The translations under genes were made by a program, and so were the position numbers. Below are positions 1 through 64,000 of a stretch of 64,000 nt of DNA, piece after piece. Under the pieces are notes generated by a model, which saw only the letters and a program-made list of their open reading frames with translations, had not been told where the DNA came from and did not search any database. The DNA lies in the NCBI RefSeq assembly GCF_003334305.1, contig NZ_QOWS01000021.1; one strand, written 5' to 3'. Each line of letters starts with the position of its first letter. The first letter of the stretch is position 1. This DNA comes from Escherichia coli. GTDB taxonomy: Bacteria; Pseudomonadota; Gammaproteobacteria; Enterobacterales; Enterobacteriaceae.

Positions 1-451
1 GAAGACGACTGCAAAATAAGAAGAGGAAACGCCGCAGAATTATTTTCAGGGATACGGCACATCGCTATTAATATTTTAACGAATGATAAGGTATTCAAGG
101 CAGGGTTAAGACGTAAGATGCGAAAAGCAGCCATGGACAGAAACTATCTCGCGTCAGTCCTTGCGGGGAGCGGGCTTTCGTAATCTTGCCCTGCCTGCTC
201 ACCTCCTCCAGGCACTTCCACTACATTATGACCTGCTCGGTGCCACCGCTCCTTTTCACTATGACGTTAACCTCCCCTCCTTGACACCATGCTTTTGTCT
301 ACATTCTACGCAAACGGCAACTTTTATAACCAGTGTAAAAATAACGTGCCGCAATAGTCATACCTATTAATGGTAAAAAGCTGTCACAATTCATAAAAAA
401 CCTTAATATACGCCACCCTAAACATAACCAGCGTTAATGTAAGGTTTTTGT

Positions 452-2689
452 GTGGACTGGCTTCTTGATGTTTTTGCAACCTGGCTCTACGGCTTAAAAG
501 TAATCGCGATAACGTTAGCGGTCATCATGTTCATCAGCGGGCTGGACGATTTTTTTATTGATGTCGTCTACTGGGTACGCCGCATTAAACGCAAGTTGAG
601 TGTTTATCGCCGCTACCCGCGAATGAGTTACCGCGAACTGTATAAACCAGATGAAAAACCGTTAGCGATTATGGTTCCGGCGTGGAATGAAACGGGCGTC
701 ATCGGCAATATGGCCGAGCTGGCGGCGACCACGCTCGACTACGAAAACTATCATATCTTTGTTGGCACCTACCCCAACGACCCCGATACTCAACGTGATG
801 TTGACGAAGTGTGCGCTCGCTTTCCGAACGTGCATAAGGTAGTCTGCGCGCGTCCTGGTCCCACCAGCAAAGCCGACTGTCTGAACAACGTGCTGGACGC
901 CATCACCCAGTTTGAACGTAGCGCCAATTTCGCTTTTGCTGGTTTTATTCTGCATGACGCCGAAGATGTGATTTCACCGATGGAATTGCGTCTGTTCAAC
1001 TATCTGGTCGAGCGTAAAGATCTGATTCAGATCCCGGTGTATCCGTTCGAACGCGAATGGACGCACTTCACCAGCATGACTTACATTGATGAGTTTTCAG
1101 AGCTGCATGGCAAAGATGTTCCGGTGCGTGAAGCCCTCGCCGGACAAGTGCCCAGCGCAGGCGTCGGCACCTGTTTCAGCCGCCGCGCCGTGACCGCTCT
1201 GTTAGCTGACGGTGACGGTATTGCTTTCGACGTGCAGAGTCTGACTGAAGATTACGACATTGGTTTCCGCCTGAAAGAGAAAGGTATGACGGAAATTTTT
1301 GTCCGTTTTCCGGTGGTGGACGAAGCCAAAGAACGCGAGCAGCGCAAATTTTTACAGCACGCACGGACGTCAAACATGATCTGCGTGCGCGAATATTTCC
1401 CCGATACCTTTTCGACTGCAGTTCGACAAAAATCTCGCTGGATCATCGGCATTGTTTTCCAGGGCTTTAAAACCCACAAATGGACCTCCAGCCTGACGCT
1501 GAACTACTTTCTCTGGCGCGACCGCAAAGGGGCAATCAGTAACTTTGTCAGCTTCCTCGCGATGCTGGTGATGCTCCAGCTTTTGCTGTTGCTGGCGTAT
1601 GAAAGTTTGTGGCCCAATGCCTGGCATTTCCTTTCTATTTTTAGCGGCAGCGCATGATTAATGACCCTGCTGTGGCTAAACTTTGGCTTGATGGTTAACC
1701 GCATCGTGCAGCGGGTGATTTTCGTCACTGGCTACTACGGTCTGACGCAGGGGCTGCTATCTGTCCTGCGTCTTTTCTGGGGCAACCTGATTAACTTCAT
1801 GGCCAACTGGCGCGCGCTAAAACAGGTACTTCAACACGGCGATCCACGTCGCGTCGCGTGGGATAAAACAACGCATGACTTCCCCAGCGTGACTGGCGAT
1901 ACCCGCTCGTTGCGCCCGTTAGGCCAAATTCTGCTGGAAAATCAGGTCATCACTGAAGAACAACTCGATACAGCACTGCGTAATCGCGTCGAAGGTCTAC
2001 GCCTGGGCGGTTCAATGCTGATGCAGGGGCTGATTAGCGCCGAGCAGCTGGCACAGGCGCTGGCAGAGCAAAACGGCGTGGCGTGGGAATCCATCGATGC
2101 CTGGCAGATCCCGTCCTCGCTGATTGCCGAAATGCCAGCCTCCGTAGCGCTGCATTATGCAGTACTGCCGCTGCGTCTGGAAAATGATGAGTTAATTGTC
2201 GGCAGTGAAGATGGTATTGACCCGGTTTCGCTGGCGGCCCTGACGCGTAAAGTCGGACGCAAAGTGCGTTACGTCATTGTTCTGCGGGGACAAATTGTCA
2301 CGGGGTTACGTCACTGGTATGCACGCCGACGCGGTCACGATCCGCGGGCAATGTTGTACAATGCGGTTCAGCATCAGTGGCTCACGGAACAGCAGACCGG
2401 TGAAATCTGGCGGCAATATGTGCCGCATCAGTTCCTGTTCGCCGAAATACTGACCACGCTCGGTCATATTAATCGTTCAGCAATTAACGTGTTGTTATTG
2501 CGCCATGAACGCAGTTCTCTGCCGCTCGGCAAGTTTTTGGTCACCGAAGGCGTTATCAGCCAGGAAACGTTGGATCGCGTCCTGACAATTCAACGCGAAT
2601 TACAAGTTTCGATGCAATCACTATTACTCAAAGCAGGTTTAAACACAGAACAGGTTGCGCAACTGGAGTCCGAAAATGAAGGAGAATAA
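452..2689 (+). pseudogene. nfrB: NfrB-like GT2 glycosyltransferase (phage N4 adsorption protein B) interrupted by an in-frame TGA at 1655-1657
   Basis: ORFs 452-1657 and 1661-2689 are in the same frame, separated only by a stop and one codon; the joined translation reads as one continuous NfrB-like protein. Confidence 0.7.
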
Positions 2690-5648
2690 CCTTAATCGCG
2701 TCATCGGATGGTCTGGTTTACTGCTGACGTCTTTATTGAGTACCAGCGCACTCGCAGACAATATCGGCACCAGCGCAGAAGAGCTGGGGCTGAGCGATTA
2801 TCGCCATTTTGTTATTTATCCCCGTCTCGATAAGGCGCTGAAGGCACAGAAAAATAACGACGAAGCAACCGCCATCCGCGAATTTGAATATATACACCAG
2901 CAGGTGCCGGATAATATTCCGCTGACTTTATACCTTGCGGAAGCCTATCGCCATTTTGGTCATGATGACCGGGCGCGGCTGTTGCTTGAGGATCAACTGA
3001 AACGTCACCCAGGAGATGCCCGACTTGAGCGCAGTCTGGCGGCTATTCCGGTTGAAGTGAAAAGCGTTACGACTGTTGAAGAACTGCTTGCCCAGCAAAA
3101 AGCGTGCGACGCTGCGCCGACCCTGCGTTGTCGCAGTGAAGTCGGGCAGAATGCCCTGCGGCTGGCACAATTACCTGTCGCCAGAGCGCAACTGAACGAT
3201 GCGACGTTTGCTGCATCGCCAGAAGGAAAAACGCTGCGAACCGATCTGCTGCAACGGGCAATCTACCTGAAACAATGGTCCCAGGCAGATACGCTATACA
3301 ATGAAGCACGCCAGCAGAACACATTAAGCGCGGCAGAACGCCGTCAGTGGTTTGACGTGCTTCTTGCCGGGCAGCTGGACGATCGGATCCTGGCACTGCA
3401 ATCACAGGGGATCTTCACCGATCCTCAGTCATATATTACTTACGCGACCGCGCTGGCTTATCGTGGCGAAAAAGCACGCCTCCAGCATTATCTCAATGAA
3501 AATAAGCCGCTGTTTACCACGGACGCACAAGAGAAAAGTTGGCTCTATCTGTTATCTAAATACAGCGCCAACCCCGTTCAGGCATTGGCGAATTATACGG
3601 TGCAGTTTGCCGATAACCGCCAGTATGTTGTTGGCGCGACGCTACCGGTGCTGTTAAAAGAAGGTCAGTACGACGCAGCGCAAAAACTGCTCGCCACCCT
3701 CCCCGCCAATGAAATGCTTGAGGAGCGTTATGCTGTCAGCGTGGCGACCCGTAACAAGGCTGAATCTCTGCGTCTGGCACGATTGCTGTATCAGCAAGAA
3801 CCGGCAAATCTTACCCGCCTGGATCAACTGACCTGGCAACTGATGCAGAACGAGCAGTCACGCGAAGCTGCCGATTTATTGCTGCAACGCTATCCTTTCC
3901 AGGGCGATGCGCGTGTCAGCCAGACTTTAATGGCGCGACTGGCGTCTCTGCTGGAAAGTCATCCTTACCTGGCAACGCCGGCGAAGGTGGCGATTTTATC
4001 GAAACCCTTACCGCTGGCGGAGCAACGTCAGTGGCAAAGTCAGTTGCCGGGTATTGCAGATAATTGCCCGGCAATAGTTCGCTTGCTGGGCGATATGTCG
4101 CCTTCCTACGATGCTGCCGCCTGGAACCGTCTGGCAAAGTGTTATCGGGACACGCTACCCGGTGTGGCGCTGTATGCATGGCTTCAGGCCGAACAACGAC
4201 AACCGAACGCCTGGCAACATCGTGCGGTAGCCTATCAGGCGTATCAGGTTGAGGACTACGCCACCGCACTGGCGGCCTGGCAGAAAATCAGTCTTCACGA
4301 CATGAGCAATGAGGATCTGCTTGCTGCTGCCAATACCGCCCAGGCGGCAGGAAATGGTGCAGCTCGCGATCGCTGGCTACAACAGGCAGAACAACGTGGA
4401 CTGGGAAACAATGCCCTCTACTGGTGGCTGCATGCGCAACGTTACATTCCTGGTCAGCCGGAACTCGCACTGAGCGATCTCACGCGCTCAATCAATATTG
4501 CGCCTTCTGCCAACGCTTACGTTGCGCGGGCGACAATTTATCGCCAACGTCATAATGTCCCGGCGGCGGTGAGTGATTTGCGCGCCGCGCTGGAACTGGA
4601 ACCGAATAATAGCAACATCCAGGCAGCGCTTGGTTACGCCTTGTGGGATAGCGGTGATATCGCACAGTCGCGGGAAATGCTCGAACAGGCGCATAAAGGG
4701 CTTCCGGACGATCCGGCACTGATCCGACAACTGGCCTACGTGAACCAGCGTCTGGATGACATGCCTGCGACGCAGCACTACGCCCGGCTGGTGATTGATG
4801 ACATTGATAATCAGGCGCTGATAACCCCACTGACCCCAGAGCAAAATCAGCAACGCTTCAATTTCCGCCGTTTGCATGAGGAGGTCGGTCGCCGCTGGAC
4901 GTTCAGTTTCGATTCTTCTATCGGCTTGCGTTCCGGGGCAATGAGCACCGCTAACAATAATGTCGGCGGCGCAGCGCCAGGGAAAAGCTATCGTAGCTAC
5001 GGGCAACTGGAAGCCGAGTACCGCATCGGACGCAATATGCTGCTGGAAGGCGACCTGCTCTCAGTTTATAGCCGCGTCTTTGCCGATACCGGAGAAAACG
5101 GGGTGATGATGCCGGTGAAAAATCCGATGTCCGGCACCGGTCTGCGCTGGAAGCCGCTGCGCGATCAGATCTTTTTCCTCGCCGTCGAACAGCAGTTGCC
5201 GCTGAACGGGCAAAATGGCGCATCCGATACCATGCTGCGCGCCAGCGCCTCATTCTTTAATGGCGGCAAATACAGCGACGAATGGCACCCGAACGGTTCA
5301 GGCTGGTTTGCCCAAAACCTGTACCTCGATGCGGCGCAATATATCCGCCAGGATATTCAGGCGTGGACGGCAGATTATCGCGTCAGCTGGCATCAGAAGG
5401 TAGCTAACGGACAGACTATTGAGCCTTACGCTCACGTTCAGGACAACGGCTATCGTGATAAAGGCACTCAGGGCGCGCAGCTTGGCGGAGTCGGGGTCCG
5501 CTGGAATATCTGGACCGGCGAGACGCACTACGACGCCTGGCCGCACAAAGTCAGTCTCGGCGTCGAGTATCAACATACCTTTAAGGCGATTAATCAACGT
5601 AACGGAGAGCGCAACAACGCGTTTCTCACCATTGGAGTGCACTGGTAA
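2676..5648 (+). CDS. nfrA: Outer membrane protein NfrA (phage N4 adsorption protein A), TPR-rich, 990 aa
   Basis: ORF 2655-5648; internal Met at codon 8 gives a signal-peptide-like N-terminus (MKENNLNRVIGWSGLLLTSLL); synteny with nfrB. Confidence 0.85.
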   Translation: MKENNLNRVIGWSGLLLTSLLSTSALADNIGTSAEELGLSDYRHFVIYPRLDKALKAQKNNDEATAIREFEYIHQQVPDNIPLTLYLAEAYRHFGHDDRARLLLEDQLKRHPGDARLERSLAAIPVEVKSVTTVEELLAQQKACDAAPTLRCRSEVGQNALRLAQLPVARAQLNDATFAASPEGKTLRTDLLQRAIYLKQWSQADTLYNEARQQNTLSAAERRQWFDVLLAGQLDDRILALQSQGIFTDPQSYITYATALAYRGEKARLQHYLNENKPLFTTDAQEKSWLYLLSKYSANPVQALANYTVQFADNRQYVVGATLPVLLKEGQYDAAQKLLATLPANEMLEERYAVSVATRNKAESLRLARLLYQQEPANLTRLDQLTWQLMQNEQSREAADLLLQRYPFQGDARVSQTLMARLASLLESHPYLATPAKVAILSKPLPLAEQRQWQSQLPGIADNCPAIVRLLGDMSPSYDAAAWNRLAKCYRDTLPGVALYAWLQAEQRQPNAWQHRAVAYQAYQVEDYATALAAWQKISLHDMSNEDLLAAANTAQAAGNGAARDRWLQQAEQRGLGNNALYWWLHAQRYIPGQPELALSDLTRSINIAPSANAYVARATIYRQRHNVPAAVSDLRAALELEPNNSNIQAALGYALWDSGDIAQSREMLEQAHKGLPDDPALIRQLAYVNQRLDDMPATQHYARLVIDDIDNQALITPLTPEQNQQRFNFRRLHEEVGRRWTFSFDSSIGLRSGAMSTANNNVGGAAPGKSYRSYGQLEAEYRIGRNMLLEGDLLSVYSRVFADTGENGVMMPVKNPMSGTGLRWKPLRDQIFFLAVEQQLPLNGQNGASDTMLRASASFFNGGKYSDEWHPNGSGWFAQNLYLDAAQYIRQDIQAWTADYRVSWHQKVANGQTIEPYAHVQDNGYRDKGTQGAQLGGVGVRWNIWTGETHYDAWPHKVSLGVEYQHTFKAINQRNGERNNAFLTIGVHW

Positions 5649-6539
5649 ATGCGTAAGTTCATTTTCGTATTGCTGACACTGCTTTTGGTCAGCCCTTTTT
5701 CCTTTGCGATGAAAGGTATTATCTGGCAACCACAAAACCGAGATAGTCAGGTTACCGATACCCAGTGGCAGGGGCTGATGAGTCAGTTACGTTTGCAAGG
5801 CTTCGATACCCTGGTTTTGCAATGGACCCGTTACGGCGATGCATTTACCCAGCCAGAACAGCGCACGTTATTGTTTAAGCGTGCCGCAGCTGCGCAACAG
5901 GCTGGCCTGAAGCTGATTGTCGGGCTGAACGCCGATCCGGAATTTTTTATGCACCAGAAACAGTCGTCCGCAGCGCTGGAAAGCTATCTTAATCGCCTGC
6001 TGGCTGCCGATCTCCAGCAAGCCAGATTATGGAGCGCCGCGCCTGGCATAACGCCGGATGGCTGGTACATCAGCGCGGAAATTGACGACCTGAACTGGCG
6101 CAGCGAAGCTGCCCATCAGCCTTTGCTAACATGGTTAAACAACGCGCAGCGGCTGATTAGCGATGTTTCAGCAAAACCGGTTTATATCAGTAGTTTTTTC
6201 GCCGGAAACATGTCGCCCGATGGCTATCGCCAACTGCTGGAACACGTTAAAGCAACCGGCGTTAATGTTTGGGTACAGGATGGCAGCGGCGTGGATAAAC
6301 TGACCGCTGAACAGCGTGAACGTTATCTACAAGCCAGCGCCGATTGCCAAAGTTCCGCCCCAGCAAGCGGCATTGTTTATGAACTTTTTGTCGCCGGCAA
6401 AGGCAAAACCTTTACAGCGAAACCGAAACCGGACGCAGAAATTGCCTCGCTGTTAGCGAAACGTTCCTCTTGCGGTAAAGACACTCTCTATTTCTCTCTG
6501 CGCTATTTGCCCGTCGCGCACGGCATTCTCGAGTATTAA
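5649..6539 (+). CDS. ybcH: YbcH-like secreted protein (DUF4434-like), 296 aa
   Basis: ORF with N-terminal signal peptide immediately after nfrA; matches recalled K-12 gene order nfrB-nfrA-ybcH. Confidence 0.75.
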   Translation: MRKFIFVLLTLLLVSPFSFAMKGIIWQPQNRDSQVTDTQWQGLMSQLRLQGFDTLVLQWTRYGDAFTQPEQRTLLFKRAAAAQQAGLKLIVGLNADPEFFMHQKQSSAALESYLNRLLAADLQQARLWSAAPGITPDGWYISAEIDDLNWRSEAAHQPLLTWLNNAQRLISDVSAKPVYISSFFAGNMSPDGYRQLLEHVKATGVNVWVQDGSGVDKLTAEQRERYLQASADCQSSAPASGIVYELFVAGKGKTFTAKPKPDAEIASLLAKRSSCGKDTLYFSLRYLPVAHGILEY

Positions 6540-6721
6540 ATCTCCTCCAGGTAAGTCGGGTACGACCTGGCTTACCTCTTTCGCTCTCGTCAGAATTCCA
6601 TCAAGATTAATTGCTAAAAAGCGTGCTAAAGAAAGAAGATCGTTATCGGCGAACGGGCCGATCACTCATGCAGGAAGCATAGATCCTTTGAGCGGAGTTT
6701 CTGATATCTGAGGAGTGCGAA

Positions 6722-7483
6722 ATGCAATTGAGCAGCAGTGAACCTTGCGTGGTGATCCTGACCGAAAAAGAGGTAGAGGTAAGCGTCAATAACCATGCTA
6801 CGTTTACCCTTCCGAAAAACTACCTGGCCGCCTTCGCGTGCAACAATAACGTCATTGAACTCTCAACGTTAAATCACGTATTAATCACCCACATCAACCG
6901 TAACATCATCAACGATTATCTGTTGTTTTTAAATAAGAACTTAACCTGTGTAAAGCCCTGGTCGCGGCTGGCAACCCCGGTTATTGCTTGTCATAGCCGT
7001 ACACCGGAAGTGTTCCGGCTAGCCGCCAACCACAGCAAGCAGCAACCCAGCAAACCCTGCGAAGCGGAGTTGACGCGCGTATTGCTTTTTACCGTATTGT
7101 CTAACTTTCTTGAGCAATCGCGGTTTATTGCCCTACTGATGTATATCTTACGCAGCAGCGTCCGCGACAGCGTCTGCCGCATTATTCAAAGCGATATTCA
7201 GCATTACTGGAATCTGCGAATTGTCGCCAGTTCGCTATGTTTAAGCCCCAGCCTGCTCAAAAAGAAATTAAAAAACGAAAATACCAGCTATAGCCAGATT
7301 GTCACAGAGTGTCGTATGCGTTACGCCGTACAGATGTTATTGATGGATAACAAAAATATCACTCAGGTGGCGCAATTATGTGGCTATAGCAGCACGTCAT
7401 ACTTTATCTCTGTTTTTAAGGCGTTTTACGGCCTGACACCGTTGAATTATCTCGCCAAACAGCGACAAAAAGTGATGTGGTGA
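6722..7483 (+). CDS. envY: AraC-family transcriptional regulator EnvY (porin thermoregulation)
   Basis: 253-aa ORF with a C-terminal AraC-type HTH (…YSSTSYFISVFKAFYGLTPLNY); position next to the argU-derived att remnant. Confidence 0.8.
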   Translation: MQLSSSEPCVVILTEKEVEVSVNNHATFTLPKNYLAAFACNNNVIELSTLNHVLITHINRNIINDYLLFLNKNLTCVKPWSRLATPVIACHSRTPEVFRLAANHSKQQPSKPCEAELTRVLLFTVLSNFLEQSRFIALLMYILRSSVRDSVCRIIQSDIQHYWNLRIVASSLCLSPSLLKKKLKNENTSYSQIVTECRMRYAVQMLLMDNKNITQVAQLCGYSSTSYFISVFKAFYGLTPLNYLAKQRQKVMW

Positions 7484-7528
7484 AGGGCAAAGCGGAAACG
7501 GATAAGACGGGCATAAATGAAGAAGAAA

Positions 7529-7573
7529 TGGCGCGCCCTGCAGGATTCGAACCTGCGGCCCACGACTTAGAAG
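7529..7573. repeat. attL: 45-bp partial copy of the tRNA-Arg 3' end (pauD-like remnant)
   Basis: tggcgcgccctgcaggattcgaacctgcggcccacgacttagaag is identical to 54073-54117; coordinates approximate. Confidence 0.85.
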
Positions 7574-7995
7574 TTCCTAGAACGACATTTTAAGTCAACA
7601 AATTACCGCGCCATCTCTGCGCTCACACGTCCCACTACCTCAAAACATGTAAAGCCTTGCAAGCCATTGTGAGGCCTTATGTGTCTCAGTTTTGTCCCTC
7701 TTTTTTGTACTAAAAAACATAGCAATTGAGGATAAACCTCATGCTATTTTCGCTTATATGCCTTTAAAGGCATGGCGCTTAAATAGATAAAAACACCACA
7801 AAAGCATAAAAAACCACACAGTAAAACCGCAACATAAAACAATAACAGATAATTAAACCAAAAACAGATAGCGCATTGTGATAATCATTCAATACTAAAC
7901 AAAATATAAACAGTGGAGCAATATGTGATTGACTCATTAAGTTAGATATAAAAAATACATATTCAATCATTAAAACGATTGAATGGAGAACTTTT

Positions 7996-8949
7996 ATGCG
8001 GGCGAAACTTCTGGGAATAGTTCTGACAACCCCTATTGCGATCAGCTCTTTTGCTTCTACCGAGACTATATCGTTTACTCCTGACAACATAAATGCGGAC
8101 ATTAGTCTTGGAACTCTGAGCGGAAAAACAAAAGAGCGCGTTTATCTAGCTGAAGAAGGAGGCCGAAAAGTCAGTCAACTCGACTGGAAATTCAATAACG
8201 CTGCAATTATTAAAGGTGCAATTAATTGGGATTTGATGCCCCAGATATCTATTGGGGCTGCGGGCTGGACTACTCTCGGCAGCCGAGGTGGCAATATGGT
8301 CGATCAGGACTGGATGGATTCCAGTAACCCCGGAACCTGGACAGATGAAAGTAGGCACCCTGATACACAACTCAATTATGCCAACGAATTTGATCTGAAT
8401 ATCAAAGGCTGGCTCCTCAACGAACCCAATTACCGCCTGGGACTCATGGCCGGATATCAGGAAAGCCGTTATAGCTTTACAGCCAGAGGTGGTTCCTATA
8501 TCTACAGTTCTGAGGAGGGATTCAGAGATGATATCGGCTCCTTCCCGAATGGAGAAAGAGCAATCGGCTACAAACAACGTTTTAAAATGCCCTACATTGG
8601 CTTGACTGGAAGTTATCGTTATGAAGATTTTGAGCTAGGTGGCACATTTAAATACAGCGGCTGGGTGGAAGCATCTGATAACGATGAGCACTATGACCCA
8701 GGAAAAAGAATCACTTATCGCAGTAAAGTCAAAGACCAAAATTACTATTCTGTTGCAGTCAATGCAGGTTATTACGTAACACCTAACGCAAAAGTTTATG
8801 TTGAAGGCGCATGGAATCGGGTTACGAATAAAAAAGGTAATACTTCACTTTATGATCACAATGATAACACTTCAGACTACAGCAAAAATGGTGCAGGCAT
8901 AGAAAACTATAACTTCATCACTACTGCTGGTCTTAAGTACACCTTTTAA
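7996..8949 (+). CDS. ompT: Outer membrane protease OmpT (omptin), 317 aa
   Basis: Full-length match to the OmpT sequence as recalled (MRAKLLGIVLTTPIAISSFA…TTAGLKYTF). Confidence 0.95.
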   Translation: MRAKLLGIVLTTPIAISSFASTETISFTPDNINADISLGTLSGKTKERVYLAEEGGRKVSQLDWKFNNAAIIKGAINWDLMPQISIGAAGWTTLGSRGGNMVDQDWMDSSNPGTWTDESRHPDTQLNYANEFDLNIKGWLLNEPNYRLGLMAGYQESRYSFTARGGSYIYSSEEGFRDDIGSFPNGERAIGYKQRFKMPYIGLTGSYRYEDFELGGTFKYSGWVEASDNDEHYDPGKRITYRSKVKDQNYYSVAVNAGYYVTPNAKVYVEGAWNRVTNKKGNTSLYDHNDNTSDYSKNGAGIENYNFITTAGLKYTF

Positions 8950-9135
8950 CGAAGTTAACCAGATTTTCTCCCCGGTGGTATTGTATAACCCCGGGGAATT
9001 TGTTTACAGTTACAAGTAGGCAATATCCACTAATTTTGTAAGCATTTAACCTATGTCATAACGTGTAATCTCTTACCGCAACACAAGACCTCAATATATT
9101 CAAATCTTATCTTTATTCCGATATTCAGAGACACA

Positions 9136-10620
9136 ATGCGAAAAATAATCACTCATTTCAAAGTTGTTTTAACGTTACTTCTACCAGTAACCGTATCTGC
9201 CCAGCAGATACAGTGGCAATCCTGTATGGCCAGTCAATTCAACCACTGGTTTGGTGAGGAAAAACCGTCTCCTGACTTACTATGTGGTTATTTGTCTGTT
9301 CCATTAAAATATACAGACACAGGCGGAGATGCTTCTTATGAAAAAAAATCACAAGTCAAACTAGCGTTGACAAAATTGCCGGCAAAAAGCAAGCATAAAG
9401 GAAGTATCCTGATAATAAGTGGTGGTCCCGGGTTACCAGGCATAAATCCTTATATTAACTTTGACTGGCCAGTCACAAATCTTCGTGAGTCATGGGATAT
9501 TATTGGATTTGATCCTCGAGGCGTCGGACAGTCCACTCCGACAATAAACTGCCGGCAATCAGATACAGAGACTCAGGAAAACATAACCGAAAAGCAACAA
9601 GTATTAAATAAAATTAATGCCTGTATCCATAATACCGGAGCCGAAGTCATTCGCCATATCGGCTCTAACGAGGCTGTATACGATATTGATCGTATTAGGC
9701 AAGCCTTGGGGGATAAACAACTGACAGCCGTGGCGTATTCGTATGGAACTCAAATTGCAGCCTTATATGCAGAACGTTTTCCCTACAACGTAAGATCTAT
9801 CGTTCTTGATGGAGTCGTCGATATCGATGACCTGGAGGACAACTTCACATGGCAACTCAAACAGGCACAGAGTTATCAGGAAACGTTTGATCGCTTTGCA
9901 TCCTGGTGTGCGCGTACAAAAAGTTGCCCGCTTTCTTCAGACAGAGATAAGGCAATAACTCAGTTCCATGAGCTATTATCAAAATTACATCACAAACCTT
10001 TATTAGACAGTAAGGGAGAAAATATATCTTCAGATGAACTCATATCATTAACAACAGACCTTCTGCTATGGCGTTCATCATGGCCAACCCTTGCAACTGC
10101 CATACGCCAGTTCTCTCAGGGGATTGTCAGTAATGAAATTGAAACTGCGCTCAGTGCTCCGATAGCCTCAGAAGAGTCAAGCGATGCTTCGGGGGTAATC
10201 CTCTGTGTAGATCAGGGGGATGAGCAATTAACACCAGAAGAGCGAAAATCCCGAAAAGACGCTCTTGCGAATGCCTTCCCGGCTATTAACTTTGACAATG
10301 GACGTTCCGATTCACCTGATTTTTGTGAATTATGGCCAATACATAGCGACCTGAACAAAACTCGCCTGAAAAATACTGTTCTGCCCTCTGGTTTACTGTT
10401 TGTAGCACACAAATACGACCCAACAACGCCCTGGATTAATGCCCGTAAGATGGCAGAGAAATTTTCCAGCCCGTTACTAACAATAAATGGTGATGGGCAT
10501 ACATTAGCTCTCACCGGAGTTAATTTATGTGTAGATAAAGCAGTTGTACATTACCTGATCACTCCACAAAAAATAGAAAATATATACTGCCCAGGAAATT
10601 CTGAAGCAGAAATACAATAA
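9136..10620 (+). CDS. Secreted alpha/beta-hydrolase-fold peptidase-like protein (S33 / tripeptidyl-aminopeptidase-like), 494 aa
   Basis: Signal peptide (…VTVSA|QQ), GGPG and Ser-nucleophile-like AYSYGTQ motifs; AT-rich; sits where appY is in K-12. Confidence 0.55.
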   Translation: MRKIITHFKVVLTLLLPVTVSAQQIQWQSCMASQFNHWFGEEKPSPDLLCGYLSVPLKYTDTGGDASYEKKSQVKLALTKLPAKSKHKGSILIISGGPGLPGINPYINFDWPVTNLRESWDIIGFDPRGVGQSTPTINCRQSDTETQENITEKQQVLNKINACIHNTGAEVIRHIGSNEAVYDIDRIRQALGDKQLTAVAYSYGTQIAALYAERFPYNVRSIVLDGVVDIDDLEDNFTWQLKQAQSYQETFDRFASWCARTKSCPLSSDRDKAITQFHELLSKLHHKPLLDSKGENISSDELISLTTDLLLWRSSWPTLATAIRQFSQGIVSNEIETALSAPIASEESSDASGVILCVDQGDEQLTPEERKSRKDALANAFPAINFDNGRSDSPDFCELWPIHSDLNKTRLKNTVLPSGLLFVAHKYDPTTPWINARKMAEKFSSPLLTINGDGHTLALTGVNLCVDKAVVHYLITPQKIENIYCPGNSEAEIQ

Positions 10621-10641
10621 TTTCAAAATATTCCGCTATTT

Positions 10642-10692
10642 GCTCCCAATGCAAAACATATATTGCATTGGGAGCATATTCATATTTTTGTT
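10642..10692 (+). terminator. Rho-independent terminator after the hydrolase gene
   Basis: 12-bp perfect inverted repeat gctcccaatgca / tgcattgggagc followed by a T-rich tail; coordinates approximate. Confidence 0.6.
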
Positions 10693-10803
10693 ATTATTGT
10701 ATGAAATCGTCTCATGTACACGGTCCTTTTTTCGCCGAAAACTGATATTACTTTAATCAAAAGTTGACGTGCCAGATTCGAAGTAAATTTATAAAATATC
10801 AAA

Positions 10804-11109
10804 TCAATATACATTTTGCACCTTCGAGATAGTAATGACTGTTACTGTAACATGAGTTACAAACAGCTTCATACCCAGAGCTACTGATGTATCAACTCGA
10901 TTCAACAATACCCGATATTTATTCCATGCCTCCAGCAACGATCTTTCTTCCTCCGTTGCGATTTCCAGATCTACAGCATCCTGCAGTGGCGCAATATACT
11001 CACTGAATTCCTGGATGTAGAACTGTGTGGTGACGGTCTTCCAGCCATTCGGCTCCTGCTGTATCGAAGCATACCAGGCTATTTCAATATCGCTATGCTG
11101 CGGCAGCAT
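10804..11109 (-). pseudogene. Tail fibre assembly protein C-terminal remnant (tfaX-like)
   Basis: Translation contains the conserved Tfa motif [37 protein letters not shown] with no N-terminal domain; about 110 nt is a direct repeat of 13690-13800. Confidence 0.7.
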
Positions 11110-11165
11110 TTAACCCCTTGTAATTCATCGCCATAATTGATTTAATTCACAAATAAAACTATAAC

Positions 11166-11834
11166 ATGGTGAAATTAATGAAAAAAAACACAGATGATGG
11201 GGCTAAAATTTACACACCACTTACCCTAAAGCTTTATGACTGGTGGGTTTTGGGAGTATCAAATCGGCTTGCATGGGGATGTCCTACAAAGGAACACCTT
11301 CTTCCACACTTTCTGGAACATTTAGGTAACAACCATCTGGATATTGGTGTTGGAACTGGGTTTTACCTTACTCACGTACCTGAGAGTAGTCTGATATCTT
11401 TAATGGATTTGAACGAAGCTAGCCTGAACGCGGCATCTACAAGGGCTGGGGAATCAAAAATTAAACATAAAATTAACCATGATGTTTTTGAACCTTATCC
11501 CGCGGCGTTACATGGTCAATTTGATTCCATTTCCATGTTTTACCTTCTTCACTGCCTGCCTGGAAATATATCTACAAAAAGCTGTGTAATACGCAATGCG
11601 GCGCAGGCCTTAACTGACGATGGAACTCTATACGGAGCCACAATTCTTGGCGATGGAGTTGTGCACAATAGCTTCGGTCAAAAACTGATGCGCATTTACA
11701 ATCAGAAAGGCATCTTTTCAAACACAAAAGATTCCGAAGAAGGCTTAACACATATACTCTCAGAGCATTTCGAGAATGTTAAAACCAAGGTTCAAGGTAC
11801 TGTAGTAATGTTTTCCGCTTCAGGGAAAAAATAG
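11166..11834 (+). CDS. ybcY: Class I SAM-dependent methyltransferase (YbcY-like), 222 aa
   Basis: Gly-rich SAM-binding motif DIGVGTGFY; same position as the ybcY pseudogene of DLP12. Confidence 0.65.
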   Translation: MVKLMKKNTDDGAKIYTPLTLKLYDWWVLGVSNRLAWGCPTKEHLLPHFLEHLGNNHLDIGVGTGFYLTHVPESSLISLMDLNEASLNAASTRAGESKIKHKINHDVFEPYPAALHGQFDSISMFYLLHCLPGNISTKSCVIRNAAQALTDDGTLYGATILGDGVVHNSFGQKLMRIYNQKGIFSNTKDSEEGLTHILSEHFENVKTKVQGTVVMFSASGKK

Positions 11835-11840
11835 CATCCA

Positions 11841-11882
11841 ACCGCAGCACGTTCTTGCATAAGGCGTGTCTGCGGTTTTTCA
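11841..11882 (+). terminator. Rho-independent terminator after ybcY
   Basis: Stem accgcagcacg…cgtgtctgcggt followed by TTTTT; coordinates approximate. Confidence 0.55.
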
Positions 11883-12348
11883 ACTATTCAGATACATCAC
11901 TCCCATCACATTCATTCCTCCGCATCATAGGCATATAGGCTATATCACCTTGATATTTTTCTTCTTCAGATAAAAACTGTTATCTATGTATACTTTTAAA
12001 CCCAATCCGTGTAGAGTCTCTGCATAAGATAGTTTGCAGTTGCCACTTCAGCTTGCGCCATAAACCGCCTGATTTTTGCCGCCACCTGTTAGCATTCCTG
12101 TATACCTGAAACGACAATGTTTATCTACGAACTTTAAGAACACCCAGGATAAAAATTGTCAACTATATCATATATAACACATTACTAATTCGAGGCTATA
12201 TGAACAGCATACTGATAATCACTTCTCTCCTTATCATATTCAGCATTTTTAGTCATGCCCTAATAAAATTAGGGATTGGCATATCCAATAACCCAGACAA
12301 AACCGATGTATAAGTCAACATATCCTGAATCAGACATACAATATCGCA

Positions 12349-12615
12349 ATGAAAATCAATAATATTTTAAGGAATATCTTCATGAAATCAAAAGACACCC
12401 TAAAGTGGTTCCCTGCGCAGCTTCCTGAAGTAAGAATTATCCTAGGGGATGCTGTAGTGGAAGTAGCAAAACAGGGAAGACCTATCAATACCAGAACATT
12501 GCTTGATTACATTGAAGGAAACATAAAGAAAAAATCATGGCTGGATAACAAAGAATTATTACAAACAGCGATATCAGTTCTTAAAGACAACCAAAATTTA
12601 AATGGTAAAATGTAA
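12349..12615 (+). CDS. Hypothetical protein, 88 aa, AT-rich cargo
   Basis: ORF only; no recognisable motif. Confidence 0.3.
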   Translation: MKINNILRNIFMKSKDTLKWFPAQLPEVRIILGDAVVEVAKQGRPINTRTLLDYIEGNIKKKSWLDNKELLQTAISVLKDNQNLNGKM

Positions 12616-12931
12616 TATAATAAACTTACTTTTTTATCATTTTTCCACTTTAACAACATTTTGCTCCACTTTTCCACGATCAAACAACTTGAAATCTGGT
12701 TAAAATAACACGCAACACTATTCTTCTTCCTTGAGTCCGCCCGGAACTCGAAAAACAAACCGAGTTAAAGCCATTTTTCACAAAATCGATTTTGGGTCTC
12801 ACCAAAATTACGGGGTTGCATACGCATTCGTTTATTTTCGAACGTGTACATACAAATATGCACAAAAATAATCAAAATTATTTTCTGAGATGCATTATGA
12901 TATGAACACCAATTTCGTATAGAGTCTCACT

Positions 12932-13522
12932 ATGTCTCGAATTTTTGCTTACTGTCGGATATCAACGCTGGATCAGACCATCGAAAATCAACGCAGGGAA
13001 ATCGAAAGTGCAGGTTTTAAAATCAAACCTCAGCAAATAATCGAAGAACACATTAGCGGCTCAGCAGCAACCAGTGAGCGTCCTGGTTTTAACCGGTTGC
13101 TTGCTCGCCTGAAATGTGGTGATCAATTGATTGTGACAAAACTGGATCGCCTTGGTTGTAATGCAATGGATATCAGGAAAACAGTGGAACAACTGACCGA
13201 AACAGGTATCAGAGTGCATTGCTTAGCATTGGGGGGCATTGACCTGACCAGTCCAACAGGAAAAATGATGATGCACGTAATTTCAGCAGTCGCTGAATTT
13301 GAACGAGACCTTTTACTTGAACGCACTCATTCCGGGATAGTAAGAGCCCGCGGCGCAGGGAAACGTTTTGGTCGACCACCTGTGTTAAATGAAGAACAGA
13401 AACAGGTGGTATTCGAACGAATTAAGTCAGGTGTAAGTATAAGTGCCATTGCCCGGGAATTCAAAACCTCGCGGCAAACCATTTTAAGAGCCAAAGCAAA
13501 ACTTCAGACACCTGACATATAA
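12932..13522 (+). CDS. pin: Serine recombinase / DNA invertase (Pin/Gin/Hin family), 196 aa
   Basis: N-terminal resolvase catalytic motif (YCRISTLDQ) and C-terminal HTH; strong similarity to e14 Pin as recalled. Confidence 0.9.
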
Positions 13523-13619
13523 AAAATAATCTCGGTGTGAGATGCTTTACGTCTTCCAAGCCCCCTTCCTTGCCGTAAATGGAAAGATACATCTAATTAT
13601 AGAATTTATATGTTTTACC

Positions 13620-14195
13620 CTACGGCAGTGCTGGCCATTCAATATCCTGTGCAGTTGACGTATCAACACGGTTCAGCAACACCCGATACTTTTTCCAGGC
13701 TTCCAGCAATGAGGTTTCTTCCTCCGTTGCGATTTCCAGATCTACAGCATCCTGAAGTGGCGCAATATGCTCACTGGCTACCTGCATCAGGCTGTTTTTT
13801 GTTTCTTCCGCCTCTCGGATCCGGAACAGTTTTTCTGCTTCTGCATCTTTCACCCAGGCTGTGCCGTTCCACTTCTGAAACTCCCCTTCCGGCGATAACC
13901 AGGTAACATTTTCCGGTAACGGACCGAGTTCAGAAATAAATAACGCGTCCCCTGACGCTACGTCATAAACCGTTTTACCCCGATGGTCTTCAACGAGATG
14001 CCACGATGCCTTATCACTGTTGAAAACAGCCACAAAGCCAGCAGGAATATCTGGTGGTGCAATATCGGTACTGTTTGCTGGCAGACCTGTATGAGGCGGA
14101 ATATATGCGTCACCTTCACCAATAAATTCATTAGTTCCGGCCAGCAGATTATAAATTTTTATGGTCCGTGGTTGTTCACTCATTCTGAATGCCAT
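13620..14195 (-). CDS. tfa: Tail fibre assembly protein Tfa, 191 aa
   Basis: Conserved Tfa C-terminal motif; immediately downstream of the side tail fibre gene. Confidence 0.85.
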
Positions 14196-17029
14196 TATGC
14201 AAGCCTCACAATATAGTTAAATGCGATGTTTTTGACGGTGTTTTCCGCGTTACCAGCAGCGTTAACGGTGATGGTGTGTCCATGTGAACCAATCGCAACG
14301 GAGTGCGTATGAGCACCAATACCGACAGTATGCGCGTGTGCACCTGCAGATGCTGCTGTGCCGGACAGTGAATGGCTATGATTACCATCTGTACTGGTAT
14401 TCGCTAACCACCCCGTAGACATACCTACTGAGCCTTGTACACCCCAGGTATTTTGACCTGAGCTTGTATAACCATATTGATAAGTATCTTTAAAAACACT
14501 GGGGTTAAATCGACGGCCATCTCTATGGCTGTGATTACCAGCTGCATTCGTGCTGCCACTTAAACTATGGGTATGCGCACCAGTGTTATTCGTGGATTTA
14601 GTGCCGTAATCAAACGACGATGTGGTTTTCGTCCCCAAATCCGTACTGGATGCGCTGGCGCTGTGGGTATGCGATTTAATGCCGTCCTGTTCCTGAGACA
14701 ATACGGCCCGACCACTGGCAGGTTTGCCCTTAATCGTCCAGCCACGCATATCAGGGATCACGCCTGACGGATAAGCGGCTGCAAGTTTCGGGTATGCAGA
14801 TTTGTCAAAAGTCTGCCCCTGCATCAGGGCATAGCCAGACGGAACGGTATCTGATGGCCACGGGATTGGTGCGCCAGGCGGATAAAACTGCTCTGATGGC
14901 GTATAGAGTGAATAAACTGTACCGTCCGTTAACCCTTCCGGCTTATTAGCAGAATATGCTGGTGACGTATGAATCGTCACGCTGGCATTACTGGTATAAT
15001 CCCATTGAATATTTACACCAGTCGCATAATTTCCGATTGCAACGTAAATATCGTAAGTATCACCAGATGTATTGACCCAGGCAAAATTTGTAAACCCTGT
15101 CGATGTGCGCTGCCATAAAGCACCAGTAATCCCCTTCGGATTACCATTACCTGCACGTAAAACAAGTTCAGATATACCTGCCTGTTGAGGTGACCCCACG
15201 TTAAATCCAGCGCCACCAATCAACGTAATTGAAACAACAGAACTCGCCTGTGGCATGGTTACCGTTGCTAATTTGAACCAACCAGCACCACCGCTGAATG
15301 ACATTGTTGTTGAGTTAAGCGTACCAATATCTTTCGGCGTCAGTGTTATATCCGCTGAAAGCGCCTTACCATTCACCTTACGGGCAGAAGGTACCCGACC
15401 ATTCGCATTGTCATTAGCTGCTTTCACTGCTTTCGGTGTCGCAGCAAGCGTTTCAGATGTGCTGTTGGTTGCACTACTGAGCTGGACAATTCCTTTTTGT
15501 GCTGTCGTAGCGTCCTGTGCGGTGTATTTCCCGTTAGCCAGGTCATACGCGGCCTTAACGGCTTTTGGCGTTGCCGCCTGTGACTCGGAAGTGCTGTTGG
15601 TCGCACTGCTGAGCTGTACTATCCCCTTTTTCGTCGTGCTCGCATCCTCAAGCGCCACGGCGGATGCAATATCCTCTGCCCGTTTTGCTGCTGTCTCGGC
15701 GCGCGTTGCCGCGGATTCCGCCGTACTTTTGCTCTGTGCTGCCGCTGCCGCACTGCCAGCAGCCTCTGTCGCCTTCGTGGATGCCGTCGTGGCGCTGCCC
15801 CTCGCTGCTGACGCCTGTCTGGTCGCCTCATCTTTTGAAGCAGACGCAGATGATGCCGATGACGCCGCCGAACTGGCGGACGATGCGGCAGCCGTTTTTG
15901 AGGATTCTGCGCTGGTTTCCGACGCTTTCGCGTTCGTTTCGGATGTCTTCGCTGCGGAAGCAGACCTCGCTGCTGCGCTGGCCTGTTCAGTGGCTTCGCC
16001 AGCCTTCGTTGTGGCTGTTGAAGCGGATGATGCGGCGCTTTCTGCCGATTTTCCGGCGGCGGTGGCACTGACTGCTGCCTCCTCTGCCTTAATGGACGCC
16101 TCACGGGCCGATGATGCAGCTGCTGTCTCAGAGTCTGCCGCAGCTGAGGCGCTCTGTTCCGCTGCCGTTTCAGAAGACCTGGCATTCGTCTCGGACGTTT
16201 TTGCCGCCTTCACGGAATTTCCTGCCGCCGTTGCCGAGGAGGCTGCACTGCTGGCGCTTGTGGAGGCGTTCGTTTCTGATGATTTTGCCGCCTCTTTGGA
16301 GGCCGCCGCATCTCTGGCTGAAGTGGCGGCTTCTGACGCTTTCGTCGTCGCAGTGGATGCAGAAGTGGCTGCTGATTTTTGTGACGCTGCAGCATTCGTT
16401 TCTGACGTTTTCGCCGCACCGGCACTGGTGGCCGCCGCGCTTTTTGAGGACTCTGCAGCGGCAGCACTTTTTGATGCTTCAGTGGCCTTTGTTGATGCCG
16501 TTCCTGCGCTGGAAGACGCCTCCTGAGCCGAAGTCGCGGCCTGTCCGGCTGACGTGCTGGCTGCACGCGCTGAGCCTGCAGCATCAGTCGCATGGGTTGC
16601 CGCCTCACGGGCAGATGTGCCGGCATCACTGGCTGACTTCTTCGCGGCTGCCGTGTTCTGTGCCACCGCGGACGCGTTACGCGTCACCTCTTCCACCATC
16701 AGTTCAAAACGGCGCAGAGCCTCCGGACGGGCATCATCCTCCGTCATGGCACCGAGAAAATCATTCAGCGTACCGGGTCGGGAATCTTCATACACGGTGA
16801 TGGTCCCGGCATGTGACGGCGGGAATCCTTCCACCAACAGAATAACGCTGTACTGACCGTACTCAACGTCCATGCTGTAACGCCCGGCTTCATCCGGATT
16901 TTCTGAGGCCAGCGTGTTCACCACCACCGTGGTGCTGTTACGTTTTGCTTTCAGCTGGATTGTGCAGTTCTGTACCGGTTTTCCTGTGCCGTCTTTCAGT
17001 ACACCTGAAATCTTTACTGCCATATTCAC
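14195..17029 (-). CDS. stf: Side tail fibre protein (Stf-like), 944 aa, with long Ala/Ser/Thr-rich repeats
   Basis: Repeated KTSETNA-type units, His-rich C-terminal tip (HTHS…HSHS…HAHT…HGHT); lies between lom and tfa. Confidence 0.85.
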
Positions 17030-17087
17030 CCCACAAAAAAGCCCGCCTGAACCGGCGGGCTGTCATAACACTGTGTTACCTGGCTAA

Positions 17088-17687
17088 TCAGAACTTATAA
17101 CCGACACCCACGATGAAACCGTCAGTGCGCCAGTCGCCACTGCCGGAGCCTTCATAAGCAATATCAATGGCCACGGATTCGGTCGGGTTAAACTGCACGC
17201 CAGCTCCCCACGCCAGAGACGTGTTGCTGTGGCGACCGTCATCACTTCCGGTCAGCACGTCGTGCGTTTTCCCCTTGTTGTCAGTTACGCGGAGATAATC
17301 CCCGGAGAAAGTCGACACACGGCTGTAAGCCACACCCGCCATCGCATACGCGCTGAACCATTCATTCACGCGCACAGACGGCCCCGCCATTACGCTGAAC
17401 CAGCGGTTACGAACGGAATCTTCATGCCAGCGAGTATCGCTGTAATGGGTCAGTTGGCGATTCTTGTCTCCTGCATAGCTGAATGACGTCACCAGCCCCA
17501 GCGTATCCGTAAACTCATAACGGTATTTCACGTTAATCCCGTTCAGATCATCACTGCCGGGAACGTTGGTCCGGGCATGAAGATACCCCGCGCTCAGCGT
17601 GGACTGATGTTCAGACGCCCATGCAGGCGCACCGGATACGGCCAGACAAATGGCTGCGGACAAAATGGCGGCACAAACTTTACGCAT
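17088..17687 (-). CDS. lom: Lom outer membrane protein (Ail/Lom family), 199 aa
   Basis: Signal peptide plus beta-barrel-like sequence ending …VGVGYKF; directly downstream of J as in lambda. Confidence 0.85.
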   Translation of the reverse strand: MRKVCAAILSAAICLAVSGAPAWASEHQSTLSAGYLHARTNVPGSDDLNGINVKYRYEFTDTLGLVTSFSYAGDKNRQLTHYSDTRWHEDSVRNRWFSVMAGPSVRVNEWFSAYAMAGVAYSRVSTFSGDYLRVTDNKGKTHDVLTGSDDGRHSNTSLAWGAGVQFNPTESVAIDIAYEGSGSGDWRTDGFIVGVGYKF

Positions 17688-17757
17688 AATTACCTCTCGC
17701 TTTTCTGCAATAAAAAAGGCGTCATTCCTGACGCCATTTATTGGGGTTATAAATATT

Positions 17758-20700
17758 TCAACGAATACTGATGCCGGAAGCCGCTTTTTTGGTCACAATC
17801 ACCGTACAGTCGGTGATATTGCCTGCCCCCTGATTGCCTTTCTGGAAAATCTTAAACTCCAGAGTGACGCTACCACCACCACTAGGCATATCAATAACTG
17901 CACTGTAACTACCGGGAATGGCCCCTTTAGTTTCTCTGGATGCGATTAATACGCCGTTTTTGCGAACTTCAAAACCATAACCCGTGTATCGCGTGCCTCC
18001 TGGGTTATTTCCGCTCCCCGGATCGTCATACGCTATACCGTTAAAAATAATGGGCGGAATAATAATCTGGCGGTCAAAGTTATGATCATCGCTGATGGTG
18101 ACTGTAACCGTACCGTTTGGTGTTTCCGTGTTACCCCACGTACCGACTTTTTTCGGGAAGGCTTTTGATACAGCTTTAACGAAATCCCCTCTGACCTGGG
18201 TCGCCTCCAGCATGCCCTTAATCGTACAGTTTTCATTTACCGTGACATTGTTGAGCGTTCCTGAGTTCGCATTCACACTACCACTGATATCCGCATTTTT
18301 AGCGGTCAGCTTTCCGTCTGATGTCAGGGAAAATACCGGAGGACTGCCACCGCTGGTAATGGTGGGGGCTGTCAGGCGCTTCAGGAACACGTCGTTCATG
18401 AATATCTGGTTGCCCTGCGCCACAAACATCGGCGTTTCATTCCCGTTTGCCGGGTCAATAAACGCGATACGATTGGCGGCAACCAGAAACTGGCTCAGCT
18501 TGCCTTCCTCCGTGTCCTCCATGCTGAGGCCAATACCCGCGACATAATGTTTGCCGTCTTTGGTCTGCTCAATTTTGACGCCCCACATAGCATTCCATTT
18601 ATCGTTAGCGTCCTTCCACTCTTTCGAAAACTCATCCAGTCTGCTGGCGTTATCCTCCGTCAGGTCGACTTTTTCCAGCAGCTCTTTACCGAGATGGGAT
18701 TCGGTTATCTTGCCTTTGAAAAAATCCAGGTAACCTTCCGCATCATCGCTCGCCCGACCGACGGCCTCCACGAATGCCGATTTGCCAACGGTGTTCACAC
18801 TGCGGATATAAAAGTAATAATCATGGCCCGGTTTGATATTGATACTGGCGGCTATCCAGTACAGCCCCGTGCCAAGGTAGCGGGCTGTGGTTTCAACCTG
18901 CCTGATATCGGTAATCCGCGTTTCCGAGAACCAGAACTCAAACTGTACCGTCGGATCATAAACCGCAAGATGCGGCGTGGCGGTTATCTGAAAATAGCCC
19001 GGCGTCAGCTCAATCCGCGACGGCGCTGCCGGGGCGGCAATCCGGAACGATACCGACGCCGGATCGCCCTGCTGTCCCCGGGCATTTACCGCCCGGACCG
19101 TCAGCGTGTAACGCCCCAGCGCCAGTTGCCTGAAGCGGTAAGTGGTTTCCGTCGTCCGGGCCGTGCTGACCAGCCGCTCACTGCCGTCATCGGCGGCCAC
19201 GGTCAGGCGAAGCATAAAGCTCACGCCCTTCACCACCTTCGGCGTATCCCAGCGCGCCAGCACCTGGTATTCCCCGCTGTCTGCGGTGACTTCGGCGGTC
19301 AGGTGCTGCACCGCTGGCGGCGTGACACCATTCACCGTGCCGCTCTGGTCGCCGTCAAAGTGCGCCCCGTTATCCACGATGGCTTCTTTTTCCGGTACAT
19401 GCTGCACGGCGGTGATGGCATACGTGCCGTCGTCGTTCTCACGGATACTCACGCAGCGGAACAGGCGCTGGCGCAGCGTCGGCAGCTTCAGCCCCCACAC
19501 GCTGTATTCAGCAACGCCGTCAGGAACACGGCTCACTTTCACCTTCACGCCGTCGGTGACGGACTGAACCTCCACGCTGACCGGATTGCCACTTCCGTCA
19601 ACCAGGCTTATCAGCGTGGTACCGGAGGATGGCAGCGTGATTTCACGGTCGAGCGTCAGCGTCCGGGTCTGGCTGTTTACCGCCAGCACGCGACCACCGG
19701 TGCTGATACCGGCATAGTCATCATCGCAGATTTCAATGACATCGCCCGGTACATGGCGAAGCCCTTCAGCACCCACGCTGAAGTCCACGGTCTGCGTTTC
19801 CAGCAGTTCCGTTTTAATCAGCCACAGCCCGGCGCGGTGCGCCTGCCCCCGGCTGGTACAGCCAAAGGCATCCATCTTCGTGACGTTACGACCGTAACGG
19901 GCAATGGCCTGCGCATCTTCAACAAGCTCTGTCGCCGTCTCCCAGCCGTTATCCGGGTCAATCCAGTTCACCTCAACGGCATTATGGCGGTCCTTCAGGG
20001 CGCTGAAACTGTAGCGGAACGGCGCGCCATCATCCGGCATCACCACATTACTGCGGTTATAGGTCCACACCTTATCTGATGGTCGGTCCTGCACGAACGT
20101 CAGCGTCTGCCCGTTCCATACCGGCATACAGCGCATCGCCGAGCAGAAATCACTGAGCACATCCCACGCCTTACGCTGCGTGGTCAGGTAGGCATTACAG
20201 GTGATGCGCGGCTCCGTGCCGCCAAAACCGTCCGGCACTGACTGGTCGCAGTACTGGCCGATGACATACAGCGCCCATTTATCCACATCCGCCGCACCAA
20301 GACGTTTCCCCATGCCGTAGCGCGGATGGGTCAGCATATCCCACAGACACCAGGCCATGTTGTTGCTGTATGCCGGTTTAAACGTTCCGTCCCAGATACC
20401 GCTGTATTGCCGCGTCTGCGGGTTATAGTTCGACGGCACCTGCAGAATGCGCCCGCGCAGATGATAATTACGGCTCACCTGCTGGCTGCCGAACTGCTCC
20501 GAATCCACCTGCACGCCGACCAGTGCCGTGTTCGGGTAGCCCTGTTTCACATCGATGATTTCGGTGTATGACGACCAGAGCGTTTTGTTCTGCAGCTGGT
20601 CTGTGGTGCTGTCCGGCGTCATCCTGCGCATCCGGATATTAAACGGGCGCGGCGGCAGGCTACCCACCACCACCGAGGCCAGATACTGCGAGGTGGTTTT

Positions 20701-21171
20701 GCCCTTAATGGTGATGTCTTTTTCCGTCACCCAGCCACCGTTACGTTGTATCTGAACCAGCAGACGGACTTCCGACGGATTCCTGTCACCCTTTGAGGTG
20801 GTTTCCACCAGTGCCTGTACACCGAAGGTAAAGCGCAGACGGTCGATGTTTGCAGACGTAATGGTGCGGGTGATCGGCGTGTCATATTTCACTTCCGTAC
20901 CCAGCACCGTCTCGGAGCCGGAGGATTCAAACCCCTCCGGCGGTGTCTGCTCCTGCTCACCGGCACGGAACACCACCGTGACACCGGAGATGTTGGTATT
21001 CCCCTCAGTGTCCAGCACCGGCGTACTGTTCAGCAGCACGCTTTTTAATCCATCCACCGGACCTTCAACCGGCCCTTCGCTGATGGCATCGATCACACTC
21101 AGCAACTGCGTGGACTTCAGGTTGTCCTTCGCTTCGCGCGGGGTATGCCCCTTACTGCTTCCTTTACCCAT
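17758..21171 (-). CDS. J: Tail tip / host specificity protein J, 1137 aa
   Basis: Near-identical to lambda J over about the first 980 residues as recalled; the C-terminal ~150 aa diverge. Confidence 0.95.
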
Positions 21172-21231
21172 TCCTCACGCTCCATAAATGACAAAACCGC
21201 CCGCAGGCGGTTTCACATAAAACATTTTGCA

Positions 21232-21903
21232 TCAGCGACCAATCACCACAACCTGACCACCGTCCCCTTCGTCTGCCGTGCTGATCTCCTGAGAAACCAC
21301 GCGTGACCCCACGCGCATTTCCCCGTACAGAACAGGCAGAACATTGCCCTGGGCAACCATGTTATCCAGTGAGGAGAAATAGGTGTTCTGCTTACCGTTA
21401 TCCGTTGTCTGTGTACGGGGAGTTCTGGCTTTCGGTGCCAGCATCTGCGCCACACCACCGAGCACCATACTGGCACCGAGAGAAAACAGGATGCCGGTCA
21501 TACCACCGGCCCCAATGGCTGCCCCCCATGCTGCAAGGGTGGCTCCGGCGGTAAAGAATGATCCGGCAATGGCGGCAGCCCCCAGGACAATCTGGAATAC
21601 GCCACCTGACTTGGCCCCGGCGACTCTGGGAACAATATGAATCACAGCGCCATCAGGCAGAGTCTCATGTAACTGCGCCGTTAACCCGGACGTGCTGACG
21701 TCCCGCCCGGCAATCCGTACCTGATACCAGCCGTCGCTCAGTTTCTGACGAAACGCCGGGAGCTGTGTGGCCAGTGCCCGGATGGCTTCAGCCCCCGTTT
21801 TCACACGAAGGTCGATGCGGCGACCAAGTCGTTGTAAATCCCCGTAAAGGCAGATGCGCGCCATGCCCGGTGACGCCAGAGGGAGTGTGTGCGTCGCTGC
21901 CAT
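21232..21903 (-). CDS. I: Tail tip assembly protein I, 223 aa
   Basis: Matches lambda I as recalled (MAATHTLPLASPGMARICLYGDLQ…). Confidence 0.9.
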   Translation of the reverse strand: MAATHTLPLASPGMARICLYGDLQRLGRRIDLRVKTGAEAIRALATQLPAFRQKLSDGWYQVRIAGRDVSTSGLTAQLHETLPDGAVIHIVPRVAGAKSGGVFQIVLGAAAIAGSFFTAGATLAAWGAAIGAGGMTGILFSLGASMVLGGVAQMLAPKARTPRTQTTDNGKQNTYFSSLDNMVAQGNVLPVLYGEMRVGSRVVSQEISTADEGDGGQVVVIGR

Positions 21904-22544
21904 TTGTCGGTGTACCTCTCTCGTTTGCTCAGTTGTTCAGGAATATGGTGCAGCAGCTCGCCGTCGCCGCAGTAAATTGCGGCGTGATTCGGCACCGATG
22001 AACCAAAACAGCACAGCAGCACATCGCCCGGCTGTGCCGCTGACAACGGCACCTGATACAGCCCCGTCGCCTCCAGATTATCCAGATAGAGATTCTGGCC
22101 GTTACGCCACCAGTCATCCTCACGATGAAAGTCCGGCATCTCAATCCCCGCCAGATGATAAGCATCCCGGAACAGTGTGTAACAGTCCGTCACACCGTGC
22201 TCAAAGCGCCGCCCGGTGAGATGCGGCACACAGCGGAACTTATGAATCGTCCCCCGGCAGACCAGCCACCACGGCAAATCACTCTGCACCTGCAGCCGCC
22301 GGTCGGCCTCACTCAGCCAGGGCAGACCACCGGGGTGGCTGTGGACCAGCGCCACAATCTCACCCTGCATTTCTGCCTGCAGCCAGTCTTCCGGCGACAT
22401 ACGGAAATACGCCTCCGGCTCACCGGAGATATTCACGCAGGGGAAATATCTTTCCCCCTCCGGCGTGCTTACCACGAAGCCGCACGACTCCGCTGGCGCA
22501 CATCGCCGGGCGTGCGCCAGAATCGCTGATTCTGTCTGTGTCAT
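21801..22544 (-). CDS. K: Tail tip assembly protein K (JAB/MPN + NlpC/P60-like)
   Basis: Matches lambda K; the classical lambda annotation uses an internal start (about 22400, 199 aa); overlaps I by about 100 nt. Confidence 0.85.
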   Translation of the reverse strand: MTQTESAILAHARRCAPAESCGFVVSTPEGERYFPCVNISGEPEAYFRMSPEDWLQAEMQGEIVALVHSHPGGLPWLSEADRRLQVQSDLPWWLVCRGTIHKFRCVPHLTGRRFEHGVTDCYTLFRDAYHLAGIEMPDFHREDDWWRNGQNLYLDNLEATGLYQVPLSAAQPGDVLLCCFGSSVPNHAAIYCGDGELLHHIPEQLSKRERYTDKWQRRTHSLWRHRAWRASAFTGIYNDLVAASTFV

Positions 22545-22549
22545 GGGAT

Positions 22550-23248
22550 TTACTGCGAAAGTTTGTTAATGGAAAGGAAGCCGCCAAAGTTGCCGACGTT
22601 ATTGCGGAACTTACAACCGCTCAGGCATTTGCTGCATTTATCCTTCGTGATATCGGACGTTGGCTGGTCATATTCATCCGCGACAGCCGGACCGCTATAA
22701 CCGCACTCGTCACCGCGATAGGTCCAGGTGCAGGTGTTGGCCAGCATGATACGTCCCGGAAAAACAGCGCCATCCGTTTCCGTCGGCGTGGACAGTACAA
22801 AGGAGGCACTCACCGCGCTCAGTTCGCTGCACTGCTCAATGCGCCAGCGGCTGATCACCTCCTGCTCCGGATCGGCATAACTGTTTCCGTTGACGAAGTT
22901 CACCGCATCCAGAAAACGGGCGTAAACCTTACGCCGGACCACCGTTCCGCCGACCAGACTCTGCATATCTTCCGCCATCCCGGTGACCATACCGTACAGG
23001 TTAGAAACCGTCAGCGTGGGGCGCGTACTGGTGCCTTTGCCATTCAGTTCAAAACCGCTCCCCTGAATGGGATACGGCTGATACTGTCGCCCCTGCCAGG
23101 TGACCGGCTCACCTTTTTCGTTCTGCTCATTACAGAAAAAATAACGTTCTCCACCGACCTCTGTCAGGTCGATTTCCCAGAGCACCACGCTGGCCGACTG
23201 CTCCGCACGGGTGCATTCATTCAGTGTTTCCTGCCGGATATCCTGCAT
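22550..23248 (-). CDS. L: Minor tail protein L, 232 aa
   Basis: Matches lambda L as recalled. Confidence 0.9.
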   Translation of the reverse strand: MQDIRQETLNECTRAEQSASVVLWEIDLTEVGGERYFFCNEQNEKGEPVTWQGRQYQPYPIQGSGFELNGKGTSTRPTLTVSNLYGMVTGMAEDMQSLVGGTVVRRKVYARFLDAVNFVNGNSYADPEQEVISRWRIEQCSELSAVSASFVLSTPTETDGAVFPGRIMLANTCTWTYRGDECGYSGPAVADEYDQPTSDITKDKCSKCLSGCKFRNNVGNFGGFLSINKLSQ

Positions 23249-23577
23249 CAGTTCACCACCTGTTCAAACTCTGCGCTGAACTCAACACGCAGCATACTGA
23301 CCCGCGACGACCATTTTGCGCAGGTCACCTTTATCTGCCGCCACTCATAAGGCGGCGTCCACAGAAAGGATTTCCAGCCCCCGTGCTCTTCCAGAAACGA
23401 CTCCAGTACCGTGGCCTCCTCACGGGGGACAGAAAGCGTCACGCTGTACGTTTTCAGGTTGGCATTCAGCCCGGCAGGCGCTCGCTGAGAATAGCCATCA
23501 CCAAAGCGCACCTTTCTTACAGAAGGGACCGAAGCCACATCCATACCGGGTTTCACTTTCCAGCGGAAGGTCTTCAT
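23248..23577 (-). CDS. M: Minor tail protein M, 109 aa
   Basis: Matches lambda M; lambda gene order. Confidence 0.9.
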   Translation of the reverse strand: MKTFRWKVKPGMDVASVPSVRKVRFGDGYSQRAPAGLNANLKTYSVTLSVPREEATVLESFLEEHGGWKSFLWTPPYEWRQIKVTCAKWSSRVSMLRVEFSAEFEQVVN

Positions 23578-26135
23578 CGTCCACCTCCGGAGAACAGGCC
23601 ACCATCACGCATCTGTGTCTGAATTTCATCACGGGCACCCTTGCGGGCCATGTCATACACCGCCTTCAGAGCAGCCGGACCTATCTGCCCGTTCGTGCCG
23701 TCGTTGTTAATCACCACATGGTTATTCTGCTCAAACGTCCCGGACGCCTGCGACCGGCTGTCTGCCATGCTGCCCGGTGTACCGACATAACCGCCGGTGG
23801 CATAGCCGCGCATCAGCCGGTAAAGATTCCCCACGCCAATCCGGCTGGTTGCCTCCTTCGTGAAGACAAACTCACCACGGTGAACAATCCCCGCTGGCTC
23901 ATATTTGCCGCCGGTTCCCGTAAATCCTCCGGTTGCAAAATGGAATTTCGCCGCAGCGGCCTGAATGGCTGTACCGCCTGACGCGGATGCGCCGCCACCA
24001 ACAGCCCCGCCAATGGCGCTGCCGATACTCCCGACAATCCCCACCATTGCCTGCTTAAGCAGAATTTCTGTCATCATGGACAGCACGGAACGGGTGAAGC
24101 TGCGCCAGTTCTGCTCACTGCCGGTCAGCATCGCTGCCATATTCTGTGCAATACCATCAAAGGTCTGCGTGGCTGCACTTTTTACCTGCGACATACTGTC
24201 CGTGGCGCTCTCTTCCCACTCACTCCAGCCGGACTTCAGGCCTGCCATCCAGCTCCCGCGAAGCTGGTCTTCAGCCGCCCAGGTCTTTTTCTGCTCTGAC
24301 ATGACGTTATTCAGCGCCAGCGGATTATCGCCATACTGTTCCTTCAGGCGCTGTTCCGTGGCTTCCCGTTCTGCCTGCCGGTCAGTCAGCCCCCGGCTTT
24401 TCGCATCAATGGCGGCCCGTTTTGCCCGTTGCTGCTGTGCGAATTTATCCGCCTGCTGCGCCAGCGCGTTCAGGCGCTCCTGATACGTAACCTTGTCGCC
24501 AAGTGCAGCCAGCTGGCGTTTGTACTCCAGCGTCTCATCTTTATGCGCCAGCAGGGATTTCTCCTGTGCGGATAGCTGGCGACGTTGTGCCGCCTCCTCC
24601 AGTACCGCGAACTGACTTTCTGCCTTCCACAAATCCCGGCGCTGCTGGCTGATTTTCTCATTTGCTCCGGCATGCTTCTCCAGCGTCCGGAGTTCTGCCT
24701 GAAGCGTCAGCAGGGCAGCATGAGCACTGTCTTCCTGACGATCGCCCGCAGACACCTTCACGCCGGACTGTTTCGGCTTTTTCAGCGTCGCTTCATAATC
24801 CTTTTTCGCCGCCGCCATCAGCGTGTTGTAATCCGCCTGCAGGATTTTCCCGTCTTTCAGTGCCTTGTTCAGTTCTTCCTGACGGGCGGTATATTTCTCC
24901 AGCGGCGTCTGCAGCCGTTCGTAAGCCTTCTGCGCCTCTTCGGTATATTTCAGCCGTGACGCTTCGGTATCGCTCTGCTGCTGCGCATTTTTGTCCTGTT
25001 GAGTCTGCTGCTCAGCCTTCTTTCGGGCGGCTTCAAGCGCAAGACGGGCCTTTTCACGATCATCCCAGTAACGCGCCCGCGCTTCATCGTTAACAAAATA
25101 ATCATCCTTGCGCAGATTCCAGATGTCGTCTGCTTTCTTAAACGCAGCCTCTGCCTTAATCAGCATCTCCTGCGCGGTATCAGGACGACCAATATCCAGC
25201 ACCGCATCCCACATGGATTTGAAGGCCCGCGCAGTCCTGTCTGCCCAGGTCTCCAGCGTGCCCATGTTCTCTTTCAGGCGGCGGGTCTGGTCATCAAACC
25301 CTTTCGTTGCGGCCTCGTTCGCCGCCTGCAATGCCCCGGCTTCATCGCCGGAACGCTGCAACTGAGCAACATACGCAATCTGCTCCGCCGTCACGTTATG
25401 GAACTGGCGTGCCATCGCCGTCAGCCCCGACGTCGGGTCTGTGGTCAGCTTCCCGAAGGCTTCAGCGACCTTGTCCACCTCCACGCCGGATGCAGAGGAG
25501 AAACGCGCCACACTCTGGCTGATGGACGCAATCTGAGCCTCACCGCTTACCCCCGCCTTAACCAGTGCGCTGAGTGACTCGCTGGTCTGGTTAAACGTCA
25601 GCCCTGCCGCCTGCCCGGCTCTGGACAGGACCAGCATACGATCTGCCGTCAGCCCCGACTGATTGCCGGAAAGGACCAGCGTTTTGTTGAAATCGGACAA
25701 GGTTGAGTTGCCCTGATACCAGGCATACGCCAGCGCACCGGTCGCCACCGCCAGCGAGGTGGCCCCCACCATCGGCAGGGTGATCGCACCGGCAAGCCCC
25801 CTGAACATGGGGATCATCCCGCCGAAGGAGTCCTTAACCTGACCACCCTGTTGCAGCAGGATCAGCCACGGACTTTGCCCGCCTGCAAGCTGCGTGGCCA
25901 CGTCGGTGAACTGTGCAGGCAGCATACGCATGGCGGCTTTATACTGCCCGACGGAAATCCCCGCTTTCTGTGCAGCCAGCGCCTGTCGGCTCAGCGACTG
26001 TTCAACGACTGCCGCTGTTTTTTTCGCATCACTTTCCGTACCGGAAAAATGACGCCTGACTCTGGCCATCTGCTCGTCAAATCTGGCCGCATCCAGACTC
26101 AAATCAACGACCAGATCGCCTACCGGTTCAGCCAT
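23574..26135 (-). CDS. H: Tail tape measure protein H, 853 aa
   Basis: Same length and sequence as lambda H as recalled. Confidence 0.95.
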   Translation of the reverse strand: MAEPVGDLVVDLSLDAARFDEQMARVRRHFSGTESDAKKTAAVVEQSLSRQALAAQKAGISVGQYKAAMRMLPAQFTDVATQLAGGQSPWLILLQQGGQVKDSFGGMIPMFRGLAGAITLPMVGATSLAVATGALAYAWYQGNSTLSDFNKTLVLSGNQSGLTADRMLVLSRAGQAAGLTFNQTSESLSALVKAGVSGEAQIASISQSVARFSSASGVEVDKVAEAFGKLTTDPTSGLTAMARQFHNVTAEQIAYVAQLQRSGDEAGALQAANEAATKGFDDQTRRLKENMGTLETWADRTARAFKSMWDAVLDIGRPDTAQEMLIKAEAAFKKADDIWNLRKDDYFVNDEARARYWDDREKARLALEAARKKAEQQTQQDKNAQQQSDTEASRLKYTEEAQKAYERLQTPLEKYTARQEELNKALKDGKILQADYNTLMAAAKKDYEATLKKPKQSGVKVSAGDRQEDSAHAALLTLQAELRTLEKHAGANEKISQQRRDLWKAESQFAVLEEAAQRRQLSAQEKSLLAHKDETLEYKRQLAALGDKVTYQERLNALAQQADKFAQQQRAKRAAIDAKSRGLTDRQAEREATEQRLKEQYGDNPLALNNVMSEQKKTWAAEDQLRGSWMAGLKSGWSEWEESATDSMSQVKSAATQTFDGIAQNMAAMLTGSEQNWRSFTRSVLSMMTEILLKQAMVGIVGSIGSAIGGAVGGGASASGGTAIQAAAAKFHFATGGFTGTGGKYEPAGIVHRGEFVFTKEATSRIGVGNLYRLMRGYATGGYVGTPGSMADSRSQASGTFEQNNHVVINNDGTNGQIGPAALKAVYDMARKGARDEIQTQMRDGGLFSGGGR

Positions 26136-26562
26136 ACCGGACTCCTCCTGCGATCCCTTCTGATACTGTCATCAGCATTACGTCATCCTCCGTCATGTCC
26201 GCCACATCCGGGGAAGTAGGGATAACTTCATTCCCGTCCGGGCCAAAGCGGACACCTCCGGCAAGCCCTGCCGCTTTCTGCATCAGCACATCATCTTCAG
26301 GCTCTTCGTCAGCCTCGCGCCGGTTCAGCAGACTGAAATCCAGCGGATGCATATCCGGATCGCTGAAAAACAGGCTGAGCACGGTGTACGTCAGCCCGGA
26401 AAAGTGCATATCCAGCAGAACATCATGAAAATAATGGGTACTGTAAAAGCGGTGCCAGTCGGCATACTCCGTGGATGACATCCCGGCAAGCATGGCACGC
26501 CAGTCGGGTCGCCCCATCTCACGCGCCAGTTTCAGGGCAAAACTCAGCTCACCGTCGAACAC
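26128..26562 (-). CDS. T: Tail assembly chaperone T segment (expressed as the G-T frameshift fusion)
   Basis: 144-aa ORF overlapping the 3' end of G in the -1 frame. Confidence 0.85.
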   Translation of the reverse strand: MFDGELSFALKLAREMGRPDWRAMLAGMSSTEYADWHRFYSTHYFHDVLLDMHFSGLTYTVLSLFFSDPDMHPLDFSLLNRREADEEPEDDVLMQKAAGLAGGVRFGPDGNEVIPTSPDVADMTEDDVMLMTVSEGIAGGVRYG

Positions 26563-26966
26563 TTTCCCGCAGAAACAGGCTCTGCGGGCCCGGCGACCTC
26601 TGTCTGTTCAGGGGCATTATTCACAACAAACTCATACATACCAGACAGCCGGTACACCACGTTTTCAGCATGAGAAATTGCCTCCGTGGGCCAGGTGGTA
26701 AGCACTTCCTGCTCAATCTGTTTAACGGCTTCATTCATGGACGGCATCTGCGTCTTCTGCGGATGGTTATGCCACAGGGACATCGCCACCAGAAACGCGC
26801 CGGTTCTGATGGCGTCTTCCACAGTAAACTTCCGGTTGCTGTCTGACTCCGCCTGTTCTGCCTGCCGTTTCATCAGGGCGAGATGCTCAATACGCTGCAG
26901 GGCTGACAGTTCAGAAAGCGTGACGGTCACGCCGTTATGTTCAAATGATTCGGTTTTCAGGAACAT
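26544..26966 (-). CDS. G: Tail assembly chaperone G, 140 aa
   Basis: Matches lambda G; lambda gene order V-G-T-H. Confidence 0.9.
   Translation of the reverse strand: MFLKTESFEHNGVTVTLSELSALQRIEHLALMKRQAEQAESDSNRKFTVEDAIRTGAFLVAMSLWHNHPQKTQMPSMNEAVKQIEQEVLTTWPTEAISHAENVVYRLSGMYEFVVNNAPEQTEVAGPAEPVSAGKCSTVS
26563..26569 (-). other. Programmed -1 ribosomal frameshift slippery site GGGAAAG (G to G-T)
   Basis: The heptamer is present on the coding strand exactly in the G/T overlap; coordinates approximate. Confidence 0.7.
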
Positions 26967-26981
26967 CGCTGACTCTCCGGA

Positions 26982-27722
26982 TTAACTGTCGGTGACAGTG
27001 ATTTCTGCAACCGCAGCAAGTTCACCATTACCGGATACAACCGGAATGTTGACCTTACCTGCAGCAACGCCTTTCACGGTGATGGTCATACCACTGACCG
27101 ACACGGTGGCTTTTGTTTTATCCGCTGACACCGCACGGAAGCTCTTGTCAGTTGCGCCCTCCGGCTGGAATGCTGCGGTCAGCGTGGTGCTCTGCCCTTT
27201 CACCACCGAGGAGCTGGCAGGCGTCACAGTCATACCGGTTGCCGCCGTCACCGTACTGCGATCTTCTGCCATTGACGGACGGCCCACATTGGTGACCTTC
27301 ACCGTACGGGTGATCACTTCCTTCGCCGTCACCGCCTTACCGATACTGCTGACCCAGCCACGGAACACATCGACCGTGCCGTTCGGGAAGCGGATTTTAT
27401 AGGCACGGGTATCACCTTCATTAAACCACGCCAGCAGCGCCTGCTGCCCCTGCTCTCCGGGCATCCACGCCAGCGTGAAGCTGGTATCTCCGGCGGATTT
27501 CTGCCCCTGCCCGGTCGCGGTCCAGTCCGCATCTTCATCATCGAGATAACTGTCGTCATAGGACTCAGCGGTCAGTTCGCCGGGCGTCAGGTCTTTAACT
27601 TTAGCCAGACGCGACCAGTCAACGTCTGAAAGCGGGTTCGCATAAGGGTCGCCGCTCCCGTTATAAACCCACAGGGTGGTTCCGGCACCTTTCACCGGTA
27701 TTGCTGGATTTGGTACAGGCAT
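26982..27722 (-). CDS. V: Major tail tube protein V, 246 aa
   Basis: ORF 26982-27752; internal Met gives the lambda V N-terminus MPVPNP…. Confidence 0.9.
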
Positions 27723-27729
27723 ATCGTCC

Positions 27730-28125
27730 TCACATTTCATAGGTAATGACATAAGTCAGATCGGCAGAACTCCACAGGCCCGCATCATCGTCGCGCCGGT
27801 AGTCATAGCCACTGGCCACCATACTGGTGATCAAATCTGACAGTGCCGGGATATCGCTCATCACCGGATAAATCCGGGACTCCATCCACGCATCCAGCTC
27901 TGAATCCGGCACCTGAGCAGGCAGGAAAACTTCGATATGCAGTTCCGCCTGCCAGGTATCGCTGTCCAGCTCTTCGCCCGTGTATTCAGCGCCGGTGAGA
28001 TAAACGGCAACTGCCGGAAAATCCGCCTCATCAAAAACAGCGGGGCGACCATCAAAAAACGTCGCCCCGGTGTCATGCTTCTCCAGTGCATCCAGTACGG
28101 CTGCACGGAGTTCAGTATGTTTCAT
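27730..28125 (-). CDS. U: Tail terminator protein U, 131 aa
   Basis: Matches lambda U. Confidence 0.9.
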
Positions 28126-28700
28126 CGCTTTATTACCATCCTCAGTTGATGCTGCAGCGCATAGCCCAGCTCTTTCGGAAGACGCTCACGCCGTATCCGC
28201 TCAATATTCTGTTTAAACGCCGTGGTCAGCGGCACCGCCATCGGGATTTTCACCACATCAATGGGGTAACGGTTTTTCCCGGCCACACGCTGCATGACAT
28301 GCCAGCGGCCATTTTTCAGTTGCTGAATAAACGCGCCGGGAATACGACGGTTTCCCACCACAAGCACGCTGCCGCCACCTTTCAGGGCTGAACGCTGCCC
28401 CTTTTTACGACGCCTGCGTCGGGACAGGACAATCCGCGCGTTACCCAGCTTTATTACGGGCAAATCCCCCCGGTTAACCTTGATTCTGGCCTGCGGATTT
28501 TTGACCGTGGCCCTTTTCAGCCTGGCCCTTTCCTTTACCAGTTTCCGGCGTACCTTTGTCTCACGGGCAACCTGTGACGCCGACTGCGATATCGCGGATG
28601 AAGCAACGCGGTTAATGGCCATTGCGGCGGCACCAGGCACCGCCGTTTTGCTGATACGGCTGAGGTTTTCAATGGCCTGCTCAAGACCTTTTATGGCCAT
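28122..28700 (-). CDS. Z: Tail completion protein Z, 192 aa
   Basis: Matches lambda Z. Confidence 0.9.
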   Translation of the reverse strand: MAIKGLEQAIENLSRISKTAVPGAAAMAINRVASSAISQSASQVARETKVRRKLVKERARLKRATVKNPQARIKVNRGDLPVIKLGNARIVLSRRRRRKKGQRSALKGGGSVLVVGNRRIPGAFIQQLKNGRWHVMQRVAGKNRYPIDVVKIPMAVPLTTAFKQNIERIRRERLPKELGYALQHQLRMVIKR

Positions 28701-28711
28701 ACATCCCCCTT

Positions 28712-29065
28712 TCAGCGGCGACGGTTAACGGCAGGCGGTACGCCCCGCCCAAGCCAGAGATGACAGCTTCCACCATCATCCGGCGAAACCCGGTCTATCC
28801 AGAAGTTTTCCTCACCGATGGTCAGCGTGTCTCCACGCCGCAGCTGCCGCACATCATCAGTCCGGACAAACAGGGACGGGCTGGAGCCTTCAACGCGCAC
28901 GCCCTGTCCGGCATAGCTGATATTTTCAGGGTCATCAAAAACACCACGTATTACTGCGCCGGACTGCTCACCGGATGTCATGGTGGCTGACGTTCCCATG
29001 TACCCGCGTATCGTTTCATCGGCGCGGACAATGGCAGCATCGAACAGGTTATCGAAATCAGCCAC
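28712..29065 (-). CDS. FII: Head-tail joining protein FII, 117 aa
   Basis: Matches lambda FII. Confidence 0.9.
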   Translation of the reverse strand: MADFDNLFDAAIVRADETIRGYMGTSATMTSGEQSGAVIRGVFDDPENISYAGQGVRVEGSSPSLFVRTDDVRQLRRGDTLTIGEENFWIDRVSPDDGGSCHLWLGRGVPPAVNRRR

Positions 29066-29076
29066 AGCGCCTCCCG

Positions 29077-29472
29077 TTATTGCATTCTGGCCAGGCCGCG
29101 CTCTGTCATTTCGGCTGCCACACCGGCAGAGACACGGAACGCCGTTCCCGGCAGCACAAATGCCACAGCCTCATCCCGCGTGGCGTGAAGTGCATCAGTA
29201 TGCAGCGTCACCAGTGCCACAACCGTGACCAGATCAGCCGTATCAGTCACGGTATCCGGCTGCGCTGATACAACCTCATTTTCATGTCCGGTCAGCGCAT
29301 TTTCCGGGCTGACAGATGTGTCCTGACCAGCAGCGTCATCCGTGTCATCAAGCTCCTCTTCCAGCTCTGCCACACGGAGTGCCAGTTCTTCTTTCGTCCC
29401 CGTCAGGCTGACATCACGGTTCAGTTGCTCACCCAGCACCTGAAGACGGGCAATCAGTTCATCTTTCGTCAT
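29077..29472 (-). CDS. FI: DNA packaging protein FI
   Basis: ORF 29077-29511; internal Met gives the lambda FI N-terminus MTKDELIARL. Confidence 0.85.
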   Translation of the reverse strand: MTKDELIARLQVLGEQLNRDVSLTGTKEELALRVAELEEELDDTDDAAGQDTSVSPENALTGHENEVVSAQPDTVTDTADLVTVVALVTLHTDALHATRDEAVAFVLPGTAFRVSAGVAAEMTERGLARMQ

Positions 29473-29513
29473 GGACTCCTCCACAGAGAGAAAATGGCCC
29501 CGAAGGGCCATGA

Positions 29514-30539
29514 TTACGCCAGTTGTACGGACACGAACGCATCAGGGTCAGCCAGCAGCATCAGCGGTGCTGACTGAATCATGGTGAACTCACGCGCCGG
29601 ATCGCCGGTGGTCACCCAGTTTTTCGGGTAGCGGGCAGAGGCGTTAATACCTTCGCGCTGTGCGTCCGCATCCTGAATGCAGCCATAGGTGCGCAGACCG
29701 CGTGCCTGAGTGTTCCCCAGCACCATCGTGTTGTCCGGCAGGAAGTTCTTTTTGACGTCGTTTTCCACGTACTGTCCGGAATACACGACGATCGCCGTAT
29801 CGCCATACATCCCCTTATAGGACACCGCTTCGCCCAGGTCTTTTACCGCTGTCTCCAGCTCGGAATTAGAGCCGCGACGGGTATCCAGCTTCTCCTTGAC
29901 GGCTTTGAAGGAACGGAACAGCGCCCAGCCTTTCGGATCAAACACGATGATATTCACCACACCGCTGGCGTTCAGCGCGTAGGCTTCGATATCGTCGGTC
30001 GGGTCATACGTGGACTTGTCACGCTTGCTCCACTCCGTACCGCCGGACTGCGTGATGTTGTTCGCCACACTGCGGCCCATATCCACTTCAACCGGATCGA
30101 AGGCTTCACCGGTCATGGTATATTTGCCCTTAAGCACGGCAGAAACGGCCTGCATCTCTTCGACCTGAGCAATGGCCAGCTCTTCGTCTCGCATGTTCTG
30201 CAGGATGATGCGACGGCGGCGGTAAGCCGGGTCCGCCAGATTCTGTGGATCTTCATCCGGCAGGCGACGCAGGGTCATCTGCGGATTCACCTCATGCTTC
30301 GGCTTGACATATCCCGGTGTAAATTCAGAGGTGGAGCCGCCACGGGAGCGGATAACCTCACCGGAAACAATCGGCGAAACGTACAGCGCCATGTTTACCA
30401 GTCCCGGAATTTGTGAGAGATAGACTTTCTCCGTGGTGAAGGGATAGCTCTCACGGAAAAAGAGACGCAGAAACAGCGGATCAAACTTAAATTTCTTCTC
30501 ATTTGCCGCCAGCAGCTGGGCGGTTGTGTACATCGACAT
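29514..30539 (-). CDS. E: Major capsid protein E, 341 aa
   Basis: Internal Met gives the lambda E N-terminus MSMYTTAQLLAANE. Confidence 0.95.
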   Translation of the reverse strand: MSMYTTAQLLAANEKKFKFDPLFLRLFFRESYPFTTEKVYLSQIPGLVNMALYVSPIVSGEVIRSRGGSTSEFTPGYVKPKHEVNPQMTLRRLPDEDPQNLADPAYRRRRIILQNMRDEELAIAQVEEMQAVSAVLKGKYTMTGEAFDPVEVDMGRSVANNITQSGGTEWSKRDKSTYDPTDDIEAYALNASGVVNIIVFDPKGWALFRSFKAVKEKLDTRRGSNSELETAVKDLGEAVSYKGMYGDTAIVVYSGQYVENDVKKNFLPDNTMVLGNTQARGLRTYGCIQDADAQREGINASARYPKNWVTTGDPAREFTMIQSAPLMLLADPDAFVSVQLA

Positions 30540-30594
30540 AAAAAAATCCCGTAAAAAAAGCCGCACAGGCGGCCTTTAGTGATGAAGGGTAAGG

Positions 30595-30927
30595 TTAAAC
30601 GATGCTGATTGCCGTTCCGGCAAACGCGGTCCGTTTTTTCGTCTCGTCGCTGGCAGCCTCCGGCCAGAGCACATCCTCATAACGGAACGTGCCGGACTTG
30701 TAGAACGTCAGCGTGGTGCTGGTCTGGTCAGCAGCAACCGCCAGAATGCCAACGGCAGCACCGTCGGTGGTGCCATCCCACACAACCAGCTTACGGGTGG
30801 AGGTGTCCAGCATCAGCGGGGTCATTGTAGGCGCTTTCGCACTCAATCCGCCGGGCGCGGTTGCCGTATGTGCCGGGTCACTGTTGCCCAGCGGCTGGTA
30901 ATGGGTAAAGGTTTCTTTGCTCGTCAT
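30595..30927 (-). CDS. D: Head decoration protein D, 110 aa
   Basis: Matches lambda D ([12 protein letters not shown]…). Confidence 0.95.
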
Positions 30928-30936
30928 AAACATCCC

Positions 30937-32236
30937 TTACACTGGTGTGTTCAGCAAATCGTTAACGGCATCAGATGCCGGGTTACCTGCAGCCAGCGGT
31001 GCCGGTGCCCCCTGCATCAGACGATCCAGCGCAGTGTCACTGCGCGCCTGTGCACTCTGTGGTGCAGCTGCCAGAATGCGGCGGGCCGTTTCCACGGTCA
31101 TACCGGGGGTTTCGGCCAGCACGCGTGCCTGTTCTTCGCGTCCGTGAGCCTCCTCACAGTTGAGGATCCCCATAATGCGACTGTTTTCTGCCGCAACCGC
31201 TGCGGTGATCTGCGCGTTCACGTCCGGCTGCGCCGCGCTGGCGTTCTCGCCCTCCGTCGCTTGCACCACGCCAGTAACGTCAGCCTGCGAAGCAGTGGCT
31301 GAAACAGTTGTTGATTGAGTCTCTTTGGTCATTCGCCCTCCTGAGAGACGGGATTTACGTGCATCCAGTGCATCACGCATGACGGTGATCGCATCGGTAC
31401 TGTTAACAAGTTCATCAGCCAGTCCGGCATCAATGGCCTCCTGACCGCTGTACACTGCAGCCTCGGTATCCAGCACAGCCTGCACGGACAGGCCGGTATA
31501 TGCCGACACCTTCTGTGCAAACATCCGGCGGGTTGCATCCATCCGGGACTGCAATGTTTCCCGGACATCATCCGGTAGATGGCTGTAGGGGTTGCCATCC
31601 ACCTTATGGCTACCGCTGTAAATCAGCGTGATTTCCACGCCCTGTTTCTCCAGCGCAGCGCCGTAATTACTGTGAGCCATCATGACGCCGATGGAGCCTG
31701 TCCGGGCGGTCTGCGTGACCAGACGCCGGGAGGAGGCACTGGCAAGCAACTGACCTGCGCTGCAGTTCATGTCATTGGCCAGCGCCCATACCGGCTTTAT
31801 GTCACGCACACGGGCGATGATGTCAGCGCAGTCAAATGCCCCTGCCACCATCCCGCCTGGCGTATCCATATCGAGCAGAATGCCGTCCACCATCGGGTCG
31901 CTGGCAGCCTGTTGCAGACGGGCGATAATGCCGTTGTAACCGGTCATCCCCGAATACGGCTGCAGCGCCCGCGTCCGGCTGACCAGCGTGCCGGACACCG
32001 GCAGCACGGCGATGCCGTTCATGACCTGATAACTGCGGGCCTGTCGTGGTCCGTCATCATCAACGGATAACGCCAGCGCCGCGGGTGCCTCTCCGGCAGT
32101 CAGGCTGTCGCCGGATACCGCATCCGTCAGGCGGCTGATCCCAAGCTGGCCTGCAAGCGCACAAAAGAAAACCCGCGCATAGGCGGGTTCAAGCATCAGC
32201 GGCTCATTAAAGGCCATACTGGCAATATGCGGGAGA

Positions 32237-32256
<20 letters not shown>
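30937..32256 (-). CDS. C: Capsid assembly protease C (Nu3 scaffold nested in frame), probable GTG start
   Basis: ORF 30937-32391; the lambda C N-terminus (TAELRNLPH) begins at a Val codon about 32256, overlapping the end of B. Confidence 0.85.
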
Positions 32257-35937
<3,681 letters not shown>

Positions 35938-35963
<26 letters not shown>

Positions 35964-36483
35964 TCAGCAACCCCGGTATCAGTTCATCCAGCGCGGCTGC
36001 TTTGTTCATGGCTTTGATGATATCCCGTTTCAGGAAATCAACATGTCGGTTTTCCAGTTCCGGAAAACGCCGCTGCACCGACAGGGGGATCCCGTCGAGA
36101 ATACTGGCAATTTCACCTGCGATCCGCGACAGCACGAAAGTACAGAATGCGGTTTCCACCACTTCAGCGGAGTCTCTGGCATTTTTCAGCTCCTGTGCGT
36201 CGGCCTGCGCACGCGTAAGTCGATGGCGTTCGTACTCAATAGTCCCTGGCTGGAGATCTGTCTCGCTGGCCTGCCGCAGTTCTTCAACTTCCCGGCGCAG
36301 CTTTTCGTTCTCAATTTCAGCATCCCTTTCGGCATACCATTTTATGACGGCGGCAGAATCATAAAGCACCTCATTACCCTTGCCACCGCCTCGCAGAACG
36401 GGCATTCCCTGCTCCTGCCAGTTCTGAATGGTACGGATACTCGCACCGAAAATATCAGCCAGCTGCTTTTTGTTGACTTCCAT
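35938..36483 (-). CDS. nu1: Terminase small subunit Nu1, 181 aa
   Basis: Matches lambda Nu1 (MEVNKKQLADIFGASIRTIQNWQEQGMP…). Confidence 0.95.
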
Positions 36484-36660
36484 TGTTCATTCCACGGACA
36501 AAAACAGAGAAAGGAAACGACAGAGGCCAAAAAGCTCGCTTTCAGCACCTGTCGTTTCCTTTCTTTTCAGAGGGTATTTTAAATAAAAACATTAAGTTAT
36601 GACGAAGAAGAACGGAAACGCCTTAAACCGGAAAATTTTCATAAATAGCGAAAACCCGCG

Positions 36661-36672
36661 AGGTCGCCGCCC
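36661..36672. other. cos cohesive-end site (cosN core)
   Basis: aggtcgccgccc is the reverse complement of the lambda left cohesive end GGGCGGCGACCT, upstream of nu1; coordinates approximate. Confidence 0.8.
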
Positions 36673-36871
36673 CGTAACCTGTCGGATCGCCGGAAAGGAC
36701 CCGCAAAATGATAATAATTATCATCTACATGTCACAACGTGCATCTACGCCATCAAACCACGTCAAATAATCAATTATGACGCAGGTATCGTATTAATTG
36801 ATCTGCATCAACTTAACGTAAAAACAACTTCAGACAATACAAATCAGCGACACTGAATACGGGGCAACCTC

Positions 36872-37066
36872 ATGTCAACGAAGAACAGAACCCGCAGAAC
36901 AACAACCCGCAACATCCGCTTTCCTAACCAAATGATTGAACAAATTAACATCGCTCTTGAGCAAAAAGGGTCTGGGAATTTCTCAGCCTGGGTCATTGAA
37001 GCCTGCCGTCGGAGACTAACGTCAGAAAAGAGAGCATATACATCAATCCAAAGTGATGATGGATGA
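36872..37066 (+). CDS. Small hypothetical protein near cos (lambda right-end ORF equivalent), 64 aa
   Basis: ORF in a region colinear with the lambda right end. Confidence 0.4.
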   Translation: MSTKNRTRRTTTRNIRFPNQMIEQINIALEQKGSGNFSAWVIEACRRRLTSEKRAYTSIQSDDG

Positions 37067-37427
37067 ACATCCCGGTTTCTTCCACCATCGCACCGGAAAA
37101 GCGACTATGAGGGTAACCCTGCGTCTGTCAGCACAGTAAAACCCGGTGTGCATCGTTTTTGATTATTCCCGCACACTCACGCAGAAGGAATTCCCCGTCG
37201 GGCTACGGTCATGGTTAATGCGGGAATACGGCGACGATACAGCGCAGCTAAAAGGGTAATGGACAGATAGAGCGGTTTATTTCATTCCACAGGATTCTGA
37301 GTGCCCCCCCCTCCTCCAATAGGCTGAGCATCCACCTATATAGTTTTAATTTTCATCAATCCATTTAACTATCGTTTAATTGTTGTCACATAGGATTCTG
37401 CCGTTTTTAACAATGCAGGATAATAAG

Positions 37428-37721
37428 ATGAAAAAAATGTTGTTTTCTGCCGCTCTGGCAATGCTTATTACAGGATGTGCTCAACAGACGTTTACTGTTG
37501 GAAACAAACCGACAGCAGTAACACCAAAGGAAACCATCACCCATCATTTCTTCGTTTCGGGAATTGGACAGGAGAAAACTGTTGATGCAGCCAAAATTTG
37601 TGGCGGCGCAGAAAATGTTGTTAAAACAGAAACCCAGCAAACATTCGTAAATGGATTTCTCGGTTTTATTACTTTAGGCATTTATACTCCGCTGGAAGCG
37701 CGTGTGTATTGCTCACAATAA
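37428..37721 (+). CDS. bor: Bor lipoprotein (serum-resistance-associated), 97 aa
   Basis: MKKMLFSAALAMLITGCAQQ lipobox; matches lambda Bor; opposite orientation to the lysis genes. Confidence 0.85.
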   Translation: MKKMLFSAALAMLITGCAQQTFTVGNKPTAVTPKETITHHFFVSGIGQEKTVDAAKICGGAENVVKTETQQTFVNGFLGFITLGIYTPLEARVYCSQ

Positions 37722-37752
37722 TTGCATGAGTTGCCCATCGATATGGGCAGCT

Positions 37753-38214
37753 CTATCTGCACTGCTCATTAATATACTTCTGGGTTCCTTCCAGTTGTTT
37801 TTGCATAGTGATCAGCCTCTCTCTGAGGGTGAAATAATCCCGTTCAGCGGTGTCTGCCAGTCGGGGGGAGGCTGCATTATCCACGCCGGAGGCGGTGGTG
37901 GCTTCACGCACTGACTGACAGACTGCTTTGATGTGCAACCGACGACGACCAGCGGCAACATCATCACGCAGAGCATCATTTTCAGCTTTCGCATCAGCTA
38001 ACTCCTTCGTGTATTTTGCATCGAGCGCAGCAACATCACGCTGACGCATCTGCATGCCAGTAATTGCCGCGTTCGCCAGCTTCAGTTCTCTGGCATTTTT
38101 GTCGCGCTGGGCTTTGTAGGTAATGGCGTTATCACGGTAATGATTAACAGCCAATGACAGGCAGACGATGATGCAGATAACCAGAGCGGAGATAATCGCG
38201 GTTACTCTGCTCAT
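37753..38214 (-). CDS. Rz: Spanin inner-membrane subunit Rz, 153 aa
   Basis: Matches lambda/DLP12 Rz; follows the endolysin gene. Confidence 0.85.
37812..37994 (-). CDS. Rz1: Spanin outer-membrane lipoprotein Rz1, embedded in Rz in the +1 frame
   Basis: 60-aa ORF with a lipobox (VVGC) and proline-rich sequence, fully nested within Rz. Confidence 0.75.
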
Positions 38215-38708
38215 TGTTTCCCCCACAAACAGACTTCACGCTCAATCTCACGGCGAGTCATCAGTCCTTTCCATTGATTACCGCCAGCGTATGTCCAGCG
38301 CTGTAGCTGATCACATGCGCCTTTAATATCACCCTGGTTTATTTTGCGAAGAAGCGTCGATGTTCTGAAATTGCCAGCACCCACGTTGTAGACGAACGAG
38401 TAAAGAGCGCCGCGCGTTGTTTCCGGTATATCGACTTTGATGTACCGGTTAATTTGTCTGGCGACAGTTGCAAGGTCTTTATTCAGGAGGGCTTTGCACT
38501 CTGCTTCGGTATACGTTTTACCGGGAATGATGTCTTTTCCTGTATGCCCGTAACATACAGTCCATACACCAACTATGTCTTTGTAAGGATTATGTCTCAC
38601 ACCTTCCAGACCATCGTTACCACTTGGGCCAGTGATTAACACAGATGCTATAGCAATAGCCCCGCCACCAATAGCAGCAGCAACAGCTTTTCGTAATGAT
38701 GGAGGCAT
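38211..38708 (-). CDS. rrrD: SAR endolysin (phage-21-type lysozyme, RrrD-like), 165 aa
   Basis: N-terminal signal-anchor-release segment ([16 protein letters not shown]) plus T4-lysozyme-like domain; matches DLP12 RrrD as recalled. Confidence 0.85.
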
Positions 38709-38923
38709 TATTCACCTCTCGCAGCCTTGCGCTTATCTTCTTTAATCTTGAAATAAAGGTTTGTCAGGTACGTCAGCAGGCCAAATACCAGGCTACCCAG
38801 CACACCTATTGCTGCCCACTGTGAGGGCGTGACTTTATCGAGCAGCTGTAAAAACCAGTACCCGGCACTACCTGCTGAGGTGCCATAGGCGACACCCGTT
38901 GTTAACTTATCCATGGATTTCAT
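38708..38923 (-). CDS. essD: Pinholin S (phage-21-type, EssD-like), 71 aa
   Basis: Two TM segments and a charged C-terminus; immediately upstream of the SAR endolysin. Confidence 0.85.
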
Positions 38924-39032
38924 AACCCCACCTCGCAGACAAAGCGGGTGTAAATTGAGGGAATACTACGAAACGTAACAGACTCGGAGTCAGTGAATAA
39001 CTCAGGTATTGGGTTATCAGCTAATATCGAGA

Positions 39033-39068
39033 CTCAAAAAATGGAAAAACCCGCTCGACGGCGGGTTT
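39033..39068 (-). terminator. Intrinsic terminator hairpin upstream of S
   Basis: On the minus strand: aaacccgccgtcgagcgggttt followed by a T-tract; coordinates approximate. Confidence 0.5.
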
Positions 39069-39496
39069 AAGCTGTGTGACGAAGTAACCACTCTTAACAG
39101 CATAACCAATTTTTTACGTACGTAAACCACTAAATGATATTTGCGAGAATGCTACCGAGTATTGAAAACACCACTACAAATACATAAGCAAATCTCAACA
39201 AATAACCAACAAATAATTTCCAGCGTTATTTTTAGCCAATTTAAATTGAACCTTCAAATTATAGAGCACTTATAAATAACAGCCATTAATATAAATTGGC
39301 TAATAGATTTATTTTTATTCAGCCAAGAGCCATGAATAGGATTCGATAGAAAAAAGTTCAGATAAAAATAGAGATCTACTTCACAAATTAAACGAGAAAC
39401 CAAAACTTACATCTTGAAATAATCACATTGATTAGATGAATATTTATCGCGCAGTGACATCATTTTTTAATAATAGTTCAAAAAAAAGGGCTCACG

Positions 39497-40579
39497 ATGA
39501 AAAAATTAACAGTGGCAATTTCTGCTGTAGCTGCATCAGTACTGATGGCGATGTCTGCTCAGGCAGCTGAAATTTATAATAAAGACAGTAACAAGCTGGA
39601 TCTGTACGGGAAAGTTAATGCTAAGCACTACTTCTCCTCTAATGATGCAGATGATGGTGATACTACTTATGCCCGTCTTGGCTTCAAAGGTGAAACCCAA
39701 ATCAACGATCAACTGACTGGTTTCGGTCAGTGGGAATATGAATTCAAAGGCAACCGCGCTGAATCTCAAGGTTCCTCCAAAGATAAAACCCGTCTTGCCT
39801 TCGCTGGCCTGAAATTCGGTGACTACGGCTCCATCGATTATGGCCGTAACTACGGTGTAGCATACGATATTGGTGCATGGACCGACGTTCTGCCAGAATT
39901 CGGTGGCGATACCTGGACCCAAACAGATGTATTCATGACTGGTCGCACCACAGGTGTTGCAACTTATCGTAACAACGACTTCTTTGGTCTGGTTGATGGC
40001 CTGAACTTTGCAGCTCAGTATCAGGGCAAAAATGACCGAAATGAAGTAACTGAAGCTAATGGCGATGGTTTCGGTTTCTCAACTACTTATGAGTATGAAG
40101 GATTCGGCGTGGGTGCAACCTATGCTAAATCTGATCGCACTAATAATCAGGTTATCTACGGTAACAACGGTCTGAATGCTTCTGGTCAAAATGCTGAAGT
40201 ATGGGCAGCTGGTCTGAAATATGATGCGAACAACATCTATCTGGCCACCACCTATTCTGAAACCCAGAACATGACTGTTTTTGGTAATAACCATATTGCC
40301 AACAAAGCACAAAACTTCGAAGCTGTTGCACAATATCAGTTCGACTTCGGCCTGCGTCCATCCGTTGCTTACCTGCATTCTAAAGGAAAAGACTTGGGTG
40401 TTTGGGGTGATCAGGACCTGGTTGAATATGTTGATGTAGGTGCAACCTATTACTTCAACAAAAATATGTCCACTTTTGTTGACTACAAAATCAACCTGAT
40501 TGATAAGAGCGATTTCACGAAAGCATCTGGCGTTGCTACCGATGATATCGTTGCTGTAGGTATGGTTTACCAGTTCTAA
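39497..40579 (+). CDS. nmpC: Prophage-encoded general porin (NmpC/Lc, OmpC/OmpF family), 360 aa, apparently intact
   Basis: Signal peptide, porin beta-barrel sequence ending …VGMVYQF; located between Q and the lysis genes as in DLP12. Confidence 0.9.
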
Positions 40580-40594
40580 TTTGATTACTAAAAG

Positions 40595-40650
40595 ATATGT
40601 TGTGGGAGGCTTTGCCTCCCCAACATATAAGTGGCTCCCTCAAGCCACTT
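40595..40650. terminator. Two adjacent hairpins downstream of the porin gene (candidate bidirectional terminator / tR')
   Basis: 15-bp inverted repeat atatgttgtgggagg…cctccccaacatat followed by a second hairpin aagtggct…agccactt; coordinates approximate. Confidence 0.45.
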
Positions 40651-40715
40651 CCTTTAGAAGCACAACCTTGCTTCTAACTATACAAACCTTCTGTTATATA
40701 TTACCCTTTATTTTT

Positions 40716-40742
40716 GGGGGCGTTTCAACGCCCCATTTTTAA
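40716..40742 (+). terminator. Rho-independent terminator (plus strand)
   Basis: ggggcgtttcaacgcccc followed by TTTTT; coordinates approximate. Confidence 0.55.
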
Positions 40743-40767
40743 TAACTTTTAGTAAATAATTGGCGTA

Positions 40768-41151
40768 TTAATTAGAGTTATTAACAACGATATCCATCTC
40801 TAACCGGATATCTAATGCCATTAACATCCCTTCAATTATGCCCTCAGCCTTTTGTAACCTTTTCCCGATATAACCATCAGAGCAGCAATGCTTACCTGCC
40901 AGTGACATGAATGTCATACCGACTACATAATAATCTACTAATAAATCGTGCAAATCGCTGTTGTTCTTTTTCAGACGGGCCATGCACCCGCAAATGATCA
41001 TCGCGTCATCGTCACAACATTGCGGGCGAGATTTTACTTTTGAAGGAATTAATCCCTTAAAACCGGCGGCAATGGACGACCAGGTCACATCTTCATGATT
41101 ATTAGCCGCCCACGCTCCCCAACGCTCAAGAACCATCTGAATATCACGCAT
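40768..41151 (-). CDS. quuD: Late-gene antiterminator Q (QuuD-like), 127 aa
   Basis: Matches DLP12 QuuD as recalled ([21 protein letters not shown]…). Confidence 0.85.
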
Positions 41152-41236
41152 CAACTTACTCCACAAAAATCAGACCAGAACGCCAATTACAAGCAAAAAT
41201 CAACAAAACAGTATTAGTTGATTGTTATCTCTGACT

Positions 41237-41377
41237 TCATACTCCTGCTCCTGTCAGTGTTTTGGCGTAATTCTTCAGTATTCGGTAATCGGTCAAAACA
41301 GAACCGGGGAAACGATATAAGCGCAGGCGCACCCAGCGGCGGCGAAGACGCTCTGCCATATAAGACTCAAACATCAT
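41237..41377 (-). CDS. ylcG: Small protein YlcG-like, 46 aa
   Basis: Manually translated ([46 protein letters not shown]); ATGA overlap with the rusA stop; coordinates approximate. Confidence 0.55.
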
Positions 41378-41736
41378 TCATCTCCCAGTTCGGTGATGGT
41401 CAGTTCCAGCCTCCCACCTTTGGTAACAGGCATCTTCACAACGCGGTAATCAACGACCTGAGCATCATCCAGCCAGAAACCTGCTTTGGTGAGTGCGTCA
41501 AAAGCGGCTTTTTGCAGATTATCCAGGTCACGGCGACGGCGATCCGGCATGTGGCACTCAATACGGATTTTCACTGGCATAGCCAGGCCGATATCCAGCA
41601 TTGCGTTTTTAATGATTCGGGTGACGTTATCGCGGTATGCCTGCCCTTCTGCGCTGATGTGTGTGCGCCCGCGATTATGGCGGTAATAGCGGTTATTGCT
41701 CGGAGGCCAGGGTAATGTGATGCTGTAGGTATTCAC
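41374..41736 (-). CDS. rusA: Holliday junction resolvase RusA, 120 aa
   Basis: Matches RusA as recalled. Confidence 0.9.
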
Positions 41737-42023
41737 GCCTTAATAACCCCCTCTTTCAGCCAGATAACCTGCGTTCTCGCCATACCTTCCAGCGCGCATT
41801 CTTTTGCATACTCAGCATCGACAAAATATGTGCGGCGGTCGATTTCGTCGTGACAGGCAGAACATGCAATGGTGGCAATCAGGTCTGGCGGTTTGATACC
41901 GGTACCGCACAATCCAGCCAGCCGGATATGTGCCAGTACTGACGTTTCAGGATTGCCATTACATACGCCAGGGATTCTTACCTGGCATTCCCGACCACGC
42001 GCTGCTTTTCTCAAATCAGCCAT
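41733..42023 (-). CDS. ybcO: YbcO-like putative nuclease, 96 aa
   Basis: Internal Met gives [16 protein letters not shown]… with Cys-rich motifs; DLP12 gene order. Confidence 0.75.
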
Positions 42024-42186
42024 GATTCCTCCTTGCTGCCAGTCGCAACCATTTTTTATCAACCAGGCTAGCGGTATATCCGAGCAGTGTTGGTATTTCG
42101 GATGGCTTCAGCTCAGGCTTACGCTTACGACGATTTGATACTCTGTAGATGTGCCCGTTCATGACACGAATAAGCGGTGTAGCCAT
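42016..42186 (-). CDS. ninE: NinE-like protein, 56 aa
   Basis: Manually translated ([56 protein letters not shown]); start overlaps the ybcN stop; coordinates approximate. Confidence 0.55.
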   Translation of the reverse strand: MATPLIRVMNGHIYRVSNRRKRKPELKPSEIPTLLGYTASLVDKKWLRLAARRNHG

Positions 42187-42641
42187 TACGCCTCCTGCTT
42201 ATCGCGCAGCTGCTGGTATTCACAGCTCTGCGGAATTGTCAGGTGGCAGCCGATATTCATCGCCCAGGCTTCGACTTTGCACAGGAAGATGTACATCTCG
42301 CCGGTTTCCAGCTCTGACGTATGGCGGAGGGATTGGACGGTGGTGACCTCGCCGGACACGACATCTACACGGTCTTTGCTTTCGTAGCCGAGATAGGTGT
42401 GCTTCATCGCGTCTTTGACCCACTCAGGCGTAGCGAAGGTCTTGCCGCGGGCGATGAGATATTCGCTGATCTCCGTGTACCACATGTGGCTGAGCGCGTT
42501 CTGCGACAGGCTGCGCTTCTCGCGCCACGGCTTAACCTGCAGGCGTAAGCATTGCCCGGCATCCAGCAATGGCTGAATCTGCTGGCCGATGGCCGCGAAG
42601 TTACCGCGATGGAGTTTGATGCCGTCTACTGGCAGAGTCAT
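42186..42641 (-). CDS. ybcN: YbcN-like nin-region protein, 151 aa
   Basis: Same size and position as DLP12 ybcN; function not assigned from sequence. Confidence 0.6.
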   Translation of the reverse strand: MTLPVDGIKLHRGNFAAIGQQIQPLLDAGQCLRLQVKPWREKRSLSQNALSHMWYTEISEYLIARGKTFATPEWVKDAMKHTYLGYESKDRVDVVSGEVTTVQSLRHTSELETGEMYIFLCKVEAWAMNIGCHLTIPQSCEYQQLRDKQEA

Positions 42642-42905
42642 ACGGCCTCCCTAACGGAAACCGCAGAATGCAGAAAATCGCAGGTGCATTTCTGCATCTG
42701 TGACAAGGTGATGAGTTCAGATTGTGGTCGCATTTAAGTCCCCTTAAATGCGCAGAAGTCACCGGAGTTGTTCAGGCTCCGATGAGAGGATTATGGCGGA
42801 TTGATTACGATAAATCAAAACTATCTTGAAGCCAAAACAGTGATCTTCGCTTTAAAAACCTTGTATACTTTCACCTAATCACAGCCAGAACTATGGATCT
42901 AACCA

Positions 42906-43283
42906 ATGACCAACAAAGAAAACAAAGATAAATATATTAACAAGTTCAAGAAAGAGCTTTCAAAATATATACAACCAACTGCTGGAGTGGACATTCAATT
43001 ATTTAACTCTAAGGATGGTGGTGGTGTAATTAAAGCCACTTTGAATAGAAGTGGAAAAAGAAAATCATCTATTGCAGGTAATTTTACTAAATTAGGTGAG
43101 GCAATTACCTCGAGTGGGCAGAGGGTTTTTGGTGGTGATCTATCAAATGTAAATTTTTACGGAACAAATACGATTTTTGATGGAGATACAATATTTTTAA
43201 TTAAATCACCTGATTCAGAGGAGTGGTCATCACAAAAAGCTTCCAAAGACGTAGAGGGCATCGTATTTGGAGGGAAAAAATGA
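42906..43283 (+). CDS. Hypothetical small soluble protein, 125 aa (first gene of an AT-rich reverse-oriented cargo pair)
   Basis: ORF on the strand opposite to the flanking early genes; Lys/Gly-rich; no recognisable motif. Confidence 0.5.
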   Translation: MTNKENKDKYINKFKKELSKYIQPTAGVDIQLFNSKDGGGVIKATLNRSGKRKSSIAGNFTKLGEAITSSGQRVFGGDLSNVNFYGTNTIFDGDTIFLIKSPDSEEWSSQKASKDVEGIVFGGKK

Positions 43284-43708
43284 TTAACATTACTACTAAG
43301 GATGGCACTCAAGTCAGTGGTGAAGTAAGAGATCTAGTAATTCTTCTTGAAACTGATGGAAAAACGGTGTCTGATTATTTGCAGCCAATCCCTCCCAAAA
43401 AAGATACACACTGGAGCATGATTTTCATTCCGGTAGCAATTTATATACTACTTAATCTTGTATACATTATTGCTCACCCATTATTTCCTGAAAAATATCT
43501 AAAAACATCAACATCTATATTTCTATTCATTTCCTTCATATTAAGTGCAATAGTAGCATATTTTGTTTTCCATAAGCATAAATCTGCCACTCTATCCATA
43601 TGCAGCTTAGTGTTCTTAGTGTTAATTGTAGGTGCTAACGTAGGGTTTATCAGTTACAGCGACCTAACACAAAAAGCGACGCAAAAATTAGATAGTTTGT
43701 CTAAATAA
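43280..43708 (+). CDS. Hypothetical membrane protein with about 3 TM helices, 142 aa
   Basis: ATG preceded by GGAGGG; ATGA overlap with the upstream gene; three hydrophobic stretches of about 20 aa. Confidence 0.5.
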   Translation: MINITTKDGTQVSGEVRDLVILLETDGKTVSDYLQPIPPKKDTHWSMIFIPVAIYILLNLVYIIAHPLFPEKYLKTSTSIFLFISFILSAIVAYFVFHKHKSATLSICSLVFLVLIVGANVGFISYSDLTQKATQKLDSLSK

Positions 43709-43786
43709 TTATGTTGCCATGCGAAGTATGCATGGCTGCATGTCTGCCTTCCATTTAAAATGGGCTAAGACCTATAACCCTAAATA

Positions 43787-44500
43787 TTATTCTTTATTAT
43801 CTTCTTTACCACTTCGCACCATCCCGTTCGACTTGTTGCGGTTGTACTTCGCCTGAAGCAGCTGGATTGGCGTCGGGCCATGCTCGGCAGCCGGTGCTGC
43901 AATCGCCCGGCGCACAGGCGGTACTGGTTTGCCCTCGGTGACGCGCCTCTCCCACATGTCCAGCAGATCGCCGGCTTCACGCGCCAGCTCACCATGCGTT
44001 AACTGGCGCTCTGTGCTGCGGTGGCGCAGTTCGACGCAGATGTGGTACATGACAGGCTGTGACCACGGGAAATGCTCGCTGGAAGTGAATTCGAAGGAAC
44101 GATTACGCCAATCCCAGTATTCGGTTATGACTTGGTCAACAGTGATACCTAACGCCCCGCCACTCTGCTTACACCACGCTACGAACTGGCCGGGCGACGG
44201 CAGGAATGGTCGCTCCTGTCGGCGGGCCACGCGCATTCCGGCGTTAACCTGTTCCATTGTGGTGATCCCGTTTTCCCGGAAAGCCAGAACCCACTGGCGG
44301 CGAATTTCGTTCAGTTCGTTCTGGTCACGGTTAGCCAGGCTCGCAGGGAAAGTTGCCAGCAACTGGCTGAATACACCGTTGATGATCTGCGCTACCTGCT
44401 GTACCTGCGGCTTTTCGTCGTACTGTTCCGGCATGTTGTTGGCGATCCGGCGCATCTGCTCACGGTCAAAGTTAACCATCTGTGCGGCGATGTTTTTCAT
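43787..44500 (-). CDS. P: Replication protein P (helicase loader), 237 aa
   Basis: N-terminal two-thirds match lambda P as recalled; the C-terminus diverges. Confidence 0.85.
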   Translation of the reverse strand: MKNIAAQMVNFDREQMRRIANNMPEQYDEKPQVQQVAQIINGVFSQLLATFPASLANRDQNELNEIRRQWVLAFRENGITTMEQVNAGMRVARRQERPFLPSPGQFVAWCKQSGGALGITVDQVITEYWDWRNRSFEFTSSEHFPWSQPVMYHICVELRHRSTERQLTHGELAREAGDLLDMWERRVTEGKPVPPVRRAIAAPAAEHGPTPIQLLQAKYNRNKSNGMVRSGKEDNKE

Positions 44501-45426
44501 AAATCCACCCCGTAAATCCAGTCAGTGTTCGTCAGGTCGAGTTTTGGTTTGCCGGCTGTCACGCCAGCCTGTTGCTTGTTTCGGTTGATTTCGAGCTGGG
44601 TCCACTTGTCGCGGAGTTTGGCCGGACTCAGCACGTTACCGGACCAGAAGTTGTCCTGGCAGGCCCAGCGAAACAGTACACACATGTCGCGGTGGTTACG
44701 TCCATCACGTTCACGCATCAGACGGATATCGTTAGCCCACCCTGCAAAATTCGGTTTTCTGGCTGATGGTGCGATAGTCTTCACCATGTCAAACATCCAC
44801 TCTGCGGCGGTCAGGTCTTCTGCTGTCCCCCACTTGCTGCCGTTCTGAATCGCAGCATCCGCTTTCACCACAGGAAGGTCGTTTTCTGGCAGGTCAGAGG
44901 ATTCGCCAGAATTCTCTGACGAATAAGGTTTTATATTGTCTTTTGTTAGTTTGTCTTTTGTGTTTACCGGATTCGGGTAAGTGCCTTTACCTGATTTGGG
45001 TAAACTTTTCTTACCTGATTCAGGTAAATTTACCTCTTTCAGGTAAACTTTATTTTTCTTACCTGATTCGGGTAATGTTGACCATTCACTGACCACATTA
45101 TTAATGCCTATATTCCGCCCGCTCTGAATAAAAATCCCACGCTTTACCAGAACACTTTTTGCAGCAGAACACTTGTGCGGCAATATCCCGGTCAACTCGG
45201 AAAGTTGCTCGTTGCTCACCCAATCCAGTTTTTTATTAAAGCCATATGTTTTGCGCATGACAGCCAGGAAGACCAGAAGCTGGTGCTGTGTTAATCCGGC
45301 CAGCATTACAGCTTCCAGCAACTCATTTGCAATGCGCGTATAACCATCATCGAGATCTGCCACGCGCGGCTCCTTTTGTGCCGCATCCGGCACAGGAAAA
45401 TTGAATATCTCAGCAGTGTTTGCCAT
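44497..45426 (-). CDS. O: Replication initiator O (contains ori iterons)
   Basis: ORF 44497-45516; ATG at 45426 has a GGGAGG SD and an N-terminus (MANTAEIFNF) like lambda O (MTNTAKILNF). Confidence 0.8.
   Translation of the reverse strand: MANTAEIFNFPVPDAAQKEPRVADLDDGYTRIANELLEAVMLAGLTQHQLLVFLAVMRKTYGFNKKLDWVSNEQLSELTGILPHKCSAAKSVLVKRGIFIQSGRNIGINNVVSEWSTLPESGKKNKVYLKEVNLPESGKKSLPKSGKGTYPNPVNTKDKLTKDNIKPYSSENSGESSDLPENDLPVVKADAAIQNGSKWGTAEDLTAAEWMFDMVKTIAPSARKPNFAGWANDIRLMRERDGRNHRDMCVLFRWACQDNFWSGNVLSPAKLRDKWTQLEINRNKQQAGVTAGKPKLDLTNTDWIYGVDL
44963..45075. repeat. ori: five ~17-bp iterons (ttacctgattcgggtaa-like) with a flanking AT-rich stretch, inside the O gene
   Basis: Direct repeats ttaccggattcgggtaa, ttacctgatttgggtaa, ttacctgattcaggtaa, ttacctctttcaggtaa, ttacctgattcgggtaa; coordinates approximate. 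Confidence 0.75.
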
Positions 45427-45512
45427 AATTCCTCCCGCAATGAGTGTGTTACGATTTGCACCTGAAAGTCGGTTCTGTTCCCGCAGACCGACTTTCGCCA
45501 TTTTTAAACCTG

Positions 45513-46058
45513 TCATATTGCCCCCAACATGGTGGTAACCATCGCCATCAATGGACCAGCCAGATCCGGGTCCACACGAAACATCGACACAATACCTTCA
45601 CTCATCTCCTTCAGTTTCTGGTGGCGTGGTGCGTTGAGAATGACAGCCTGTTTTGCCTCACTGAGTTCCTTTTCCATTTCAGCCAACCGAGTCATGAAGC
45701 TATCCTGCTCAACCAGGTAACCGCGATATTCCAGCGGTAGTACCGCCAGAATTGCCGGGGTCAGTTCACGCACGTTATTTCGGTATTTTTCAGAATCGAA
45801 TTTGTTATCGAGGAAGCGGAACAGCTTCTGGCGTGCACGGCTGACATCATCAGGGAAATCGATGGTGCCGCCGCCCTGTGCTCGATACTCATTCACAATG
45901 AGTGCGGCAACAACATCCTGATTATCTGCAGCCGACCAGGCGCGGACGGCATCACGGATTTTTTCGTGGCCTGGCACCTGTTTTGTTTGAGAACGATTTA
46001 TCACCGCAGTCGGGCTAAATCCGCTAGTCTGTTGGTATGTAAGTGGTTGCATAGTCAT
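45513..46058 (-). CDS. YdaT-family protein in the cII position, 181 aa
   Basis: Similarity to Rac YdaT as recalled (EYRAQGGG…LTPAILAVLP vs EYLRQGGG…LIPAILAILP). Confidence 0.6.
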   Translation of the reverse strand: MTMQPLTYQQTSGFSPTAVINRSQTKQVPGHEKIRDAVRAWSAADNQDVVAALIVNEYRAQGGGTIDFPDDVSRARQKLFRFLDNKFDSEKYRNNVRELTPAILAVLPLEYRGYLVEQDSFMTRLAEMEKELSEAKQAVILNAPRHQKLKEMSEGIVSMFRVDPDLAGPLMAMVTTMLGAI

Positions 46059-46082
46059 TGCCTTATCAGTTAACGCCGCAGT

Positions 46083-46316
46083 TTAGGCGGCAGAATTACT
46101 CGCGTTAAACAATGGTGCGAGGTCGGGACGAATATCTGCTGGTTTAATCTTTCCACCAGTGGCTGAGACAATTTTCATTACATAGCGGGCATCAATTCCG
46201 CCACCGTGTAGCCAACGCCAAACTGTGGGTTGGGCTACACCGCATAGATCTGCCAGTCGTTTTTGACTACCTGTAATACTGATTGCGAGTTGAATGGTTT
46301 GATTTGTCATTATCAA
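46083..46316 (-). CDS. Cro/YdaS-like HTH regulator, 77 aa
   Basis: HTH (LADLCGVAQPTVWRW); divergent from the cI-like gene across an operator region. Confidence 0.7.
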   Translation of the reverse strand: MIMTNQTIQLAISITGSQKRLADLCGVAQPTVWRWLHGGGIDARYVMKIVSATGGKIKPADIRPDLAPLFNASNSAA

Positions 46317-46324
46317 TTCCTATT

Positions 46325-46380
46325 GGTATTGCAATGAATGAATAATAGCAATGAGTATTAACCCAAGCAATAGCAAAACG
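46325..46380. promoter_or_regulatory. OR-like operator/promoter region between the cro-like and cI-like genes
   Basis: Repeated atagcaat(g/a)agtatt-type motifs shared with the OL region; TATAAA about 9 nt upstream of the cI ATG suggests a leaderless PRM transcript; coordinates approximate. Confidence 0.5.
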
Positions 46381-46420
46381 TGTTTTGACCATCAATACGC
46401 AAGCGTATAAATTAAAACTT

Positions 46421-47113
46421 ATGAAAAAAGAAACTCTTGCTGATCGCTTAAATCTAGCGATGGAACAATCTGGAATGTCTCAAGGCGCTCTTGCAAAGGC
46501 GTCTGGCGTAGCTCAACCCACAATCTGGAGACTGACAAGCGGCAACGCGCGCGGCTCAACAAAAATTGTTGAAATAGCTAATGCATTGGGTGTTCGAACA
46601 GAATGGCTCTCTTCAGGCATAGGCCCGATGAGAAATGACGGTCAACAATCAGGGAAGCCTGCTGTCAGCCATTCCAAATACTTCAAAATTGACGTTCTTG
46701 ATATAGAAGTCAGTGCCGGGCCGGGTGTAATCAACCGTGAGTTTGTAGAAGTTCTACGCTCGGTTGAATACTCGTTTGACGATGCTCGTCACATGTTCGA
46801 TGGCAGGAAGGCGGAAAATATCCGCATCATTAACGTGCGTGGTGACAGCATGTCAGGAACGATCGAACCAGGTGATCTGCTGTTCGTTGATATCACGGTT
46901 AAATCTTTCGACGGTGATGGTATCTATGCGTTTCTGTATGACGACACCGCCCATGTAAAACGCCTGCAAATGATGAAGGATAAGCTGCTGGTTATCTCTG
47001 ATAACAAGAGCTACTCACCGTGGGACCCGATCGAGAAAGACGAGATGAACCGCGTGTTCATCTTCGGGAAAGTCATCGGGAGCATGCCGCAGACATATAG
47101 AAAGCATGGGTAG
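46421..47113 (+). CDS. cI: CI-type repressor (HTH + S24 LexA-like peptidase domain), 230 aa
   Basis: N-terminal HTH (MSQGALAKASGVAQPTIWRL) and C-terminal S24 region (VRGDSMSGTIEPGDLLFVD…KRL). Confidence 0.85.
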   Translation: MKKETLADRLNLAMEQSGMSQGALAKASGVAQPTIWRLTSGNARGSTKIVEIANALGVRTEWLSSGIGPMRNDGQQSGKPAVSHSKYFKIDVLDIEVSAGPGVINREFVEVLRSVEYSFDDARHMFDGRKAENIRIINVRGDSMSGTIEPGDLLFVDITVKSFDGDGIYAFLYDDTAHVKRLQMMKDKLLVISDNKSYSPWDPIEKDEMNRVFIFGKVIGSMPQTYRKHG

Positions 47114-47175
47114 AAATCAGAACAAAATTATGCACTTCGCTTTTCAGCTTACTGTAGTAAGGCAATAAATTAGGC

Positions 47176-47212
47176 TTGACGTTAGCTATCAGGTGCACAA
47201 CAATAATTGTTG
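47176..47212 (+). promoter_or_regulatory. Candidate promoter with a 15-bp perfect palindrome (caacaataattgttg) upstream of the HTH-peptidase gene
   Basis: TTGACG -35-like hexamer followed by the palindrome, 30-65 nt upstream of the 47243 start; coordinates approximate. Confidence 0.4.
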
Positions 47213-47242
47213 AATAATAGGTTTTTTTAACTAGGTGATAAC

Positions 47243-48382
47243 ATGGCAGCGGTTGAATTTCAATTGTCTAGGAAGATGATTGATTGGATAGCAAATTCTC
47301 AAGGAGTTTCTATCGAAACTCTTGCTGACCAAGTCATGCCCAAAAAGATTAATAAATTTCTTAACGGAGTGGTAAGTAAATCCGCAGCAGAAAAACTGGC
47401 AAAAATTGGAGGAATCCCTTTCGGTTTTTTATTTCTTGAAACGCCACCAACTCCAGCCAAACCCAAGATCCCTGACTTAAGGCAAGCTATAAATAGCCGT
47501 GAGTTAGGAAAAGATTTTTTTGATGTTTACTATGATATAGAATATAAACTTGAGTGGTACAAAGACTATTTAAGAGAAAATGGTAATGATGATCCACTCG
47601 ATTTTATTGGTAAATTTAAATTTAATAGAAAATTAAATTATAAGGTTGTTGCTACAGACATAGCAAACACAATACATTTTGATATACAAAAAGAGATAAA
47701 AAATGTCACTTTTGAGAGCTATTTTTCTAAAGTGGCAAAACTAATAGAAGACACTGGCGTATTAGTTTTCAAGAATGGTGTTGTGGGTAATAATAATAAA
47801 AGAAAACTTGACACGCGAGAGTTTCGTGGTTTCTGTATATCTGATAGCGTTGCTCCGATCATTTTTGTAAATAGCTCGGACGCGTTATCTGCGCAGGTAT
47901 TTACATTATTTCATGAGGTGGCTCATCTTTGGCTTGGAGTCGATGGAGTCTCTGGGTGGGACACAGAAAAAAACATAGAATCTTTTTGTAATAAAGTTGC
48001 TGCTGAAATCTTAATGCCTGATAATCTCTTCAAATCTTTCTGGCTTAATGCATCCAGCGATAATAATTATTATCGAGTAAAAGAGGTTTCTAAGTTATTT
48101 AAGGTTAGTGATTTCGCTTGTGCAATCAAAGCGTTACAATTAGATTTGATAGAAAGAAACACTTTGGAGATAATTAAAGATCAAGCTTACAATAAGCCCA
48201 AAAAAGAATCCAATGGTGGTTCTTTCTTTAACACATTACCTGTTCGTAACAGTCCAAAACTTACGAATATAATAATTTCCAAAGCAATGTCTCAACAATT
48301 ACCATTAAGGGAAGCAGGCGTACTGCTAAATGTAAAAGCAGATACAGTTGTTGAATTTTATAAAAAACGAGAATCTCTATGA
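47243..48382 (+). CDS. HTH-fused ImmA/IrrE-family (M78/DUF955-like) zinc metallopeptidase, 379 aa
   Basis: N-terminal XRE-like HTH; HEXXH motif (FHEVAHLW); AGGTGA SD; AT-rich; directly downstream of cI. Confidence 0.7.
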   Translation: MAAVEFQLSRKMIDWIANSQGVSIETLADQVMPKKINKFLNGVVSKSAAEKLAKIGGIPFGFLFLETPPTPAKPKIPDLRQAINSRELGKDFFDVYYDIEYKLEWYKDYLRENGNDDPLDFIGKFKFNRKLNYKVVATDIANTIHFDIQKEIKNVTFESYFSKVAKLIEDTGVLVFKNGVVGNNNKRKLDTREFRGFCISDSVAPIIFVNSSDALSAQVFTLFHEVAHLWLGVDGVSGWDTEKNIESFCNKVAAEILMPDNLFKSFWLNASSDNNYYRVKEVSKLFKVSDFACAIKALQLDLIERNTLEIIKDQAYNKPKKESNGGSFFNTLPVRNSPKLTNIIISKAMSQQLPLREAGVLLNVKADTVVEFYKKRESL

Positions 48383-48891
48383 TTCATAATGGAAAATTCT
48401 TAATTGATAGTAATGTCTTCATAGAGGCAAAAAACTTTGCATATAACTTCAATTATTGCAAAATATTTTGGGATTTTCTTCTCGCTTTACACATTAATGG
48501 TCTGATTTATAGCATTAATGCTGTAAAAAAAGAACTATGTGCAAAAGATGATCCATTGTGTAAATGGATTAAAGAAGAGTTACCATCATCATTCTTCGAA
48601 GATGAGCATAGTTCAATAGAAAATTATGCAAAGTTAATAAATTGGTCAACTAAATTAGATGTTACCGAAAAGGCAAAGTTTGATTTTGCAAGCCATGAAA
48701 AAGCAGATGCTTTTTTAATAGCCCATGCGATGACACATGGATATACTATTATTACCCATGAGAAACCATCCGGTGGCAAACCTAAAAAAAGAATAATGAT
48801 CCCGGATGCTGCTGCTTCTCACGGCGTTAAGACATTAACACTATATGAATTTCTTCCAAGATACGCTAGTCATAATTTTTCTTTGAAATAA
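48379..48891 (+). CDS. PIN-like (possibly DUF4411-family) putative nuclease/effector, 170 aa
   Basis: ATGA overlap with the upstream gene; N-terminal strand-Asp motif (FLIDSNVFIEA) typical of PIN folds; fold assignment is tentative. Confidence 0.5.
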   Translation: MIHNGKFLIDSNVFIEAKNFAYNFNYCKIFWDFLLALHINGLIYSINAVKKELCAKDDPLCKWIKEELPSSFFEDEHSSIENYAKLINWSTKLDVTEKAKFDFASHEKADAFLIAHAMTHGYTIITHEKPSGGKPKKRIMIPDAAASHGVKTLTLYEFLPRYASHNFSLK

Positions 48892-48896
48892 AACGT

Positions 48897-48923
48897 CCCG
48901 GCCACCGTGCCGGGTTTTCTTTT
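48897..48923 (+). terminator. Rho-independent terminator after the two-gene cassette
   Basis: cccggccaccgtgccggg followed by TTTTCTTTT. Confidence 0.75.
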
Positions 48924-49044
48924 GCCTCCCCTCATCACACACACCGTTCAAAAAACCACCACAACCCCGCTTCAGTTATCGCTATGCGATGCAAGTCACA
49001 AAATTAATTCTTTTTGCTATCAAATATTTAATATCAAAACACAT

Positions 49045-49092
49045 CTAGCAATAGCAATAAGTATTGATATCATCAATAGCAATAGCTATTAT
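49045..49092. promoter_or_regulatory. OL-like operator region (pL)
   Basis: tagcaatagcaataagtattg and atcaatagcaatagctattatc repeat the motif seen in the OR region; coordinates approximate. Confidence 0.45.
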
Positions 49093-49198
49093 CACCATGT
49101 CGCAACAACACAACGATACGGCAATCACCTGATTCACCGTTGCGATGACCGCTTAGATCCGCAGCTTGAATTTCAGCAGGCTCCGGGGAGTGCGAGGG

Positions 49199-49576
49199 GT
49201 GAAGCGGACGCGTGAACGTCGGTGTGACCAGCTGAAATCAACTCAACACTTCATACCTCAGTCGCTTCAACGAGGCGGCTTAGTTATGACAACCGGCGGC
49301 CATCCACCGCCTGAATACGCGCAGAAGTCTTTATATGTTCAGCAGCCCAGCTTACGGGCAGGAGTTTTTATGGTTCATCAACATTACGGAACGCAGACCG
49401 TTAATCGCGGTGCGGTCATGCCAGGAATGCTGGTCAAACACAAAGATGGTACCTGGACTGCATCAGCTAATTTACGCGGACGGCTTTATCTGCATCGCGG
49501 CATCGAGCGCACTTATACCCGTGATTTGCTCGTAGAAGTTTTTCTCGACGGACGCGGTAACGGCCTGAATCACTAA
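49199..49576 (+). CDS. Possible N-like antitermination protein with an arginine-rich motif (GTG start)
   Basis: First gene after the OL region; KRTRERR at the N-terminus resembles N-protein ARMs; no other similarity recognised. Confidence 0.3.
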   Translation: MKRTRERRCDQLKSTQHFIPQSLQRGGLVMTTGGHPPPEYAQKSLYVQQPSLRAGVFMVHQHYGTQTVNRGAVMPGMLVKHKDGTWTASANLRGRLYLHRGIERTYTRDLLVEVFLDGRGNGLNH

Positions 49577-49652
49577 CCCCCCTTTCCTGTTTTCCTAATC
49601 AGCCTGGCATTTCGCAGGCGATATTTTCACAGCCATTTTCAGGAGTTCAGCC

Positions 49653-49949
49653 ATGAACGCTTATTACATTCAGGATCGTCTTGAGGCTCAGAGCTGGGCA
49701 CGTCACTACCAGCAGATCGCCCGTGAAGAGAAAGAGGCAGAACTGGCAGACGACATGGAAAAAGGTCTTCCACAGCACCTGTTTGAATCACTCTGTATCG
49801 ATCATTTGCAACGCTGCGGGGCCAGCAAAAAAGCCATTACCCGTGCGTTTGATGACGATGTTGAGTTTCAGGAGCGCATGGCAGAACACATCCGGTACAT
49901 GGTTGAAACCATTGCTCACCACCAGTTTGATATTGATTCAGAGGTATAA
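49653..49949 (+). CDS. gam: Gam (RecBCD inhibitor, short form), 98 aa
   Basis: Matches lambda GamS as recalled ([21 protein letters not shown]…). Confidence 0.9.
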
Positions 49950-49954
49950 AACGG

Positions 49955-50740
49955 ATGAGTACAGCACTCGCAACGCTGGCAGGAAAGCTGGCTGAACGTG
50001 TCGGCATGGATTCTGTCGACCCACAGGAACTGATCACCACTCTTCGCCAGACGGCATTTAAAGGTGATGCCAGCGATGCGCAGTTCATCGCATTGTTGAT
50101 CGTCGCCAACCAGTACGGCCTTAATCCGTGGACGAAAGAAATTTACGCCTTCCCTGATAAGCAGAACGGCATCGTTCCGGTGGTGGGCGTTGATGGCTGG
50201 TCCCGCATCATCAATGAAAACCAGCAGTTTGATGGCATGGACTTTGAGCAGGACAATGAATCCTGTACATGCCGGATTTACCGCAAGGACCGTAATCATC
50301 CGATCTGCGTTACCGAATGGATGGATGAATGCCGCCGCGAACCATTCAAAACTCGCGAAGGCAGAGAAATCACGGGGCCGTGGCAGTCGCATCCCAAACG
50401 GATGTTACGGCATAAAGCCATGATTCAGTGTGCCCGTCTGGCCTTCGGATTTGCTGGTATCTATGACAATGATGAAGCCGAGCGCATTGTCGAAAATACT
50501 GCATACACTGCAGAACGTCAGCCAGAACGCGACATCACTCCGGTTAACGATGAAACCATGCAGGAGATTAACACTCTGCTGATCGCCCTGGATAAAACAT
50601 GGGATGACGACTTATTGCCGCTCTGTTCCCAGATATTTCGCCGCGACATTCGCGCATCGTCAGAACTGACACAGGCCGAAGCAGTGAAAGCTCTTGGATT
50701 CCTGAAACAGAAAGCCACTGAGCAGAAGGTGGCAGCATGA
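49955..50740 (+). CDS. bet: Bet single-strand annealing recombinase, 261 aa
   Basis: Matches lambda Beta. Confidence 0.95.
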
Positions 50741-51417
50741 TACCGGACATTATCCTGCAGCGTACCGGGATCGACGTGAGAGCTGTCGAACAGGGGGATG
50801 ATGCATGGCACAAATTACGGCTCGGCGTCATCACCGCTTCAGAAGTTCACAACGTGATAGCAAAACCCCGCTCCGGAAAGAAATGGCCTGACATGAAAAT
50901 GTCCTACTTCCACACCCTGCTTGCCGAGGTTTGCACCGGTGTGGCTCCGGAAGTTAACGCTAAAGCACTGGCCTGGGGAAAACAGTACGAGAACGACGCC
51001 AGAGCCCTGTTTGAGTTTACTTCCGGCGTGAATGTTACTGAATCCCCGATCATCTATCGCGACGAAAGTATGCGTACCGCCTGCTCTCCGGATGGTTTAT
51101 GCAGTGACGGCAACGGCCTTGAACTGAAATGCCCGTTTACCTCCCGGGATTTCATGAAATTCCGGCTCGGTGGTTTCGAGGCCATAAAGTCGGCTTACAT
51201 GGCCCAAGTGCAGTACAGCATGTGGGTGACGCGAAAAGATGCCTGGTACTTTGCCAACTATGACCCGCGCATGAAGCGTGAAGGCCTGCATTATGTCGTG
51301 ATTGAGCAGGATGAAAAGTACATGGCGAGTTTTGACGAGATGGTGCCGGAGTTCATCGAAAAAATGGACGAGGCACTGGCTGAAATTGGTTTTGTATTTG
51401 GGGAGCAATGGCGATGA
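50737..51417 (+). CDS. exo: Lambda-type exonuclease Exo, 226 aa
   Basis: Matches lambda Exo. Confidence 0.95.
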
Positions 51418-51596
51418 AGCATCCTCACGATAATATCCGGGTAGGTGCGATCACTTTCGTCTACTCCGTTACAAAGCGAGGCTGGGTATTTCCCGGCCTT
51501 TCTGTTATCCGAAATCCACTGAAAGCCCAGCGGCTGGCTGAGGAGATAAATAATAAACGAGGGGCTGTATGCACAAAGCATCTCCTGTTGAGTTAA
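51408..51596 (+). CDS. Small hypothetical protein (lambda orf60a position)
   Basis: ORF following exo, colinear with lambda. Confidence 0.5.
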
Positions 51597-51760
51597 GAAC
51601 GAGCATTGAGATGGCACATAGCCTTGCTCAAATTGGAGTCAGGTTTGTGCCAATACCAGCAGAAACAGACGAAGAATTTCATACGTTAGCCACATCCCTT
51701 TCACAAAAGCTGGAAATGATGGTGGCGAAAGCAGAAGCAGATGAGAGAGACCCGGTATGA
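51569..51760 (+). CDS. Small hypothetical protein (lambda orf63 position)
   Basis: ORF; colinear with lambda. Confidence 0.5.
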   Translation: MHKASPVELRTSIEMAHSLAQIGVRFVPIPAETDEEFHTLATSLSQKLEMMVAKAEADERDPV

Positions 51761-52058
51761 CAGCCACGGAATGCATTTTTCTGGCAGCGGGCTTCATATT
51801 CTGTGTGCTTATGCTTGCCGACATGGGACTTGTTCAATGACACCTCAGCAGGAAAACGCCCTTCGCAGCATTGCCCGTCAGGCTAATTCTGAAATCAAAA
51901 AAGCCAGACAGCAGTTTCCGGATAAAAACGTCGATGACATTTGCCGTAGCGTACTGAAGAAGCACCGTGAAACGGTAACGCTGATGGGATTCACACCGAC
52001 TCATTTAAGCCTGGCGATCGGCATGTTAAACGGCGTCTTTAAGGAACGGTTAACATGA
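51741..52058 (+). CDS. Small hypothetical protein (lambda orf61 position); the true start may be the internal MTPQQ about 51837
   Basis: ORF; colinear with lambda. Confidence 0.45.
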   Translation: MRETRYDSHGMHFSGSGLHILCAYACRHGTCSMTPQQENALRSIARQANSEIKKARQQFPDKNVDDICRSVLKKHRETVTLMGFTPTHLSLAIGMLNGVFKERLT

Positions 52059-52074
52059 AAAGCAAAATCATCAG

Positions 52075-52098
52075 GGAGCTACAGGCTCCTTTTTTATT
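52075..52098 (+). terminator. Rho-independent terminator
   Basis: ggagctacaggctcc followed by TTTTTTATT; coordinates approximate. Confidence 0.6.
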
Positions 52099-52150
52099 GT
52101 TCGCATTCATCCTCAAGCGTATTAACCAACAATTCAGGGATTAATGGAAG

Positions 52151-52369
52151 ATGGCAGACATCATTGATTCAGCATCAGAAATCGAAGAATTACAGCGCAA
52201 TACAGCAATAAAAATGCGTCGTCTGAACTACCAGACTGTATCCGCAACTCATTGTTGTGAGTGTGGCGATCCGATAGATGAGCGAAGACGCCTGGCTGTT
52301 CAGGGTTGTCGGACTTGTGCAAGTTGCCAGGAGGAGATCGAACTTAAGAACAAACAATGGGGACTGTGA
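52151..52369 (+). CDS. TraR/DksA-family C4 zinc-finger protein, 72 aa
   Basis: CxxC…CxxC motif (CCECGDPIDERRRLAVQGCRTCASC). Confidence 0.7.
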   Translation: MADIIDSASEIEELQRNTAIKMRRLNYQTVSATHCCECGDPIDERRRLAVQGCRTCASCQEEIELKNKQWGL

Positions 52370-52416
52370 TGGCCTCAAAGCAGCAAATTTCAACATCGTC
52401 CAACTGAGGTGTAAAA

Positions 52417-52695
52417 ATGTTCAGAATCATTTTTCCTAACACCTGGTACGTCGACCACCACGGCACTCCCTGCAAAATCCTGCGTTCTACCCACAACAAA
52501 GTTCACTACATCCGAAAAGGCAGAACATGTATCGCCAGCATGTTCCGCTTTAATCATGACTTTGAACCTGTGAATAAAGCTGATGCAGATCAGATAGCAG
52601 AAGAGATCGAAACGGCAGAACACATTAAGAAGTTACGTGACATGCGTTCAAAAAGCAGAGGTAACCATGGAATCATACAGCCTCACACTCGATGA
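52417..52695 (+). CDS. Hypothetical protein, 92 aa
   Basis: ORF only. Confidence 0.35.
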   Translation: MFRIIFPNTWYVDHHGTPCKILRSTHNKVHYIRKGRTCIASMFRFNHDFEPVNKADADQIAEEIETAEHIKKLRDMRSKSRGNHGIIQPHTR

Positions 52696-53038
52696 GGCCT
52701 GTCAGTTTCTTAAGATATCCAGACCAACCGCCACCAACTGGATACGAACAGGCCGCCTACAGGCAACACGTAAAGATCCAACCAAGCCAAAATCTCCTTA
52801 CCTCACAACACGGCAAGCCTGCATTGCGGCGCTTCAGTCTCCGCTGCATACTGTCCAGGTGAGCGCGGGTGATGGCATAACAGAGGAAAGAAAATGTCAC
52901 TCTTCCGCAGAAATGAAATATGGTATGCCTCGTATTCGCTCCCGGGCGGGAAACGAATTAAGGAATCTCTTGGCACAAAGGACAAGCGGCAAGCTCAGGA
53001 GTTGCACGACAAGCGAAAAGCAGAACTCTGGCGAGTAG
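52667..53038 (+). CDS. xis: Putative excisionase (Xis-like HTH protein); overlaps the int start
   Basis: ORF 52637-53038; internal Met [31 protein letters not shown] has an HTH; lies immediately upstream of int. Confidence 0.45.
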
Positions 53039-54057
53039 AAAAGCTAGGGGATTTACCTGATGTCACTTTTGAAGAGGCCTGCCTAAGATGGCTTGAGGAA
53101 AAAGCTGATAAAAAATCTCTCGATTCAGATAAAAGCCGGATTGAGTTCTGGCTTGAACATTTTGAGGGTATAAGGCTTAAAGATATCTCGGAGGCAAAGA
53201 TTTACTCTGCTGTAAGCAGAATGCATAACAGAAAGACGAAAGAAATATGGAAACAGAAAGTTCAGGCCGCCATCAGGAAAGGTAAAGAACTGCCTGTTTA
53301 TGAACCAAAGCCAGTATCAACTCAGACAAAGGCAAAGCATCTTGCCATGATAAAGGCCATTCTCCGTGCTGCAGAACGCGACTGGAAGTGGCTGGAAAAA
53401 GCGCCTGTCATCAAGATACCAGCGGTCAGAAACAAGCGAGTCAGATGGCTGGAAAAGGAGGAAGCAAAACGCCTTATTGATGAGTGCCCCGAACCACTGA
53501 AATCTGTCGTCAAGTTTGCGCTGGCAACTGGTCTGAGAAAGTCGAACATCATAAATCTGGAATGGCAACAAATCGACATGCAGCGACGAGTTGCCTGGGT
53601 GAATCCAGAAGAGAGCAAATCAAACCGCGCCATTGGTGTGGCGCTGAACGATACCGCCTGTAAAGTGTTGCGTGATCAAATAGGCAAGCATCACAAATGG
53701 GTGTTTGTACATACCAAGGCGGCTAAGCGAGCAGATGGAACATCAACGCCTGCGGTCAGGAAGATGCGCATCGACAGCAAGACATCATGGCTATCAGCTT
53801 GTCGTCGTGCAGGAATTGAAGATTTCCGTTTCCATGACCTCAGACACACCTGGGCAAGCTGGCTGATTCAGTCAGGCGTCCCATTATCAGTGCTTCAGGA
53901 AATGGGCGGATGGGAGTCCATAGAAATGGTTCGTAGGTATGCTCACCTTGCGCCTAATCATTTGACAGAGCATGCGAGGAAAATAGACGACATTTTTGGT
54001 GATAATGTCCCAAATATGTCCCACTCTGGAATTATGGAGGATATAAAGAAGGCGTAA
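52894..54057 (+). CDS. intD: Tyrosine integrase (IntD-like), 387 aa
   Basis: Matches DLP12 integrase as recalled; C-terminal catalytic region (…[15 protein letters not shown]…RYAHL); adjacent to tRNA-Arg. Confidence 0.9.
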
Positions 54058-54072
54058 CTGATTGAATTGTAA

Positions 54073-54117
54073 TGGCGCGCCCTGCAGGATTCGAACCTGC
54101 GGCCCACGACTTAGAAG
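54073..54117. repeat. attR core (3' 45 nt of argU), identical to 7529-7573
   Basis: Direct repeat seen in sequence. Confidence 0.85.
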
Positions 54118-54149
54118 GTCGTTGCTCTATCCAACTGAGCTAAGGGCGC
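54073..54149 (-). tRNA. argU: tRNA-Arg (anticodon UCU), argU; prophage attachment site
   Basis: Reverse complement reads GCGCCCTTAGCTCAGTTGGATAGAGCAACGACCTTCTAAGTCGTGGGCCGCAGGTTCGAATCCTGCAGGGCGCGCCA (77 nt, cloverleaf-compatible, CCA end); coordinates approximate. Confidence 0.9.
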
Positions 54150-54391
54150 GTTGATACCGCAATGCGGTGTAATCGCGTGAATTATACGGTCAACCCTTGC
54201 TGAGTCAATGGCTTTTGATCTGGTTGCTGAACAAGTGAACGACCGCGTCTGATTTTCTGATTTATTTCGCTATAGCGGCAAACAAACACACACCGCTGCG
54301 CGTCTGAATCAAGAAAACCCGTATTTTCATGTATCAAAGTACAATTTACCGCCCTAACGGAAAATTGTCCGCTCCTATGAGACTGGTAACT

Positions 54392-55024
54392 ATGAAACCA
54401 ACGTCGGTGATCATTATGGATACTCATCCTATCATCAGAATGTCTATTGAAGTTCTGTTGCAAAAAAACAGTGAATTGCAGATTGTCCTGAAAACGGATG
54501 ATTACCGCATAACCATCGATTATCTCCGAACCCGTCCTGTTGATTTAATCATTATGGATATAGACTTGCCCGGAACAGACGGTTTTACCTTCCTGAAAAG
54601 GATCAAACAAATCCAGAGCACAGTGAAAGTGTTATTTTTATCATCGAAATCAGAATGCTTTTATGCTGGCAGAGCGATACAAGCTGGTGCTAACGGTTTT
54701 GTCAGTAAATGCAATGATCAGAATGATATTTTTCATGCCGTTCAGATGATCCTCTCCGGATACACGTTTTTTCCCAGCGAAACGCTTAACTATATAAAAA
54801 GCAATAAATGTAGTACGAATAGTTCAACGGTCACTGTACTATCTAATCGTGAAGTGACCATATTACGTTATCTGGTTAGCGGATTATCTAATAAAGAAAT
54901 TGCCGATAAGTTATTACTTAGCAATAAAACAGTTAGTGCGCATAAATCTAATATTTATGGCAAGCTAGGTTTGCATTCAATTGTAGAACTTATCGACTAC
55001 GCCAAATTATACGAATTAATATAA
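54392..55024 (+). CDS. fimZ: LuxR-family response regulator FimZ, 210 aa
   Basis: ORF 54329-55024; internal Met gives MKPTSVIIMDTHPI…; REC domain plus LuxR HTH. Confidence 0.85.
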   Translation: MKPTSVIIMDTHPIIRMSIEVLLQKNSELQIVLKTDDYRITIDYLRTRPVDLIIMDIDLPGTDGFTFLKRIKQIQSTVKVLFLSSKSECFYAGRAIQAGANGFVSKCNDQNDIFHAVQMILSGYTFFPSETLNYIKSNKCSTNSSTVTVLSNREVTILRYLVSGLSNKEIADKLLLSNKTVSAHKSNIYGKLGLHSIVELIDYAKLYELI

Positions 55025-55026
55025 TA

Positions 55027-55542
55027 TTAATTATAATTGATCATAAATATCGCATCCGCTTTCGCCACACCTGGCCGAACACCGCTGGCTAACGCTCGAT
55101 AATTGGCAAAAAAGTTTAGTGTGACATTGCCATTTGCATCTACTTCCTCAGTCGGGCTCGCCGCTCCCAGTGCGAGCCGGGAGCGATCGCTATTACGTAA
55201 TTCGATGGCGATGGTTTGCGCCATTGCGGGATCATCCAGAGCCAGCAGGTTGGTATCGGATGCCGGCGTTCCCGTAAATAAAATCGCAACTGAACCCGGA
55301 GGACATCCCTCCAGCCGCAGGCTAAAAGGGACGAGTGCCGTGGTATCGCCAGCGTTCAGTAATTGTGTCGTAGGCCATCTGCCTAAATCTACCGTCTTAT
55401 CAATATCCGCAGTGTTTACGGTACAGGAGAAATCAACAACGTTACCGTGCAAATTGATATTAATCGTTCCCAAAGGGTCAGCTACCCATCCACTGGAAAT
55501 CCACAGTAACCCGCAGAAACAGCTAAAGAGTGCTCTTCTCAT
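55027..55542 (-). CDS. sfmF: Fimbrial-like protein SfmF, 171 aa
   Basis: Internal Met with a signal peptide; fimbrial subunit-like; sfm operon synteny. Confidence 0.75.
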   Translation of the reverse strand: MRRALFSCFCGLLWISSGWVADPLGTININLHGNVVDFSCTVNTADIDKTVDLGRWPTTQLLNAGDTTALVPFSLRLEGCPPGSVAILFTGTPASDTNLLALDDPAMAQTIAIELRNSDRSRLALGAASPTEEVDANGNVTLNFFANYRALASGVRPGVAKADAIFMINYN

Positions 55543-55552
55543 TCTCCGTACC

Positions 55553-56560
55553 TCATTGATAATCGACGCGTAAATACCCCAGCGCGCTAAACGGCCCTTC
55601 GGTCGGTTTTTGACCGGTAATACTGATAGGCCAGGCGCGAAGTGTGACATTGGCTGCCGCAGCTGCATCCAGACGGAAAGGAATAACGCTATTGAGATCG
55701 TTAGGCGTGATCGGCGTATCGTTCTGATCGGCGACAATAAAACCTAAATCCTGATTGTCCGACACCATCGCCTGACCAGAAACGGCACTGGCTTCCAGAC
55801 GCATTGTTAAATAAGCCTGCGCAGCAACATTCGTACATTTGACCGCAATGCTCTTGGTTTGCGGCATGACACCAGCAGGTCGATTACCCGGCCCTGCCGC
55901 ACTAAATAACGATGCGCCGATATCACCAAAATCAAATTCAACAATCTGCCCGGCATTTAATTCGCAGTTTTGCGGTACTTCAACCCGGCCACCAAAACTA
56001 ATGGTATAAACAGGTGTAACCAACGGATCGTAAGGCGTTGATGTCACATACACGGTAAACATCACCTGTCTGGGGATCTCCACCATGTTAATAAAGGGAC
56101 GAATAACCTTTAAACGAAATATTAAACGAGAATCCATCACCCCGAATGGAAGGTTTTGTGAAACGTTAGGATCTGTTCCCATCCGAATATAATTTTGCGG
56201 GGGGAACTGAATATCCATCACACTATCAACCAGACTCACCGCACCTAATAGATAATCATTTAATTGCATATATTTATAATTATCGATAGTTTCCTGAACA
56301 ATAAAGTTGGTGACATAACTACGGTATGTATAATTCACCAGCGTGCCGGGTGGACAAATTGCTGACACACCTACCCAGCCGGATTTTTCCGGTAAAACAA
56401 CAATCTGCCCTGGCTGGTTATTGGTGCTATTAAAGATATTTGAGAGATCATAGTGTTCATCTTCTGCTACGCCAGTACTATTTGCACAAACAGTAGCCCA
56501 GGATATGTTTGCCAGACACAAACATTCCATCGCCAATAATAATCTGCAGATTATCTTCAT
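55553..56560 (-). CDS. sfmH: Fimbrial adhesin-like protein SfmH
   Basis: FimH-like two-domain protein in the sfm operon; start codon uncertain. Confidence 0.75.
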   Translation of the reverse strand: MKIICRLLLAMECLCLANISWATVCANSTGVAEDEHYDLSNIFNSTNNQPGQIVVLPEKSGWVGVSAICPPGTLVNYTYRSYVTNFIVQETIDNYKYMQLNDYLLGAVSLVDSVMDIQFPPQNYIRMGTDPNVSQNLPFGVMDSRLIFRLKVIRPFINMVEIPRQVMFTVYVTSTPYDPLVTPVYTISFGGRVEVPQNCELNAGQIVEFDFGDIGASLFSAAGPGNRPAGVMPQTKSIAVKCTNVAAQAYLTMRLEASAVSGQAMVSDNQDLGFIVADQNDTPITPNDLNSVIPFRLDAAAAANVTLRAWPISITGQKPTEGPFSALGYLRVDYQ

Positions 56561-56572
56561 TGATAATTTCCT

Positions 56573-59182
56573 TTATGAGCCAGGATGTGTGCAAACTGCC
56601 GAAATAACAGTGACGGCTTGCTGTAAGCTTTGCTTCGGCAATACATAGTGCGCAATGCAGCGTGAGTTCGCGCCGTCTCCCCACTGAACCAGTAATTCAC
56701 CAGACAATGGCGCACCACTTAAATAAACTTGCCCGTCATCACCCACCATACTGGTTATTCCGGTACTGTTTTCCCGTACCAGTGATCCAAACGGCACCGG
56801 TTTTCCGCCCTGGGTAACGGTAATGAGCGCCCGCACGCCTATGCGGGTATCAAAATTGGCACGAACCAACGCGCCTTGCGTCGGCACAACGCTGCTAATA
56901 TTTTTTTCAACATCGATGGAATTCCCCATCGTATTGGTATCAAGCGCGATACGGTTATACCGATAAACCGTGGCATACGGCATCACCGCATAGCCGCGCC
57001 AGTCGGTTAAAATGCCAGTTTGATTTTCAATGCGTACACCGCCTGCGCCAGGCGCTTTAATCAAAACATTGGTATCCCCTAAAGGCTGGCTCAGCGTTAT
57101 GCCATTTTCGTGCCCGACCACACCGCCAGACAGCTGCCAGTTAACGTCATGTTGATCGCGGTCGTAGTTATACCCGACCCCCAGCGTACCGTAAGTGGCC
57201 TGCCAGTTTGCCGTGGCGCTGCCCGTATACCCATTATTCGAGGTATCACCCTGGCTTACGTGATAACTCAGGTTGTGGCCTTCCAGTAAGGTCCCACCTA
57301 CACCTGCCAGCCAGCTATTTTGCCCGTTGCTGTTACGGTTGGCGTTAAAGGAGGCATAAGCGCGGTCGAGCGCATTTTCCCGGGTGTAGCGACGTTTGGT
57401 CAGAACATTGAAAGGCACTGAAACATTAAGTCCGACAATACGTTCGTTATCGGGGATCCCTACAGATTCATTCCACGAAAATGAGAGTGAATAACTGATA
57501 CCAACCCAGCTGCTGGTATACCCCACCTGATACCAGGTATCTGAATCCGAAGTATTCCAGTATTTTTGATGGGTACCAGAGATATAAAGCGAGCCAAAGT
57601 CATTAAGTGATTGTGAAATATTTAACTGCAAACGGTCTTTACGGCTAAAGCGTAAATTGTGGTAATTCACGATTATCGGTTCATCCCGATGCTCACCGTC
57701 GTAATCGTAATCATATTCGTACCCCTCCATTCGACGATACGCAACATCATCAAGGGTATAAAAACCTTGTGTCGAATAGCGGTAACCCATTAACTGAAAA
57801 TTGGTGCCGAAGGTGTTCATCGATTTCGCATAGAGGAAGCGAATGGAATCCCCCTCATGACGACTGTCGTCGGCTAACTGACTGCGCGCATGGGTCACAT
57901 CCAGCGACACTGCCCCCCAGTTTCCGAGATTGCGCCCCAGTCCTAATAAAAAGGCGGTGTAATTGGCAGATAATTGCGTCCCGCCGTAGGCAGTAAATTC
58001 CTGTGGTAAACCGCCGAGTGCCGTGCCCTGAAAAAAGAAAGGTGATGATTGCTGACTATTACCGCTACGAAAATCGCCCGCCTTCAGGTCAAATTTGAAA
58101 CGCCCTTCGCGTTGTAAAATCGGCACTGTTGAATACGGAATTGTGTAATTCTGCTGATTGCCATCGCGCTCGTCGATGGTGACATCCAGATCGCCATTTG
58201 AAGATGTCGGGTGCAAATCTGTAATTTCAAAAGCGCCGGGGGAAACATAGCTTTGATAGATAATCAAACCATTTTGCCGAATCGTTAGCTGGGCCGCCGT
58301 ACGGGCAATCCCACGTACCGTTGGGGCAAACCCTTGCTGGCTATCAGGATACATATTATCGGAAGAGTAAAGCCGTATACCACGAAATCCAACACCATCG
58401 AAAATATCACTTCCTGTATTGCCGTCTCCCATTACCAGTTCACTTTTCAGCGGAATAATGGCGCGCTGTACCCAGGTGCCAATATTATTCCACTGCTCTG
58501 AATGATATCCATTTCCGCGAAAATAGTTCCAGGAACCATTGTTGCGTAAACGCCACGGGCCAATATTAATCCCGCTGAGCTCACTAAAAAAATAGCTATC
58601 GTTACCATTACCTCTGTTACCGGTGAAATTATAATTCAGGAGTAAAGCAGGAATACCTTCATCCCACTCTTCAGGCGGAATGTAACCGTGAGCGCTACTC
58701 AACAACGCTATCTGAGGAATAGTGATGTTCAGGCGCATCGCTGCAAAATCAAAGTTAATTGTGGCATCAGGTACAGCTTTCAGTAAATTGATGCATTTAT
58801 TGTTTTGCTGCTGGGCTAACTCGGGAAATGCACTGCTATTAAGGCCAATTCGTTCAAGGAGTACCTGGTTAAAACAGGGCATTAACCCACCTGATTTATC
58901 ACCTGTATTTTCTGTTGTCGATTCAAATACGATATCCTGTGAACCAATGAACTCATCATTACGCCAGAGATCCACCCGATACACGCCCGCAGGTTGATGA
59001 TTACCTCTCTCAAAGCGCGATAAATCAGCAACGGATGTGCCATTCTCTAATAAAAATGCCGGGTTGAAATAACTTTCCGCATAGCTTAAAAAGGAGGGTA
59101 AAATGGCAAGAGATGAATAACAAATTCCGGCCAGACACCAGGTATACCTCTGCGGAATATCCGTAGTAGTGGGTATTTTCAT
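56573..59182 (-). CDS. sfmD: Fimbrial usher SfmD
   Basis: About 869-aa outer-membrane usher-like protein. Confidence 0.85.
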
Positions 59183-59212
59183 AATTAGCTCTGATATTGT
59201 CAGATGATTCGG

Positions 59213-59905
59213 TTAGTTTAAGTTCACTTCTCTGACCGGGGTTACTGAACCATAATCATTAACGGTCTGAAATTTCAGCTTTCCCTGCACTCCTGAGGGT
59301 AAGGGAATTTGTGAACTAACTCTGGGTGCCGCCATAGCATTCCCCAACTTTTGGCTGCCCACTTGCAGGTTAACGAGGGTGACATAAAAAGGTGATGGAT
59401 TATGAACATTGATATAGTTACCGGATCGCGAAAACTTGAGTGTGTCCGGCGCTTCTGCGGGTAATTCTTGTAATTGAATTGGACGGAGAAATAATTTCAT
59501 GCGCGATAAAATCGCCAGTTGCAAAACATTCCTGCCGTTCAATGCATTTTTATCTACCGAAGGGATCGTCTTAACATTCATCCAGAACAGAGACTCACGA
59601 TCTGCTGCCAGCGGTGGACCGGTGTAAATAATACGCAAAGTATTTTCGCTTTTGGGTTCACTAACAAACAGTGGCGGTGTAATGATGAATGACTTTTCTT
59701 TTACACCGCTGCTGTTTTCAATCCACGAATTGACCAGAAAACGCTCATTGGTATGGCTATTTCTAATCCATACCGCAGTCTGTTTAGCATCAGCGGGATA
59801 AATAATACGCGTGGCACCTAATGCGATCCCTCCGGCAGCATGGGCGCTGGCCGAAATGATTAAAAAAAATATAATGAGCATCAATAACTTTATTTTAGTC
59901 ATCAT
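59213..59905 (-). CDS. sfmC: Periplasmic fimbrial chaperone SfmC, 230 aa
   Basis: PapD-like chaperone sequence with a signal peptide. Confidence 0.85.
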
Positions 59906-60124
59906 AGTTAATACGCCTTGTGTATTCCTGACGGCAAAAATAAGAAATATAAAGAAATGATTGCTTTGGTTTCTTACAACACATCATTCCCTTTTCATTT
60001 AATAAAGCGGCATGATACAAAGTGAACATGATTTCGATTTACATTGCCACCATACCGCTTCAGACAACCGGCACATTACTTTGTTATAAGACGTGATATA
60101 TAATTCAAAACAACGTGGTTTTGA

Positions 60125-60667
60125 TTATTCGTATCTCATAATAAAAGTCGCGTCAGCATTTGCTTGCCCTGCTGATGCACTTGTACCGGTGCCTTTATAA
60201 CGTGCAGAAAAATGAAGAACGTTGGTCCCGGGGATCAAGTTCTGGTTGGTTGAGAAGCTATTCCCATCAGGTTTGAGAATTGCGGATGTATTATCAAGTA
60301 TTTCAATACCGACACCCGTTGCTGTTGTTGTATTGGTACTGGATGCAATGGCCAATAAATTATCATTGATTGCATCAGCCTGACCAGAAAATGCAACGGC
60401 AGCATTAGCGGCAACAACAGGATCGCAGTCGTTCAACTGAATGGTGAATGGAATTAATGCAGAGGTATTACCAACAGCATTGAAAATATCGGTACGATAT
60501 TGACCGAGTGTGACAACCTGGTCTGCCGAGTCAGTATTCACTGAACAGGCAGCATTCACCAGTTCGCCTTCAAAGTGAATTGTACCGCCATCTACAACGG
60601 CAGCATAACTACCCGTAGCGGCGAATAGTGCGGCAGCCAGCGCAGACGAAATAAATCTTAATTTCAT
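60125..60667 (-). CDS. sfmA: Type 1 fimbrial-like major subunit SfmA, 180 aa
   Basis: Internal Met [22 protein letters not shown] signal peptide; FimA-like. Confidence 0.8.
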
Positions 60668-61147
60668 ATATATTCCTTCAATCTCATTTATCGACTCCAC
60701 ATCCGTATATAACCGATTACTTTATTTAAGTCACTGATAGTAGTAAAATTCCTTTTTATCCTCTAAGAATGTCTTAATTGAAAATATGCACTCTAATCTA
60801 AAAAATAGAGAGCCCCGTTAGATGAATACTTCCGCGCAAAATATATTCAACACAAATATAGACCTGAAGCGGTAAATCACCAGGCTGAAAATTCTTTTTA
60901 TATTGTCAGGTATTTCTTAAATTATCTTAATCCTTAAACAAGGAAATAAATCAGTTCCAGATTTACAACGCCATCATGGACGAAAAATGAAGCTTTCAAT
61001 CTCAGCGACCTCAGCGACGGTGCGCCTAACCTTCGCAAGAGGTCGCTTCACGCGATAAATCTGAAACGAAACCTGACAGCGCGCCCCGCTTCTGACAAAA
61101 TAGGCGCATCCCCTTCGACCTACGTAACAGATGGAATCCTCTCTCTG

Positions 61148-62014
61148 ATGGCAGCAAAGATTATTGACGGTAAAACGATTGCGCAGCAGGTGCGCTCTGA
61201 AGTTGCTCAAAAAGTTCAGGCGCGTATTGCAGCCGGACTGCGGGCACCAGGACTGGCCGTTGTGCTGGTGGGTAGTAACCCTGCATCGCAAATTTATGTC
61301 GCAAGCAAACGCAAGGCTTGTGAAGAAGTCGGGTTCGTCTCCCGCTCTTATGACCTCCCGGAAACCACCAGCGAAGCGGAGCTGTTGGAGCTTATCGATG
61401 CGCTGAATGCCGACAACACCATCGATGGCATTCTGGTTCAACTGCCGTTACCGGCGGGTATTGATAACGTCAAAGTGCTGGAACGTATTCATCCGGACAA
61501 AGACGTGGACGGTTTCCATCCTTACAACGTCGGTCGTCTGTGCCAGCGCGCGCCGCGTCTGCGTCCCTGCACCCCGCGCGGTATCGTCACGCTGCTTGAG
61601 CGTTACAACATTGATACCTTCGGCCTCAACGCCGTGGTGATTGGCGCATCGAATATCGTCGGTCGCCCAATGAGCATGGAACTGTTGCTCGCAGGTTGCA
61701 CCACTACCGTGACTCACCGCTTCACTAAAAATCTGCGTCATCACGTAGAAAATGCCGATCTGTTGATCGTTGCCGTTGGCAAGCCAGGCTTTATTCCCGG
61801 TGACTGGATCAAAGAAGGCGCAATTGTGATTGATGTCGGCATCAACCGTCTGGAAAATGGCAAAGTTGTGGGCGACGTCGTGTTTGAAGACGCGGCTAAA
61901 CGCGCCTCATACATTACGCCTGTTCCCGGCGGCGTTGGCCCGATGACGGTTGCCACGCTGATTGAAAACACGCTACAGGCGTGCGTTGAATATCATGATC
62001 CACAGGATGAGTAA
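61148..62014 (+). CDS. folD: Bifunctional methylenetetrahydrofolate dehydrogenase/cyclohydrolase FolD, 288 aa
   Basis: Full-length match to FolD as recalled. Confidence 0.95.
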
Positions 62015-62015
62015 C

Positions 62016-62228
62016 ATGGCGACATTTTCTTTAGGTAAACATCCGCACGTTGAGCTGTGCGACTTGCTGAAACTGGAAGGCTGGAGCGAAAGCGGCGCGC
62101 AGGCGAAAATCGCGATTGCCGAAGGCCAGGTGAAAGTCGACGGTGCGGTTGAAACGCGCAAACGCTGCAAAATCGTCGCCGGTCAGACAGTGAGTTTTGC
62201 AGGTCACAGCGTACAGGTTGTTGCCTGA
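62016..62228 (+). CDS. ybcJ: S4-like RNA-binding protein YbcJ, 70 aa
   Basis: Internal Met MATFSLGKHPHVELCDLLK…. Confidence 0.8.
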   Translation: MATFSLGKHPHVELCDLLKLEGWSESGAQAKIAIAEGQVKVDGAVETRKRCKIVAGQTVSFAGHSVQVVA

Positions 62229-62335
62229 TCCCTTTCCCGGCCTGTATCAACAGGCCGGTTCTCTTTTCAGACTTTTGCCCTCTACGCCCCGTTCATCCAT
62301 GCTGATAGCATCGACATTTTGCCGAAGCGACCATC

Positions 62336-62857
62336 ATGCCAACCGTTATTACGCACGCCGCCGTTCCCCTATGCATTGGTTTAGGGTTGGGTTCGAAAGT
62401 CATCCCTCCGCGTCTGTTATTTGCCGGAATCATCCTGGCGATGCTGCCCGACGCCGACGTATTGTCGTTTAAATTTGGCGTTGCTTACGGCAATGTTTTT
62501 GGTCATCGCGGTTTTACCCATTCGCTGGTGTTTGCGTTTGTTGTCCCGCTGTTATGTGTGCTGATTGGACGCCGATGGTTCAGGGCTGGGCTGATTTGCT
62601 GCTGGCTGTTTTTAACCGTCTCGTTGCTATCGCACAGCTTGCTGGATTCGGTAACCACTGGCGGTAAGGGCGTTGGCTGGCTGTGGCCGTGGTCAGATGA
62701 ACGCTTTTTCGCTCCCTGGCAGGTGATTAAAGTCGCGCCGTTTGCATTGTCTCGTTACACCACGCCGTACGGGCATCAGGTGATAATTTCTGAATTGATG
62801 TGGGTGTGGTTGCCGGGGATGGTGCTTATGGGAATGTTGTGGTGGCGCAGGCGATAA
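62336..62857 (+). CDS. ybcI: Inner membrane protein YbcI (DUF457-like), 173 aa
   Basis: Multi-TM ORF; synteny. Confidence 0.8.
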   Translation: MPTVITHAAVPLCIGLGLGSKVIPPRLLFAGIILAMLPDADVLSFKFGVAYGNVFGHRGFTHSLVFAFVVPLLCVLIGRRWFRAGLICCWLFLTVSLLSHSLLDSVTTGGKGVGWLWPWSDERFFAPWQVIKVAPFALSRYTTPYGHQVIISELMWVWLPGMVLMGMLWWRRR

Positions 62858-62892
62858 CCGGATGCGAAAACTCGCATCCGGCAACAGCGCAA

Positions 62893-64000
62893 TTACTTAC
62901 GACGCCAGGTGGTCCCTTGCGGGCCATCTTCCAGCACGATCCCCATCTCGTTAAGACGGTCACGCGCCGCATCTGCCGCCGCCCAGTCTTTCGCTTTACG
63001 GGCATCCAGACGCTGTTGAATTAACGCTTCAATCTCAGCCACTTCGCTGTCGTCTGCCTGCGCGCCGCTTTGCAGGAACGCTTCCGGTTCTTGCTCCAGC
63101 AGGCCCAATACAGCGGAAAGTTTACGCAGGTGAGATGCCATTGCATTCGCCGCTGCCATATCTTCTGCTTTCAGACGGTTTACTTCACGCGCCATATCAA
63201 ACAGTACGGAATAGGCTTCCGGGGTGTTGAAATCGTCGTCCATCGCTTCAATAAAGCGCGCTTCAAACGCTTCGCCACCGGCAGGCGCAACGGTTTTATC
63301 TGTGCCGCGCAGCGCAGTGTAGAGACGCTCCAGCGCCGCACGCGCCTGCTTCAGGTTCTCTTCGCTGTAGTTCAACTGGCTGCGATAGTGGCCCGACATC
63401 AGGAAGTAACGCACGGTTTCCGCGTCGTAGTATTTCAGCACATCGCGCACGGTAAAGAAGTTACCCAGCGATTTGGACATCTTCTCGCGGTCAACCATCA
63501 CCATCCCCGAGTGCATCCAGTAGTTCACATACTGGCCATCATGGGCACAGGTGGACTGCGCGATTTCGTTCTCGTGGTGCGGGAACATCAGGTCTGAACC
63601 GCCGCCGTGGATATCAAAGTGGTTACCCAGCTGCTTGCAGTTCATTGCCGAACATTCAATGTGCCAGCCTGGACGGCCCGCGCCCCACGGAGACGGCCAG
63701 CTCGGTTCGCCCTCTTTCGACATCTTCCACAGAACGAAGTCCATCGGGTTGCGTTTGTCGTCGACCACGTCAACGCGCGCACCTGCCTGCAGCTGGTCGA
63801 GATCCTGACGCGACAGCACGCCATATGTCGGATCGGTCGGGACGTCGAACATCACGTCGCCGTTGTCCGCCACATAAGCGTGACCTTTGGCGATCAGTTG
63901 TTCAGTGAGTTCAATAATTTCTGCGATATGGTGCGTCGCGCGCGGCTCCATATCCGGGCGCAGAATGTTCAAAGCATCAAAATCTTTGTGCATTTCGGCG
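62893..64000 (-). CDS. cysS: Cysteine--tRNA ligase CysS, 3' part only; the gene runs past the window end
   Basis: C-terminal CysS sequence including the KMSKS motif; no N-terminus within the window. Confidence 0.9.

Follow-up and report, generated by a model that had tools for sequence, protein, structure and literature searches.

The stretch of Escherichia coli DNA analysed here (64,000 nucleotides of contig NZ_QOWS01000021.1, assembly GCF_003334305.1; hereafter, the window) carries near its beginning the genes nfrB, nfrA and ybcH, and both the orthology and the synteny of the nfrB-nfrA-ybcH operon were found in it (Table 1). The start of nfrA overlaps the end of nfrB by 14 nt, an overlap that is also stated in PMC8669469. 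The window nfrB is orthologous to the K-12 gene (b0569) of NfrB, the c-di-GMP-activated GT2-MshEN synthase of the NGR glycan; it has the same operon context, the same domains and motifs, about 98-99% DNA identity and an identical proximal upstream region. The two genes differ at codon 402, which is TGA in the window and TGG in K-12. In the PGAP annotation of the RefSeq records most of these genes are given as "nrfB" (product "...glycosyltransferase NrfB"), a symbol that belongs to a gene of the nitrite reductase operon and should here read nfrB.

Table 1. Features at the nfrB locus, with their positions in the window and the basis of each assignment
Feature	Position	Strand	Basis
3' end of the ISEc1 (ISAs1-family) transposase gene, edge of the VgrG-RHS-ISEc1 island	1..183	+	annotation
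Proximal nfrB upstream region, 142 nt, identical to K-12	310..451	+	alignment
nfrB, 745 codons, pseudogene through one internal stop	452..2689	+	ORF comparison and "internal stop" in RefSeq A7
Codons 1-401: N-terminal membrane helix, GT2 domain, first linker helix (348-386), loop 387-400	452..1654	+	Pfam, alignment, AF2 model
Premature TGA, codon 402 (G-to-A at 1657; TGG in intact alleles)	1655..1657	+	
Codons 404-745: rest of second linker helix (to 429), helix 431-462, MshEN, C-terminal helical domain	1661..2689	+	ORF, Pfam, PDB matches, alignment, AF2 model
nfrA, intact outer-membrane component	2676..5648	+	annotation; same protein accession as in strain 120899; own Shine-Dalgarno
ybcH, intact third operon gene, DUF4434	5649..6539	+	annotation

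The upstream neighbour is also different: in this lineage (loci L001 and L005) nfrB is separated from cusS by a VgrG-DcrB-like-RHS-ISEc1 island, whereas in K-12 cusS is directly upstream. The RHS gene of the island is annotated as frameshifted in strain A7 (orangutan faeces, NZ_CP028767.1) and is intact in strain 120899.

Further downstream, at about 8000-54150, the window holds a complete-looking lambdoid prophage at tRNA-Arg(tct) (54073-54149); the corresponding site of K-12 is occupied by the defective DLP12. The prophage has the integrase, exo/bet/gam, the repressor region, replication genes, Q, lysis genes and the genes from terminase through tail fibres, and its cargo includes iss, a Lom-family gene and an ompC/nmpC-like porin gene. 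A full-length match to Rfam IS009 (RF02111, 226.7 bits) is found on the minus strand at 13654-13852, near a pinR/ydfK remnant at the prophage end. At several positions of the prophage the window departs from the RefSeq sequence of A7, so that it would be another assembly version or a sister isolate. The Rz and Rz1 genes (37753-38226 and 37812-37994, minus strand) are intact in the window and annotated as frameshifted or partial in RefSeq A7, where a G-run is longer by one G; a second run differs as C8 against C9, the two homopolymers being at 37304 and 37863. These differences suggest homopolymer errors in one genome copy, or a sister isolate. The tail-fibre gene (about 15450-15630) is about 134 nt shorter than in RefSeq A7, inside diverged internal repeats; in this region Tandem Repeats Finder gave no array.

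The lesion in nfrB

A preliminary description of this DNA had claimed that nfrB is divided into two open reading frames of one frame by a TGA and a single codon, and the coordinates it gave are confirmed. The first frame (452-1657) starts with GTG, codes for 401 aa and terminates in the TGA; the codon TTA (1658-1660) follows; the second starts with ATG and codes for 342 aa. The sum, 401 + 1 + 1 + 342, is 745 codons, which is the length of intact NfrB. It had also been stated that a Trp codon belongs at the stop, and alignment to reference nfrB had been proposed as a check. The alignment was run and bears this out: codon 402 is TGG both in K-12 MG1655 and in strain 120899, and the comparison with the intact nfrB of the latter shows one mismatch in 2238 nt, at gene position 1206 (window 1657), where G is replaced by A and TGG by TGA (W402*).

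This is a single-base lesion in a well-known gene and not a chance pattern. In intact orthologues codon 402 is a sense codon, and the uninterrupted frame of 745 codons that links both domains is absent from the window gene owing to the TGA. Judging from this comparison, we regard the window nfrB as a pseudogene of nfrB and not as a functional member of the family. Programmed recoding of UGA was considered and rejected: the UGA is not conserved, and the orthologues have TGG.

Occurrence of the stop codon in other genomes

A query of 501 nt spanning the site matched 5067 of the 5426 complete E. coli genomes, with 100% identity in strain A7 only. At least 80% of the query was covered in 5043 genomes, and A7 alone has A at the site. 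The same result was obtained with a 55-mer that carries the variant at position 28, so that any 28-base megablast seed necessarily includes it: W402*(TGA) is present in one complete genome out of 5426, again A7. The RefSeq record of A7 already lists this gene as a pseudogene ("internal stop"), and its nfrB is identical to that of the window. W402* is thus publicly marked as a pseudogene, and a lesion of this kind has already been reported for nfrB.

Draft genomes add to this. The exact 401-aa product together with the downstream 342-aa frame was found in at least 24 contigs of NCBI genome assemblies, and for the 401-aa product 25 of 40 blocks have contigs of at least 10 kb. In the draft assemblies the 401-aa product always precedes the 342-aa frame, which is followed by nfrA; the length of most of these contigs ranges from 10 kb to over 200 kb. 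An identical TGA allele is present in independent draft assemblies (loci L008, L010 and L013-L015), and the TGA carriers represent at least three genotypes.

The truncated protein

The GT2 domain (Pfam PF13632/PF13641) occupies residues 70-382 (window 659-1597). All GT2 signatures conserved in the alignment lie upstream of the stop: D169/D172 (DxD), T265-E266-D267 (TED) and Q326..R329-W330 (QxxRW). For MshEN (PF05157), Pfam gives residues 542-628; PDB matches of the MshEN/PilF/MshE type start at residue 486, so that the domain extends over about 486-628 (window 1907-2335). The c-di-GMP-binding residues L490/G491 are encoded, with the motif "RPLGQILL", in the downstream frame, past the stop.

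An AlphaFold2 model built from 44 diverse homologues (mean pLDDT 91.4) contains a helix at 348-386, a loop at 387-400, helices at 401-429 and 431-462, a linker, and MshEN from about residue 490; the solved folds closest to it are BcsA (5ej1, 4p00) and hyaluronan synthases. Two linker membrane helices were described by Junkermeier and Hengge (PMC8669469). As modelled, W402 is the very start of the second of them, at the periplasmic junction of loop and helix.

Many homologues that lack MshEN (465-500 aa) align to residues 5-480 of the query. Past the stop, R421, R440, K472 and P478 are invariant, and R417, G430, A451, R454, A455, W470, D471, T473 and H475 are nearly so. Because the conserved core of the synthase reaches about residue 480, the 401-aa fragment would not be a full catalytic unit: by alignment, it keeps DxD, TED and QxxRW and is devoid of the second linker helix, the conserved core 417-478 and MshEN. 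The proposal that the N-terminal membrane and glycosyltransferase part is severed from the C-terminal domain therefore needs an amendment; the N-terminal helix and the GT2 domain are indeed within the 401 aa, but the break is not a clean separation of domains, the core up to about residue 480 being lost too.

A natural break in reference NfrB or in its homologues, which had been named as an observation that would overturn the proposed lesion, was looked for in the complete genomes and in the homologue alignment, and none was found. As for a natural two-gene architecture with separate glycosyltransferase and MshEN genes, no homologue in the alignment ends or begins at the equivalent of residue 402, and conservation runs through 417-478.

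Recurrence of nonsense alleles

Among ten draft loci with the 401-aa product, codon 402 is TGA in five and TAG in five. There are two upstream haplotypes, nine SNPs apart in window 30-290, and both types of stop are found on both. Since TGA and TAG occur at codon 402 on two haplotypes, the stop is to be counted, on the evidence of these alleles, as having arisen at least twice; the number of hits would be up to four, unless the flanks were shuffled by recombination. The TAG allele had no 100% match to the TAG 55-mer among the 5426 complete genomes. One W402*(TAG) lineage (loci L007 and L012) has an additional substitution, R512C, inside the MshEN region; this single observation hints at relaxed constraint after inactivation, with which it is compatible.

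A look-up of the exact 401-aa product is biased in that it returns stops at codon 402 only, hence the controls at other codons. The products expected from stops at ten other Trp codons exist in public assemblies in all ten cases, with contig counts of 84 (W203), 65 (W330), 123 (W344), 130 (W355), 33 (W387), 77 (W391), 35 (W408), 21 (W443), 7 (W453) and 27 (W470), versus 23 for W402. Nine codons that are not one SNP away from a stop served as negative controls and gave 1, 0, 8, 8, 1, 18, 0, 2 and 0 contigs (range 0-18, median 1); the difference between the Trp codons and these controls has a Mann-Whitney p of 2e-4. By contig count W402 ranks ninth of the eleven Trp codons (range 7-130). It is tempting to view codon 402 as a hotspot or as a convergently targeted codon; however, W402* is unexceptional beside the ten Trp and nine control codons, and this proposal was rejected.

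Other natural stops in nfrB are on record. Q376* (C1126T) is carried by 94 of the 5426 complete genomes, each with 100% identity to the 55-mer, and by more than 2000 collection blocks (among them loci L016, L018-L020 and L025), under the PGAP label "internal stop"; several carriers are named "405", which may mark one clinical clone. A natural W391* allele is also among them (locus L017; the 77 contigs listed for that codon). These alleles share with W402* the gene, the kind of lesion and the PGAP label, and differ from it in codon and lineage. Sellner et al. 2021 (PMC8669472) had already noted that in some E. coli strains nfrB or dgcJ is interrupted by a premature stop or an insertion element, or is affected by a deletion.

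Neighbouring genes were compared at one codon per gene, and truncations were found in 25 blocks for nfrA W289*, 2 for ybcH W208*, 6 for ompT W223* and 35 for folD W220*. Nearly all of these hits are on short Logan contigs; for folD (locus L023), an essential gene, all are, and the contigs are below 10 kb. The raw counts of exact products are noisy, because even the essential folD gives matches on short Logan contigs; they include read-level noise or minority variants, and a contig-length filter is advisable. The nfrB stop alleles are set apart from those of the neighbours in that they are found in long, real assemblies. An enrichment of nonsense alleles in nfrB relative to the neighbouring genes is suggestive only, a hint: protein-haplotype diversity confounds the counts, and one codon per gene is too thin for a claim of enrichment.

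Possible translation past the stop, and the downstream genes

The preliminary description had further proposed that the ATG three nucleotides after the stop could allow the C-terminal part to be made separately. The ATG is there, at 1661. Its Shine-Dalgarno energy is -2.0 kcal/mol, about the average of the 43 ATGs within nfrB, compared with -5.9 kcal/mol for nfrA and ybcH, and in a promoter scan relevant to this ATG and to nfrA promoter-like sites were not in excess. On these two grounds, a Shine-Dalgarno not above background and no surplus of promoter-like sites, independent initiation at this ATG was rejected. A restart there is possible but unsupported, and termination-reinitiation over the 3 nt that separate the stop from the ATG is likewise possible. 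Stop alleles at the other Trp codons are mostly without an adjacent ATG and often have higher counts than W402*. With regard to a possible Rho-dependent polarity on nfrA, a C/G scan for Rho loading had its maximum at 1.38 and indicated no distinctive site; nfrA has a ribosome-binding site of its own.

Discussion

The lesion, its reality, where it falls in NfrB and its repeated appearance among other strains are directly observed, and we consider it highly probable that a real G-to-A change at 1657 (W402*) has made nfrB a pseudogene, likely with the loss of NGR and with resistance to NGR-dependent phages. The course would be as follows. The transition turns the Trp402 codon into a stop. NfrB is a GT2-MshEN synthase of the inner membrane that is activated by c-di-GMP and makes the NGR exopolysaccharide; NGR is exported with NfrA and YbcH and is the initial receptor of phage N4 and of other NGR-dependent phages. 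Translation would cease at the periplasmic start of the second linker membrane helix; the product would retain the catalytic GT2 motifs but not the helix, the conserved part of the core (about 80 residues, 417-478) or the activating MshEN. Little or no NGR would be expected, and with it resistance to N4-like and other NGR-dependent phages.

The published mutants bear on this. In K-12, NfrB variants with a mutated glycosyltransferase active site do not complement the N4 plating defect (PMC8669469), and the MshEN mutation G491L abolishes N4 plating (PMC8669469, PMC8669472). A phage-selected nfrB p.W391* mutant (strain R189) is resistant, and sensitivity is restored by wild-type nfrB; this mutant additionally had an ompA deletion (PMC12548472). 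W391* and W402* both turn a Trp codon of the linker region into a stop and have M404 downstream, W391 being 11 codons upstream of W402; the distance from stop to ATG is 36 nt for W391* and 3 nt for W402*, and the former was selected in the laboratory together with the ompA deletion, whereas the latter is natural. Given the resistance of the W391* mutant and its return to sensitivity with wild-type nfrB, loss of function and the phage phenotype are likely, by analogy, in the strain studied here. The earlier suggestion of a phage-resistance allele is plausible for this strain. It may persist through selection by phages, because the polysaccharide is costly, or by drift.

UGA is the leakiest of the stop codons, and its read-through by near-cognate tRNA-Trp would give the wild-type residue. 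It is hence conceivable, though in our opinion improbable, that the gene is leaky or split and still functional, either through such read-through or through reinitiation at ATG 1661, with the parts 1-401 and 404-745 reassembling. The ATG follows 3 nt after the stop; in the model the break falls at the junction of loop 387-400 and helix 401-429, so that W402 and L403 alone would be missing, and split membrane proteins sometimes reassemble at junctions of this kind. The downstream frame, nfrA and ybcH are undamaged, and mild effects would agree with the survival of the allele in several lineages. However, the Shine-Dalgarno of ATG 1661 is average for an internal ATG; the W391* mutant, with the same restart codon downstream, is phage resistant and was rescued by wild-type nfrB, which, as far as the analogy holds, argues against a functional rescue by a separate C-terminal part; with stops at every other Trp codon tested, codon 402 gives no sign of special tolerance; and R512C in MshEN of one TAG lineage hints at relaxed constraint. 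The proposal of a separately made C-terminal product thus stands as far as the presence of the ATG is concerned and is weakened in the rest. A particular form of it, in which termination-reinitiation yields a two-polypeptide NfrB (1-401 and 404-745) that works as an NGR synthase or is regulated differently, appears to us very doubtful; if true, it would be a natural split of a c-di-GMP-controlled synthase and not a dead gene.

The preliminary description also left room for a sequencing error, and little of that option survives. The window and RefSeq A7 differ at two homopolymer runs and in the length of one repeat, so at least one genome copy has errors of the long-read type, and the isolate might truly carry TGG. 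Yet the lesion is a substitution and not a homopolymer indel, the differences from RefSeq are confined to homopolymers and a repeat, and the stop is present in the window, in the RefSeq record and in the five independent drafts, in at least three genotypes. An assembly error at codon 402 is very unlikely because the pair of 401-aa and 342-aa frames recurs in independent draft assemblies, and we give an isolate with TGG scarcely more than a marginal chance. A gain of function, in which removal of MshEN would leave a constitutive, c-di-GMP-independent glycosyltransferase, as the relief of autoinhibition by c-di-GMP in BcsA (discussed in PMC8669472) and the position of every GT2 catalytic motif upstream of the stop might suggest, is the least credible of all, given that the membrane helix and core 417-478, kept in the MshEN-less homologues, are also lost and that W391* acts as a loss of function.

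Concerning BcsA, it is the best structural match for the glycosyltransferase and membrane part and is likewise a processive GT2 synthase activated by c-di-GMP; however, it has PilZ and more membrane helices where NfrB has MshEN, and the identity is about 14%. The likeness should be read as an analogy of mechanism and not as family membership.

We return to the reading of W402* as a natural loss of nfrB, an ordinary one among the many such alleles of this gene in E. coli. The allele predicts that this strain lacks the NGR glycan and resists N4-like, Vequintavirinae and phi92-like phages; this would be useful for the choice of phages against this lineage, though no new principle is involved. Stops at all eleven Trp codons, a codon 402 that was hit twice or more and Q376*, fixed in a lineage that comprises 94 complete genomes, fit the published remark that nfrB is frequently inactivated, and in view of this pattern it would seem worthwhile to test across the species whether the phage-receptor pathway has been lost convergently.

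Follow-up and report, generated by a model that had tools for sequence, protein, structure and literature searches.

The alpha/beta-hydrolase gene located directly downstream of ompT in the analysed stretch of Escherichia coli DNA (64 kb; hereafter, the window) forms, together with the omptin gene, a conserved and co-inherited two-gene unit, and the two genes are not coincidental neighbours. The hydrolase itself adds an as yet uncharacterised protein to an enzyme family that is already known, and it is probably an exported enzyme of the Hip1/tripeptidyl-peptidase (TPP) type that is encoded by the downstream half of this cargo unit and acts in the cell envelope on peptides or proteins. What is new here is the pairing, which is conserved across diverged versions of the module and across replicons. 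The initial annotation had described the two genes as a pair in one strain only, and this description proved to be an understatement. The module comprises the following features:

7896–7912, minus strand: PhoP-box-like direct repeat (TGTTTATATTTTGTTTA) upstream of ompT, inside the shared omptin–hydrolase module
7996–8949, plus strand: ompT, outer-membrane omptin protease and upstream module partner, 317 aa (ORF and RefSeq annotation)
8969–9005, plus strand: hairpin and U-rich tract directly 3′ of ompT (folding; kept in all five module versions)
9136–10620, plus strand: Hip1/TPP-type alpha/beta-hydrolase gene, 494 aa (ORF, Pfam and homologue alignment)
9136–9201, plus strand: predicted signal peptide of the hydrolase, residues 1–22 (read by rule)
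9739–9741, plus strand: predicted catalytic Ser202 (aligned with Hip1 Ser228)
10417–10419, plus strand: predicted catalytic Asp428 (aligned with Hip1 Asp463)
10498–10500, plus strand: predicted catalytic His455 (aligned with Hip1 His490)
10641–10690, plus strand: intrinsic-terminator-like hairpin and T-rich tail at the module end (folding)

The 494-aa ORF reported initially is present in the window; its start codon at 9136 is the earliest one in frame following a stop in the ORF listing, and the ORF corresponds to RefSeq WP_001226378.1 ("alpha/beta hydrolase"), with 100% identity to that CDS in strain GE3. As had been remarked, the gene is AT-rich: its G–C content is 42.3% (GC3, 35.4%), whereas the prophage has 50.2% and the chromosomal flank on the left 52.1%. 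Homologues of the ORF number in the thousands, and dN/dS between its diverged copies amounts to 0.12–0.17 at dS of ~0.6–1.1; thus, it is not a chance reading frame. Literature searches by accession, locus, ompP/F plasmid, omptin and phage names found no published study of the gene. Desloges 2019 mentions a gene "186 bp downstream of ompT" in the isolate "cystitis 6" under the name ymcE, and, because this spacing matches that of the window, it is probably the hydrolase gene misnamed. The "Tap-like" proteins of a preprint on the mycobacterial T7SS are unrelated to the hydrolase.

Comparison of five diverged versions of the module, located on the chromosome, a phage, and F and IncFIB plasmids, revealed that the hydrolase gene follows the omptin gene directly and on the same strand in every case. 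The OmpT of the window is 99% identical to that of K-12, and in the other versions the identities of omptin and hydrolase to those of the window are 91/95, 79/84.5, 72/81 and 70/78%, respectively. Across the five versions, hydrolase identity ranges from 76 to 95%, and in four of the five versions compared the hydrolase shows better conservation than the omptin. Pairwise distances of the two proteins rank the versions identically, and dN/dS between diverged versions is 0.07–0.15 for the omptin and, as given above, 0.12–0.17 for the hydrolase. The two genes diverge in parallel, and both are under purifying selection.

The distribution of the locus across E. coli, proposed earlier as a check, shows the same linkage. 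The ompT–hydrolase junction is contiguous in 1231 of the 1254 hydrolase-positive complete genomes, and in 1226 of them at least 80% of the hydrolase gene is covered. These carriers make up ~23% of complete E. coli genomes and include O157:H7, O145 and O111 strains; in O157:H7, the omptin–hydrolase pair is found at a different chromosomal site. In IMG/VR, an omptin or an omptin 3′ end lies upstream of the hydrolase in 16 out of 18 loci, while one of the remaining two begins at the hydrolase ATG and the other (L026) has an IS in the spacer. The latter was considered as an exception with no omptin upstream, and was rejected as such: the IS element interrupts the spacer at the end of the contig. 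On the classical F plasmid, ompP is followed by the hydrolase gene, and the neighbours of the module on F/IncF plasmids are fimbrial, autotransporter and siderophore genes, i.e., genes of the virulence/colonisation type.

According to the counts by organism in the plasmid and protein searches, the linkage is confined to the OmpT/OmpP clade. No omptin was found near the hydrolase relatives of 53–56% identity in Salmonella, Budvicia and Serratia, and tblastn detected no hidden or decayed omptin upstream of them. Likewise, the hydrolase is absent from plasmids with the Kop, Pla, Cpa, IcsP or ArlC omptins. Behind other omptins, the slot holds genes for envelope functions or peptide resistance, namely hlyF and mig-14 after arlC, and MacAB-type efflux genes after an Escherichia fergusonii omptin. 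The arlC (ompTp)–hlyF–mig-14 island (PI-6) of ColV/AIEC plasmids resembles the present module in that a mobile omptin precedes accessory envelope/antimicrobial-peptide-resistance genes on the same strand (PMC6854850), and it occupies the IncFIB backbone slot that is also used by the plasmid omptin–hydrolase module, before the same type of integrase. The partner genes of PI-6, however, which encode an SDR oxidoreductase and Mig-14, are unrelated to the hydrolase, and the island lacks a Hip1-like enzyme.

The hydrolase gene lies within a lambdoid prophage bounded by att repeats (7527–54117). The following features define this setting and the losses discussed below:

7527–7573, unstranded: att core, prophage boundary; 47 bp, exact direct repeat of 54071–54117
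8954–10909, unstranded: segment replaced by an appY-containing segment in K-12-type strains (blastn against MG1655)
9106–11079, unstranded: 1974-bp segment cleanly deleted in B2/EPEC-type strains (blastn against NC101)
10804–11109, minus strand: tfa remnant on the phage side of the cargo (ORF; incomplete tail fiber assembly protein in RefSeq)

The att core is a copy of the 3′ portion of the tRNA gene argU (tRNA-Arg(tct), 54073–54149), and homology of the free phage genome PhiR26_1 with the window begins at 7523. The sequenced temperate phages ev243, 2G7b, Turner and those of the PhiR series carry both ompT and the hydrolase gene, between tfa/ybcY and attP-int. The plasmid copy of the module is homologous to positions 7878–10704 of the window. 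The earlier description of the two genes as prophage-end cargo agrees with these data, since both are found at the inner edge of the att-bounded prophage, with the hydrolase in the slot between the end of ompT and the tfa remnant, where K-12 has appY. By its location the hydrolase gene resembles a moron, as it lies in an att-bounded, non-structural region and is present in viable phage genomes. The unit is mobile accessory cargo of lambdoid phages, between the tail-fibre genes and attP, and of IncF plasmids.

Homology to K-12 ends at 8953 and restarts at 10910, with appY in between (blastn against MG1655 and annotation). In NC101, homology covers 7513–9105 and then 11080–11875 (blastn), and the deleted segment comprises the hydrolase gene with its terminator as well as the tfa remnant. 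In CFT073 and 536, the spacer is retained as far as about 9105–9110. Judging from these alignments, the arrangement with the hydrolase is ancestral, and those of K-12 (appY) and B2 (deletion) are derived losses, which implies that the hydrolase is dispensable for the host.

The initial annotation considered the product an S33-type hydrolase and named a TAP-like C-terminal domain and a catalytic triad as points to check, and HMM and structural homology searches recovered all of these elements. Abhydrolase_1 (PF00561) matches residues 91–460 (E-value, 5 × 10−33), and the TAP-like Abhydrolase_4 (PF08386) matches residues 386–479 (E-value, 2 × 10−15). Among relatives of solved structure, Mycobacterium tuberculosis Hip1 is the best match in both sequence and predicted fold, and the PDB sequence search aligned it over the full length (E-value, 8 × 10−52). 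The AlphaFold (AF2) model of the hydrolase (pLDDT, 90.7; pTM, 0.91) has an overall fold with a helical lid like that of Hip1, and the best six Foldseek matches are all Hip1 structures (TM, 0.73–0.82). Based on the sequence and the modelled fold, the protein is thus a member of the Hip1/Streptomyces tripeptidyl-peptidase branch of the alpha/beta-hydrolase fold (MEROPS S33-type). Membership in the proline iminopeptidases was rejected, as the scores of 35.8 bits for TIGR01249 and 19.1 bits for TIGR01250 compare with cutoffs of 259.75 and 167.65, respectively.

Alignment with the published active-site residues of Hip1 (PMC13041806, PMC4022732) places Ser202, Asp428 and His455 on the Hip1 triad, so that the absence of a triad, which would have spoken against the assignment, was not observed. 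Gly110 and Tyr229 of the Hip1 oxyanion hole correspond to G97 (in the GGPG motif) and Y203, Thr466 corresponds to T431, and the equivalents of the Hip1 active-site residues at G97, Y203, T431 and Q243 are all conserved in the hydrolase. The triad is intact in 71 out of 73 aligned homologues (S202 in 72, D428 in 73 and H455 in 72), in which G97, P98, G99 and Y203 are invariant. Each of the ten cysteines of the mature region is kept in at least 72 of the 73 sequences; five disulfides are predicted for Hip1 (PMC4022732). The nucleophile elbow reads A200-Y-S202-Y-G204, with Ala as the first residue in 45 of the 73 relatives and Gly in Hip1. The hydrolase is apparently a catalytically competent serine hydrolase. 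Its specificity is probably unlike that of Hip1, because the basic S1-pocket residues Arg232 and Lys469 are replaced, according to the alignment, by Gln206 and Ile434.

The N-terminus of the protein (MRKIITHFKVVLTLLLPVTVSA, followed by QQ after the predicted cleavage site) has the features of a Sec-type signal peptide, as claimed previously: read by rule, a basic n-region precedes a hydrophobic core, positions −3 to −1 are V-S-A, and there is no lipobox cysteine. Alignments with homologues start at residues 21–22, which coincides with the predicted mature N-terminus. The term "secreted" used at first should be taken in a narrower sense, as a Sec signal predicts export to the periplasm only. 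Signal peptidase I would remove the 22-residue signal peptide, and the mature protein of 472 aa may then fold in the periplasm with five disulfides, as suggested by the ten conserved cysteines.

Hip1 (Rv2224c, CaeA), a cell-envelope serine protease, aligns with the hydrolase over the full length and is its top structural neighbour (TM, ~0.8). The two proteins have in common the Ser-Asp-His triad, the oxyanion hole of GGPG and Tyr, a conserved Thr that follows the catalytic Asp, the helical lid and a set of ~10 cysteines; Hip1 is exported to the cell envelope, and export is predicted for the hydrolase as well. Nevertheless, their identity in the structural alignment is only 26–27%, and the hydrolase, unlike Hip1, is a phage- and plasmid-borne accessory protein of a Gram-negative host. 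Hip1 has been demonstrated experimentally to be a serine protease with an esterase side activity, and its family relationship to the Streptomyces TPPs has been stated (PMC4022732). Hip1 cleaves GroEL2 and the tripeptide substrate Ala-Pro-Ala-pNA. The Streptomyces tripeptidyl-peptidases are exported and have the same Pfam architecture as the hydrolase (Abhydrolase_1 and TAP-like C-terminus), and the homologues from Streptomyces plasmids align over ~92% of its length with an identity of 22–25%. The proline iminopeptidases (MEROPS S33.001; TIGR01249) share the alpha/beta-hydrolase core around the nucleophile, but the match is limited to ~100 residues, and the hydrolase differs by its large lid and its TAP-like C-terminus. 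TnmK1 and TnmK2 of enediyne biosynthesis have the same fold (TM, 0.72–0.82) and a detectable sequence similarity, but they are cytoplasmic biosynthetic enzymes of a different chemistry with an identity of 19–22%. A further relative is the likewise uncharacterised F-plasmid hydrolase encoded downstream of ompP (WP_072145210.1/WP_010892530.1), a paralogue of 76–78% identity, which has the same position and orientation after the omptin, the triad and the cysteines, and differs in its signal peptide, in the shorter spacer (92–105 nt) and in its RepFIB/int plasmid context.

Most likely, the hydrolase is a serine peptidase or esterase of the periplasm, and its gene is lysogenic-conversion cargo. We infer the name "peptidase" from the family, members of which are also esterases or biosynthetic enzymes. 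The enzyme would cleave peptide bonds, and possibly ester bonds, by means of Ser202, Asp428 and His455, residues whose conservation is observed, with the backbone of G97 and Y203 supplying the oxyanion hole, and it would act as a lysogenic-conversion envelope factor on periplasmic peptides or proteins. The adjacency of the two genes on phages, plasmids and chromosomes suggests that the two enzymes work together, but the linkage could instead reflect shared descent of one mobile fragment and not a shared function. OmpT of K-12 is active in a strain that lacks the hydrolase, and the latter is therefore dispensable for omptin activity. A more specific and, in our opinion, rather doubtful version of cooperation is a two-tier cassette of envelope proteases that temperate phages and IncF plasmids would disseminate, in which the surface omptin would cut host cationic peptides and proteins at dibasic sites and the periplasmic hydrolase would destroy those crossing the outer membrane. 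Its most tentative step is the one in which the hydrolase, as the second tier behind the surface omptin, may finish cationic host-defence peptides or omptin fragments.

It seems unlikely that the protein is instead an exported esterase, lipase or lactonase acting on lipids of host or bacterial origin or on different esters, with a link to the omptin that is historical only. Hip1 hydrolyses p-nitrophenyl butyrate (PMC4022732) and bears the PDB name "Carboxylesterase A", one phage annotation of the gene reads "putative lactone hydrolase", PHROGs give a weak match to esterase/lipase, and the TnmK enzymes represent non-peptidase chemistry on the same fold. However, the characterised close relatives, Hip1 and Streptomyces TPP A/B/C, are peptidases (PMC4022732), the remaining family matches of known function are proline iminopeptidases, and the Hip1 active-site residues listed above are conserved. 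Even less probable is a role in anti-phage defence or superinfection exclusion, with a hydrolase in the periplasm that would degrade the proteins of incoming phages or alter a receptor. This idea draws on the location of the gene in the prophage cargo region and on a full-length match to the PADLOC model PDLC01094 ("C3a206, TAP-like protein"; E-value, 6 × 10−57), but the score of 192 bits is about the same as that of the Hip1 match and hence indicates family-level similarity only; moreover, neither OmpT nor other neighbours match a shared PADLOC system, and the same module on F/IncF plasmids is found beside the fimbrial, autotransporter and siderophore genes.

That the gene is a functionless passenger or a decaying remnant hitch-hiking beside ompT is hardly credible, and the selection analysis largely refutes it. 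The gene has been lost twice in E. coli (K-12 type and B2 type) without obvious cost, its Shine-Dalgarno sequence is weak, and the scan of the 186-nt spacer between ompT and the hydrolase gene found no sigma-70-like promoter at the threshold used. Against this stand the low dN/dS across hydrolase copies at dS of ~1, the coverage in nearly all carriers, the retention of all catalytic residues and cysteines, and the better conservation relative to the omptin in most module versions.

A hydrolase gene paired with an omptin bears on the way omptins are studied. OmpT, OmpP and related omptins have been treated as stand-alone factors of virulence and antimicrobial-peptide resistance, and the partner gene is missing from the model strain K-12 and from reference UPEC and EPEC strains. 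In carriers, the product of the gene behind the omptin is an uncharacterised homologue of an M. tuberculosis protease that has been validated as a virulence factor and drug target. Should omptin and hydrolase cooperate, strain differences in omptin-linked phenotypes may partly reflect the hydrolase gene; if the two-tier cassette is real, K-12 and B2 uropathogens would have lost half of an ancestral unit for the evasion of host defences. Even without cooperation, the gene would offer a Hip1-type enzyme in a genetically tractable Gram-negative host, where our searches found no characterised one.

As for the transcription signals of the module, the repeat at 7896–7912 is the only zero-mismatch match to KGTTTA-N5-KGTTTA within the window, and the same scan found no PhoP box in the ompT–hydrolase spacer. 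Omptins are reportedly controlled by PhoPQ, and for this reason we infer that the repeat may function as a PhoP box. CCCCGG...CCGGGG stems are present in every omptin–hydrolase spacer, and the hairpin at 8969–9005 is probably the ompT terminator, which is possibly leaky. The strong terminator attributed to the hydrolase gene at the outset was recovered by folding as a hairpin with a 14-bp stem at 10641–10676 (−24.4 kcal/mol; z = −5.55 compared with shuffled sequences).

The hydrolase ORF has a 100% identical counterpart in E. coli GE3, RefSeq WP_001226378.1 ("alpha/beta hydrolase"), and the whole neighbourhood is collinear in that strain. The features of the window referred to here are as follows:

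9136–10620, + strand: hydrolase ORF, 494 aa, beginning at the first in-frame start codon past a stop
10641–10676: terminator-like hairpin, 14-bp stem followed by a T-rich tail, 20 bases past the hydrolase stop
7527–7573 and 54071–54117: att direct repeat, 47 bp, exact, corresponding to the 3' part of argU
54073–54149: argU, tRNA-Arg (tct)
7896–7912, − strand: perfect PhoP-box-like direct repeat TGTTTATATTTTGTTTA, 84 nt upstream of the ompT start

The gene order, nfrB-nfrA-ybcH-envY-ompT-hydrolase-tfa remnant-methyltransferase (ybcY-like)-ydfK-pinR-tail fibre genes, agrees with the initial annotation, which had placed the hydrolase between ompT and the tfa remnant, in the slot held by appY in K-12. 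Homology to K-12 ends at 8953, 4 nt past the ompT stop, and restarts at 10910, with the appY segment in between. The gene had been described as AT-rich and as having its own strong terminator. Indeed, its G–C content is 42.3% (GC3, 35.4%), compared with 50.2% for the prophage and 52.1% for the chromosomal flank, and the hairpin has a folding energy of −24.4 kcal/mol (z = −5.6 versus shuffles). All of the descriptive statements made from the sequence were found to be correct.

The att repeats enclose a complete, DLP12-like lambdoid prophage of approximately 46.6 kb at argU, in which ompT and the hydrolase gene come first inside the att end away from the integrase. A phage of this kind is present in K-12 as the DLP12 remnant. 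Both genes are found at 99–100% identity in the temperate phages ev243 (genus Nesevirus), 2G7b, Turner and the PhiR series (listed hosts: K-12, E. coli C and ECOR13), flanked by the tail-fibre/tfa/ybcY genes on one side and attP-int on the other; the earlier view of the pair as prophage-end cargo is thus upheld. In O157:H7, the pair is found elsewhere in the chromosome, close to minCDE, and here too a tfa remnant and the methyltransferase come next. The PHROGs family of the hydrolase is phrog_20134, function unknown.

Bioinformatics analysis revealed Abhydrolase_1 (5e-33) and TAP-like Abhydrolase_4 (2e-15) Pfam domains, in line with the S33-type assignment proposed initially. A proline iminopeptidase identity was rejected, as the NCBIfam match was sub-threshold (35.8 bits versus a cutoff of 259.75). 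Among solved structures, the best sequence match, over the full length, is the cell-envelope serine protease Hip1 (Rv2224c) of M. tuberculosis (E-value, 8e-52), followed by TnmK1/K2 and, weakly, prolyl aminopeptidases. The AlphaFold model, built with 73 homologues, is confident (pLDDT, 90.7; pTM, 0.91), and Hip1 structures take the first six places in a Foldseek search with it (TM, 0.73–0.82). The Hip1 triad Ser228/Asp463/His490, oxyanion-hole residues Gly110 and Tyr229, and S1-pocket residue Thr466 (PMC13041806, PMC4022732) align with Ser202/Asp428/His455, Gly97, Tyr203 and Thr431 of the hydrolase, respectively. Of 73 aligned relatives, from Enterobacterales through Nocardia and Mycobacterium, 71 have an intact triad; G97, P98, G99 and Y203 are invariant, and each of the ten mature-protein cysteines recurs in no fewer than 72. 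Hip1 has 11 cysteines and five predicted disulfides (PMC13041806, PMC4022732), and the hydrolase would likewise contain five disulfides. The specificity of the hydrolase probably differs from that of Hip1, since the basic S1-pocket residues Arg232 and Lys469 are replaced in the alignment by Gln206 and Ile434.

The signal peptide noted initially is apparent as well: the N-terminus, MRKIITHFKVVLTLLLPVTVSA followed by QQ, reads as a signal peptidase I substrate, with n-, h- and c-regions and without a lipobox. As homologue alignments also begin at residues 21–22, export to the periplasm is the default prediction, with cleavage presumably after Ala22. No indication of release past the outer membrane was found.

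The main point beyond the reach of the initial annotation is the conserved pairing of the hydrolase with an omptin. Diverged versions of the module were found in the following contexts (identities are to the window):

IncFIB plasmids, beside the iro locus: omptin 91%, hydrolase 95%
Plasmid-like contigs, beside afa/fimbrial genes: omptin 79%, hydrolase 84.5%
Contigs with pap-like and autotransporter genes: omptin 72%, hydrolase 81%
F plasmid family, where the omptin is OmpP: omptin 70%, hydrolase 78%
Within the F plasmid family, the classical F plasmid NC_002483.1: ompP 32322–33269, hydrolase paralogue 33374–34861

In every version, the omptin gene immediately precedes the hydrolase gene in the same orientation, and the spacer (92–188 nt) contains a conserved CCCCGG...CCGGGG hairpin. 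For the IncFIB plasmids, the DNA homology starts exactly at 7878, ahead of ompT, and stops at 10704, right after the hydrolase terminator. Pairwise distances of omptins and of hydrolases rank the five versions identically, and dN/dS between diverged versions is 0.07–0.15 for omptins and 0.12–0.17 for hydrolases (dS about 0.4–2.6); therefore, the two genes are inherited as a pair, and purifying selection is kept on both. In F'128 of the laboratory strain DHB4 (3887–6425 of that locus), ompP is split by a frameshift and the hydrolase is intact. Among 5426 complete E. coli genomes, 3095 carry ompT, 1254 the hydrolase and 838 the K-12 appY segment, the ompT-spacer-hydrolase junction being uninterrupted in 1231. 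In IMG/VR, an omptin, complete or as a truncated 3' end, precedes the hydrolase in 16 of 18 loci; of the other two, one begins with the hydrolase start codon, ATG, and in the second an IS interrupts the spacer.

The pairing is specific to the OmpT/OmpP clade, as distant relatives lack an omptin and other omptin plasmids lack the hydrolase. No omptin was found, tblastn included, near the 53–56% identical relatives (Salmonella Eastbourne plasmid, Budvicia, Serratia plasmids and an unassigned contig). Among plasmid records, the hydrolase occurs in Escherichia (n = 185) and in only two from Shigella, versus 135 with an omptin; it was absent from those of Klebsiella, Yersinia, Erwinia and Cronobacter. 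The ColV plasmid omptin ArlC (pAPEC-O78-ColV, 4001–8890) is followed by hlyF and mig-14 instead of the hydrolase, and the same type of integrase comes after this slot in ColV and F plasmids; a 75%-identical omptin of an E. fergusonii plasmid (4001–8948) precedes MacAB-type efflux genes. The slot behind an omptin is repeatedly occupied by envelope or peptide-resistance functions.

Since OmpT and OmpP, only about 70% identical, both have the partner, the hydrolase arrangement is ancestral, and those of K-12 (appY) and B2 are derived. In the B2-type strains NC101, CFT073 and 536, the spacer is kept to about 9105 and the sequence resumes at 11080, the 1974 bp with the hydrolase and tfa remnant having been cleanly deleted. 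In NC101 (7099–7109), the flanking homology blocks overlap by 11 bp, which suggests a microhomology-mediated event. Of the three ompT contexts described by Desloges et al. 2019, one has a gene "186 bp downstream of ompT" named ymcE (PMC6854850); as this distance equals the spacer in the window, that gene is very probably the hydrolase, misnamed.

Hip1 cleaves GroEL2, azocasein and tripeptide-pNA substrates as well as a pNP ester (PMC4022732), and by analogy the hydrolase would perform serine-dependent peptide hydrolysis; esterase or lactonase chemistry is possible in so versatile a family. A role in anti-phage defence is unlikely: the PADLOC match to PDLC01094 "TAP-like protein" (6e-57) is at family level, no partner genes match, and the plasmid contexts of the module are of virulence type. 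Decay as a mere passenger is contradicted by the low hydrolase dN/dS. The hydrolase is most likely a lysogenic-conversion envelope factor and, most speculatively, could complete the breakdown of cationic host peptides after their initial cleavage by the omptin.

Besides the PhoP-box-like repeat, the 64-kb window has no zero-mismatch match; the repeat lies within the DNA common to the plasmid copy of the module. No PhoP box or sigma-70-like site was found in the ompT-hydrolase spacer, and the hydrolase may be expressed by read-through of the spacer hairpin or from an unrecognised promoter.

Thousands of genomes carry the ORF under a generic annotation, and the enzyme family as such is already known. 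Literature searches on the gene, omptins and the hydrolase returned neither a functional study nor any reference to the linkage; what is new here is the conserved genetic partnership, unreported in the literature searched.

Other genes of the prophage were noted. The ybcY-like class I SAM methyltransferase (11166–11834, + strand; 222 aa), a pseudogene in K-12, is intact and weakly matches mad2 in PADLOC (7e-4). Adjoining the CI-like repressor (46385–47113), the segment 47243–48891 (+ strand) contains a gene for a 379-aa HTH and ImmA/IrrE-type metallopeptidase with an HEVAH motif (PADLOC: capP, 1e-14; RmrA, 6e-8), which overlaps a 170-aa partner gene; the two genes, part of the immunity region, resemble a toxin-antitoxin or Rosmer-like defence pair. 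In strain GE3, a SIR2-family gene takes this place. The GE3 prophage and that of the window are 96–99% identical save for 42820–44172, which has two small ORFs of 125 and 161 aa without a PADLOC match, and 47114–49133, segments of the replication and immunity regions that were exchanged in mosaic fashion.

Follow-up and report, generated by a model that had tools for sequence, protein, structure and literature searches.

The closest described relatives of the genes considered here lie in the Rac and Qin prophages of Escherichia coli K-12, in which ynaM (Rac) and ynfT (Qin) are located upstream of ynaE/ydfK and pinR/pinQ. The K-12 genes ynaM and "ynfQ" (now ynfT) encode the same 37 aa and were among the small proteins detected with a chromosomal SPA tag and immunoblotting (PMC6001520). 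[quoted passage not shown] YdfK and YnaE were both seen after refrigeration (PMC5594050), and a drastic rise in ydfK expression at low temperature has been described (PMC10654059). An unbiased screen by overexpression of the ASKA library (~40,000 clones) yielded 29 candidates, among them cpdA, ydfK, and ycgZ, which lowered the activity of a ytfK reporter (PMC8600398, Table 1 therein). The last of these genes belongs to the ycgZ operon, which is regulated by BluF, annotated as a blue light- and temperature-regulated antirepressor; the YcgZ, YmgA, and YmgB/AriR proteins (PDB 2OXL) are referred to as two-component connectors. YmgB/AriR binds SpoT (PMC10704370) and, within the Rcs pathway, reportedly also binds RcsC at its cytoplasmic domain (PMC11451591).

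We analysed two small ORFs in a 64,000-nucleotide stretch of E. coli DNA (the window). The original prediction had described them as having no recognisable homology, which is incorrect: they belong to the named families YnaM/YnfT and YdfK/YnaE, and what the region contains is a pair of already catalogued accessory genes ("morons") of lambdoid prophages (Table 1). Both ORFs are protein coding, are under purifying selection, and are identical to K-12 proteins of demonstrated synthesis. As a whole, the locus is very probably best explained as a pair of such moron genes that are usually cotranscribed, with YdfK resembling a connector and YnfT modulating a larger inner-membrane protein. Both genes are already known from the K-12 annotation, NCBIfam, Pfam, PHROGs, and about half of complete E. 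coli genomes; as a discovery, the locus is of little importance, both genes having been named before. The new elements are confined to the AriR-like fold prediction for YdfK and to the family signature and synteny of YnfT. What value remains lies in function: ynfT and ydfK are uncharacterised "y-genes" that form widespread prophage cargo expressed under cold and stationary-phase stress, and the fold of YdfK, the recurrent ynfT-ydfK order, and the transmembrane (TM) helix and SNN.D signature of YnfT lead to concrete and cheap hypotheses.

Table 1. Features of the ynfT-ydfK module, in window coordinates
Feature	Coordinates	Strand	Description
Conserved upstream block (GAAC..GGATAAAAATTGTCAA..)	12138..12199	+	Homology with Salmonella phage and plasmid copies starts here
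Shine-Dalgarno sequence of ynfT (GAGG)	12192..12195	+	4 nt before the ATG; read from the sequence
ynfT (ynaM-type) CDS	12200..12313	+	37 aa plus stop; ORF list, NF041477, phrog_35882, RefSeq, dN/dS
ynfT-ydfK intercistronic spacer	12314..12381	+	68 nt, AT-rich, unstructured; contains the ydfK Shine-Dalgarno sequence
Extra in-frame codons, not part of the protein	12349..12381	+	11 codons that make up the "88-aa ORF"
Shine-Dalgarno sequence of ydfK (AAGGA)	12369-12373	+	8 nt upstream of ATG 12382; inside the ynfT-ydfK spacer
ydfK (ynaE-type) CDS	12382..12615	+	77 aa plus stop; cold-shock-induced small cytoplasmic protein

The peptide placed by the original prediction at about position 12200 corresponds to an ATG ORF with exactly the sequence described, and RefSeq annotates ynfT at the same position. 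Its reported Shine-Dalgarno sequence was located as well; this GAGG is retained in the Salmonella phage and plasmid copies, and a homologue at another locus (L069) has AAGGAG. The stretch is AT-rich, as had been noted, with a GC content of 0.34 versus 0.50 for the window. The product is 100% identical to both YnaM and YnfT of K-12, as checked on the K-12 loci. It matches the NCBIfam model NF041477 (YnaM_YnfT_fam) over all 34 model positions (1-34), with E 1.2e-17 and 63.9 bits, above the cut-off of 35, and also phrog_35882, a PHROG family of unknown function (E 3e-20). The description of a hydrophobic peptide with a single TM segment also holds: residues ~4-28 are hydrophobic and are followed by a polar tail (GRAVY 0.99). 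YnfT is a single-pass small membrane protein with one TM helix (~4-28), a lysine at the presumably cytoplasmic end, and a tail bearing an SNNPD motif. The positive charges (K23 and K34) lie on the C-terminal side and, by the positive-inside rule, the acidic tail SNNPDKTDV is probably cytoplasmic.

The reality of both ORFs is shown by their conservation and not by their length. Shuffled versions of the 1.1-kb spacer contained an ATG ORF of 37 codons or more in 87% of cases (77 or more in 7.8%), and T-rich DNA favours hydrophobic codons, so that chance reading frames in AT-rich spacer DNA could be put forward for both ORFs. Between the E. coli type and the Salmonella phage copies, however, dN and dS were 0.099 and 1.076 for ynfT (dN/dS about 0.09) and 0.073 and 0.914 for ydfK (dN/dS about 0.08), which indicates purifying selection on both. 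Curated family models and homologues with 30-50% identity likewise contradict chance frames, and both products were detected in published work (PMC6001520; PMC5594050). Conservation and the published protein data refute this reading, and its probability is practically negligible.

Homologues of YnfT were sought by tblastn on plasmids, with HMMs on the loci, and by a profile search of representative proteins. The conservation check proposed with the original prediction came out in favour of the peptide ORF, with the frame kept under purifying selection. Small ORFs of 35-39 aa also lie upstream of distant ydfK homologues (51-60% identity) at three loci (L013, L069, and L070), and the distant YnfT relatives consist of a TM helix followed by [KR]L(G/A).(G/A)(I/V)SNN(P/N/Q)D and an acidic end. 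In the alignment of the family, whose homologues are 30-50% identical, I6, F14, A20, S29, N30, N31, and D33 are invariant. The window protein conforms to the family pattern (i.e., 35-39 aa, an N-terminal TM helix, a basic residue, and an acidic (G/A)(I/V)SNN.D tail), and further members (P0101, P0103, and P0111) share the TM helix and the SNN.D pattern. The profile search against 1.84 billion representative proteins returned 17 matches at E <= 0.001, which comprise the small YnfT family only. The majority are YnfT-type sequences that are truncated or chimeric, three more are complete family members, and one 421-aa protein matched on hydrophobic positions only. On the strength of this conservation and the detection of the identical K-12 protein, the 37-aa ORF stands as a genuine gene in the cargo of the prophage, translated into a small, hydrophobic, single-pass protein.

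The second ORF had been described as 88 aa long. An 88-codon ATG ORF does exist, but it was called 11 codons too long, the real CDS comprising 77 aa. RefSeq starts ydfK at the ATG corresponding to window position 12382, and nothing resembling a Shine-Dalgarno sequence was found upstream of ATG 12349. All 18 aligned members of the YdfK family (down to 53% identity) start with MKS.DTL.W, in which M1, L7, W9, and P11 are invariant; the 11-codon extension is carried by none of the 18, and the ATG at the position of 12349 is absent from the Salmonella phage copy. The monoisotopic masses computed for the 77-aa forms are 8772.80 Da for YdfK and 8745.75 Da for YnaE, and the published top-down masses of 8772.78 Da and 8745.75 Da (PMC5594050) fit 77 aa only. 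The RefSeq start, the position of the Shine-Dalgarno sequence, the family alignment, the Salmonella copy, and the published masses therefore agree on the 77-aa CDS. The window protein is 100% identical to K-12 YdfK, the "cold shock protein YdfK", without any difference in length or start, and is one residue off YnaE. It matched phrog_2718 over positions 1-77 of 77 (E 1.8e-47), and homologues carry a precomputed PF27475 (YnaE) assignment. A Pfam-A scan of the 88-aa ORF gave no match even at E <= 10, the copy of the library probably lacking PF27475, and a PDB sequence search with YdfK returned chance matches only (E >= 0.3).

The location between ybcY and pin was correctly recognised. The upstream gene encodes 222 aa with 99% identity to K-12 ybcY and is intact here, whereas K-12 ybcY has a 14-bp deletion. 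It ends in a hairpin and T-run at 11843-11886; the only local Rfam match, to CssrB (28.5 bits versus a GA of 76), is just this terminator hairpin and was rejected. Downstream of the module lie a pin-type serine invertase gene and then tfa and stf on the opposite strand. A search for inverted repeats around pin, tfa, and stf gave two weak pairs only, both inside stf. In strain PEC209, an identical arrangement adjoins ompT-envY-ybcH, and the prophage is for this reason taken as a lambdoid prophage at the DLP12 locus. Relative to the K-12 Rac and Qin copies, the module occupies the same position with respect to the ydfK-type and pin-type genes, and the whole 1.1-kb spacer is 99% identical; it differs in its site, a lambdoid prophage at the DLP12/ompT locus, and in following a ybcY that is intact. 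Of 5426 complete E. coli genomes searched by megablast with 11835-12931, 2810 contain the ybcY-pin spacer. The two genes carry the annotations "YnaM/YnfT family protein" (ynaM or ynfT) and "cold shock protein YdfK" in each of the 29 full-length matches that were sampled. Diverged copies of the module (~79% identical) occur in Salmonella phages.

Among isolated temperate phages, Turner, mEp460, Tritos, 2H10, and the PhiR series contain the module as well. Its presence in functional phages such as the first four raises the alternative that YnfT serves the phage at the membrane (e.g., in superinfection exclusion or in the modulation of lysis or DNA injection), independently of YdfK. The gene was always found in accessory regions, adjoining tail-fibre, tail-fibre-assembly, or integrase genes, which would suit such a service, as would the unknown function of phrog_35882. 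However, no known exclusion, holin, or spanin family in NCBIfam, PHROG, or PADLOC resembled YnfT, and ynfT is intact in the long-defective K-12 prophages Rac and Qin, which suggests a value to the host; we consider such a direct service to the phage quite unlikely. The mode of action that appears most likely by analogy is that YnfT binds and modulates a larger inner-membrane protein and is not a pore-forming toxin. AcrZ, MgtS, MgrB, and PmrR are small inner-membrane regulator proteins of E. coli. YnfT is like these proteins in size (30-50 aa), in having a single TM helix and a short polar tail, and in accumulating without toxicity, but it has no sequence relationship to any of them.

The original prediction had raised the idea of a type I toxin, that is, of a YnfT that damages the inner membrane and whose mRNA is silenced by an antisense RNA from the same locus. 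YnfT does resemble the peptides of known type I systems (Ibs/Sib, Ldr/Rdl, TisB/IstR, and PepG1) in being a short, hydrophobic, single-TM peptide on a mobile element. A sub-threshold NCBIfam match to PepG1 (E 0.055) might be counted in the same direction, but its 13.1 bits are far under the cut-off of 70 and it was the sole match to a toxin family; the profile search described above, too, led only to the YnfT family, and PADLOC gave no match at all. An antisense RNA could in principle start at one minus-strand promoter-like match (12391->12364), which would read antisense through ynfT. Promoter-like matches were, however, no commoner than in shuffled sequences, and this one lies at another position in a Salmonella copy (L002) and is absent in L069. 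The DNA that contains it is missing from the copy on the Salmonella plasmid pLG24p2, in which homology stops just after the stop codon. The sequence-level search for an antisense small RNA was thus negative, with neither an antisense promoter conserved in position nor a terminator on either strand, and with no sRNA of Rfam. The mRNAs of type I toxins are typically highly structured, whereas that of ynfT is no more structured than shuffles (z -0.56 to +1.1). In favour of the idea, one family member (L077) stands by itself, with long flanking sequences, next to an OLD-family nuclease gene, but ynfT itself has an operon-like position directly upstream of ydfK. Tagged YnaM, finally, is readily detectable and reaches relatively high levels in normal cultures, which argues against repression (10.1101/511675). 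The tests of antisense promoter and terminator, of mRNA structure, and of toxin families having all failed, a type I toxin is highly improbable.

In four lineages (the E. coli type, the Salmonella type, L013, and L069/L070), ynfT precedes ydfK on the same strand, with a gap of 22-76 nt. We infer that a promoter upstream of ynfT usually serves both genes in a common transcript. Neither strand of 11800-13000, which includes the ynfT-ydfK spacer, contained a terminator-like site, and the fold of this spacer (12290-12420) was no more stable than those of shuffles (z +1.1); the folds of the ynfT leader, the ORF and mRNA, the spacer, and the ydfK ribosome-binding site all ranged from z -0.56 to +1.1. 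Homology between the E. coli and Salmonella modules starts ~62 nt before the ynfT ATG (12138), the sequences further upstream being unrelated, and the conserved block in front of the gene possibly holds promoter or leader elements. A promoter scan upstream of ynfT found no convincing -35/-10 pair, with counts no higher than in shuffles, and none of the published ydfK/ynaE promoter hexamer pairs (PMC3946193) occurs upstream of ynfT in the window at <=2 mismatches. RNA polymerase gSELEX peaks for several holoenzymes have been placed ~320-460 nt upstream of the ydfK/ynaE start codons (PMC5493296); by our own coordinate conversion, these peaks would fall upstream of ynfT. H-NS is marked against the flanking spacers in published tables (PMC3946193). 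The two genes may nevertheless be regulated differently, because YnaM is abundant at 37 C and ydfK is described as cold induced.

The pair is not obligate. Genes of the ynfT type occur without ydfK in four contexts (pLG24p2, L073, L075, and L077), i.e., on a Salmonella plasmid, with a TraR/DksA-type zinc-finger gene, with ynfU and a cold-shock-domain gene, and with the gene for an OLD-family nuclease. Conversely, one ydfK clade adjoins ynfU and a GH94 gene without ynfT. These arrangements bear on a further alternative, in which ynfT is mainly a regulatory upstream ORF whose translation controls ydfK, for instance in a cold-responsive leader; long regulatory leaders are common in cold-shock genes. 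The constant order in the four lineages, the cold induction of ydfK (PMC5594050; PMC10654059), and the 22-nt gap in L069 and L070, which would permit translational coupling, are consistent with such control. Against it, the peptide itself is conserved (dN/dS about 0.09, with the SNN.D tail invariant in homologues of 30-50% identity), its product is stable and detectable (PMC6001520), and the gene is found without ydfK in the four contexts above. Furthermore, no structure sequesters the ydfK ribosome-binding site. The Rfam searches, which covered 10500-14000 at E <= 1 and 11780-12950 at E <= 10, gave no match to the cspA thermoregulator and no sRNA or toxin-antitoxin RNA, and no other family supplied a leader at E <= 10. 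A mainly regulatory role of the ynfT frame is very unlikely, and we retain the reading of two protein-coding genes that are usually cotranscribed.

AlphaFold2, run with the family alignment, predicts for YdfK a three-helix bundle (pLDDT 80.7; pTM 0.69) with helices at 15-30, 37-47, and 52-75 and with the YmgB/AriR fold. A Foldseek search of AFDB50 with this model returned, beyond the YdfK family, YcgZ and YmgB/AriR among the weaker neighbours (E about 0.2), together with many uncharacterised proteins. The sequence comparisons were weak but in line with the fold: the score against YcgZ_fam was 15.9 bits versus a cut-off of 80 (E 0.011), and hhalign gave E 0.0014 and a probability of 18% for YcgZ, with probabilities of 1.8% for AriR and 3.6% for YmgA. 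Because it falls short of their sequence models, YdfK was not filed in the YcgZ or AriR family. An (I/L)LG.AV motif in helix 1 is common to YdfK and YcgZ/YmgA/AriR. YdfK is like these connectors in predicted fold, helix-1 motif, and outcome of the ytfK screen, but it has only 15% identity to them, lies outside their family HMMs, is prophage borne, and is often paired with a gene for a small membrane protein.

By analogy with these proteins, YdfK, a basic cytoplasmic protein, may act as a connector that binds a larger host signalling protein, and such binding would retune stress and biofilm physiology at low temperature. A more specific proposal joins both products in a two-part prophage signalling module, in which a cold-induced YdfK would act as a connector to rewire host signalling by Rcs or SpoT/(p)ppGpp and YnfT would be its membrane partner or tether, acting through the SNN.D tail. 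This proposal is speculative and on balance unlikely; if it were true, lambdoid prophages would reprogramme the envelope and biofilm physiology of their hosts at low temperature. At one of the distant loci (L069), two further small ORFs with the (I/L)LG.AV motif flank ydfK, which gives three clustered paralogues as in ycgZ-ymgA-ariR.

The ybcY gene, upstream of the interval that holds ynfT (a 37-aa small membrane protein) and ydfK (a 77-aa cold-shock protein), shares 99% identity with the K-12 ybcY pseudogene, which has lost 14 bp near its start, whereas the window copy is intact (see the table below). ybcY was found in 3,832 of 5,426 E. coli genomes. The G+C-rich hairpin and T-run on its 3' side were not reported by the automated terminator scan; a minus-strand Rfam match to CssrB covers this hairpin only and is subthreshold (28.5 bits versus a GA of 76). 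On the other side, a truncated tail fiber assembly (tfa) gene lies between an alpha/beta hydrolase gene and ybcY, and the tfa remnant annotated in the matching genome comprises only the 3' part of this 101-aa open reading frame (ORF), being incomplete at the N terminus. Both matches to IS009, a candidate small RNA family, overlap coding tfa sequence. In strain EC0880B (NZ_OX460335.1; match H1), the ybcY-pin spacer is interrupted by an IS1 insertion; its two pieces, between which an IS1 transposase is annotated, are each 100% identical to the window.

Features of the window and of the distant homologous locus L069
Feature	Coordinates	Strand	Remarks
Alpha/beta hydrolase gene	9136-10620		494 aa
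Truncated tfa gene	10804-11109	-	101-aa ORF; from ORF list and annotation of matching genome
Rfam IS009 match	10883-11086	-	Inside tfa remnant; 107.7 bits, below GA
ybcY	11166-11834	+	Class I SAM-dependent methyltransferase, intact, 222 aa
G+C-rich hairpin and T-run	11843-11886		CCGCAGCACG...CGTGTCTGCGG; directly 3' of ybcY
Promoter-like TGTACA-16-AATAAT	12845-12872	+	Upstream of pin
Rfam IS009 match	13654-13852	-	Inside tail fiber assembly gene; 226.7 bits, above GA of 117
Small ORF, ILG(D/E)AV motif	L069 1790-2026	-	Flanks ydfK homolog
Small ORF, ILG(D/E)AV motif	L069 2431-2724	+	Flanks ydfK homolog

The hexamer pair of the promoter-like element ahead of the serine invertase gene pin is the one that gSELEX work assigned to pinQ and pinR as their constitutive sigma-70 promoter, and the pinQ entry of that promoter listing is flagged as an H-NS site (PMC3946193). 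An inverted-repeat search of positions 12600 to 17300 revealed no clear inverted pair around tfa and stf that could represent Pin crossover sites; the only pairs found were two weak ones, one of 21 nt (76%) and one of 18 nt (83%), both within stf. For ydfK and its Rac counterpart ynaE, an information theory scan predicted a Fur site cluster (17.1 bits) centered at +8 of the start codons, and both genes were listed as Fur activated (PMC2189734). In the window, this predicted cluster would lie at about 12382 to 12400.

Relatives of ynfT and ydfK at homologous loci L005 to L007, L075 to L076, and L008 to L011 repeatedly have as neighbors other small genes that are stress linked or of the Qin prophage type, namely those for GnsAB, a cold-shock domain protein, YnfU, and DUF892. 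At L069, one of the two ILG(D/E)AV ORFs matched the YdfK profile (hhalign E value, 8.9e-5; probability, 60%) and also, weakly, FumD/YdhZ (E value, 2e-4). These similarities hint at a broader superfamily of YdfK/AriR/FumD-like proteins whose genes cluster in phages.

Follow-up and report, generated by a model that had tools for sequence, protein, structure and literature searches.

In the side tail fibre proteins of Escherichia coli prophages, the low-complexity region that follows PfN has been described as "PCoil" by Ghosh et al. (2012; PMC3368898). It is built on an Ala-x-x-Ala/Ser-x-x-Ser heptad without Leu and Ile, PCoil domains vary in length by multiples of seven, and CD, SEC-MALLS and rotary-shadowing EM characterised the region as a trimeric alpha-helical rod that melts near 50 °C. 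For a complete fibre, Yu et al. (2025; PMC12617516) gave the layout of Ur-lambda Stf as a collar (residues 1-91), a linker, a proximal coiled coil (102-393), a hinge and a gp37-like distal part. Each Ur-lambda virion carries four such trimeric fibres, which on the tail tip speed adsorption and whose contact with OmpC precedes the meeting of J with LamB. The same study reported a fold-back artefact in the monomer prediction of lambda Stf. In T4 gp37, seven HxH motifs per chain stack and bind metal ions along the trimer axis, the histidines being iron-binding and essential, and the residues that touch LPS and OmpC, I933-Y953, belong to a tip subdomain (residues 932-959).

Here we compare with these systems a locus from the window, by which we mean the whole 64,000-nucleotide stretch of E. 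coli DNA that was analysed. We conclude, with a probability of about 0.9, that this locus specifies an intact side tail fibre of a lambdoid prophage, of the Stf/StfR type, with a coiled-coil shaft and a gp37-type needle (Table 1). An initial annotation made from the sequence alone had called the open reading frame Stf-like, and this identification holds: it begins with a PF08400 domain whose collar is homologous to lambda Stf 1-94 (PDB 9E7M), and a Caudo_TAP gene stands directly downstream, as in other lambdoid Stf loci. Upstream, on the same strand, are genes for a 1137-aa J-type host specificity protein and a 199-aa Lom protein, so that the order J-lom-stf-tfa is the classical lambdoid arrangement. 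A Pin-type serine invertase adjoins tfa on the opposite strand, and because of its presence an invertible segment was sought around the two genes; no convincing inverted repeats were found flanking stf or tfa.

The longest reading of the stf frame (14195-17029 on the minus strand, 944 aa) opens with a GTG at 17029, the start taken in the initial annotation. This GTG sits within a Shine-Dalgarno-like GGGGTGA, 6 bases upstream of an ATG at 17023, and the true start is likely that ATG, two codons further in, since the GGGGTGA precedes it and since it agrees with both RefSeq, in which stf begins at ATG, and PDB 9E7M; the Ur-lambda protein likewise starts MAVKISGV. The gene is an ordinary one in E. 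coli. Copies of stf with 100% identity occur in several complete E. coli genomes, including GF47, partial matches in 5178 of 5426 complete genomes, and RefSeq names such proteins "prophage tail fiber N-terminal domain-containing protein" (e.g. WP_072019353.1).

Table 1. Features of the side tail fibre locus, in positions of the window; residue numbers refer to the 942-aa (ATG-start) protein.
Feature	Positions	Strand	Residues	Evidence or remark
stf, side tail fibre gene	14195..17023	-		942 aa; ORF, Pfam, RefSeq and PDB matches
tfa, tail fibre assembly chaperone	13620..14195	-		191 aa, PF02413 (Caudo_TAP); start overlaps stf stop
phage_tail_N (PF08400)		-	1-134	Pfam E 3e-71
N-terminal collar/attachment domain, within PF08400	16742..17023	-	1-94	PDB 9E7M (Ur-lambda Stf 1-94, cryo-EM-resolved), E 1.4e-51
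Ala/Ser heptad tract ("PCoil")	15641..16696	-	110-461	50 heptads; predicted trimeric alpha-helical coiled-coil shaft
Phage_fiber_2 (PF03406) 44-aa unit 1	15509..15640	-		Part unit 1, part unit 2 of the 3-copy allele
Phage_fiber_2 44-aa unit 2	15377..15508	-		59% DNA identity to unit 1; like phage Mu fibre S and P2 H
Distal beta-rich shaft domain	14972..15325	-	~567-684	Related to distal part of T-even gp37
gp37-type receptor-binding module: tail collar domain (717-764) and needle	14198..14926	-	700-942	PDB 2XGF, E 3.9e-85; Pfam Collar, E 1.4e-11
Stretch with seven HxH motifs	14276..14671	-	785-916	Each aligns with a T4 gp37 HxH
Divergent tip subdomain, between HxH motifs 3 and 4	14381..14524	-	~834-881	2XGF alignment
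Antisense "shadow" ORF	15255..16526	+		423 aa; ORF listing

The tract between the collar and the Phage_fiber_2 units is periodic and rich in Ala, Ser and Thr, as first noticed, with the three residues making up 68-80% of each 50-aa block across residues ~110-461. The repeat unit is nevertheless a coiled-coil heptad of 7 aa (21 nt) and not the unit of approximately 20 residues that had been read from it. Self-identity of the tract reaches 0.37-0.42 at every multiple of 7 aa tested, up to 140 (mean 0.215; maximum in 500 shuffles 0.347), and is 0.18 at an offset of 20 aa as against 0.40 at 21. Fourier analysis gives peaks at 3.5, 2.33 and 7 residues. All 50 heptads keep a single register without a stutter, with Ala in 47 and Val in 3 of them at position a, Ser in 36 at position d and Ala in 34 at position e. 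In the variable heptad positions no super-period (14, 21, 28 or 42 aa; lags of 1-24 heptads) rises above heptad-order shuffles, and the motif AAK[TS]SETNA recurs without regularity, its four copies lying 42, 28 and 84 aa (6, 4 and 12 heptads) apart. Coiled coils do not usually have a core of Ala and Ser. BLAST masks the tract as low complexity, and a tblastn search against phages gave no information on the shaft.

The initial annotation had left the shaft as either a coiled coil or a beta-helix, and structure prediction leans towards the former, giving helix at moderate pLDDT for most of the tract and no support for a beta-helix. In an AlphaFold2 (AF2) monomer model built on a 65-sequence alignment, of low confidence as a whole (mean pLDDT 54), residues 100-289 and 299-455 are helical with a pLDDT of about 60-83; for the C-terminal needle, where the chains intertwine, the model is poor (pLDDT about 30). 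The interruption at 290-298 probably reflects folding back of the monomer, an artefact that Yu et al. also met in lambda Stf. Triple beta-helices are common among phage fibres, and this, together with the fourfold recurrence of AAK[TS]SETNA, might suggest a shaft of ~20-residue tandem repeats in a beta-helix or some other beta-structured fibre. We consider such a fibre extremely improbable given the collapse of self-identity at 20 aa, the equivalence of all multiples of 7, the 3.5-residue periodicity of Ala, the helix given by AF2 and the alpha-helical CD of the homologous PCoil (PMC3368898).

That the tract is instead a disordered low-complexity linker without defined structure could be argued from its composition (about 75% Ala/Ser/Thr and hardly any Leu, Ile or Val) and from its masking by BLAST. 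The register, however, stays strict and single for 350 residues, Ala fills one position in 47 of the 50 heptads, and indels come in multiples of 7 only; together with the helices predicted by AF2 and the helicity, trimerisation and rod-like appearance in EM of homologues (PMC3368898, PMC12617516), this makes a disordered linker highly improbable. [quoted passage not shown] The helix of a coiled coil rises about 0.148 nm per residue, and at this rise the predicted length of the proximal arm, for the 352 residues of the tract, is about 52 nm.

Strong repetitiveness had also been claimed at the DNA level, and here the claim fails. Tandem Repeats Finder (TRF) at its lowest threshold finds no array in the tract and reports just two 9-nt micro-arrays, and within the tract no exact repeat exceeds 12 nt, about the length obtained on shuffling the order of the codons (mean 11.9, maximum 17); by neither measure are there head-to-tail copies forming a detectable array, as a DNA tandem repeat or VNTR would have. 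What remains of the period in the DNA is faint, with a self-identity of 0.41-0.46 at multiples of 21 nt against 0.37 at other in-frame offsets, and the best repeat families in the tract are 15-29 nt long, 65-88% identical and spaced by multiples of 21. The empty TRF result and an exact repeat no longer than in shuffles mean that the protein keeps its period while the codons vary, and that the DNA of the tract is not a tandem repeat. A comparison of the tract with itself thus bears out tandem periodicity as heptads in the protein, and finds no array in the DNA.

The long shadow frames noted on the opposite strand do exist, an example being the 423-aa frame of Table 1, and it is the span of this antisense frame, not of the repeats, that the initial annotation had given as about 15250-16550. 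The GC content of the tract is 62% compared with 50% in the rest of the gene. High GC and a single Leu codon, which is neither TTA nor CTA, leave two antisense frames with 1-2 stops, one of which carries the 423-aa frame. One antisense frame and the sense frame +1 agree with codon-order shuffles (~1.4 stops expected), and the other antisense frame has 2 stops where the shuffles predict 9.5, a deficit most simply explained by the heptad, which fixes the neighbours of each codon. The length of the open frame and that deficit are what would speak for a real overlapping gene at 15255-16526. Its product, however, would be a low-complexity Ala/Val/Ser/Asp protein without evidence of homology, RefSeq annotates nothing there, two of the three antisense frames fit the expectation from codon content, and five of the six frames are largely open, as expected of a GCN-rich tract of 62% GC. 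The antisense frame is almost certainly no gene; the shadow ORFs follow mostly from codon content, and the 423-aa one is a by-product.

Repeats of this sort were thought prone to expansion and contraction, and in part they are. With tract length measured from a conserved RRFE anchor to the first GIVQL motif, the distance is 363 aa (50 heptads) in 107 of 121 proteins (120 near relatives, with that of the window counted in), and 265, 258, 251, 216 or 209 aa in the remainder. The shorter alleles differ by -98, -105, -112, -147 and -154 aa, that is by 14, 15, 16, 21 and 22 heptads, so that comparing repeat number among relatives, as had been proposed, yields 50 heptads in most and 14-22 fewer in some. 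Six independent indel classes in the tract, a 7-aa insertion included among the variants, are all multiples of 7 aa, for which the chance probability is about 1e-5 if in-frame indels were of random length. The deletions lie at different sites (residues 130-234, 134-231, 162-315, 203-314, 239-392 and 319-423) between flanks that are about 99-100% identical, with a microhomology of 4-6 nt at the junctions. Three alleles were compared with the window at the DNA level: L003 has a 315-nt deletion with a 6-nt junction microhomology and 1 mismatch in 2514 nt relative to the window, and L004 and L005, with deletions of 462 and 336 nt, each diverge from the window by about 1%. In distant representatives that share the N domain, tracts start near residues 105-125 and range in length from about 6 to 57 heptads.

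In-register deletions of 14-22 heptads between nearly identical flanks, such as the one with a single mismatch in 2514 nt, and the wide range of tract lengths in distant relatives are what one would see if the length of the fibre were tuned by frequent slippage in the tract, as a hypermutable DNA repeat of the contingency type. We find this improbable, in that TRF detects no array, exact repeats stay within the expectation from codon shuffles at 12 nt, junction microhomology is just 4-6 nt, exactly 50 heptads are kept in 107 of 121 near relatives, and the segment is 90-95% conserved over thousands of E. coli genomes, stfR of K-12 included; of 5426 complete E. coli genomes, 3437 contain at least 80% of this 1.5-kb segment, most of them with 90-95% identity. 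Shaft length thus varies in heptad quanta, with a step of about 1 nm per 7 residues, yet the tract is mostly stable.

The clearest recent change of copy number is found next to the tract, in the 44-aa Phage_fiber_2 unit, which had gone unnoticed. The two units of the window span residues 462-546 (Pfam E 3e-20 and 9e-20), agree in size with the ~42-aa unit of PF03406 and match Mu fibre S in PDB with an E of about 3e-8. Among alleles the unit exists in 1, 2 or 3 copies. The 3-copy allele, carried by strain GE3 and many others, is identical to the gene of the window at 2829 of 2829 positions except for one extra 132-nt unit, and one-copy alleles (898 aa) are known in which the rest of the sequence is identical. 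In the 3-copy allele, unit 1 agrees with unit 2 at 120 of 132 positions (91%), including one uninterrupted run of 86 nt. Where these two differ, the first unit of the window matches unit 1 at the ten 5' sites and unit 2 at the two 3' sites, which places the crossover inside the 86-nt run, and such a hybrid is what unequal recombination between units 1 and 2 would leave. Judged from these sequences, the 2-copy allele of the window looks like a recombinant deletion of the 3-copy allele that arose by unequal homologous recombination between the two units. Since its own two units are just 59% identical at the DNA level, this allele is now stable.

At the other end of the protein, the C-terminal HxH motifs had been recognised as a feature of fibre tips, correctly so. 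There are seven of them within the last 160 residues, and they align one to one with those of T4 gp37 in 2XGF, to whose needle the region is homologous. Residues 700-942 align over the whole crystallised fragment (PDB 2XGF, E 3.9e-85) with all seven motifs in place, and by this alignment the needle fold and the metal-binding core appear conserved. By analogy with 2XGF and the iron-binding histidines of T4, the needle of the window protein would also bind iron ions. The tip, which lies between HxH motifs 3 and 4, exceeds T4 932-959 in length and bears no relation to it, and when the 2XGF alignment is read against the list of T4 receptor-contact residues, I933-Y953 are not conserved in the window protein. 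Since the tip is unlike that of T4, the receptor specificity would differ as well, and the receptor would not be transferable from T4. The module is, moreover, carried here on a siphovirus side fibre, with Tfa as the chaperone where T4 has gp38/gp57.

By analogy with its homologues and the literature, the fibre would work as a homotrimer with a role in adsorption. Its collar domain (residues 1-94), a tail-tube clamp in Ur-lambda, would be followed by a short linker and by ~350 residues of Ala/Ser-rich heptads (xAAxSAx). The two 44-aa Phage_fiber_2 units and the beta-rich domain would then form the hinge and distal shaft, and the last ~240 residues would form a T4-gp37-type needle whose divergent tip subdomain may contact the host receptor; the downstream Tfa would act as assembly chaperone for the fibre. 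Rare in-register deletions and insertions would shift the length of the shaft by 7-residue steps, and unequal recombination would alter the number of 44-aa units. It is conceivable, although in our judgement unlikely, that the heptad-quantised length of the shaft and the number of hinge units are under diversifying selection, with fibres whose reach and flexibility suit a host O-antigen or capsule layer of a given thickness; if true, the in-register deletion alleles would be adaptive host-range variants and not neutral accidents. The near-isogenic series of alleles (50, 35, 34 and 28 heptads; 1, 2 and 3 hinge units) could in any case be used in tests of fibre length and adsorption or for engineering fibres of set length.

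As a discovery the locus carries little weight, the gene, its layout, the heptads, the variation in multiples of seven and the HxH needle all being in databases and papers already. The useful outcome is a correction, in that the shaft repeats as coiled-coil heptads in the protein, encoded by varied codons, and not as ~20-residue units or as a DNA tandem repeat. This stf gene and its features are already well described, the essentials having been set out for StfR-type proteins, PCoil, Ur-lambda Stf and the gp37 needle.

Among these, the PCoil of the collagen-like prophage side tail fibre proteins EPclA/B (PMC3368898) resembles the tract in its position directly after PfN, in its Ala/Ser heptad nearly without Leu and Ile and in its length differences in multiples of seven. 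Two sequence features of PCoil are found in the window, an Ala/Ser heptad, here repeated 50 times in one register, and allele lengths that step in sevens. The tract is, however, ~350 residues long compared with ~90-116 in the PCoil domains studied experimentally, and the protein has no collagen domain, Phage_fiber_2 units and a gp37-type needle following instead. StfR of the Rac prophage in E. coli K-12 has an N domain and a 50-heptad tract that are ~93% identical to those of the window at the DNA level and stands in the same J-lom-stf-tfa-pin context, but C-terminal to the tract the two are mosaic, StfR-type proteins being 1120-1151 aa long with other distal modules. A 774-aa protein, P0161, was considered as lambda Stf and rejected, its C terminus being unrelated. 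With Ur-lambda Stf (PDB 9E7M) the window protein shares a collar (1-94) that is about 90% identical and the whole layout of linker, proximal coiled coil, hinge and gp37-like distal part, whereas its coiled coil is longer (~350 residues as compared with 102-393 in Ur-lambda) and the sequences of the middle and tip differ.

The GTG at 17029, where the longest open reading frame of the side tail fibre gene stf begins, lies inside a Shine-Dalgarno-like GGGGTGA, and the real stf start is the ATG at 17023, which this motif precedes as its Shine-Dalgarno-like sequence. A terminator-like hairpin (see table) stands between the stop of lom and the start of stf.

Within the Ala/Ser heptad tract of stf (15641-16696, minus strand), one antisense frame holds 2 stops, against 9.5 in the codon-order shuffles that served as the baseline, and the stop-forming codon junctions in that frame are probably suppressed by the fixed residue order of the heptad. 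Many separate Ala/Ser heptad tracts, each of ~90-220 residues and spaced one per 250-300 residues, occur in each of three giant metagenomic proteins (P0263, P0266 and P0269; 2496-3903 aa) with gpJ-like N termini, and very long central fibres seem to reuse the same small-residue coiled coil as a spacer. NCBI records give the name 'short-chain fatty acid transporter' to several tail fibre homologues of 1151-1188 aa from Shigella sonnei and E. coli (P0048, P0057, P0059-P0061, P0066 and others), apparently through an annotation error that spread from record to record.

Features at the two ends of the stf-tfa region
Feature	Position	Strand	Details
Pin-type serine invertase gene	12932-13522	+	196 aa; Resolvase and HTH_7 domains
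Terminator-like hairpin	17034-17060	-	GCCCGCC-GGTTCA-GGCGGGC, then T7

The invertase gene, copies of which are annotated pinR in relatives, directly adjoins tfa. No convincing inverted repeats were found around the 3' ends of stf and tfa, and there is therefore no evident invertible fibre segment in the window.

In two genomes with an identical stf gene (loci L001 and L002, relatives of the window; locus positions 10400-14967), the genes next to the prophage end are ydfK, a member of the ynaM family, a SAM methyltransferase gene, a truncated tfa pseudogene, a hydrolase gene and ompT, a series that resembles the DLP12/ompT neighbourhood of the K-12 map.

Follow-up and report, generated by a model that had tools for sequence, protein, structure and literature searches.

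The 64,000-nucleotide stretch of Escherichia coli DNA analyzed here (the window) holds a complete lambda-like prophage of ~46.6 kb at argU, and within it two intact accessory genes, lom and bor/iss. An earlier note on this DNA had reported both as intact genes of lambda that, together with ompT and a porin gene, give the host at least four prophage-borne envelope proteins. Most of this is borne out: lom and bor are uninterrupted open reading frames (ORFs) at the lambda positions that match their family models end to end, and the genes for all four proteins (Lom, Bor, OmpT and the porin) are intact inside the att repeats. The attribution to lambda holds for family and genomic slot but not for the alleles, with lom belonging to the type found in phage 434 and Stx phages and bor being closer to plasmid iss than to lambda bor. 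Both are already known and very common annotated accessory genes, in an argU prophage that is itself common.

The coordinates of the prophage boundaries, the two genes and their neighbors are collected in Table 1. The integration site, argU, is also that of DLP12. Judging from the annotation of the near-identical E. coli strain A7, the prophage has the full lambdoid set of head, tail, lysis, replication, immunity and recombination genes. The immunity region also encodes, beside the repressor gene, a DUF4411 protein of 170 aa and a 379-aa metallopeptidase of the ImmA/IrrE family (47243..48891, +), a pair that could be an accessory defence or toxin–antitoxin-like module. Elsewhere in the window, nfrB (452..2689, +), the gene for the phage N4 adsorption/c-di-GMP-activated glycosyltransferase, is split by an in-frame stop codon (1658..1660) into same-frame ORFs of 401 and 342 aa; the A7 RefSeq annotation gives it as 'nrfB' and as a pseudogene with an internal stop.

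Table 1 Features of the argU prophage, the lom and bor/iss genes and their surroundings in the 64,000-nucleotide window
Feature	Position	Strand	Details
att copy, distal	7527..7573	+	Exact 47-bp direct repeat of the argU 3' part; blastn 47/47, E = 4e-22
ompT, omptin outer-membrane protease	7996..8949	+	NCBIfam NF008222, 708 bits (cutoff 537), 1–317/317; RefSeq A7 annotation
stf, side tail fibre gene	14195..17023	-	Downstream of lom; ATG at 17023 taken from the lambda alignment
Terminator-like hairpin and T-run	17032..17061 (hairpin 17061..17040)	-	Directly 3' of lom, before the stf ribosome-binding site
lom	17088..17687	-	199-aa ATG ORF; predicted Ail/Lom-family outer-membrane β-barrel precursor
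Shine–Dalgarno GAGAGG of lom	17693..17698	-	5 nt before ATG; read from sequence; conserved in lambda
Terminator-like hairpin and T-run	17711..17735	-	Directly 3' of the J stop, upstream of lom
J, central tail fibre/host-specificity gene	17758..21171	-	88% amino acid identity to lambda J overall
Shine–Dalgarno AGGA of bor	37417..37420	+	7 nt before ATG; read from sequence
bor/iss	37428..37721	+	97-aa predicted outer-membrane lipoprotein precursor
Rz (i-spanin) with embedded Rz1 (37812..37994)	37753..38214	-	Convergent with bor, as in lambda
OmpC-family porin (NmpC/Lc/OmpD-like)	39497..40579	+	NCBIfam NF007841 OmpC-subfamily, 515 bits (cutoff 484)
Integrase gene	52894..54057	+	387 aa; named intD in strain A7, whose region is 100% identical
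att copy, proximal	54071..54117	+	Overlaps the 3' part of argU, adjoins the integrase gene
tRNA-Arg(tct) argU	54073..54149	-	Sole tRNA in the window

The coordinates of lom are the exact ends of its ORF with the stop codon counted, and the frame runs without internal stop or frameshift. The encoded protein matched the Pfam model Ail_Lom over its full length (PF06316; residues 1–199 on model positions 1–199 of 199, E = 2.2e-123, 409.9 bits), as it did PHROG 108, 'Lom outer membrane protein' (1–199/199, E = 1e-110). Scores against two NCBIfam equivalogs fell below their cutoffs, at 117 for 'resistance to complement killing' (cutoff 258) and 99 for OmpX (cutoff 176), which places Lom in the wider family as neither an Rck-type nor an OmpX protein. 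Based on a rule of basic N terminus, hydrophobic core and A-x-A motif, the protein begins with a Sec signal peptide, MRKVCAAILSAAICLAVSGAPAWA, followed by SEHQ (cleavage between AWA and SEHQ), and it ends in YKF, giving an aromatic C terminus. The mature chain aligned end to end with the solved structures of OmpX (residues 3–148) and Ail (residues 2–157) at E ~1e-18, and the predicted fold is an eight-stranded β-barrel.

The top match of Lom among solved structures was a chain named 'Outer membrane protein lom' (9wso_C). Entry 9wso contains this 206-aa protein, equal in length to lambda Lom, as two chains; structure searches with J and Stf did not return the entry, and a literature text search by its code gave only unrelated papers. 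The G+C content of lom (56%) is like that of the tail genes, the prophage as a whole being at 50%. lom and bor each occur as a single copy within the window (tblastn), and an Rfam search returned no RNA family in the region of either gene.

For bor, too, the coordinates are the exact ORF ends with the stop codon counted, and there is no internal stop or frameshift. The 97-aa frame from ATG is part of a 113-aa ORF that opens at a TTG 16 codons upstream; we preferred the ATG because it yields a lipoprotein signal peptide and is the annotated start in lambda. The protein covered the whole of the Pfam model Lambda_Bor (PF06291; 1–75/75, E = 4.4e-30) and of PHROG 260, 'Bor-like outer membrane protein' (1–97/97, E = 1e-58), and identical copies are named 'iss, increased serum survival lipoprotein' in RefSeq. 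NCBIfam returned no family for Bor at E values up to 0.001; given the strong Pfam and PHROGs matches, this is a gap in the model library and not counter-evidence. No solved structure was related to Bor by sequence. A regular-expression match located the lipobox ITGC at residues 14–17, with the break before Cys17, and the +2 residue is Ala, not Asp. The +2 residue governs the sorting of lipoproteins to the outer membrane (the Lol rule), and Bor is predicted to be sorted there.

Downstream of bor we found only a weak five-pair hairpin (37780..37794). The ~60 bp upstream of bor are partly conserved among lambda, plasmid iss and the window, and are near-identical between plasmid and window. The G+C content of bor is 41%, compared to 50% for the prophage, and is also low in ompT (43.5%) and the porin gene (44%). 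The adjacent Rz/Rz1 genes are intact in the window (37753..38226, -), whereas the RefSeq copies in strain A7 are annotated as frameshifted or partial. Over this 19-kb stretch the two sequences otherwise match at 100.0%, with a two-base length difference; the discrepancy in Rz/Rz1 could be genuine or could stem from a homopolymer error of the A7 assembly.

The other two envelope genes, ompT and the porin gene, both gave full-length scores above curated cutoffs. The porin gene is flanked by the Q antiterminator gene and the lysis genes, and is 100% identical at the DNA level to that of the porin-carrying phage ev243; the name NmpC appeared only as the annotation of a phage match at 89.7% identity (ev017). 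Presumably the Lc porin of PA-2 and NmpC of DLP12 are comparable lambdoid-phage porins. In phage PA-2, the porin made by the prophage takes the place of OmpC and keeps out phages that depend on OmpC, and by analogy the porin of the window, in combination with a J of the phage 434 type (see below), could act in the same way.

Between the distal att copy and the tail fibre genes lie ompT, a 494-aa alpha/beta hydrolase, a SAM methyltransferase, ynaM/ynfT, ydfK and pinR. This arm also contains a tail fibre assembly remnant (10804..11109, -), partial in the A7 annotation and ~2.5 kb beyond the intact tail fibre assembly gene tfa. Its presence points to leftovers, in the arm proximal to ompT, either of an older prophage or of an invertible tail-fibre segment. 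The Pin-type serine invertase gene pinR (12932..13522, +) adjoins the tail fibre assembly gene (13620..14195, -), which is the usual arrangement of a host-range inversion switch. Wholly within that tail fibre assembly ORF is a match to the Rfam candidate small RNA IS009 (13654..13852, -; 227 bits, gathering score 117).

The lom gene, together with its own downstream terminator hairpin, forms a discrete cassette of ~670 bp, or 'moron'. The boundaries come from a junction alignment of the window with phage ev207, in which J runs directly into stf: ev207 shares the 3' end of J and the post-J hairpin with the window but is without lom, and its J stop codon, hairpin and T-run are followed by the ribosome-binding site and start codon of stf. 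In the window the cassette begins just past the post-J T-run, comprises GAGAGG, the ORF and the second hairpin with its T-run, and ends before the start of stf. Gene order on the minus strand (J, lom, stf) is that of lambda, with conserved flanks, and the lom–stf spacer including the post-lom hairpin is ~93% identical to its lambda counterpart. Predicted RNA folds were stable for both the post-J hairpin (-13.7 kcal/mol, z = -4.5) and the GC-rich post-lom hairpin (-18.3 kcal/mol, z = -3.5), with 0 of 200 shuffles folding as well as either. Two features by which morons are recognized are seen here, namely presence or absence at a precise junction between conserved neighbors, as the comparison with ev207 shows, and a factor-independent terminator of the gene's own downstream. 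A consensus scan found no sigma-70-like promoter upstream of lom or bor, and an inspection by eye for -35/-10 elements, which covered the surroundings of the J stop codon and the region upstream of bor, found none that was convincing; only ~20 nt separate the post-J hairpin from the lom ribosome-binding site. The anatomy is that of a classical moron, the promoter excepted.

In a sliding comparison, the window and lambda had 92–98% DNA identity on either side of a low-identity block of ~1.06 kb (~18250..17190), which runs from the final ~165 codons of J through the J–lom spacer into lom, taking in its first ~165 codons. Lambda-like sequence resumes with the final ~30 codons of lom and continues across the lom–stf spacer into the start of stf; the divergence of J from lambda is confined to ~residue 985 onward, that is, to its receptor-binding end. 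The 3' end of J plus lom is 96.0% identical in DNA to phage 434, whose receptor is OmpC, not LamB (PMC3509688). Because the receptor-binding end of J (17758..18250) is of this type, virions of the prophage probably use OmpC rather than LamB.

When the J end plus lom was used as a query, 205 phage records matched; in 67 of them the match spans 80% or more of the query, and both parts are present. For many Stx phages the match is limited to the stretch that starts 18 nt ahead of the J stop codon and runs through lom, meaning that they have another J end, and ev207 and Tritos match the J end only. A strict link between lom allele and J receptor type was considered and rejected, as all combinations, including J without lom, occur among the 205 records.

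The middle of stf (~15100..16700) encodes long Ala/Ser/Thr-rich repeats. Strain A7, otherwise identical, has a copy of 2961 nt, whereas the gene of the window measures 2829 nt when counted from the ATG at 17023; the difference of ~132 nt shows that the number of repeats varies between close relatives. The gene product has a match to T4 gp37 in its C-terminal part and, in its first 94 aa, one to a PDB chain that bears the name 'Tail fiber protein' (9e7m).

Both genes are widespread. DNA resembling lom was present in 4697 of 5426 complete E. coli genomes (median two copies, maximum 14) and DNA resembling bor in 3499 of the same 5426, including 664 plasmid locations; RefSeq annotates these matches as intact Ail/Lom and Iss genes. 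The genomes nearest to this prophage come from orangutan, dog, ibis, cattle and human faecal isolates. Nei–Gojobori dN/dS ratios, each resting on small counts of 13–19 substitutions, were 0.21 for lom versus BP-4795, 0.33 for bor versus lambda and 0.05 for bor versus plasmid iss. These values point to purifying selection, and thus to constraint, on both proteins.

In lambda, lom and bor are dispensable for plaque formation (PMC10695390) and are listed among the few genes expressed from the prophage (PMC7067206). Work cited in PMC3594210 connected lambda Bor with serum resistance and lambda Lom with adherence to buccal epithelial cells. In APEC O78-9, whose chromosomal iss lies in a putative prophage listed as argU-associated, plasmid iss alone was required for growth in serum, and overexpression of the chromosomal iss allele or of bor did not restore serum survival to the strain without plasmid iss (PMC4313913). 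The description 'virulence-associated', which the earlier note had used, is a label inherited from experiments with the lambda alleles, and its support for the present allele types is weak or negative.

The account we favor, with high confidence, is that a complete lambda-like argU prophage carries two intact and well-known accessory genes whose products work along the following lines. Lom would be exported through Sec as a precursor and inserted into the outer membrane as an OmpX/Ail-type barrel with an aromatic C terminus and longer extracellular loops. Its gene, a self-contained cassette of ribosome-binding site, ORF and terminator hairpin between the post-J terminator and the stf start, would be covered by read-through of the late transcript antiterminated by Q and be expressed at a low level in the lysogen, as reported for lambda. 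Bor would be made as a 97-aa lipoprotein precursor that its ITGC lipobox and +2 Ala direct to the outer membrane; bor is transcribed against the late operon, just beyond Rz/Rz1, and its expression would be independent of lytic transcription. Since the consensus scan found no promoter, independent transcription of lom and bor in the lysogen is assumed from lambda. At the cell surface, Lom may act in adhesion, in interference with phage adsorption or in both, and Bor/Iss may make a modest contribution to serum survival that depends on allele and strain. The adhesion experiment was done on lambda Lom, and the low identity of that protein to the Lom of the window would count against transferring the function.

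A possible reading, which we hold only tentatively, is that Lom mainly serves the phage: a surface change late in infection or in the lysogen would lower the adsorption of kin phages to infected cells, lysogens or their debris, amounting to superinfection exclusion or avoidance of wasted adsorption, with Lom abundant late in infection and scarce in lysogens. Overexpressed lambda Lom gave strong protection against lambda-vir and none against T7, and related eight-stranded barrel proteins blocked T7 adsorption; the authors proposed that, late in infection, Lom brings about exclusion or averts non-productive adsorption, and they stated that Lom expressed at the prophage level gives the lysogen no protection (PMC11888456). 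A comparative study described co-transfer of lom with the holin gene and strong expression in the lytic cycle (PMC9836094). The placement of lom between the adsorption genes J and stf is consistent with such a role, as is the exchange, relative to lambda, of the J receptor-binding end and most of lom as one block. However, the same lom occurs with other J ends in many Stx phages and the same J end without lom in ev207, and these separate combinations indicate that Lom is not tied to one receptor-binding type; in addition, the supporting experiment concerns the lambda allele. In a more specific version that we regard as doubtful, Lom of the 434 type would act as an adsorption-blocking self-exclusion protein against OmpC-dependent lambdoid phages, jointly with the OmpC-family porin of the prophage. 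If this were true, the prophage would remodel the outer membrane mainly to control phage traffic and not virulence, but a strict pairing of Lom with J is weakened by the independent recombination of lom and the J receptor-binding end.

It is distinctly unlikely that lom and bor are selectively neutral in this strain, passengers without measurable effect on host or phage that are intact owing to the young age of the prophage. The failure of the chromosomal iss allele and bor to show a serum phenotype in APEC O78-9 would fit such a history, as would the commensal or animal faecal origin (orangutan, dog, cattle) of the closest genomes, but dN/dS was well below 1 in three of three comparisons, each with 13–19 substitutions, and both genes have been kept very widely, in E. 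coli genomes as well as in functional phages. As for one or both frames being disrupted or mere remnants, we assign this almost no probability. Decay was seen only nearby, in the tail fibre assembly remnant (about 10805..11017) and the in-frame stop of nfrB, and offers no support at lom or bor themselves; the uninterrupted ORFs, the end-to-end family matches and the alignments, which are co-linear with lambda Lom, BP-4795 Lom, lambda Bor and plasmid Iss and contain no disrupted frame, already refute it.

Beyond correct annotation, the importance of these results is small, since lom and bor are among the commonest accessory genes of E. coli prophages. Because most genomes carry them, and so do the commensal and animal faecal isolates with the best matches to this prophage, the presence of lom plus bor/iss should not serve as a virulence marker. 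Greater caution is also advised by the difference between the lom allele here and the one studied in lambda, and by the published negative serum-survival result for the chromosomal bor/iss allele type. The clean cassette boundary revealed by ev207 makes lom a textbook example of moron insertion.

Among the small eight-stranded barrels of Enterobacteriaceae (OmpX, Ail, Rck and PagC), the solved OmpX and Ail are homologous to Lom across its whole mature chain. Compared to OmpX, Lom of the window is phage-borne and has extra residues at three positions, corresponding to longer loop insertions. Lambda Lom (NP_040601, 206 aa) belongs to the same family and occupies the same slot between J and stf, and the two proteins are identical over their last ~30 residues, with ribosome-binding site and downstream terminator conserved. 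Overall, however, they share only 45% amino acid identity, the protein of the window is seven residues shorter and megablast aligned just the last ~130 nt of the two genes. The differences are concentrated in three segments, at the places where the alignment with OmpX/Ail has its loop insertions, and indels are limited to loop regions. At this level of identity, the phenotypes of lambda Lom are probably not transferable on the grounds of high similarity. A far closer relationship was found with Lom of phage 434, Stx phages and BP-4795, which has the same length of 199 aa and the same slot after J; the lom ORF of BP-4795 differs from that of the window at 17 of 600 nt, which amounts to a handful of substitutions and no difference in kind.

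Lambda Bor (NP_597780) and DLP12 borD share with Bor of the window the length of 97 aa, the lipobox, the three cysteines, and the place and orientation after Rz/Rz1. Identity to lambda Bor is 91%, with nine substitutions located mostly in the signal peptide and at residues 25–32. Iss of a poultry IncF plasmid (ColV/IncF type) is more similar still, with 98% amino acid identity and only the differences F77L and L83F, and ~190 bp upstream of plasmid iss align closely with the window, the last ~40 bp before the ATG being identical. The two nonetheless differ in location, the bor/iss copy of the window being chromosomal, within a prophage, and the compared Iss being plasmid-borne.

What the first reader, a model, noticed from the sequence alone, without database searches (positions are those of the whole stretch)
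17758..18210. J tail-tip protein with a non-lambda C-terminal receptor-binding domain
J is almost identical to lambda J up to roughly residue 980 and then diverges completely over the last ~150 aa (ending …GISIR rather than the lambda LamB-binding terminus). The C-terminal domain determines receptor choice, so this phage probably uses a receptor other than LamB. The same prophage encodes its own porin.
Basis: partly seen in the sequence, partly recalled or inferred. Interest (0 to 1): 0.5.

Follow-up and report, generated by a model that had tools for sequence, protein, structure and literature searches.

The report
Phage-434-type (OmpC-binding) J tail tip
The tail-tip protein J of this intact E. 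coli prophage carries the well-known phage-434 ("h434") receptor-binding end, which targets the porin OmpC rather than LamB; about 39% of complete E. coli genomes have this end, so the finding is correct but ordinary.

Summary
J (window 17758-21171, minus strand, 1137 aa) is 97% identical to lambda J over residues 1-960. Identity falls across codons ~970-990 and is 35% over the last 150 aa, which end in GISIR. That tail is still homologous to lambda's (E 1e-26), so it has not diverged completely.

The C-terminus is a known allele. It is 97% identical to phage 434 J (98% over the whole protein, same length, same end) and 100% identical to the plaque-forming phage mEp460_ev081.

This end occurs in 2113 of 5426 complete E. 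coli genomes, against 98 for the lambda/LamB type. Phage PhiR30_1 is 99-100% identical on both sides of the segment but carries another OmpC-binding cassette (the "A8" type, PDB 9wcb). This shows the segment is an exchangeable module.

The prophage (7527-54117, integrated in argU) looks intact. It does encode a porin (39497-40579), 90% identical to Lc of phage PA-2. Pairing an OmpC-targeting J with an Lc porin repeats the old PA-2 arrangement. Verdict: already known, low interest.

The parts
17758..21171 (-). Gene J: tail tip attachment / central tail fibre protein, 1137 aa
   Evidence: Intact ORF. It is 88% identical to lambda J overall and 98% to phage 434 J, with the same length. It matches PHROG 31 'central tail fiber J'. 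RefSeq annotates the identical DNA in strain A7 as gpJ.
17758..18210 (-). h434-type receptor-binding domain cassette (J residues 988-1137 plus stop). This is the finding itself.
   Evidence: Identity is 35% to lambda, 97.3% to phage 434, and 100% to phage mEp460_ev081. The AF2 model (pLDDT 75) matches solved gpJ receptor-binding domains 8xcj/8xck/9wca/9wcb. In phage PhiR30_1 this same segment is replaced while its flanks stay 95-100% identical.
18211..18261 (-). Transition zone of the mosaic (J codons 971-987), where identity to lambda decays
   Evidence: DNA identity to lambda is 77-80% here, at least 87% upstream and mostly 33-60% downstream. Protein identity over residues 961-987 is 81.5%.
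17710..17735 (-). Intrinsic terminator-like hairpin plus T-run just after the J stop codon
   Evidence: GGCGTCAGGAATGACGCC followed by TTTTTTATTG on the minus strand. Phage 434 has an annotated terminator at the same place.
17088..17687 (-). lom: Ail/Lom/OmpX-family outer-membrane beta-barrel (not a porin)
   Evidence: PHROG 108 'Lom', E 1e-110. NCBIfam OmpX/Rck-like hits fall below their cut-offs. It is 98.5% identical to ev243 Lom.
14195..17029 (-). stf: side tail fibre, a second host-range determinant
   Evidence: PHROG tail fibre families, best E 6e-237. Only the N-terminal 183 aa resemble ev243 Stf, at 77%. RefSeq annotates the equivalent gene in strain A7 as 'prophage tail fiber N-terminal domain-containing protein'.
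13620..14195 (-). tfa: tail fibre assembly chaperone
   Evidence: PHROG 105 'tail fiber assembly', E 5e-100.
39497..40579 (+). Prophage porin of the Lc/NmpC type, between Q and the holin gene and transcribed opposite to them
   Evidence: NCBIfam porin OmpC subfamily, 515 bits against a cut-off of 484. It is 90% identical to Lc of phage PA-2, with differences clustered at residues ~181-235. The 800 bp upstream are 97% identical to the PA-2 lc upstream region, where the PA-2 record annotates CRP sites. It is 61% identical to K-12 OmpC, with loop deletions, and 100% identical to the porin of phage ev243.
7527..7573 (.). att core repeat at the prophage end on the ompT side
   Evidence: A 47-bp exact direct repeat of 54071-54117. 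Alignment with phage ev243 breaks here.
54071..54117 (.). att core repeat at the integrase end, inside tRNA-Arg(UCU) (argU, 54073-54149, minus strand)
   Evidence: The integrase ORF at 52894..54057 is 99.7% identical to the ev243 integrase.

Best explanation
Window 17758-18210 encodes the phage-434-type ('h434') receptor-binding domain (RBD) of tail-tip protein J. It sits on a lambda-like J scaffold inside an intact lambdoid prophage integrated at argU. As in lambda, three J chains form the tail-tip hub and extend a central fibre that ends in a trimer of Ig-like RBDs. That trimer docks onto a trimeric outer-membrane porin, and the binding is passed up the fibre to open the tail for DNA ejection. 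With this cassette the porin recognised is OmpC rather than LamB. The cassette is an exchangeable module: recombination in the conserved fibre-shaft sequence just upstream and in the terminator/lom sequence just downstream swaps RBDs between otherwise near-identical phages. What is shown here: the sequence identities, the mosaic boundaries, the fold, the intactness of the prophage, and how common the allele is. What is inferred: OmpC as receptor (from 97% identity to 434 and published 434/h434 genetics) and the lambda-like opening mechanism (from 97% identity of the rest of J to lambda).
For: J is 98% identical to phage 434 J over all 1137 residues, with only 4 differences in the last 150 aa. 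The last 453 nt are 98.2-98.5% identical to phage 434 and to the lambda h434 imm21 hybrid. Literature states that the 434 J gene confers OmpC use on lambda and that 434 uses OmpC (PMC3509688 and PMC11101478). The RBD is 100% identical in protein to plaque-forming phage mEp460_ev081, and its DNA is 99.3-99.8% identical to that phage, to ASU11, to phage 2851 and to several Stx2 phages, so this exact allele is carried by sequenced phages. The window residues at the variable positions (I1108, Q1110, G1115) are the majority state among the nine h434-type alleles aligned; 434 itself is the minority variant. The fold is the same as solved gpJ RBDs. The scaffold is 97% identical to lambda J. All 29 ev243 genes checked, including every head, tail, lysis and integration gene among them, are full length apart from the side tail fibre, which differs after residue 183; the element is flanked by a 47-bp att repeat in argU. 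Cassette exchange is shown by PhiR30_1: it is 99-100% identical from gene M to J codon ~857 and 95-100% identical from lom onward, but only 36-59% identical across 17811-18200.
Against: No adsorption or plating data exist for this allele in anything I could read; OmpC is inferred by homology. Three of the four RBD differences from 434 cluster at residues 1108-1115, which are polymorphic among natural alleles (I/V, Q/H, G/R/W). Small changes in J can change receptor use: a single mutation lets phage 21 use OmpC (PMC11336670). Natural gpJ C-termini can also be OmpC-allele specific: chimera 1A2 works on EDL933 OmpC but not MG1655 OmpC (PMC11338833). The host's own ompC lies outside the window. 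No structure of a 434-type RBD with OmpC has been solved.
Confidence: 0.85

Rival explanations
1. The cassette is 434-like, but its natural substitutions (N1019, I1108, Q1110, G1115) shift specificity. It would then use only certain OmpC alleles, or another general porin such as OmpF or an Lc/NmpC-type porin, rather than OmpC in general.
For: The variable positions cluster in a short stretch that aligns with the indel-rich, least conserved part of the lambda RBD. One to four J mutations change receptor use in phages 21 and lambda (PMC11336670). gpJ chimeras show OmpC-allele specificity (PMC11338833).
Against: The window carries the consensus residues of the h434 family, and the family is otherwise 95-100% conserved over 150 aa. 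Phage 434, with the minority residues, is the one with a known OmpC phenotype, and nothing suggests the majority allele behaves differently.
Confidence: 0.1
2. The gene is a relic: the prophage at this site is defective, as DLP12 is in K-12, and J is never used.
For: The argU site holds the defective DLP12 in K-12. In strain A7, which has identical J DNA, RefSeq marks the Rz/Rz1 lysis genes as frameshifted or partial.
Against: In the window, all 29 ev243 proteins tested match a window gene; all but the side tail fibre, including Rz, align as single full-length HSPs. J is an uninterrupted 1137-codon ORF. Both att copies are present. The element is colinear with plaque-forming phage ev243.
Confidence: 0.05
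3. Despite the divergence, the domain still binds LamB, as lambda does.
For: The fold is the same as the lambda RBD, and 35% identity is retained.
Against: It is near-identical to the allele that genetically replaces LamB use by OmpC use. The divergent, indel-bearing stretches lie within the C-terminal receptor-binding domain.
Confidence: 0.01

Closest known systems
Phage 434 J protein / the 'h434' host-range allele (OL657226; lambda h434 imm21, OM418627)
   Same: Same length (1137 aa) and same ...GISIR terminus. It is 98% identical overall and 97.3% in the last 150 aa. The gene order is the same: J, terminator, lom, stf.
   Different: There are 26 substitutions, 4 of them in the last 150 aa (N1019D, I1108V, Q1110H, G1115R, written window to 434). 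Phage 434 does not carry the porin; only the laboratory variant 434B does, on a segment it acquired from DLP12.
Lambda gpJ (LamB-binding; PDB 8xcj, 8xck, 8iyk)
   Same: The hub, FNIII, helical shaft and beta-prism fibre (residues 1-960) are 97% identical. The C-terminal Ig-like RBD has the same fold.
   Different: The RBD is only 35% identical, with four indels, and the receptor is predicted to be OmpC rather than LamB. In complete E. coli genomes the lambda-type end is about 20 times rarer: 98 genomes against 2113.
'A8'-type gpJ RBD (PDB 9wca/9wcb with OmpC; phages phi330 and PhiR30_1; Eligo gpJ chimera A8)
   Same: It is another natural J C-terminal cassette that targets OmpC, on the same scaffold. 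PhiR30_1 shares 99-100% identical flanks with the window (PMC12502783, PMC11338833).
   Different: It is about 50% identical to the window over the last ~180 aa, so it is a separate cassette family.
Lambdoid phage PA-2 (OmpC-dependent phage carrying the lc porin gene)
   Same: The window porin is 90% identical to Lc, its 800-bp upstream region is 97% identical, and it occupies the same position next to the lysis genes. The prophage pairs it with an OmpC-type J.
   Different: The PA-2 J sequence is not in the collections I searched, so its RBD type could not be compared. That PA-2 uses OmpC and that its lysogens replace OmpC with Lc is from my own knowledge of the 1970s-80s Schnaitman-laboratory papers; these are not in the searchable library.

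Membership tests
Lambda-type tip attachment protein J (central tail fibre) | Full-length homology to lambda gpJ hub, FNIII, shaft and fibre domains | tested here: met
   97.0% identity over residues 1-960; PHROG 31 hit over residues 1-993.
Lambda-type tip attachment protein J (central tail fibre) | Position in the tail operon (H-M-L-K-I-J, followed by lom and stf) | tested here: met
   RefSeq annotation of identical DNA in strain A7; tblastn of ev243 proteins against the window.
h434 (phage 434) host-range allele of J | C-terminal receptor-binding domain sequence of phage 434 / lambda h434 | tested here: met
   146 of 150 residues identical, no gaps, same terminus; 98.2-98.5% DNA identity.
h434 (phage 434) host-range allele of J | Adsorption and infection depend on OmpC and not on LamB | not testable with these tools
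   This needs plating or adsorption on ompC and lamB mutants. The literature supports it for 434 and h434 only.
Lambda LamB-binding RBD | Close sequence identity to lambda J residues ~985-1132 | tested here: not met
   35% identity with four indels.
A8 / phi330-type OmpC-binding RBD (PDB 9wcb) | Close sequence identity to that cassette | tested here: not met
   About 50% identity over the last ~180 aa.
gpJ Ig-like RBD fold | Structural match to solved gpJ RBDs | tested here: met
   The AF2 model (pLDDT 75, pTM 0.69) matches 8xcj, 8xck, 9wcb and 9wca at E 2e-13 to 1e-12, probability 1.00, TMq 0.64-0.66. The next hit is at E 7.5e-4. The model is only of moderate confidence, and the high rmsd reflects the extended fibre part.
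Lc/NmpC prophage porins | OmpC-family 16-strand porin sequence close to Lc, placed between Q and the lysis genes of a lambdoid phage | tested here: met
   90% identity to PA-2 Lc; above the NCBIfam OmpC subfamily cut-off; location shown.

The most novel reading that the evidence does not exclude
Lc/NmpC-type prophage porins may be systematically coupled to OmpC-targeting J cassettes, forming a two-part 'use the receptor, then replace it' module. The phage would enter through OmpC. As a prophage it would express a loop-divergent substitute porin that displaces OmpC from the outer membrane. The lysogen would then keep porin function while excluding OmpC-dependent phages, including its own kin. 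In the phage collection, 28 porin-carrying lambdoid phages were listed. Of these, 14 have the h434-type RBD, 5 the A8-type (both OmpC binders), 5 an A8-related subtype of unknown receptor, and 4 were not resolved. None of the 24 resolved has the lambda type. The idea was proposed decades ago for PA-2; what would be new is showing it as a general, selected linkage.
Probability: 0.3. Interest if true: 0.4.

Novelty: already known. Interest (0 to 1): 0.12.

Why it matters
For this window it matters little, because the segment is the classical h434 host-range allele. It does give a concrete receptor prediction (OmpC) for a very widespread family of E. coli prophages, including many Stx-converting phages. 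The counts also show that lambda's LamB-binding end is the rare form in nature: about 2% of complete genomes, against about 39% for the h434 type and about 31% for the A8 type. That is a useful correction for anyone treating lambda as the reference. Natural J C-terminal cassettes of this kind are already used to retarget lambda-based DNA delivery particles to OmpC in the gut (PMC11338833).

Tried and rejected
Searches and checks that led nowhere:

- **PA-2, Lc and OmpC papers.** Three literature searches found nothing, and a DOI look-up failed. Statements about PA-2 biology therefore rest on my own knowledge and are marked as such.
- **Receptor data for the ev, PhiR and mEp phages that share this RBD.** The papers I could open do not report J types or receptors for them.
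- **Whether Eligo's OmpC-binding chimera '1A2' is the h434 type.** Its sequence is not in the held supplementary files.
- **An invertible tail-fibre segment next to the pinR-like invertase.** No inverted repeats of at least 20 bp were found in 10500-17200, so I dropped the idea.
- **Strict porin-J linkage.** h434-type J occurs without a porin (434, many Stx phages, mEp460) and the porin occurs with other J types. Only a weak enrichment remains: 18 overlapping records against about 10.5 expected from 74 x 36 / 253. The records are not independent samples.
- **'The C-terminus is unrelated to lambda'.** Rejected, because it is a 35%-identical homologue with the same fold.
- **Large protein-database searches.** Not run, because the phage and E. 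coli genome collections already answered the question.

Full report
**What is there**

The finding's coordinates, 17758-18210, are the last 150 codons plus the stop codon of a 3414-nt ORF on the minus strand (17758..21171). The ORF encodes a 1137-aa protein beginning [21 protein letters not shown], the lambda J tail-tip protein.

Against lambda J (NC_001416), protein identity is 97.0% over residues 1-960, 81.5% over 961-987, and 35.3% over 988-1137. At DNA level, identity to lambda is at least 87% in every 30-nt step from codon 901 to codon ~970. It is 77-80% for codons 971-990 and mostly 33-60% thereafter. The protein ends ...[10 protein letters not shown].

The tail has not diverged completely. 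It still aligns with lambda at 35% identity, E 1e-26. An AlphaFold model of the last 180 aa (pLDDT 75) matches only solved gpJ receptor-binding domains at E about 1e-13, with TMq 0.64-0.66. It is a divergent version of the same Ig-like domain.

**What it is**

A DNA search of the phage collection with the 3' end gave 74 records at 91-99.8% identity. They include phage 434, 434B and the hybrid lambda h434 imm21.

The whole protein is 98% identical to phage 434 J (OL657226). Both are 1137 aa long, align without gaps and share the same terminus. Only 4 substitutions fall in the last 150 aa: N1019D, I1108V, Q1110H and G1115R, written window to 434.

The last 150 aa are 100% identical to those of phage mEp460_ev081. 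The DNA of this segment is 99.3-99.8% identical to mEp460_ev081, ASU11, phage 2851 and several Stx2 phages. Among nine h434-type alleles aligned, the domain is 95-100% conserved. Positions 1108, 1110 and 1115 are polymorphic (I/V, Q/H, G/R/W), and the window carries the majority residues.

So this is the classical 'h434' host-range allele. The sequenced lambda h434 imm21 hybrid, whose host-range allele traces back to E. Signer, carries the same end (PMC9119081).

**Receptor**

Two papers state that substituting the 434 gene for lambda J makes the phage bind OmpC, the receptor phage 434 uses. They also state that the J C-terminus determines host specificity (PMC3509688; PMC11101478). OmpC is thus the inferred receptor for this prophage.

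I could not test this. Three caveats apply:
- Small numbers of J mutations can change receptor use (PMC11336670).
- Natural gpJ C-termini can be specific for particular OmpC alleles (PMC11338833).
- No 434-type RBD structure has been solved. The PDB holds only lambda-type and 'A8'-type gpJ.

**Mechanism**

The remaining ~960 residues are 97% identical to lambda gpJ. The lambda mechanism described from cryo-EM is therefore the reasonable model. A trimeric RBD inserts its bottom loops into the extracellular side of a trimeric porin. The RBD bases spread, the beta-prism fibre twists, the helical shaft and FNIII strings rearrange, and the hub opens (PMC11101478). This is inference from homology and was not shown for this protein.

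**Modularity**

Phage PhiR30_1 (PV340558) is 99-100% identical to the window from gene M through J to about window position 18600 (J codon ~857). It is 85-97% identical over the next ~400 nt and 36-59% identical across 17811-18200. It is again 95-100% identical from the terminator and lom onward. The swapped block thus coincides with the finding's coordinates.

PhiR30_1's cassette matches the sequence in PDB 9wca/9wcb, 'A8 gpJ 713 ... with OmpC G17 from E. coli EDL933'. It is 98.7% identical in DNA to phage phi330, which genetics and complementation showed to need OmpC (PMC12502783). The A8 chimera was built from a natural prophage gpJ C-terminus and delivers DNA through OmpC (PMC11338833).

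At least three cassettes therefore circulate on one J scaffold: lambda type (LamB), 434 type (OmpC) and A8 type (OmpC).

**How common**

| Cassette or gene | Complete E. coli genomes (of 5426) |
|---|---|
| h434-type 3' end | 2113 (39%) |
| Lambda-type 3' end | 98 (1.8%); the listed examples include K-12 laboratory strains |
| A8-type, at least 90% identity | about 1671 |
| A8-type, any match | 2712 |

In the phage collection, 253 records have a lambda-like J 5' region and 74 of those carry the h434 end. A 'non-lambda' J terminus is therefore the norm, and lambda is the exception.

**Context**

The window is E. coli chromosome. The J region is 100% identical to strain A7 and many other strains.

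The prophage runs from 7527 to 54117. It is bounded by a 47-bp direct repeat whose right copy lies in tRNA-Arg(UCU), argU. This is the DLP12 site, next to ompT, envY and nfrA.

It is colinear with the plaque-forming phage ev243, apart from the immunity region and the distal side tail fibre. All 29 ev243 proteins tested, covering head, tail, lysis, integrase, Q and the porin, match a window gene. All but the side tail fibre align as single full-length matches. The element therefore looks functional, unlike K-12's DLP12.

Downstream of J lie a terminator-like hairpin (17710-17735), then lom, stf and tfa.

**The porin**

ORF 39497..40579 is a genuine OmpC-family porin. It is 61% identical to K-12 OmpC, with deletions and substitutions in stretches that look like surface loops. 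It is 90% identical to Lc of phage PA-2, with the differences concentrated at residues ~181-235. Its 800-bp upstream region is 97% identical to the PA-2 lc upstream region, where the PA-2 record annotates CRP sites. Porins of this type at 80% identity or more occur in about 2500 complete genomes.

From my own knowledge of the Schnaitman-laboratory papers of the 1970s-80s, PA-2 uses OmpC, and PA-2 lysogens make Lc ('protein 2') while OmpC falls, which reduces adsorption. These papers are not in the searchable library. The window therefore repeats a known arrangement.

In the phage collection I listed 28 porin-carrying lambdoid phages. Of these, 14 have the h434 cassette and 5 the A8 cassette. 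Another 5 have an A8-related subtype (77% DNA identity, receptor unknown), and 4 were not resolved. None of the 24 resolved has the lambda type.

The linkage is not strict. Phage 434, mEp460 and many Stx phages have the h434 cassette without a porin. The enrichment is weak, and the records are not independent samples.

**Verdict**

It can be sharpened to 'phage-434-type, OmpC-targeting J'. The feature is already known and very common, so interest is low.

The only mildly open question is whether Lc-type porins are functionally tied to OmpC-targeting J cassettes as a general receptor-replacement strategy. These tools could not test that properly.

Noticed in passing
window 452-2689 (+), stop codon at 1655-1657: nfrB, the inner-membrane component needed for phage N4 adsorption, is split by a single in-frame TGA into ORFs of 401 and 342 aa. 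RefSeq marks the same gene in strain A7 as 'internal stop'. This strain is probably N4-resistant.
   Followed up: partly
window 7527-12000: ompT (7996-8949), an alpha/beta hydrolase (9136-10620) and a SAM-dependent methyltransferase (11166-11834) lie inside the prophage boundaries. Plaque-forming phage ev243 carries them in the same order, so the OmpT protease is phage cargo here.
   Followed up: partly
window 12932-13522 (+): A pinR-like serine invertase sits next to the tail fibre assembly gene, but no inverted repeats of at least 20 bp were found in 10500-17200. It is either a decayed tail-fibre inversion switch or one with short, divergent crossover sites.
   Followed up: partly
L017 (phage PhiR30_1, PV340558) against window 16400-23700: The two are 99-100% identical on both sides of the J receptor-binding cassette but only 36-59% identical within it. 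This is a clean natural example of cassette replacement, with a graded 85-97% zone of about 400 nt upstream (window 18200-18600).
   Followed up: yes
window 14195-17029 (-): The side tail fibre shares only its first 183 aa (77%) with ev243 Stf, and strain A7 carries a 132-nt length difference in this gene. This is a second, independent host-range mosaic directly beside J. Its receptor was not examined.
   Followed up: no
window 39497-40579 against L013 (PA-2 lc): Differences between the prophage porin and Lc are concentrated in two short stretches (residues ~181-190 and ~215-232), while the rest is nearly identical. The pattern looks like diversification of surface loops.
   Followed up: partly
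window 42000-49600: The early/immunity region is largely unrelated to that of ev243; only about 0.8 kb matches. It includes a 379-aa ORF (47243-48382) with a weak hit to an spr1629-type repressor/antitoxin family. It was not analysed further.
   Followed up: no
L014, L015 (phages Lambda_4C10, ev017) and others: A further J cassette subtype, about 77% identical in DNA to the A8 type, is carried by many infant-gut lambda-like phages (4C10, 4A7, 1W, 3W, 2E9, ev087 and others). I found no receptor assignment for it.
   Followed up: no
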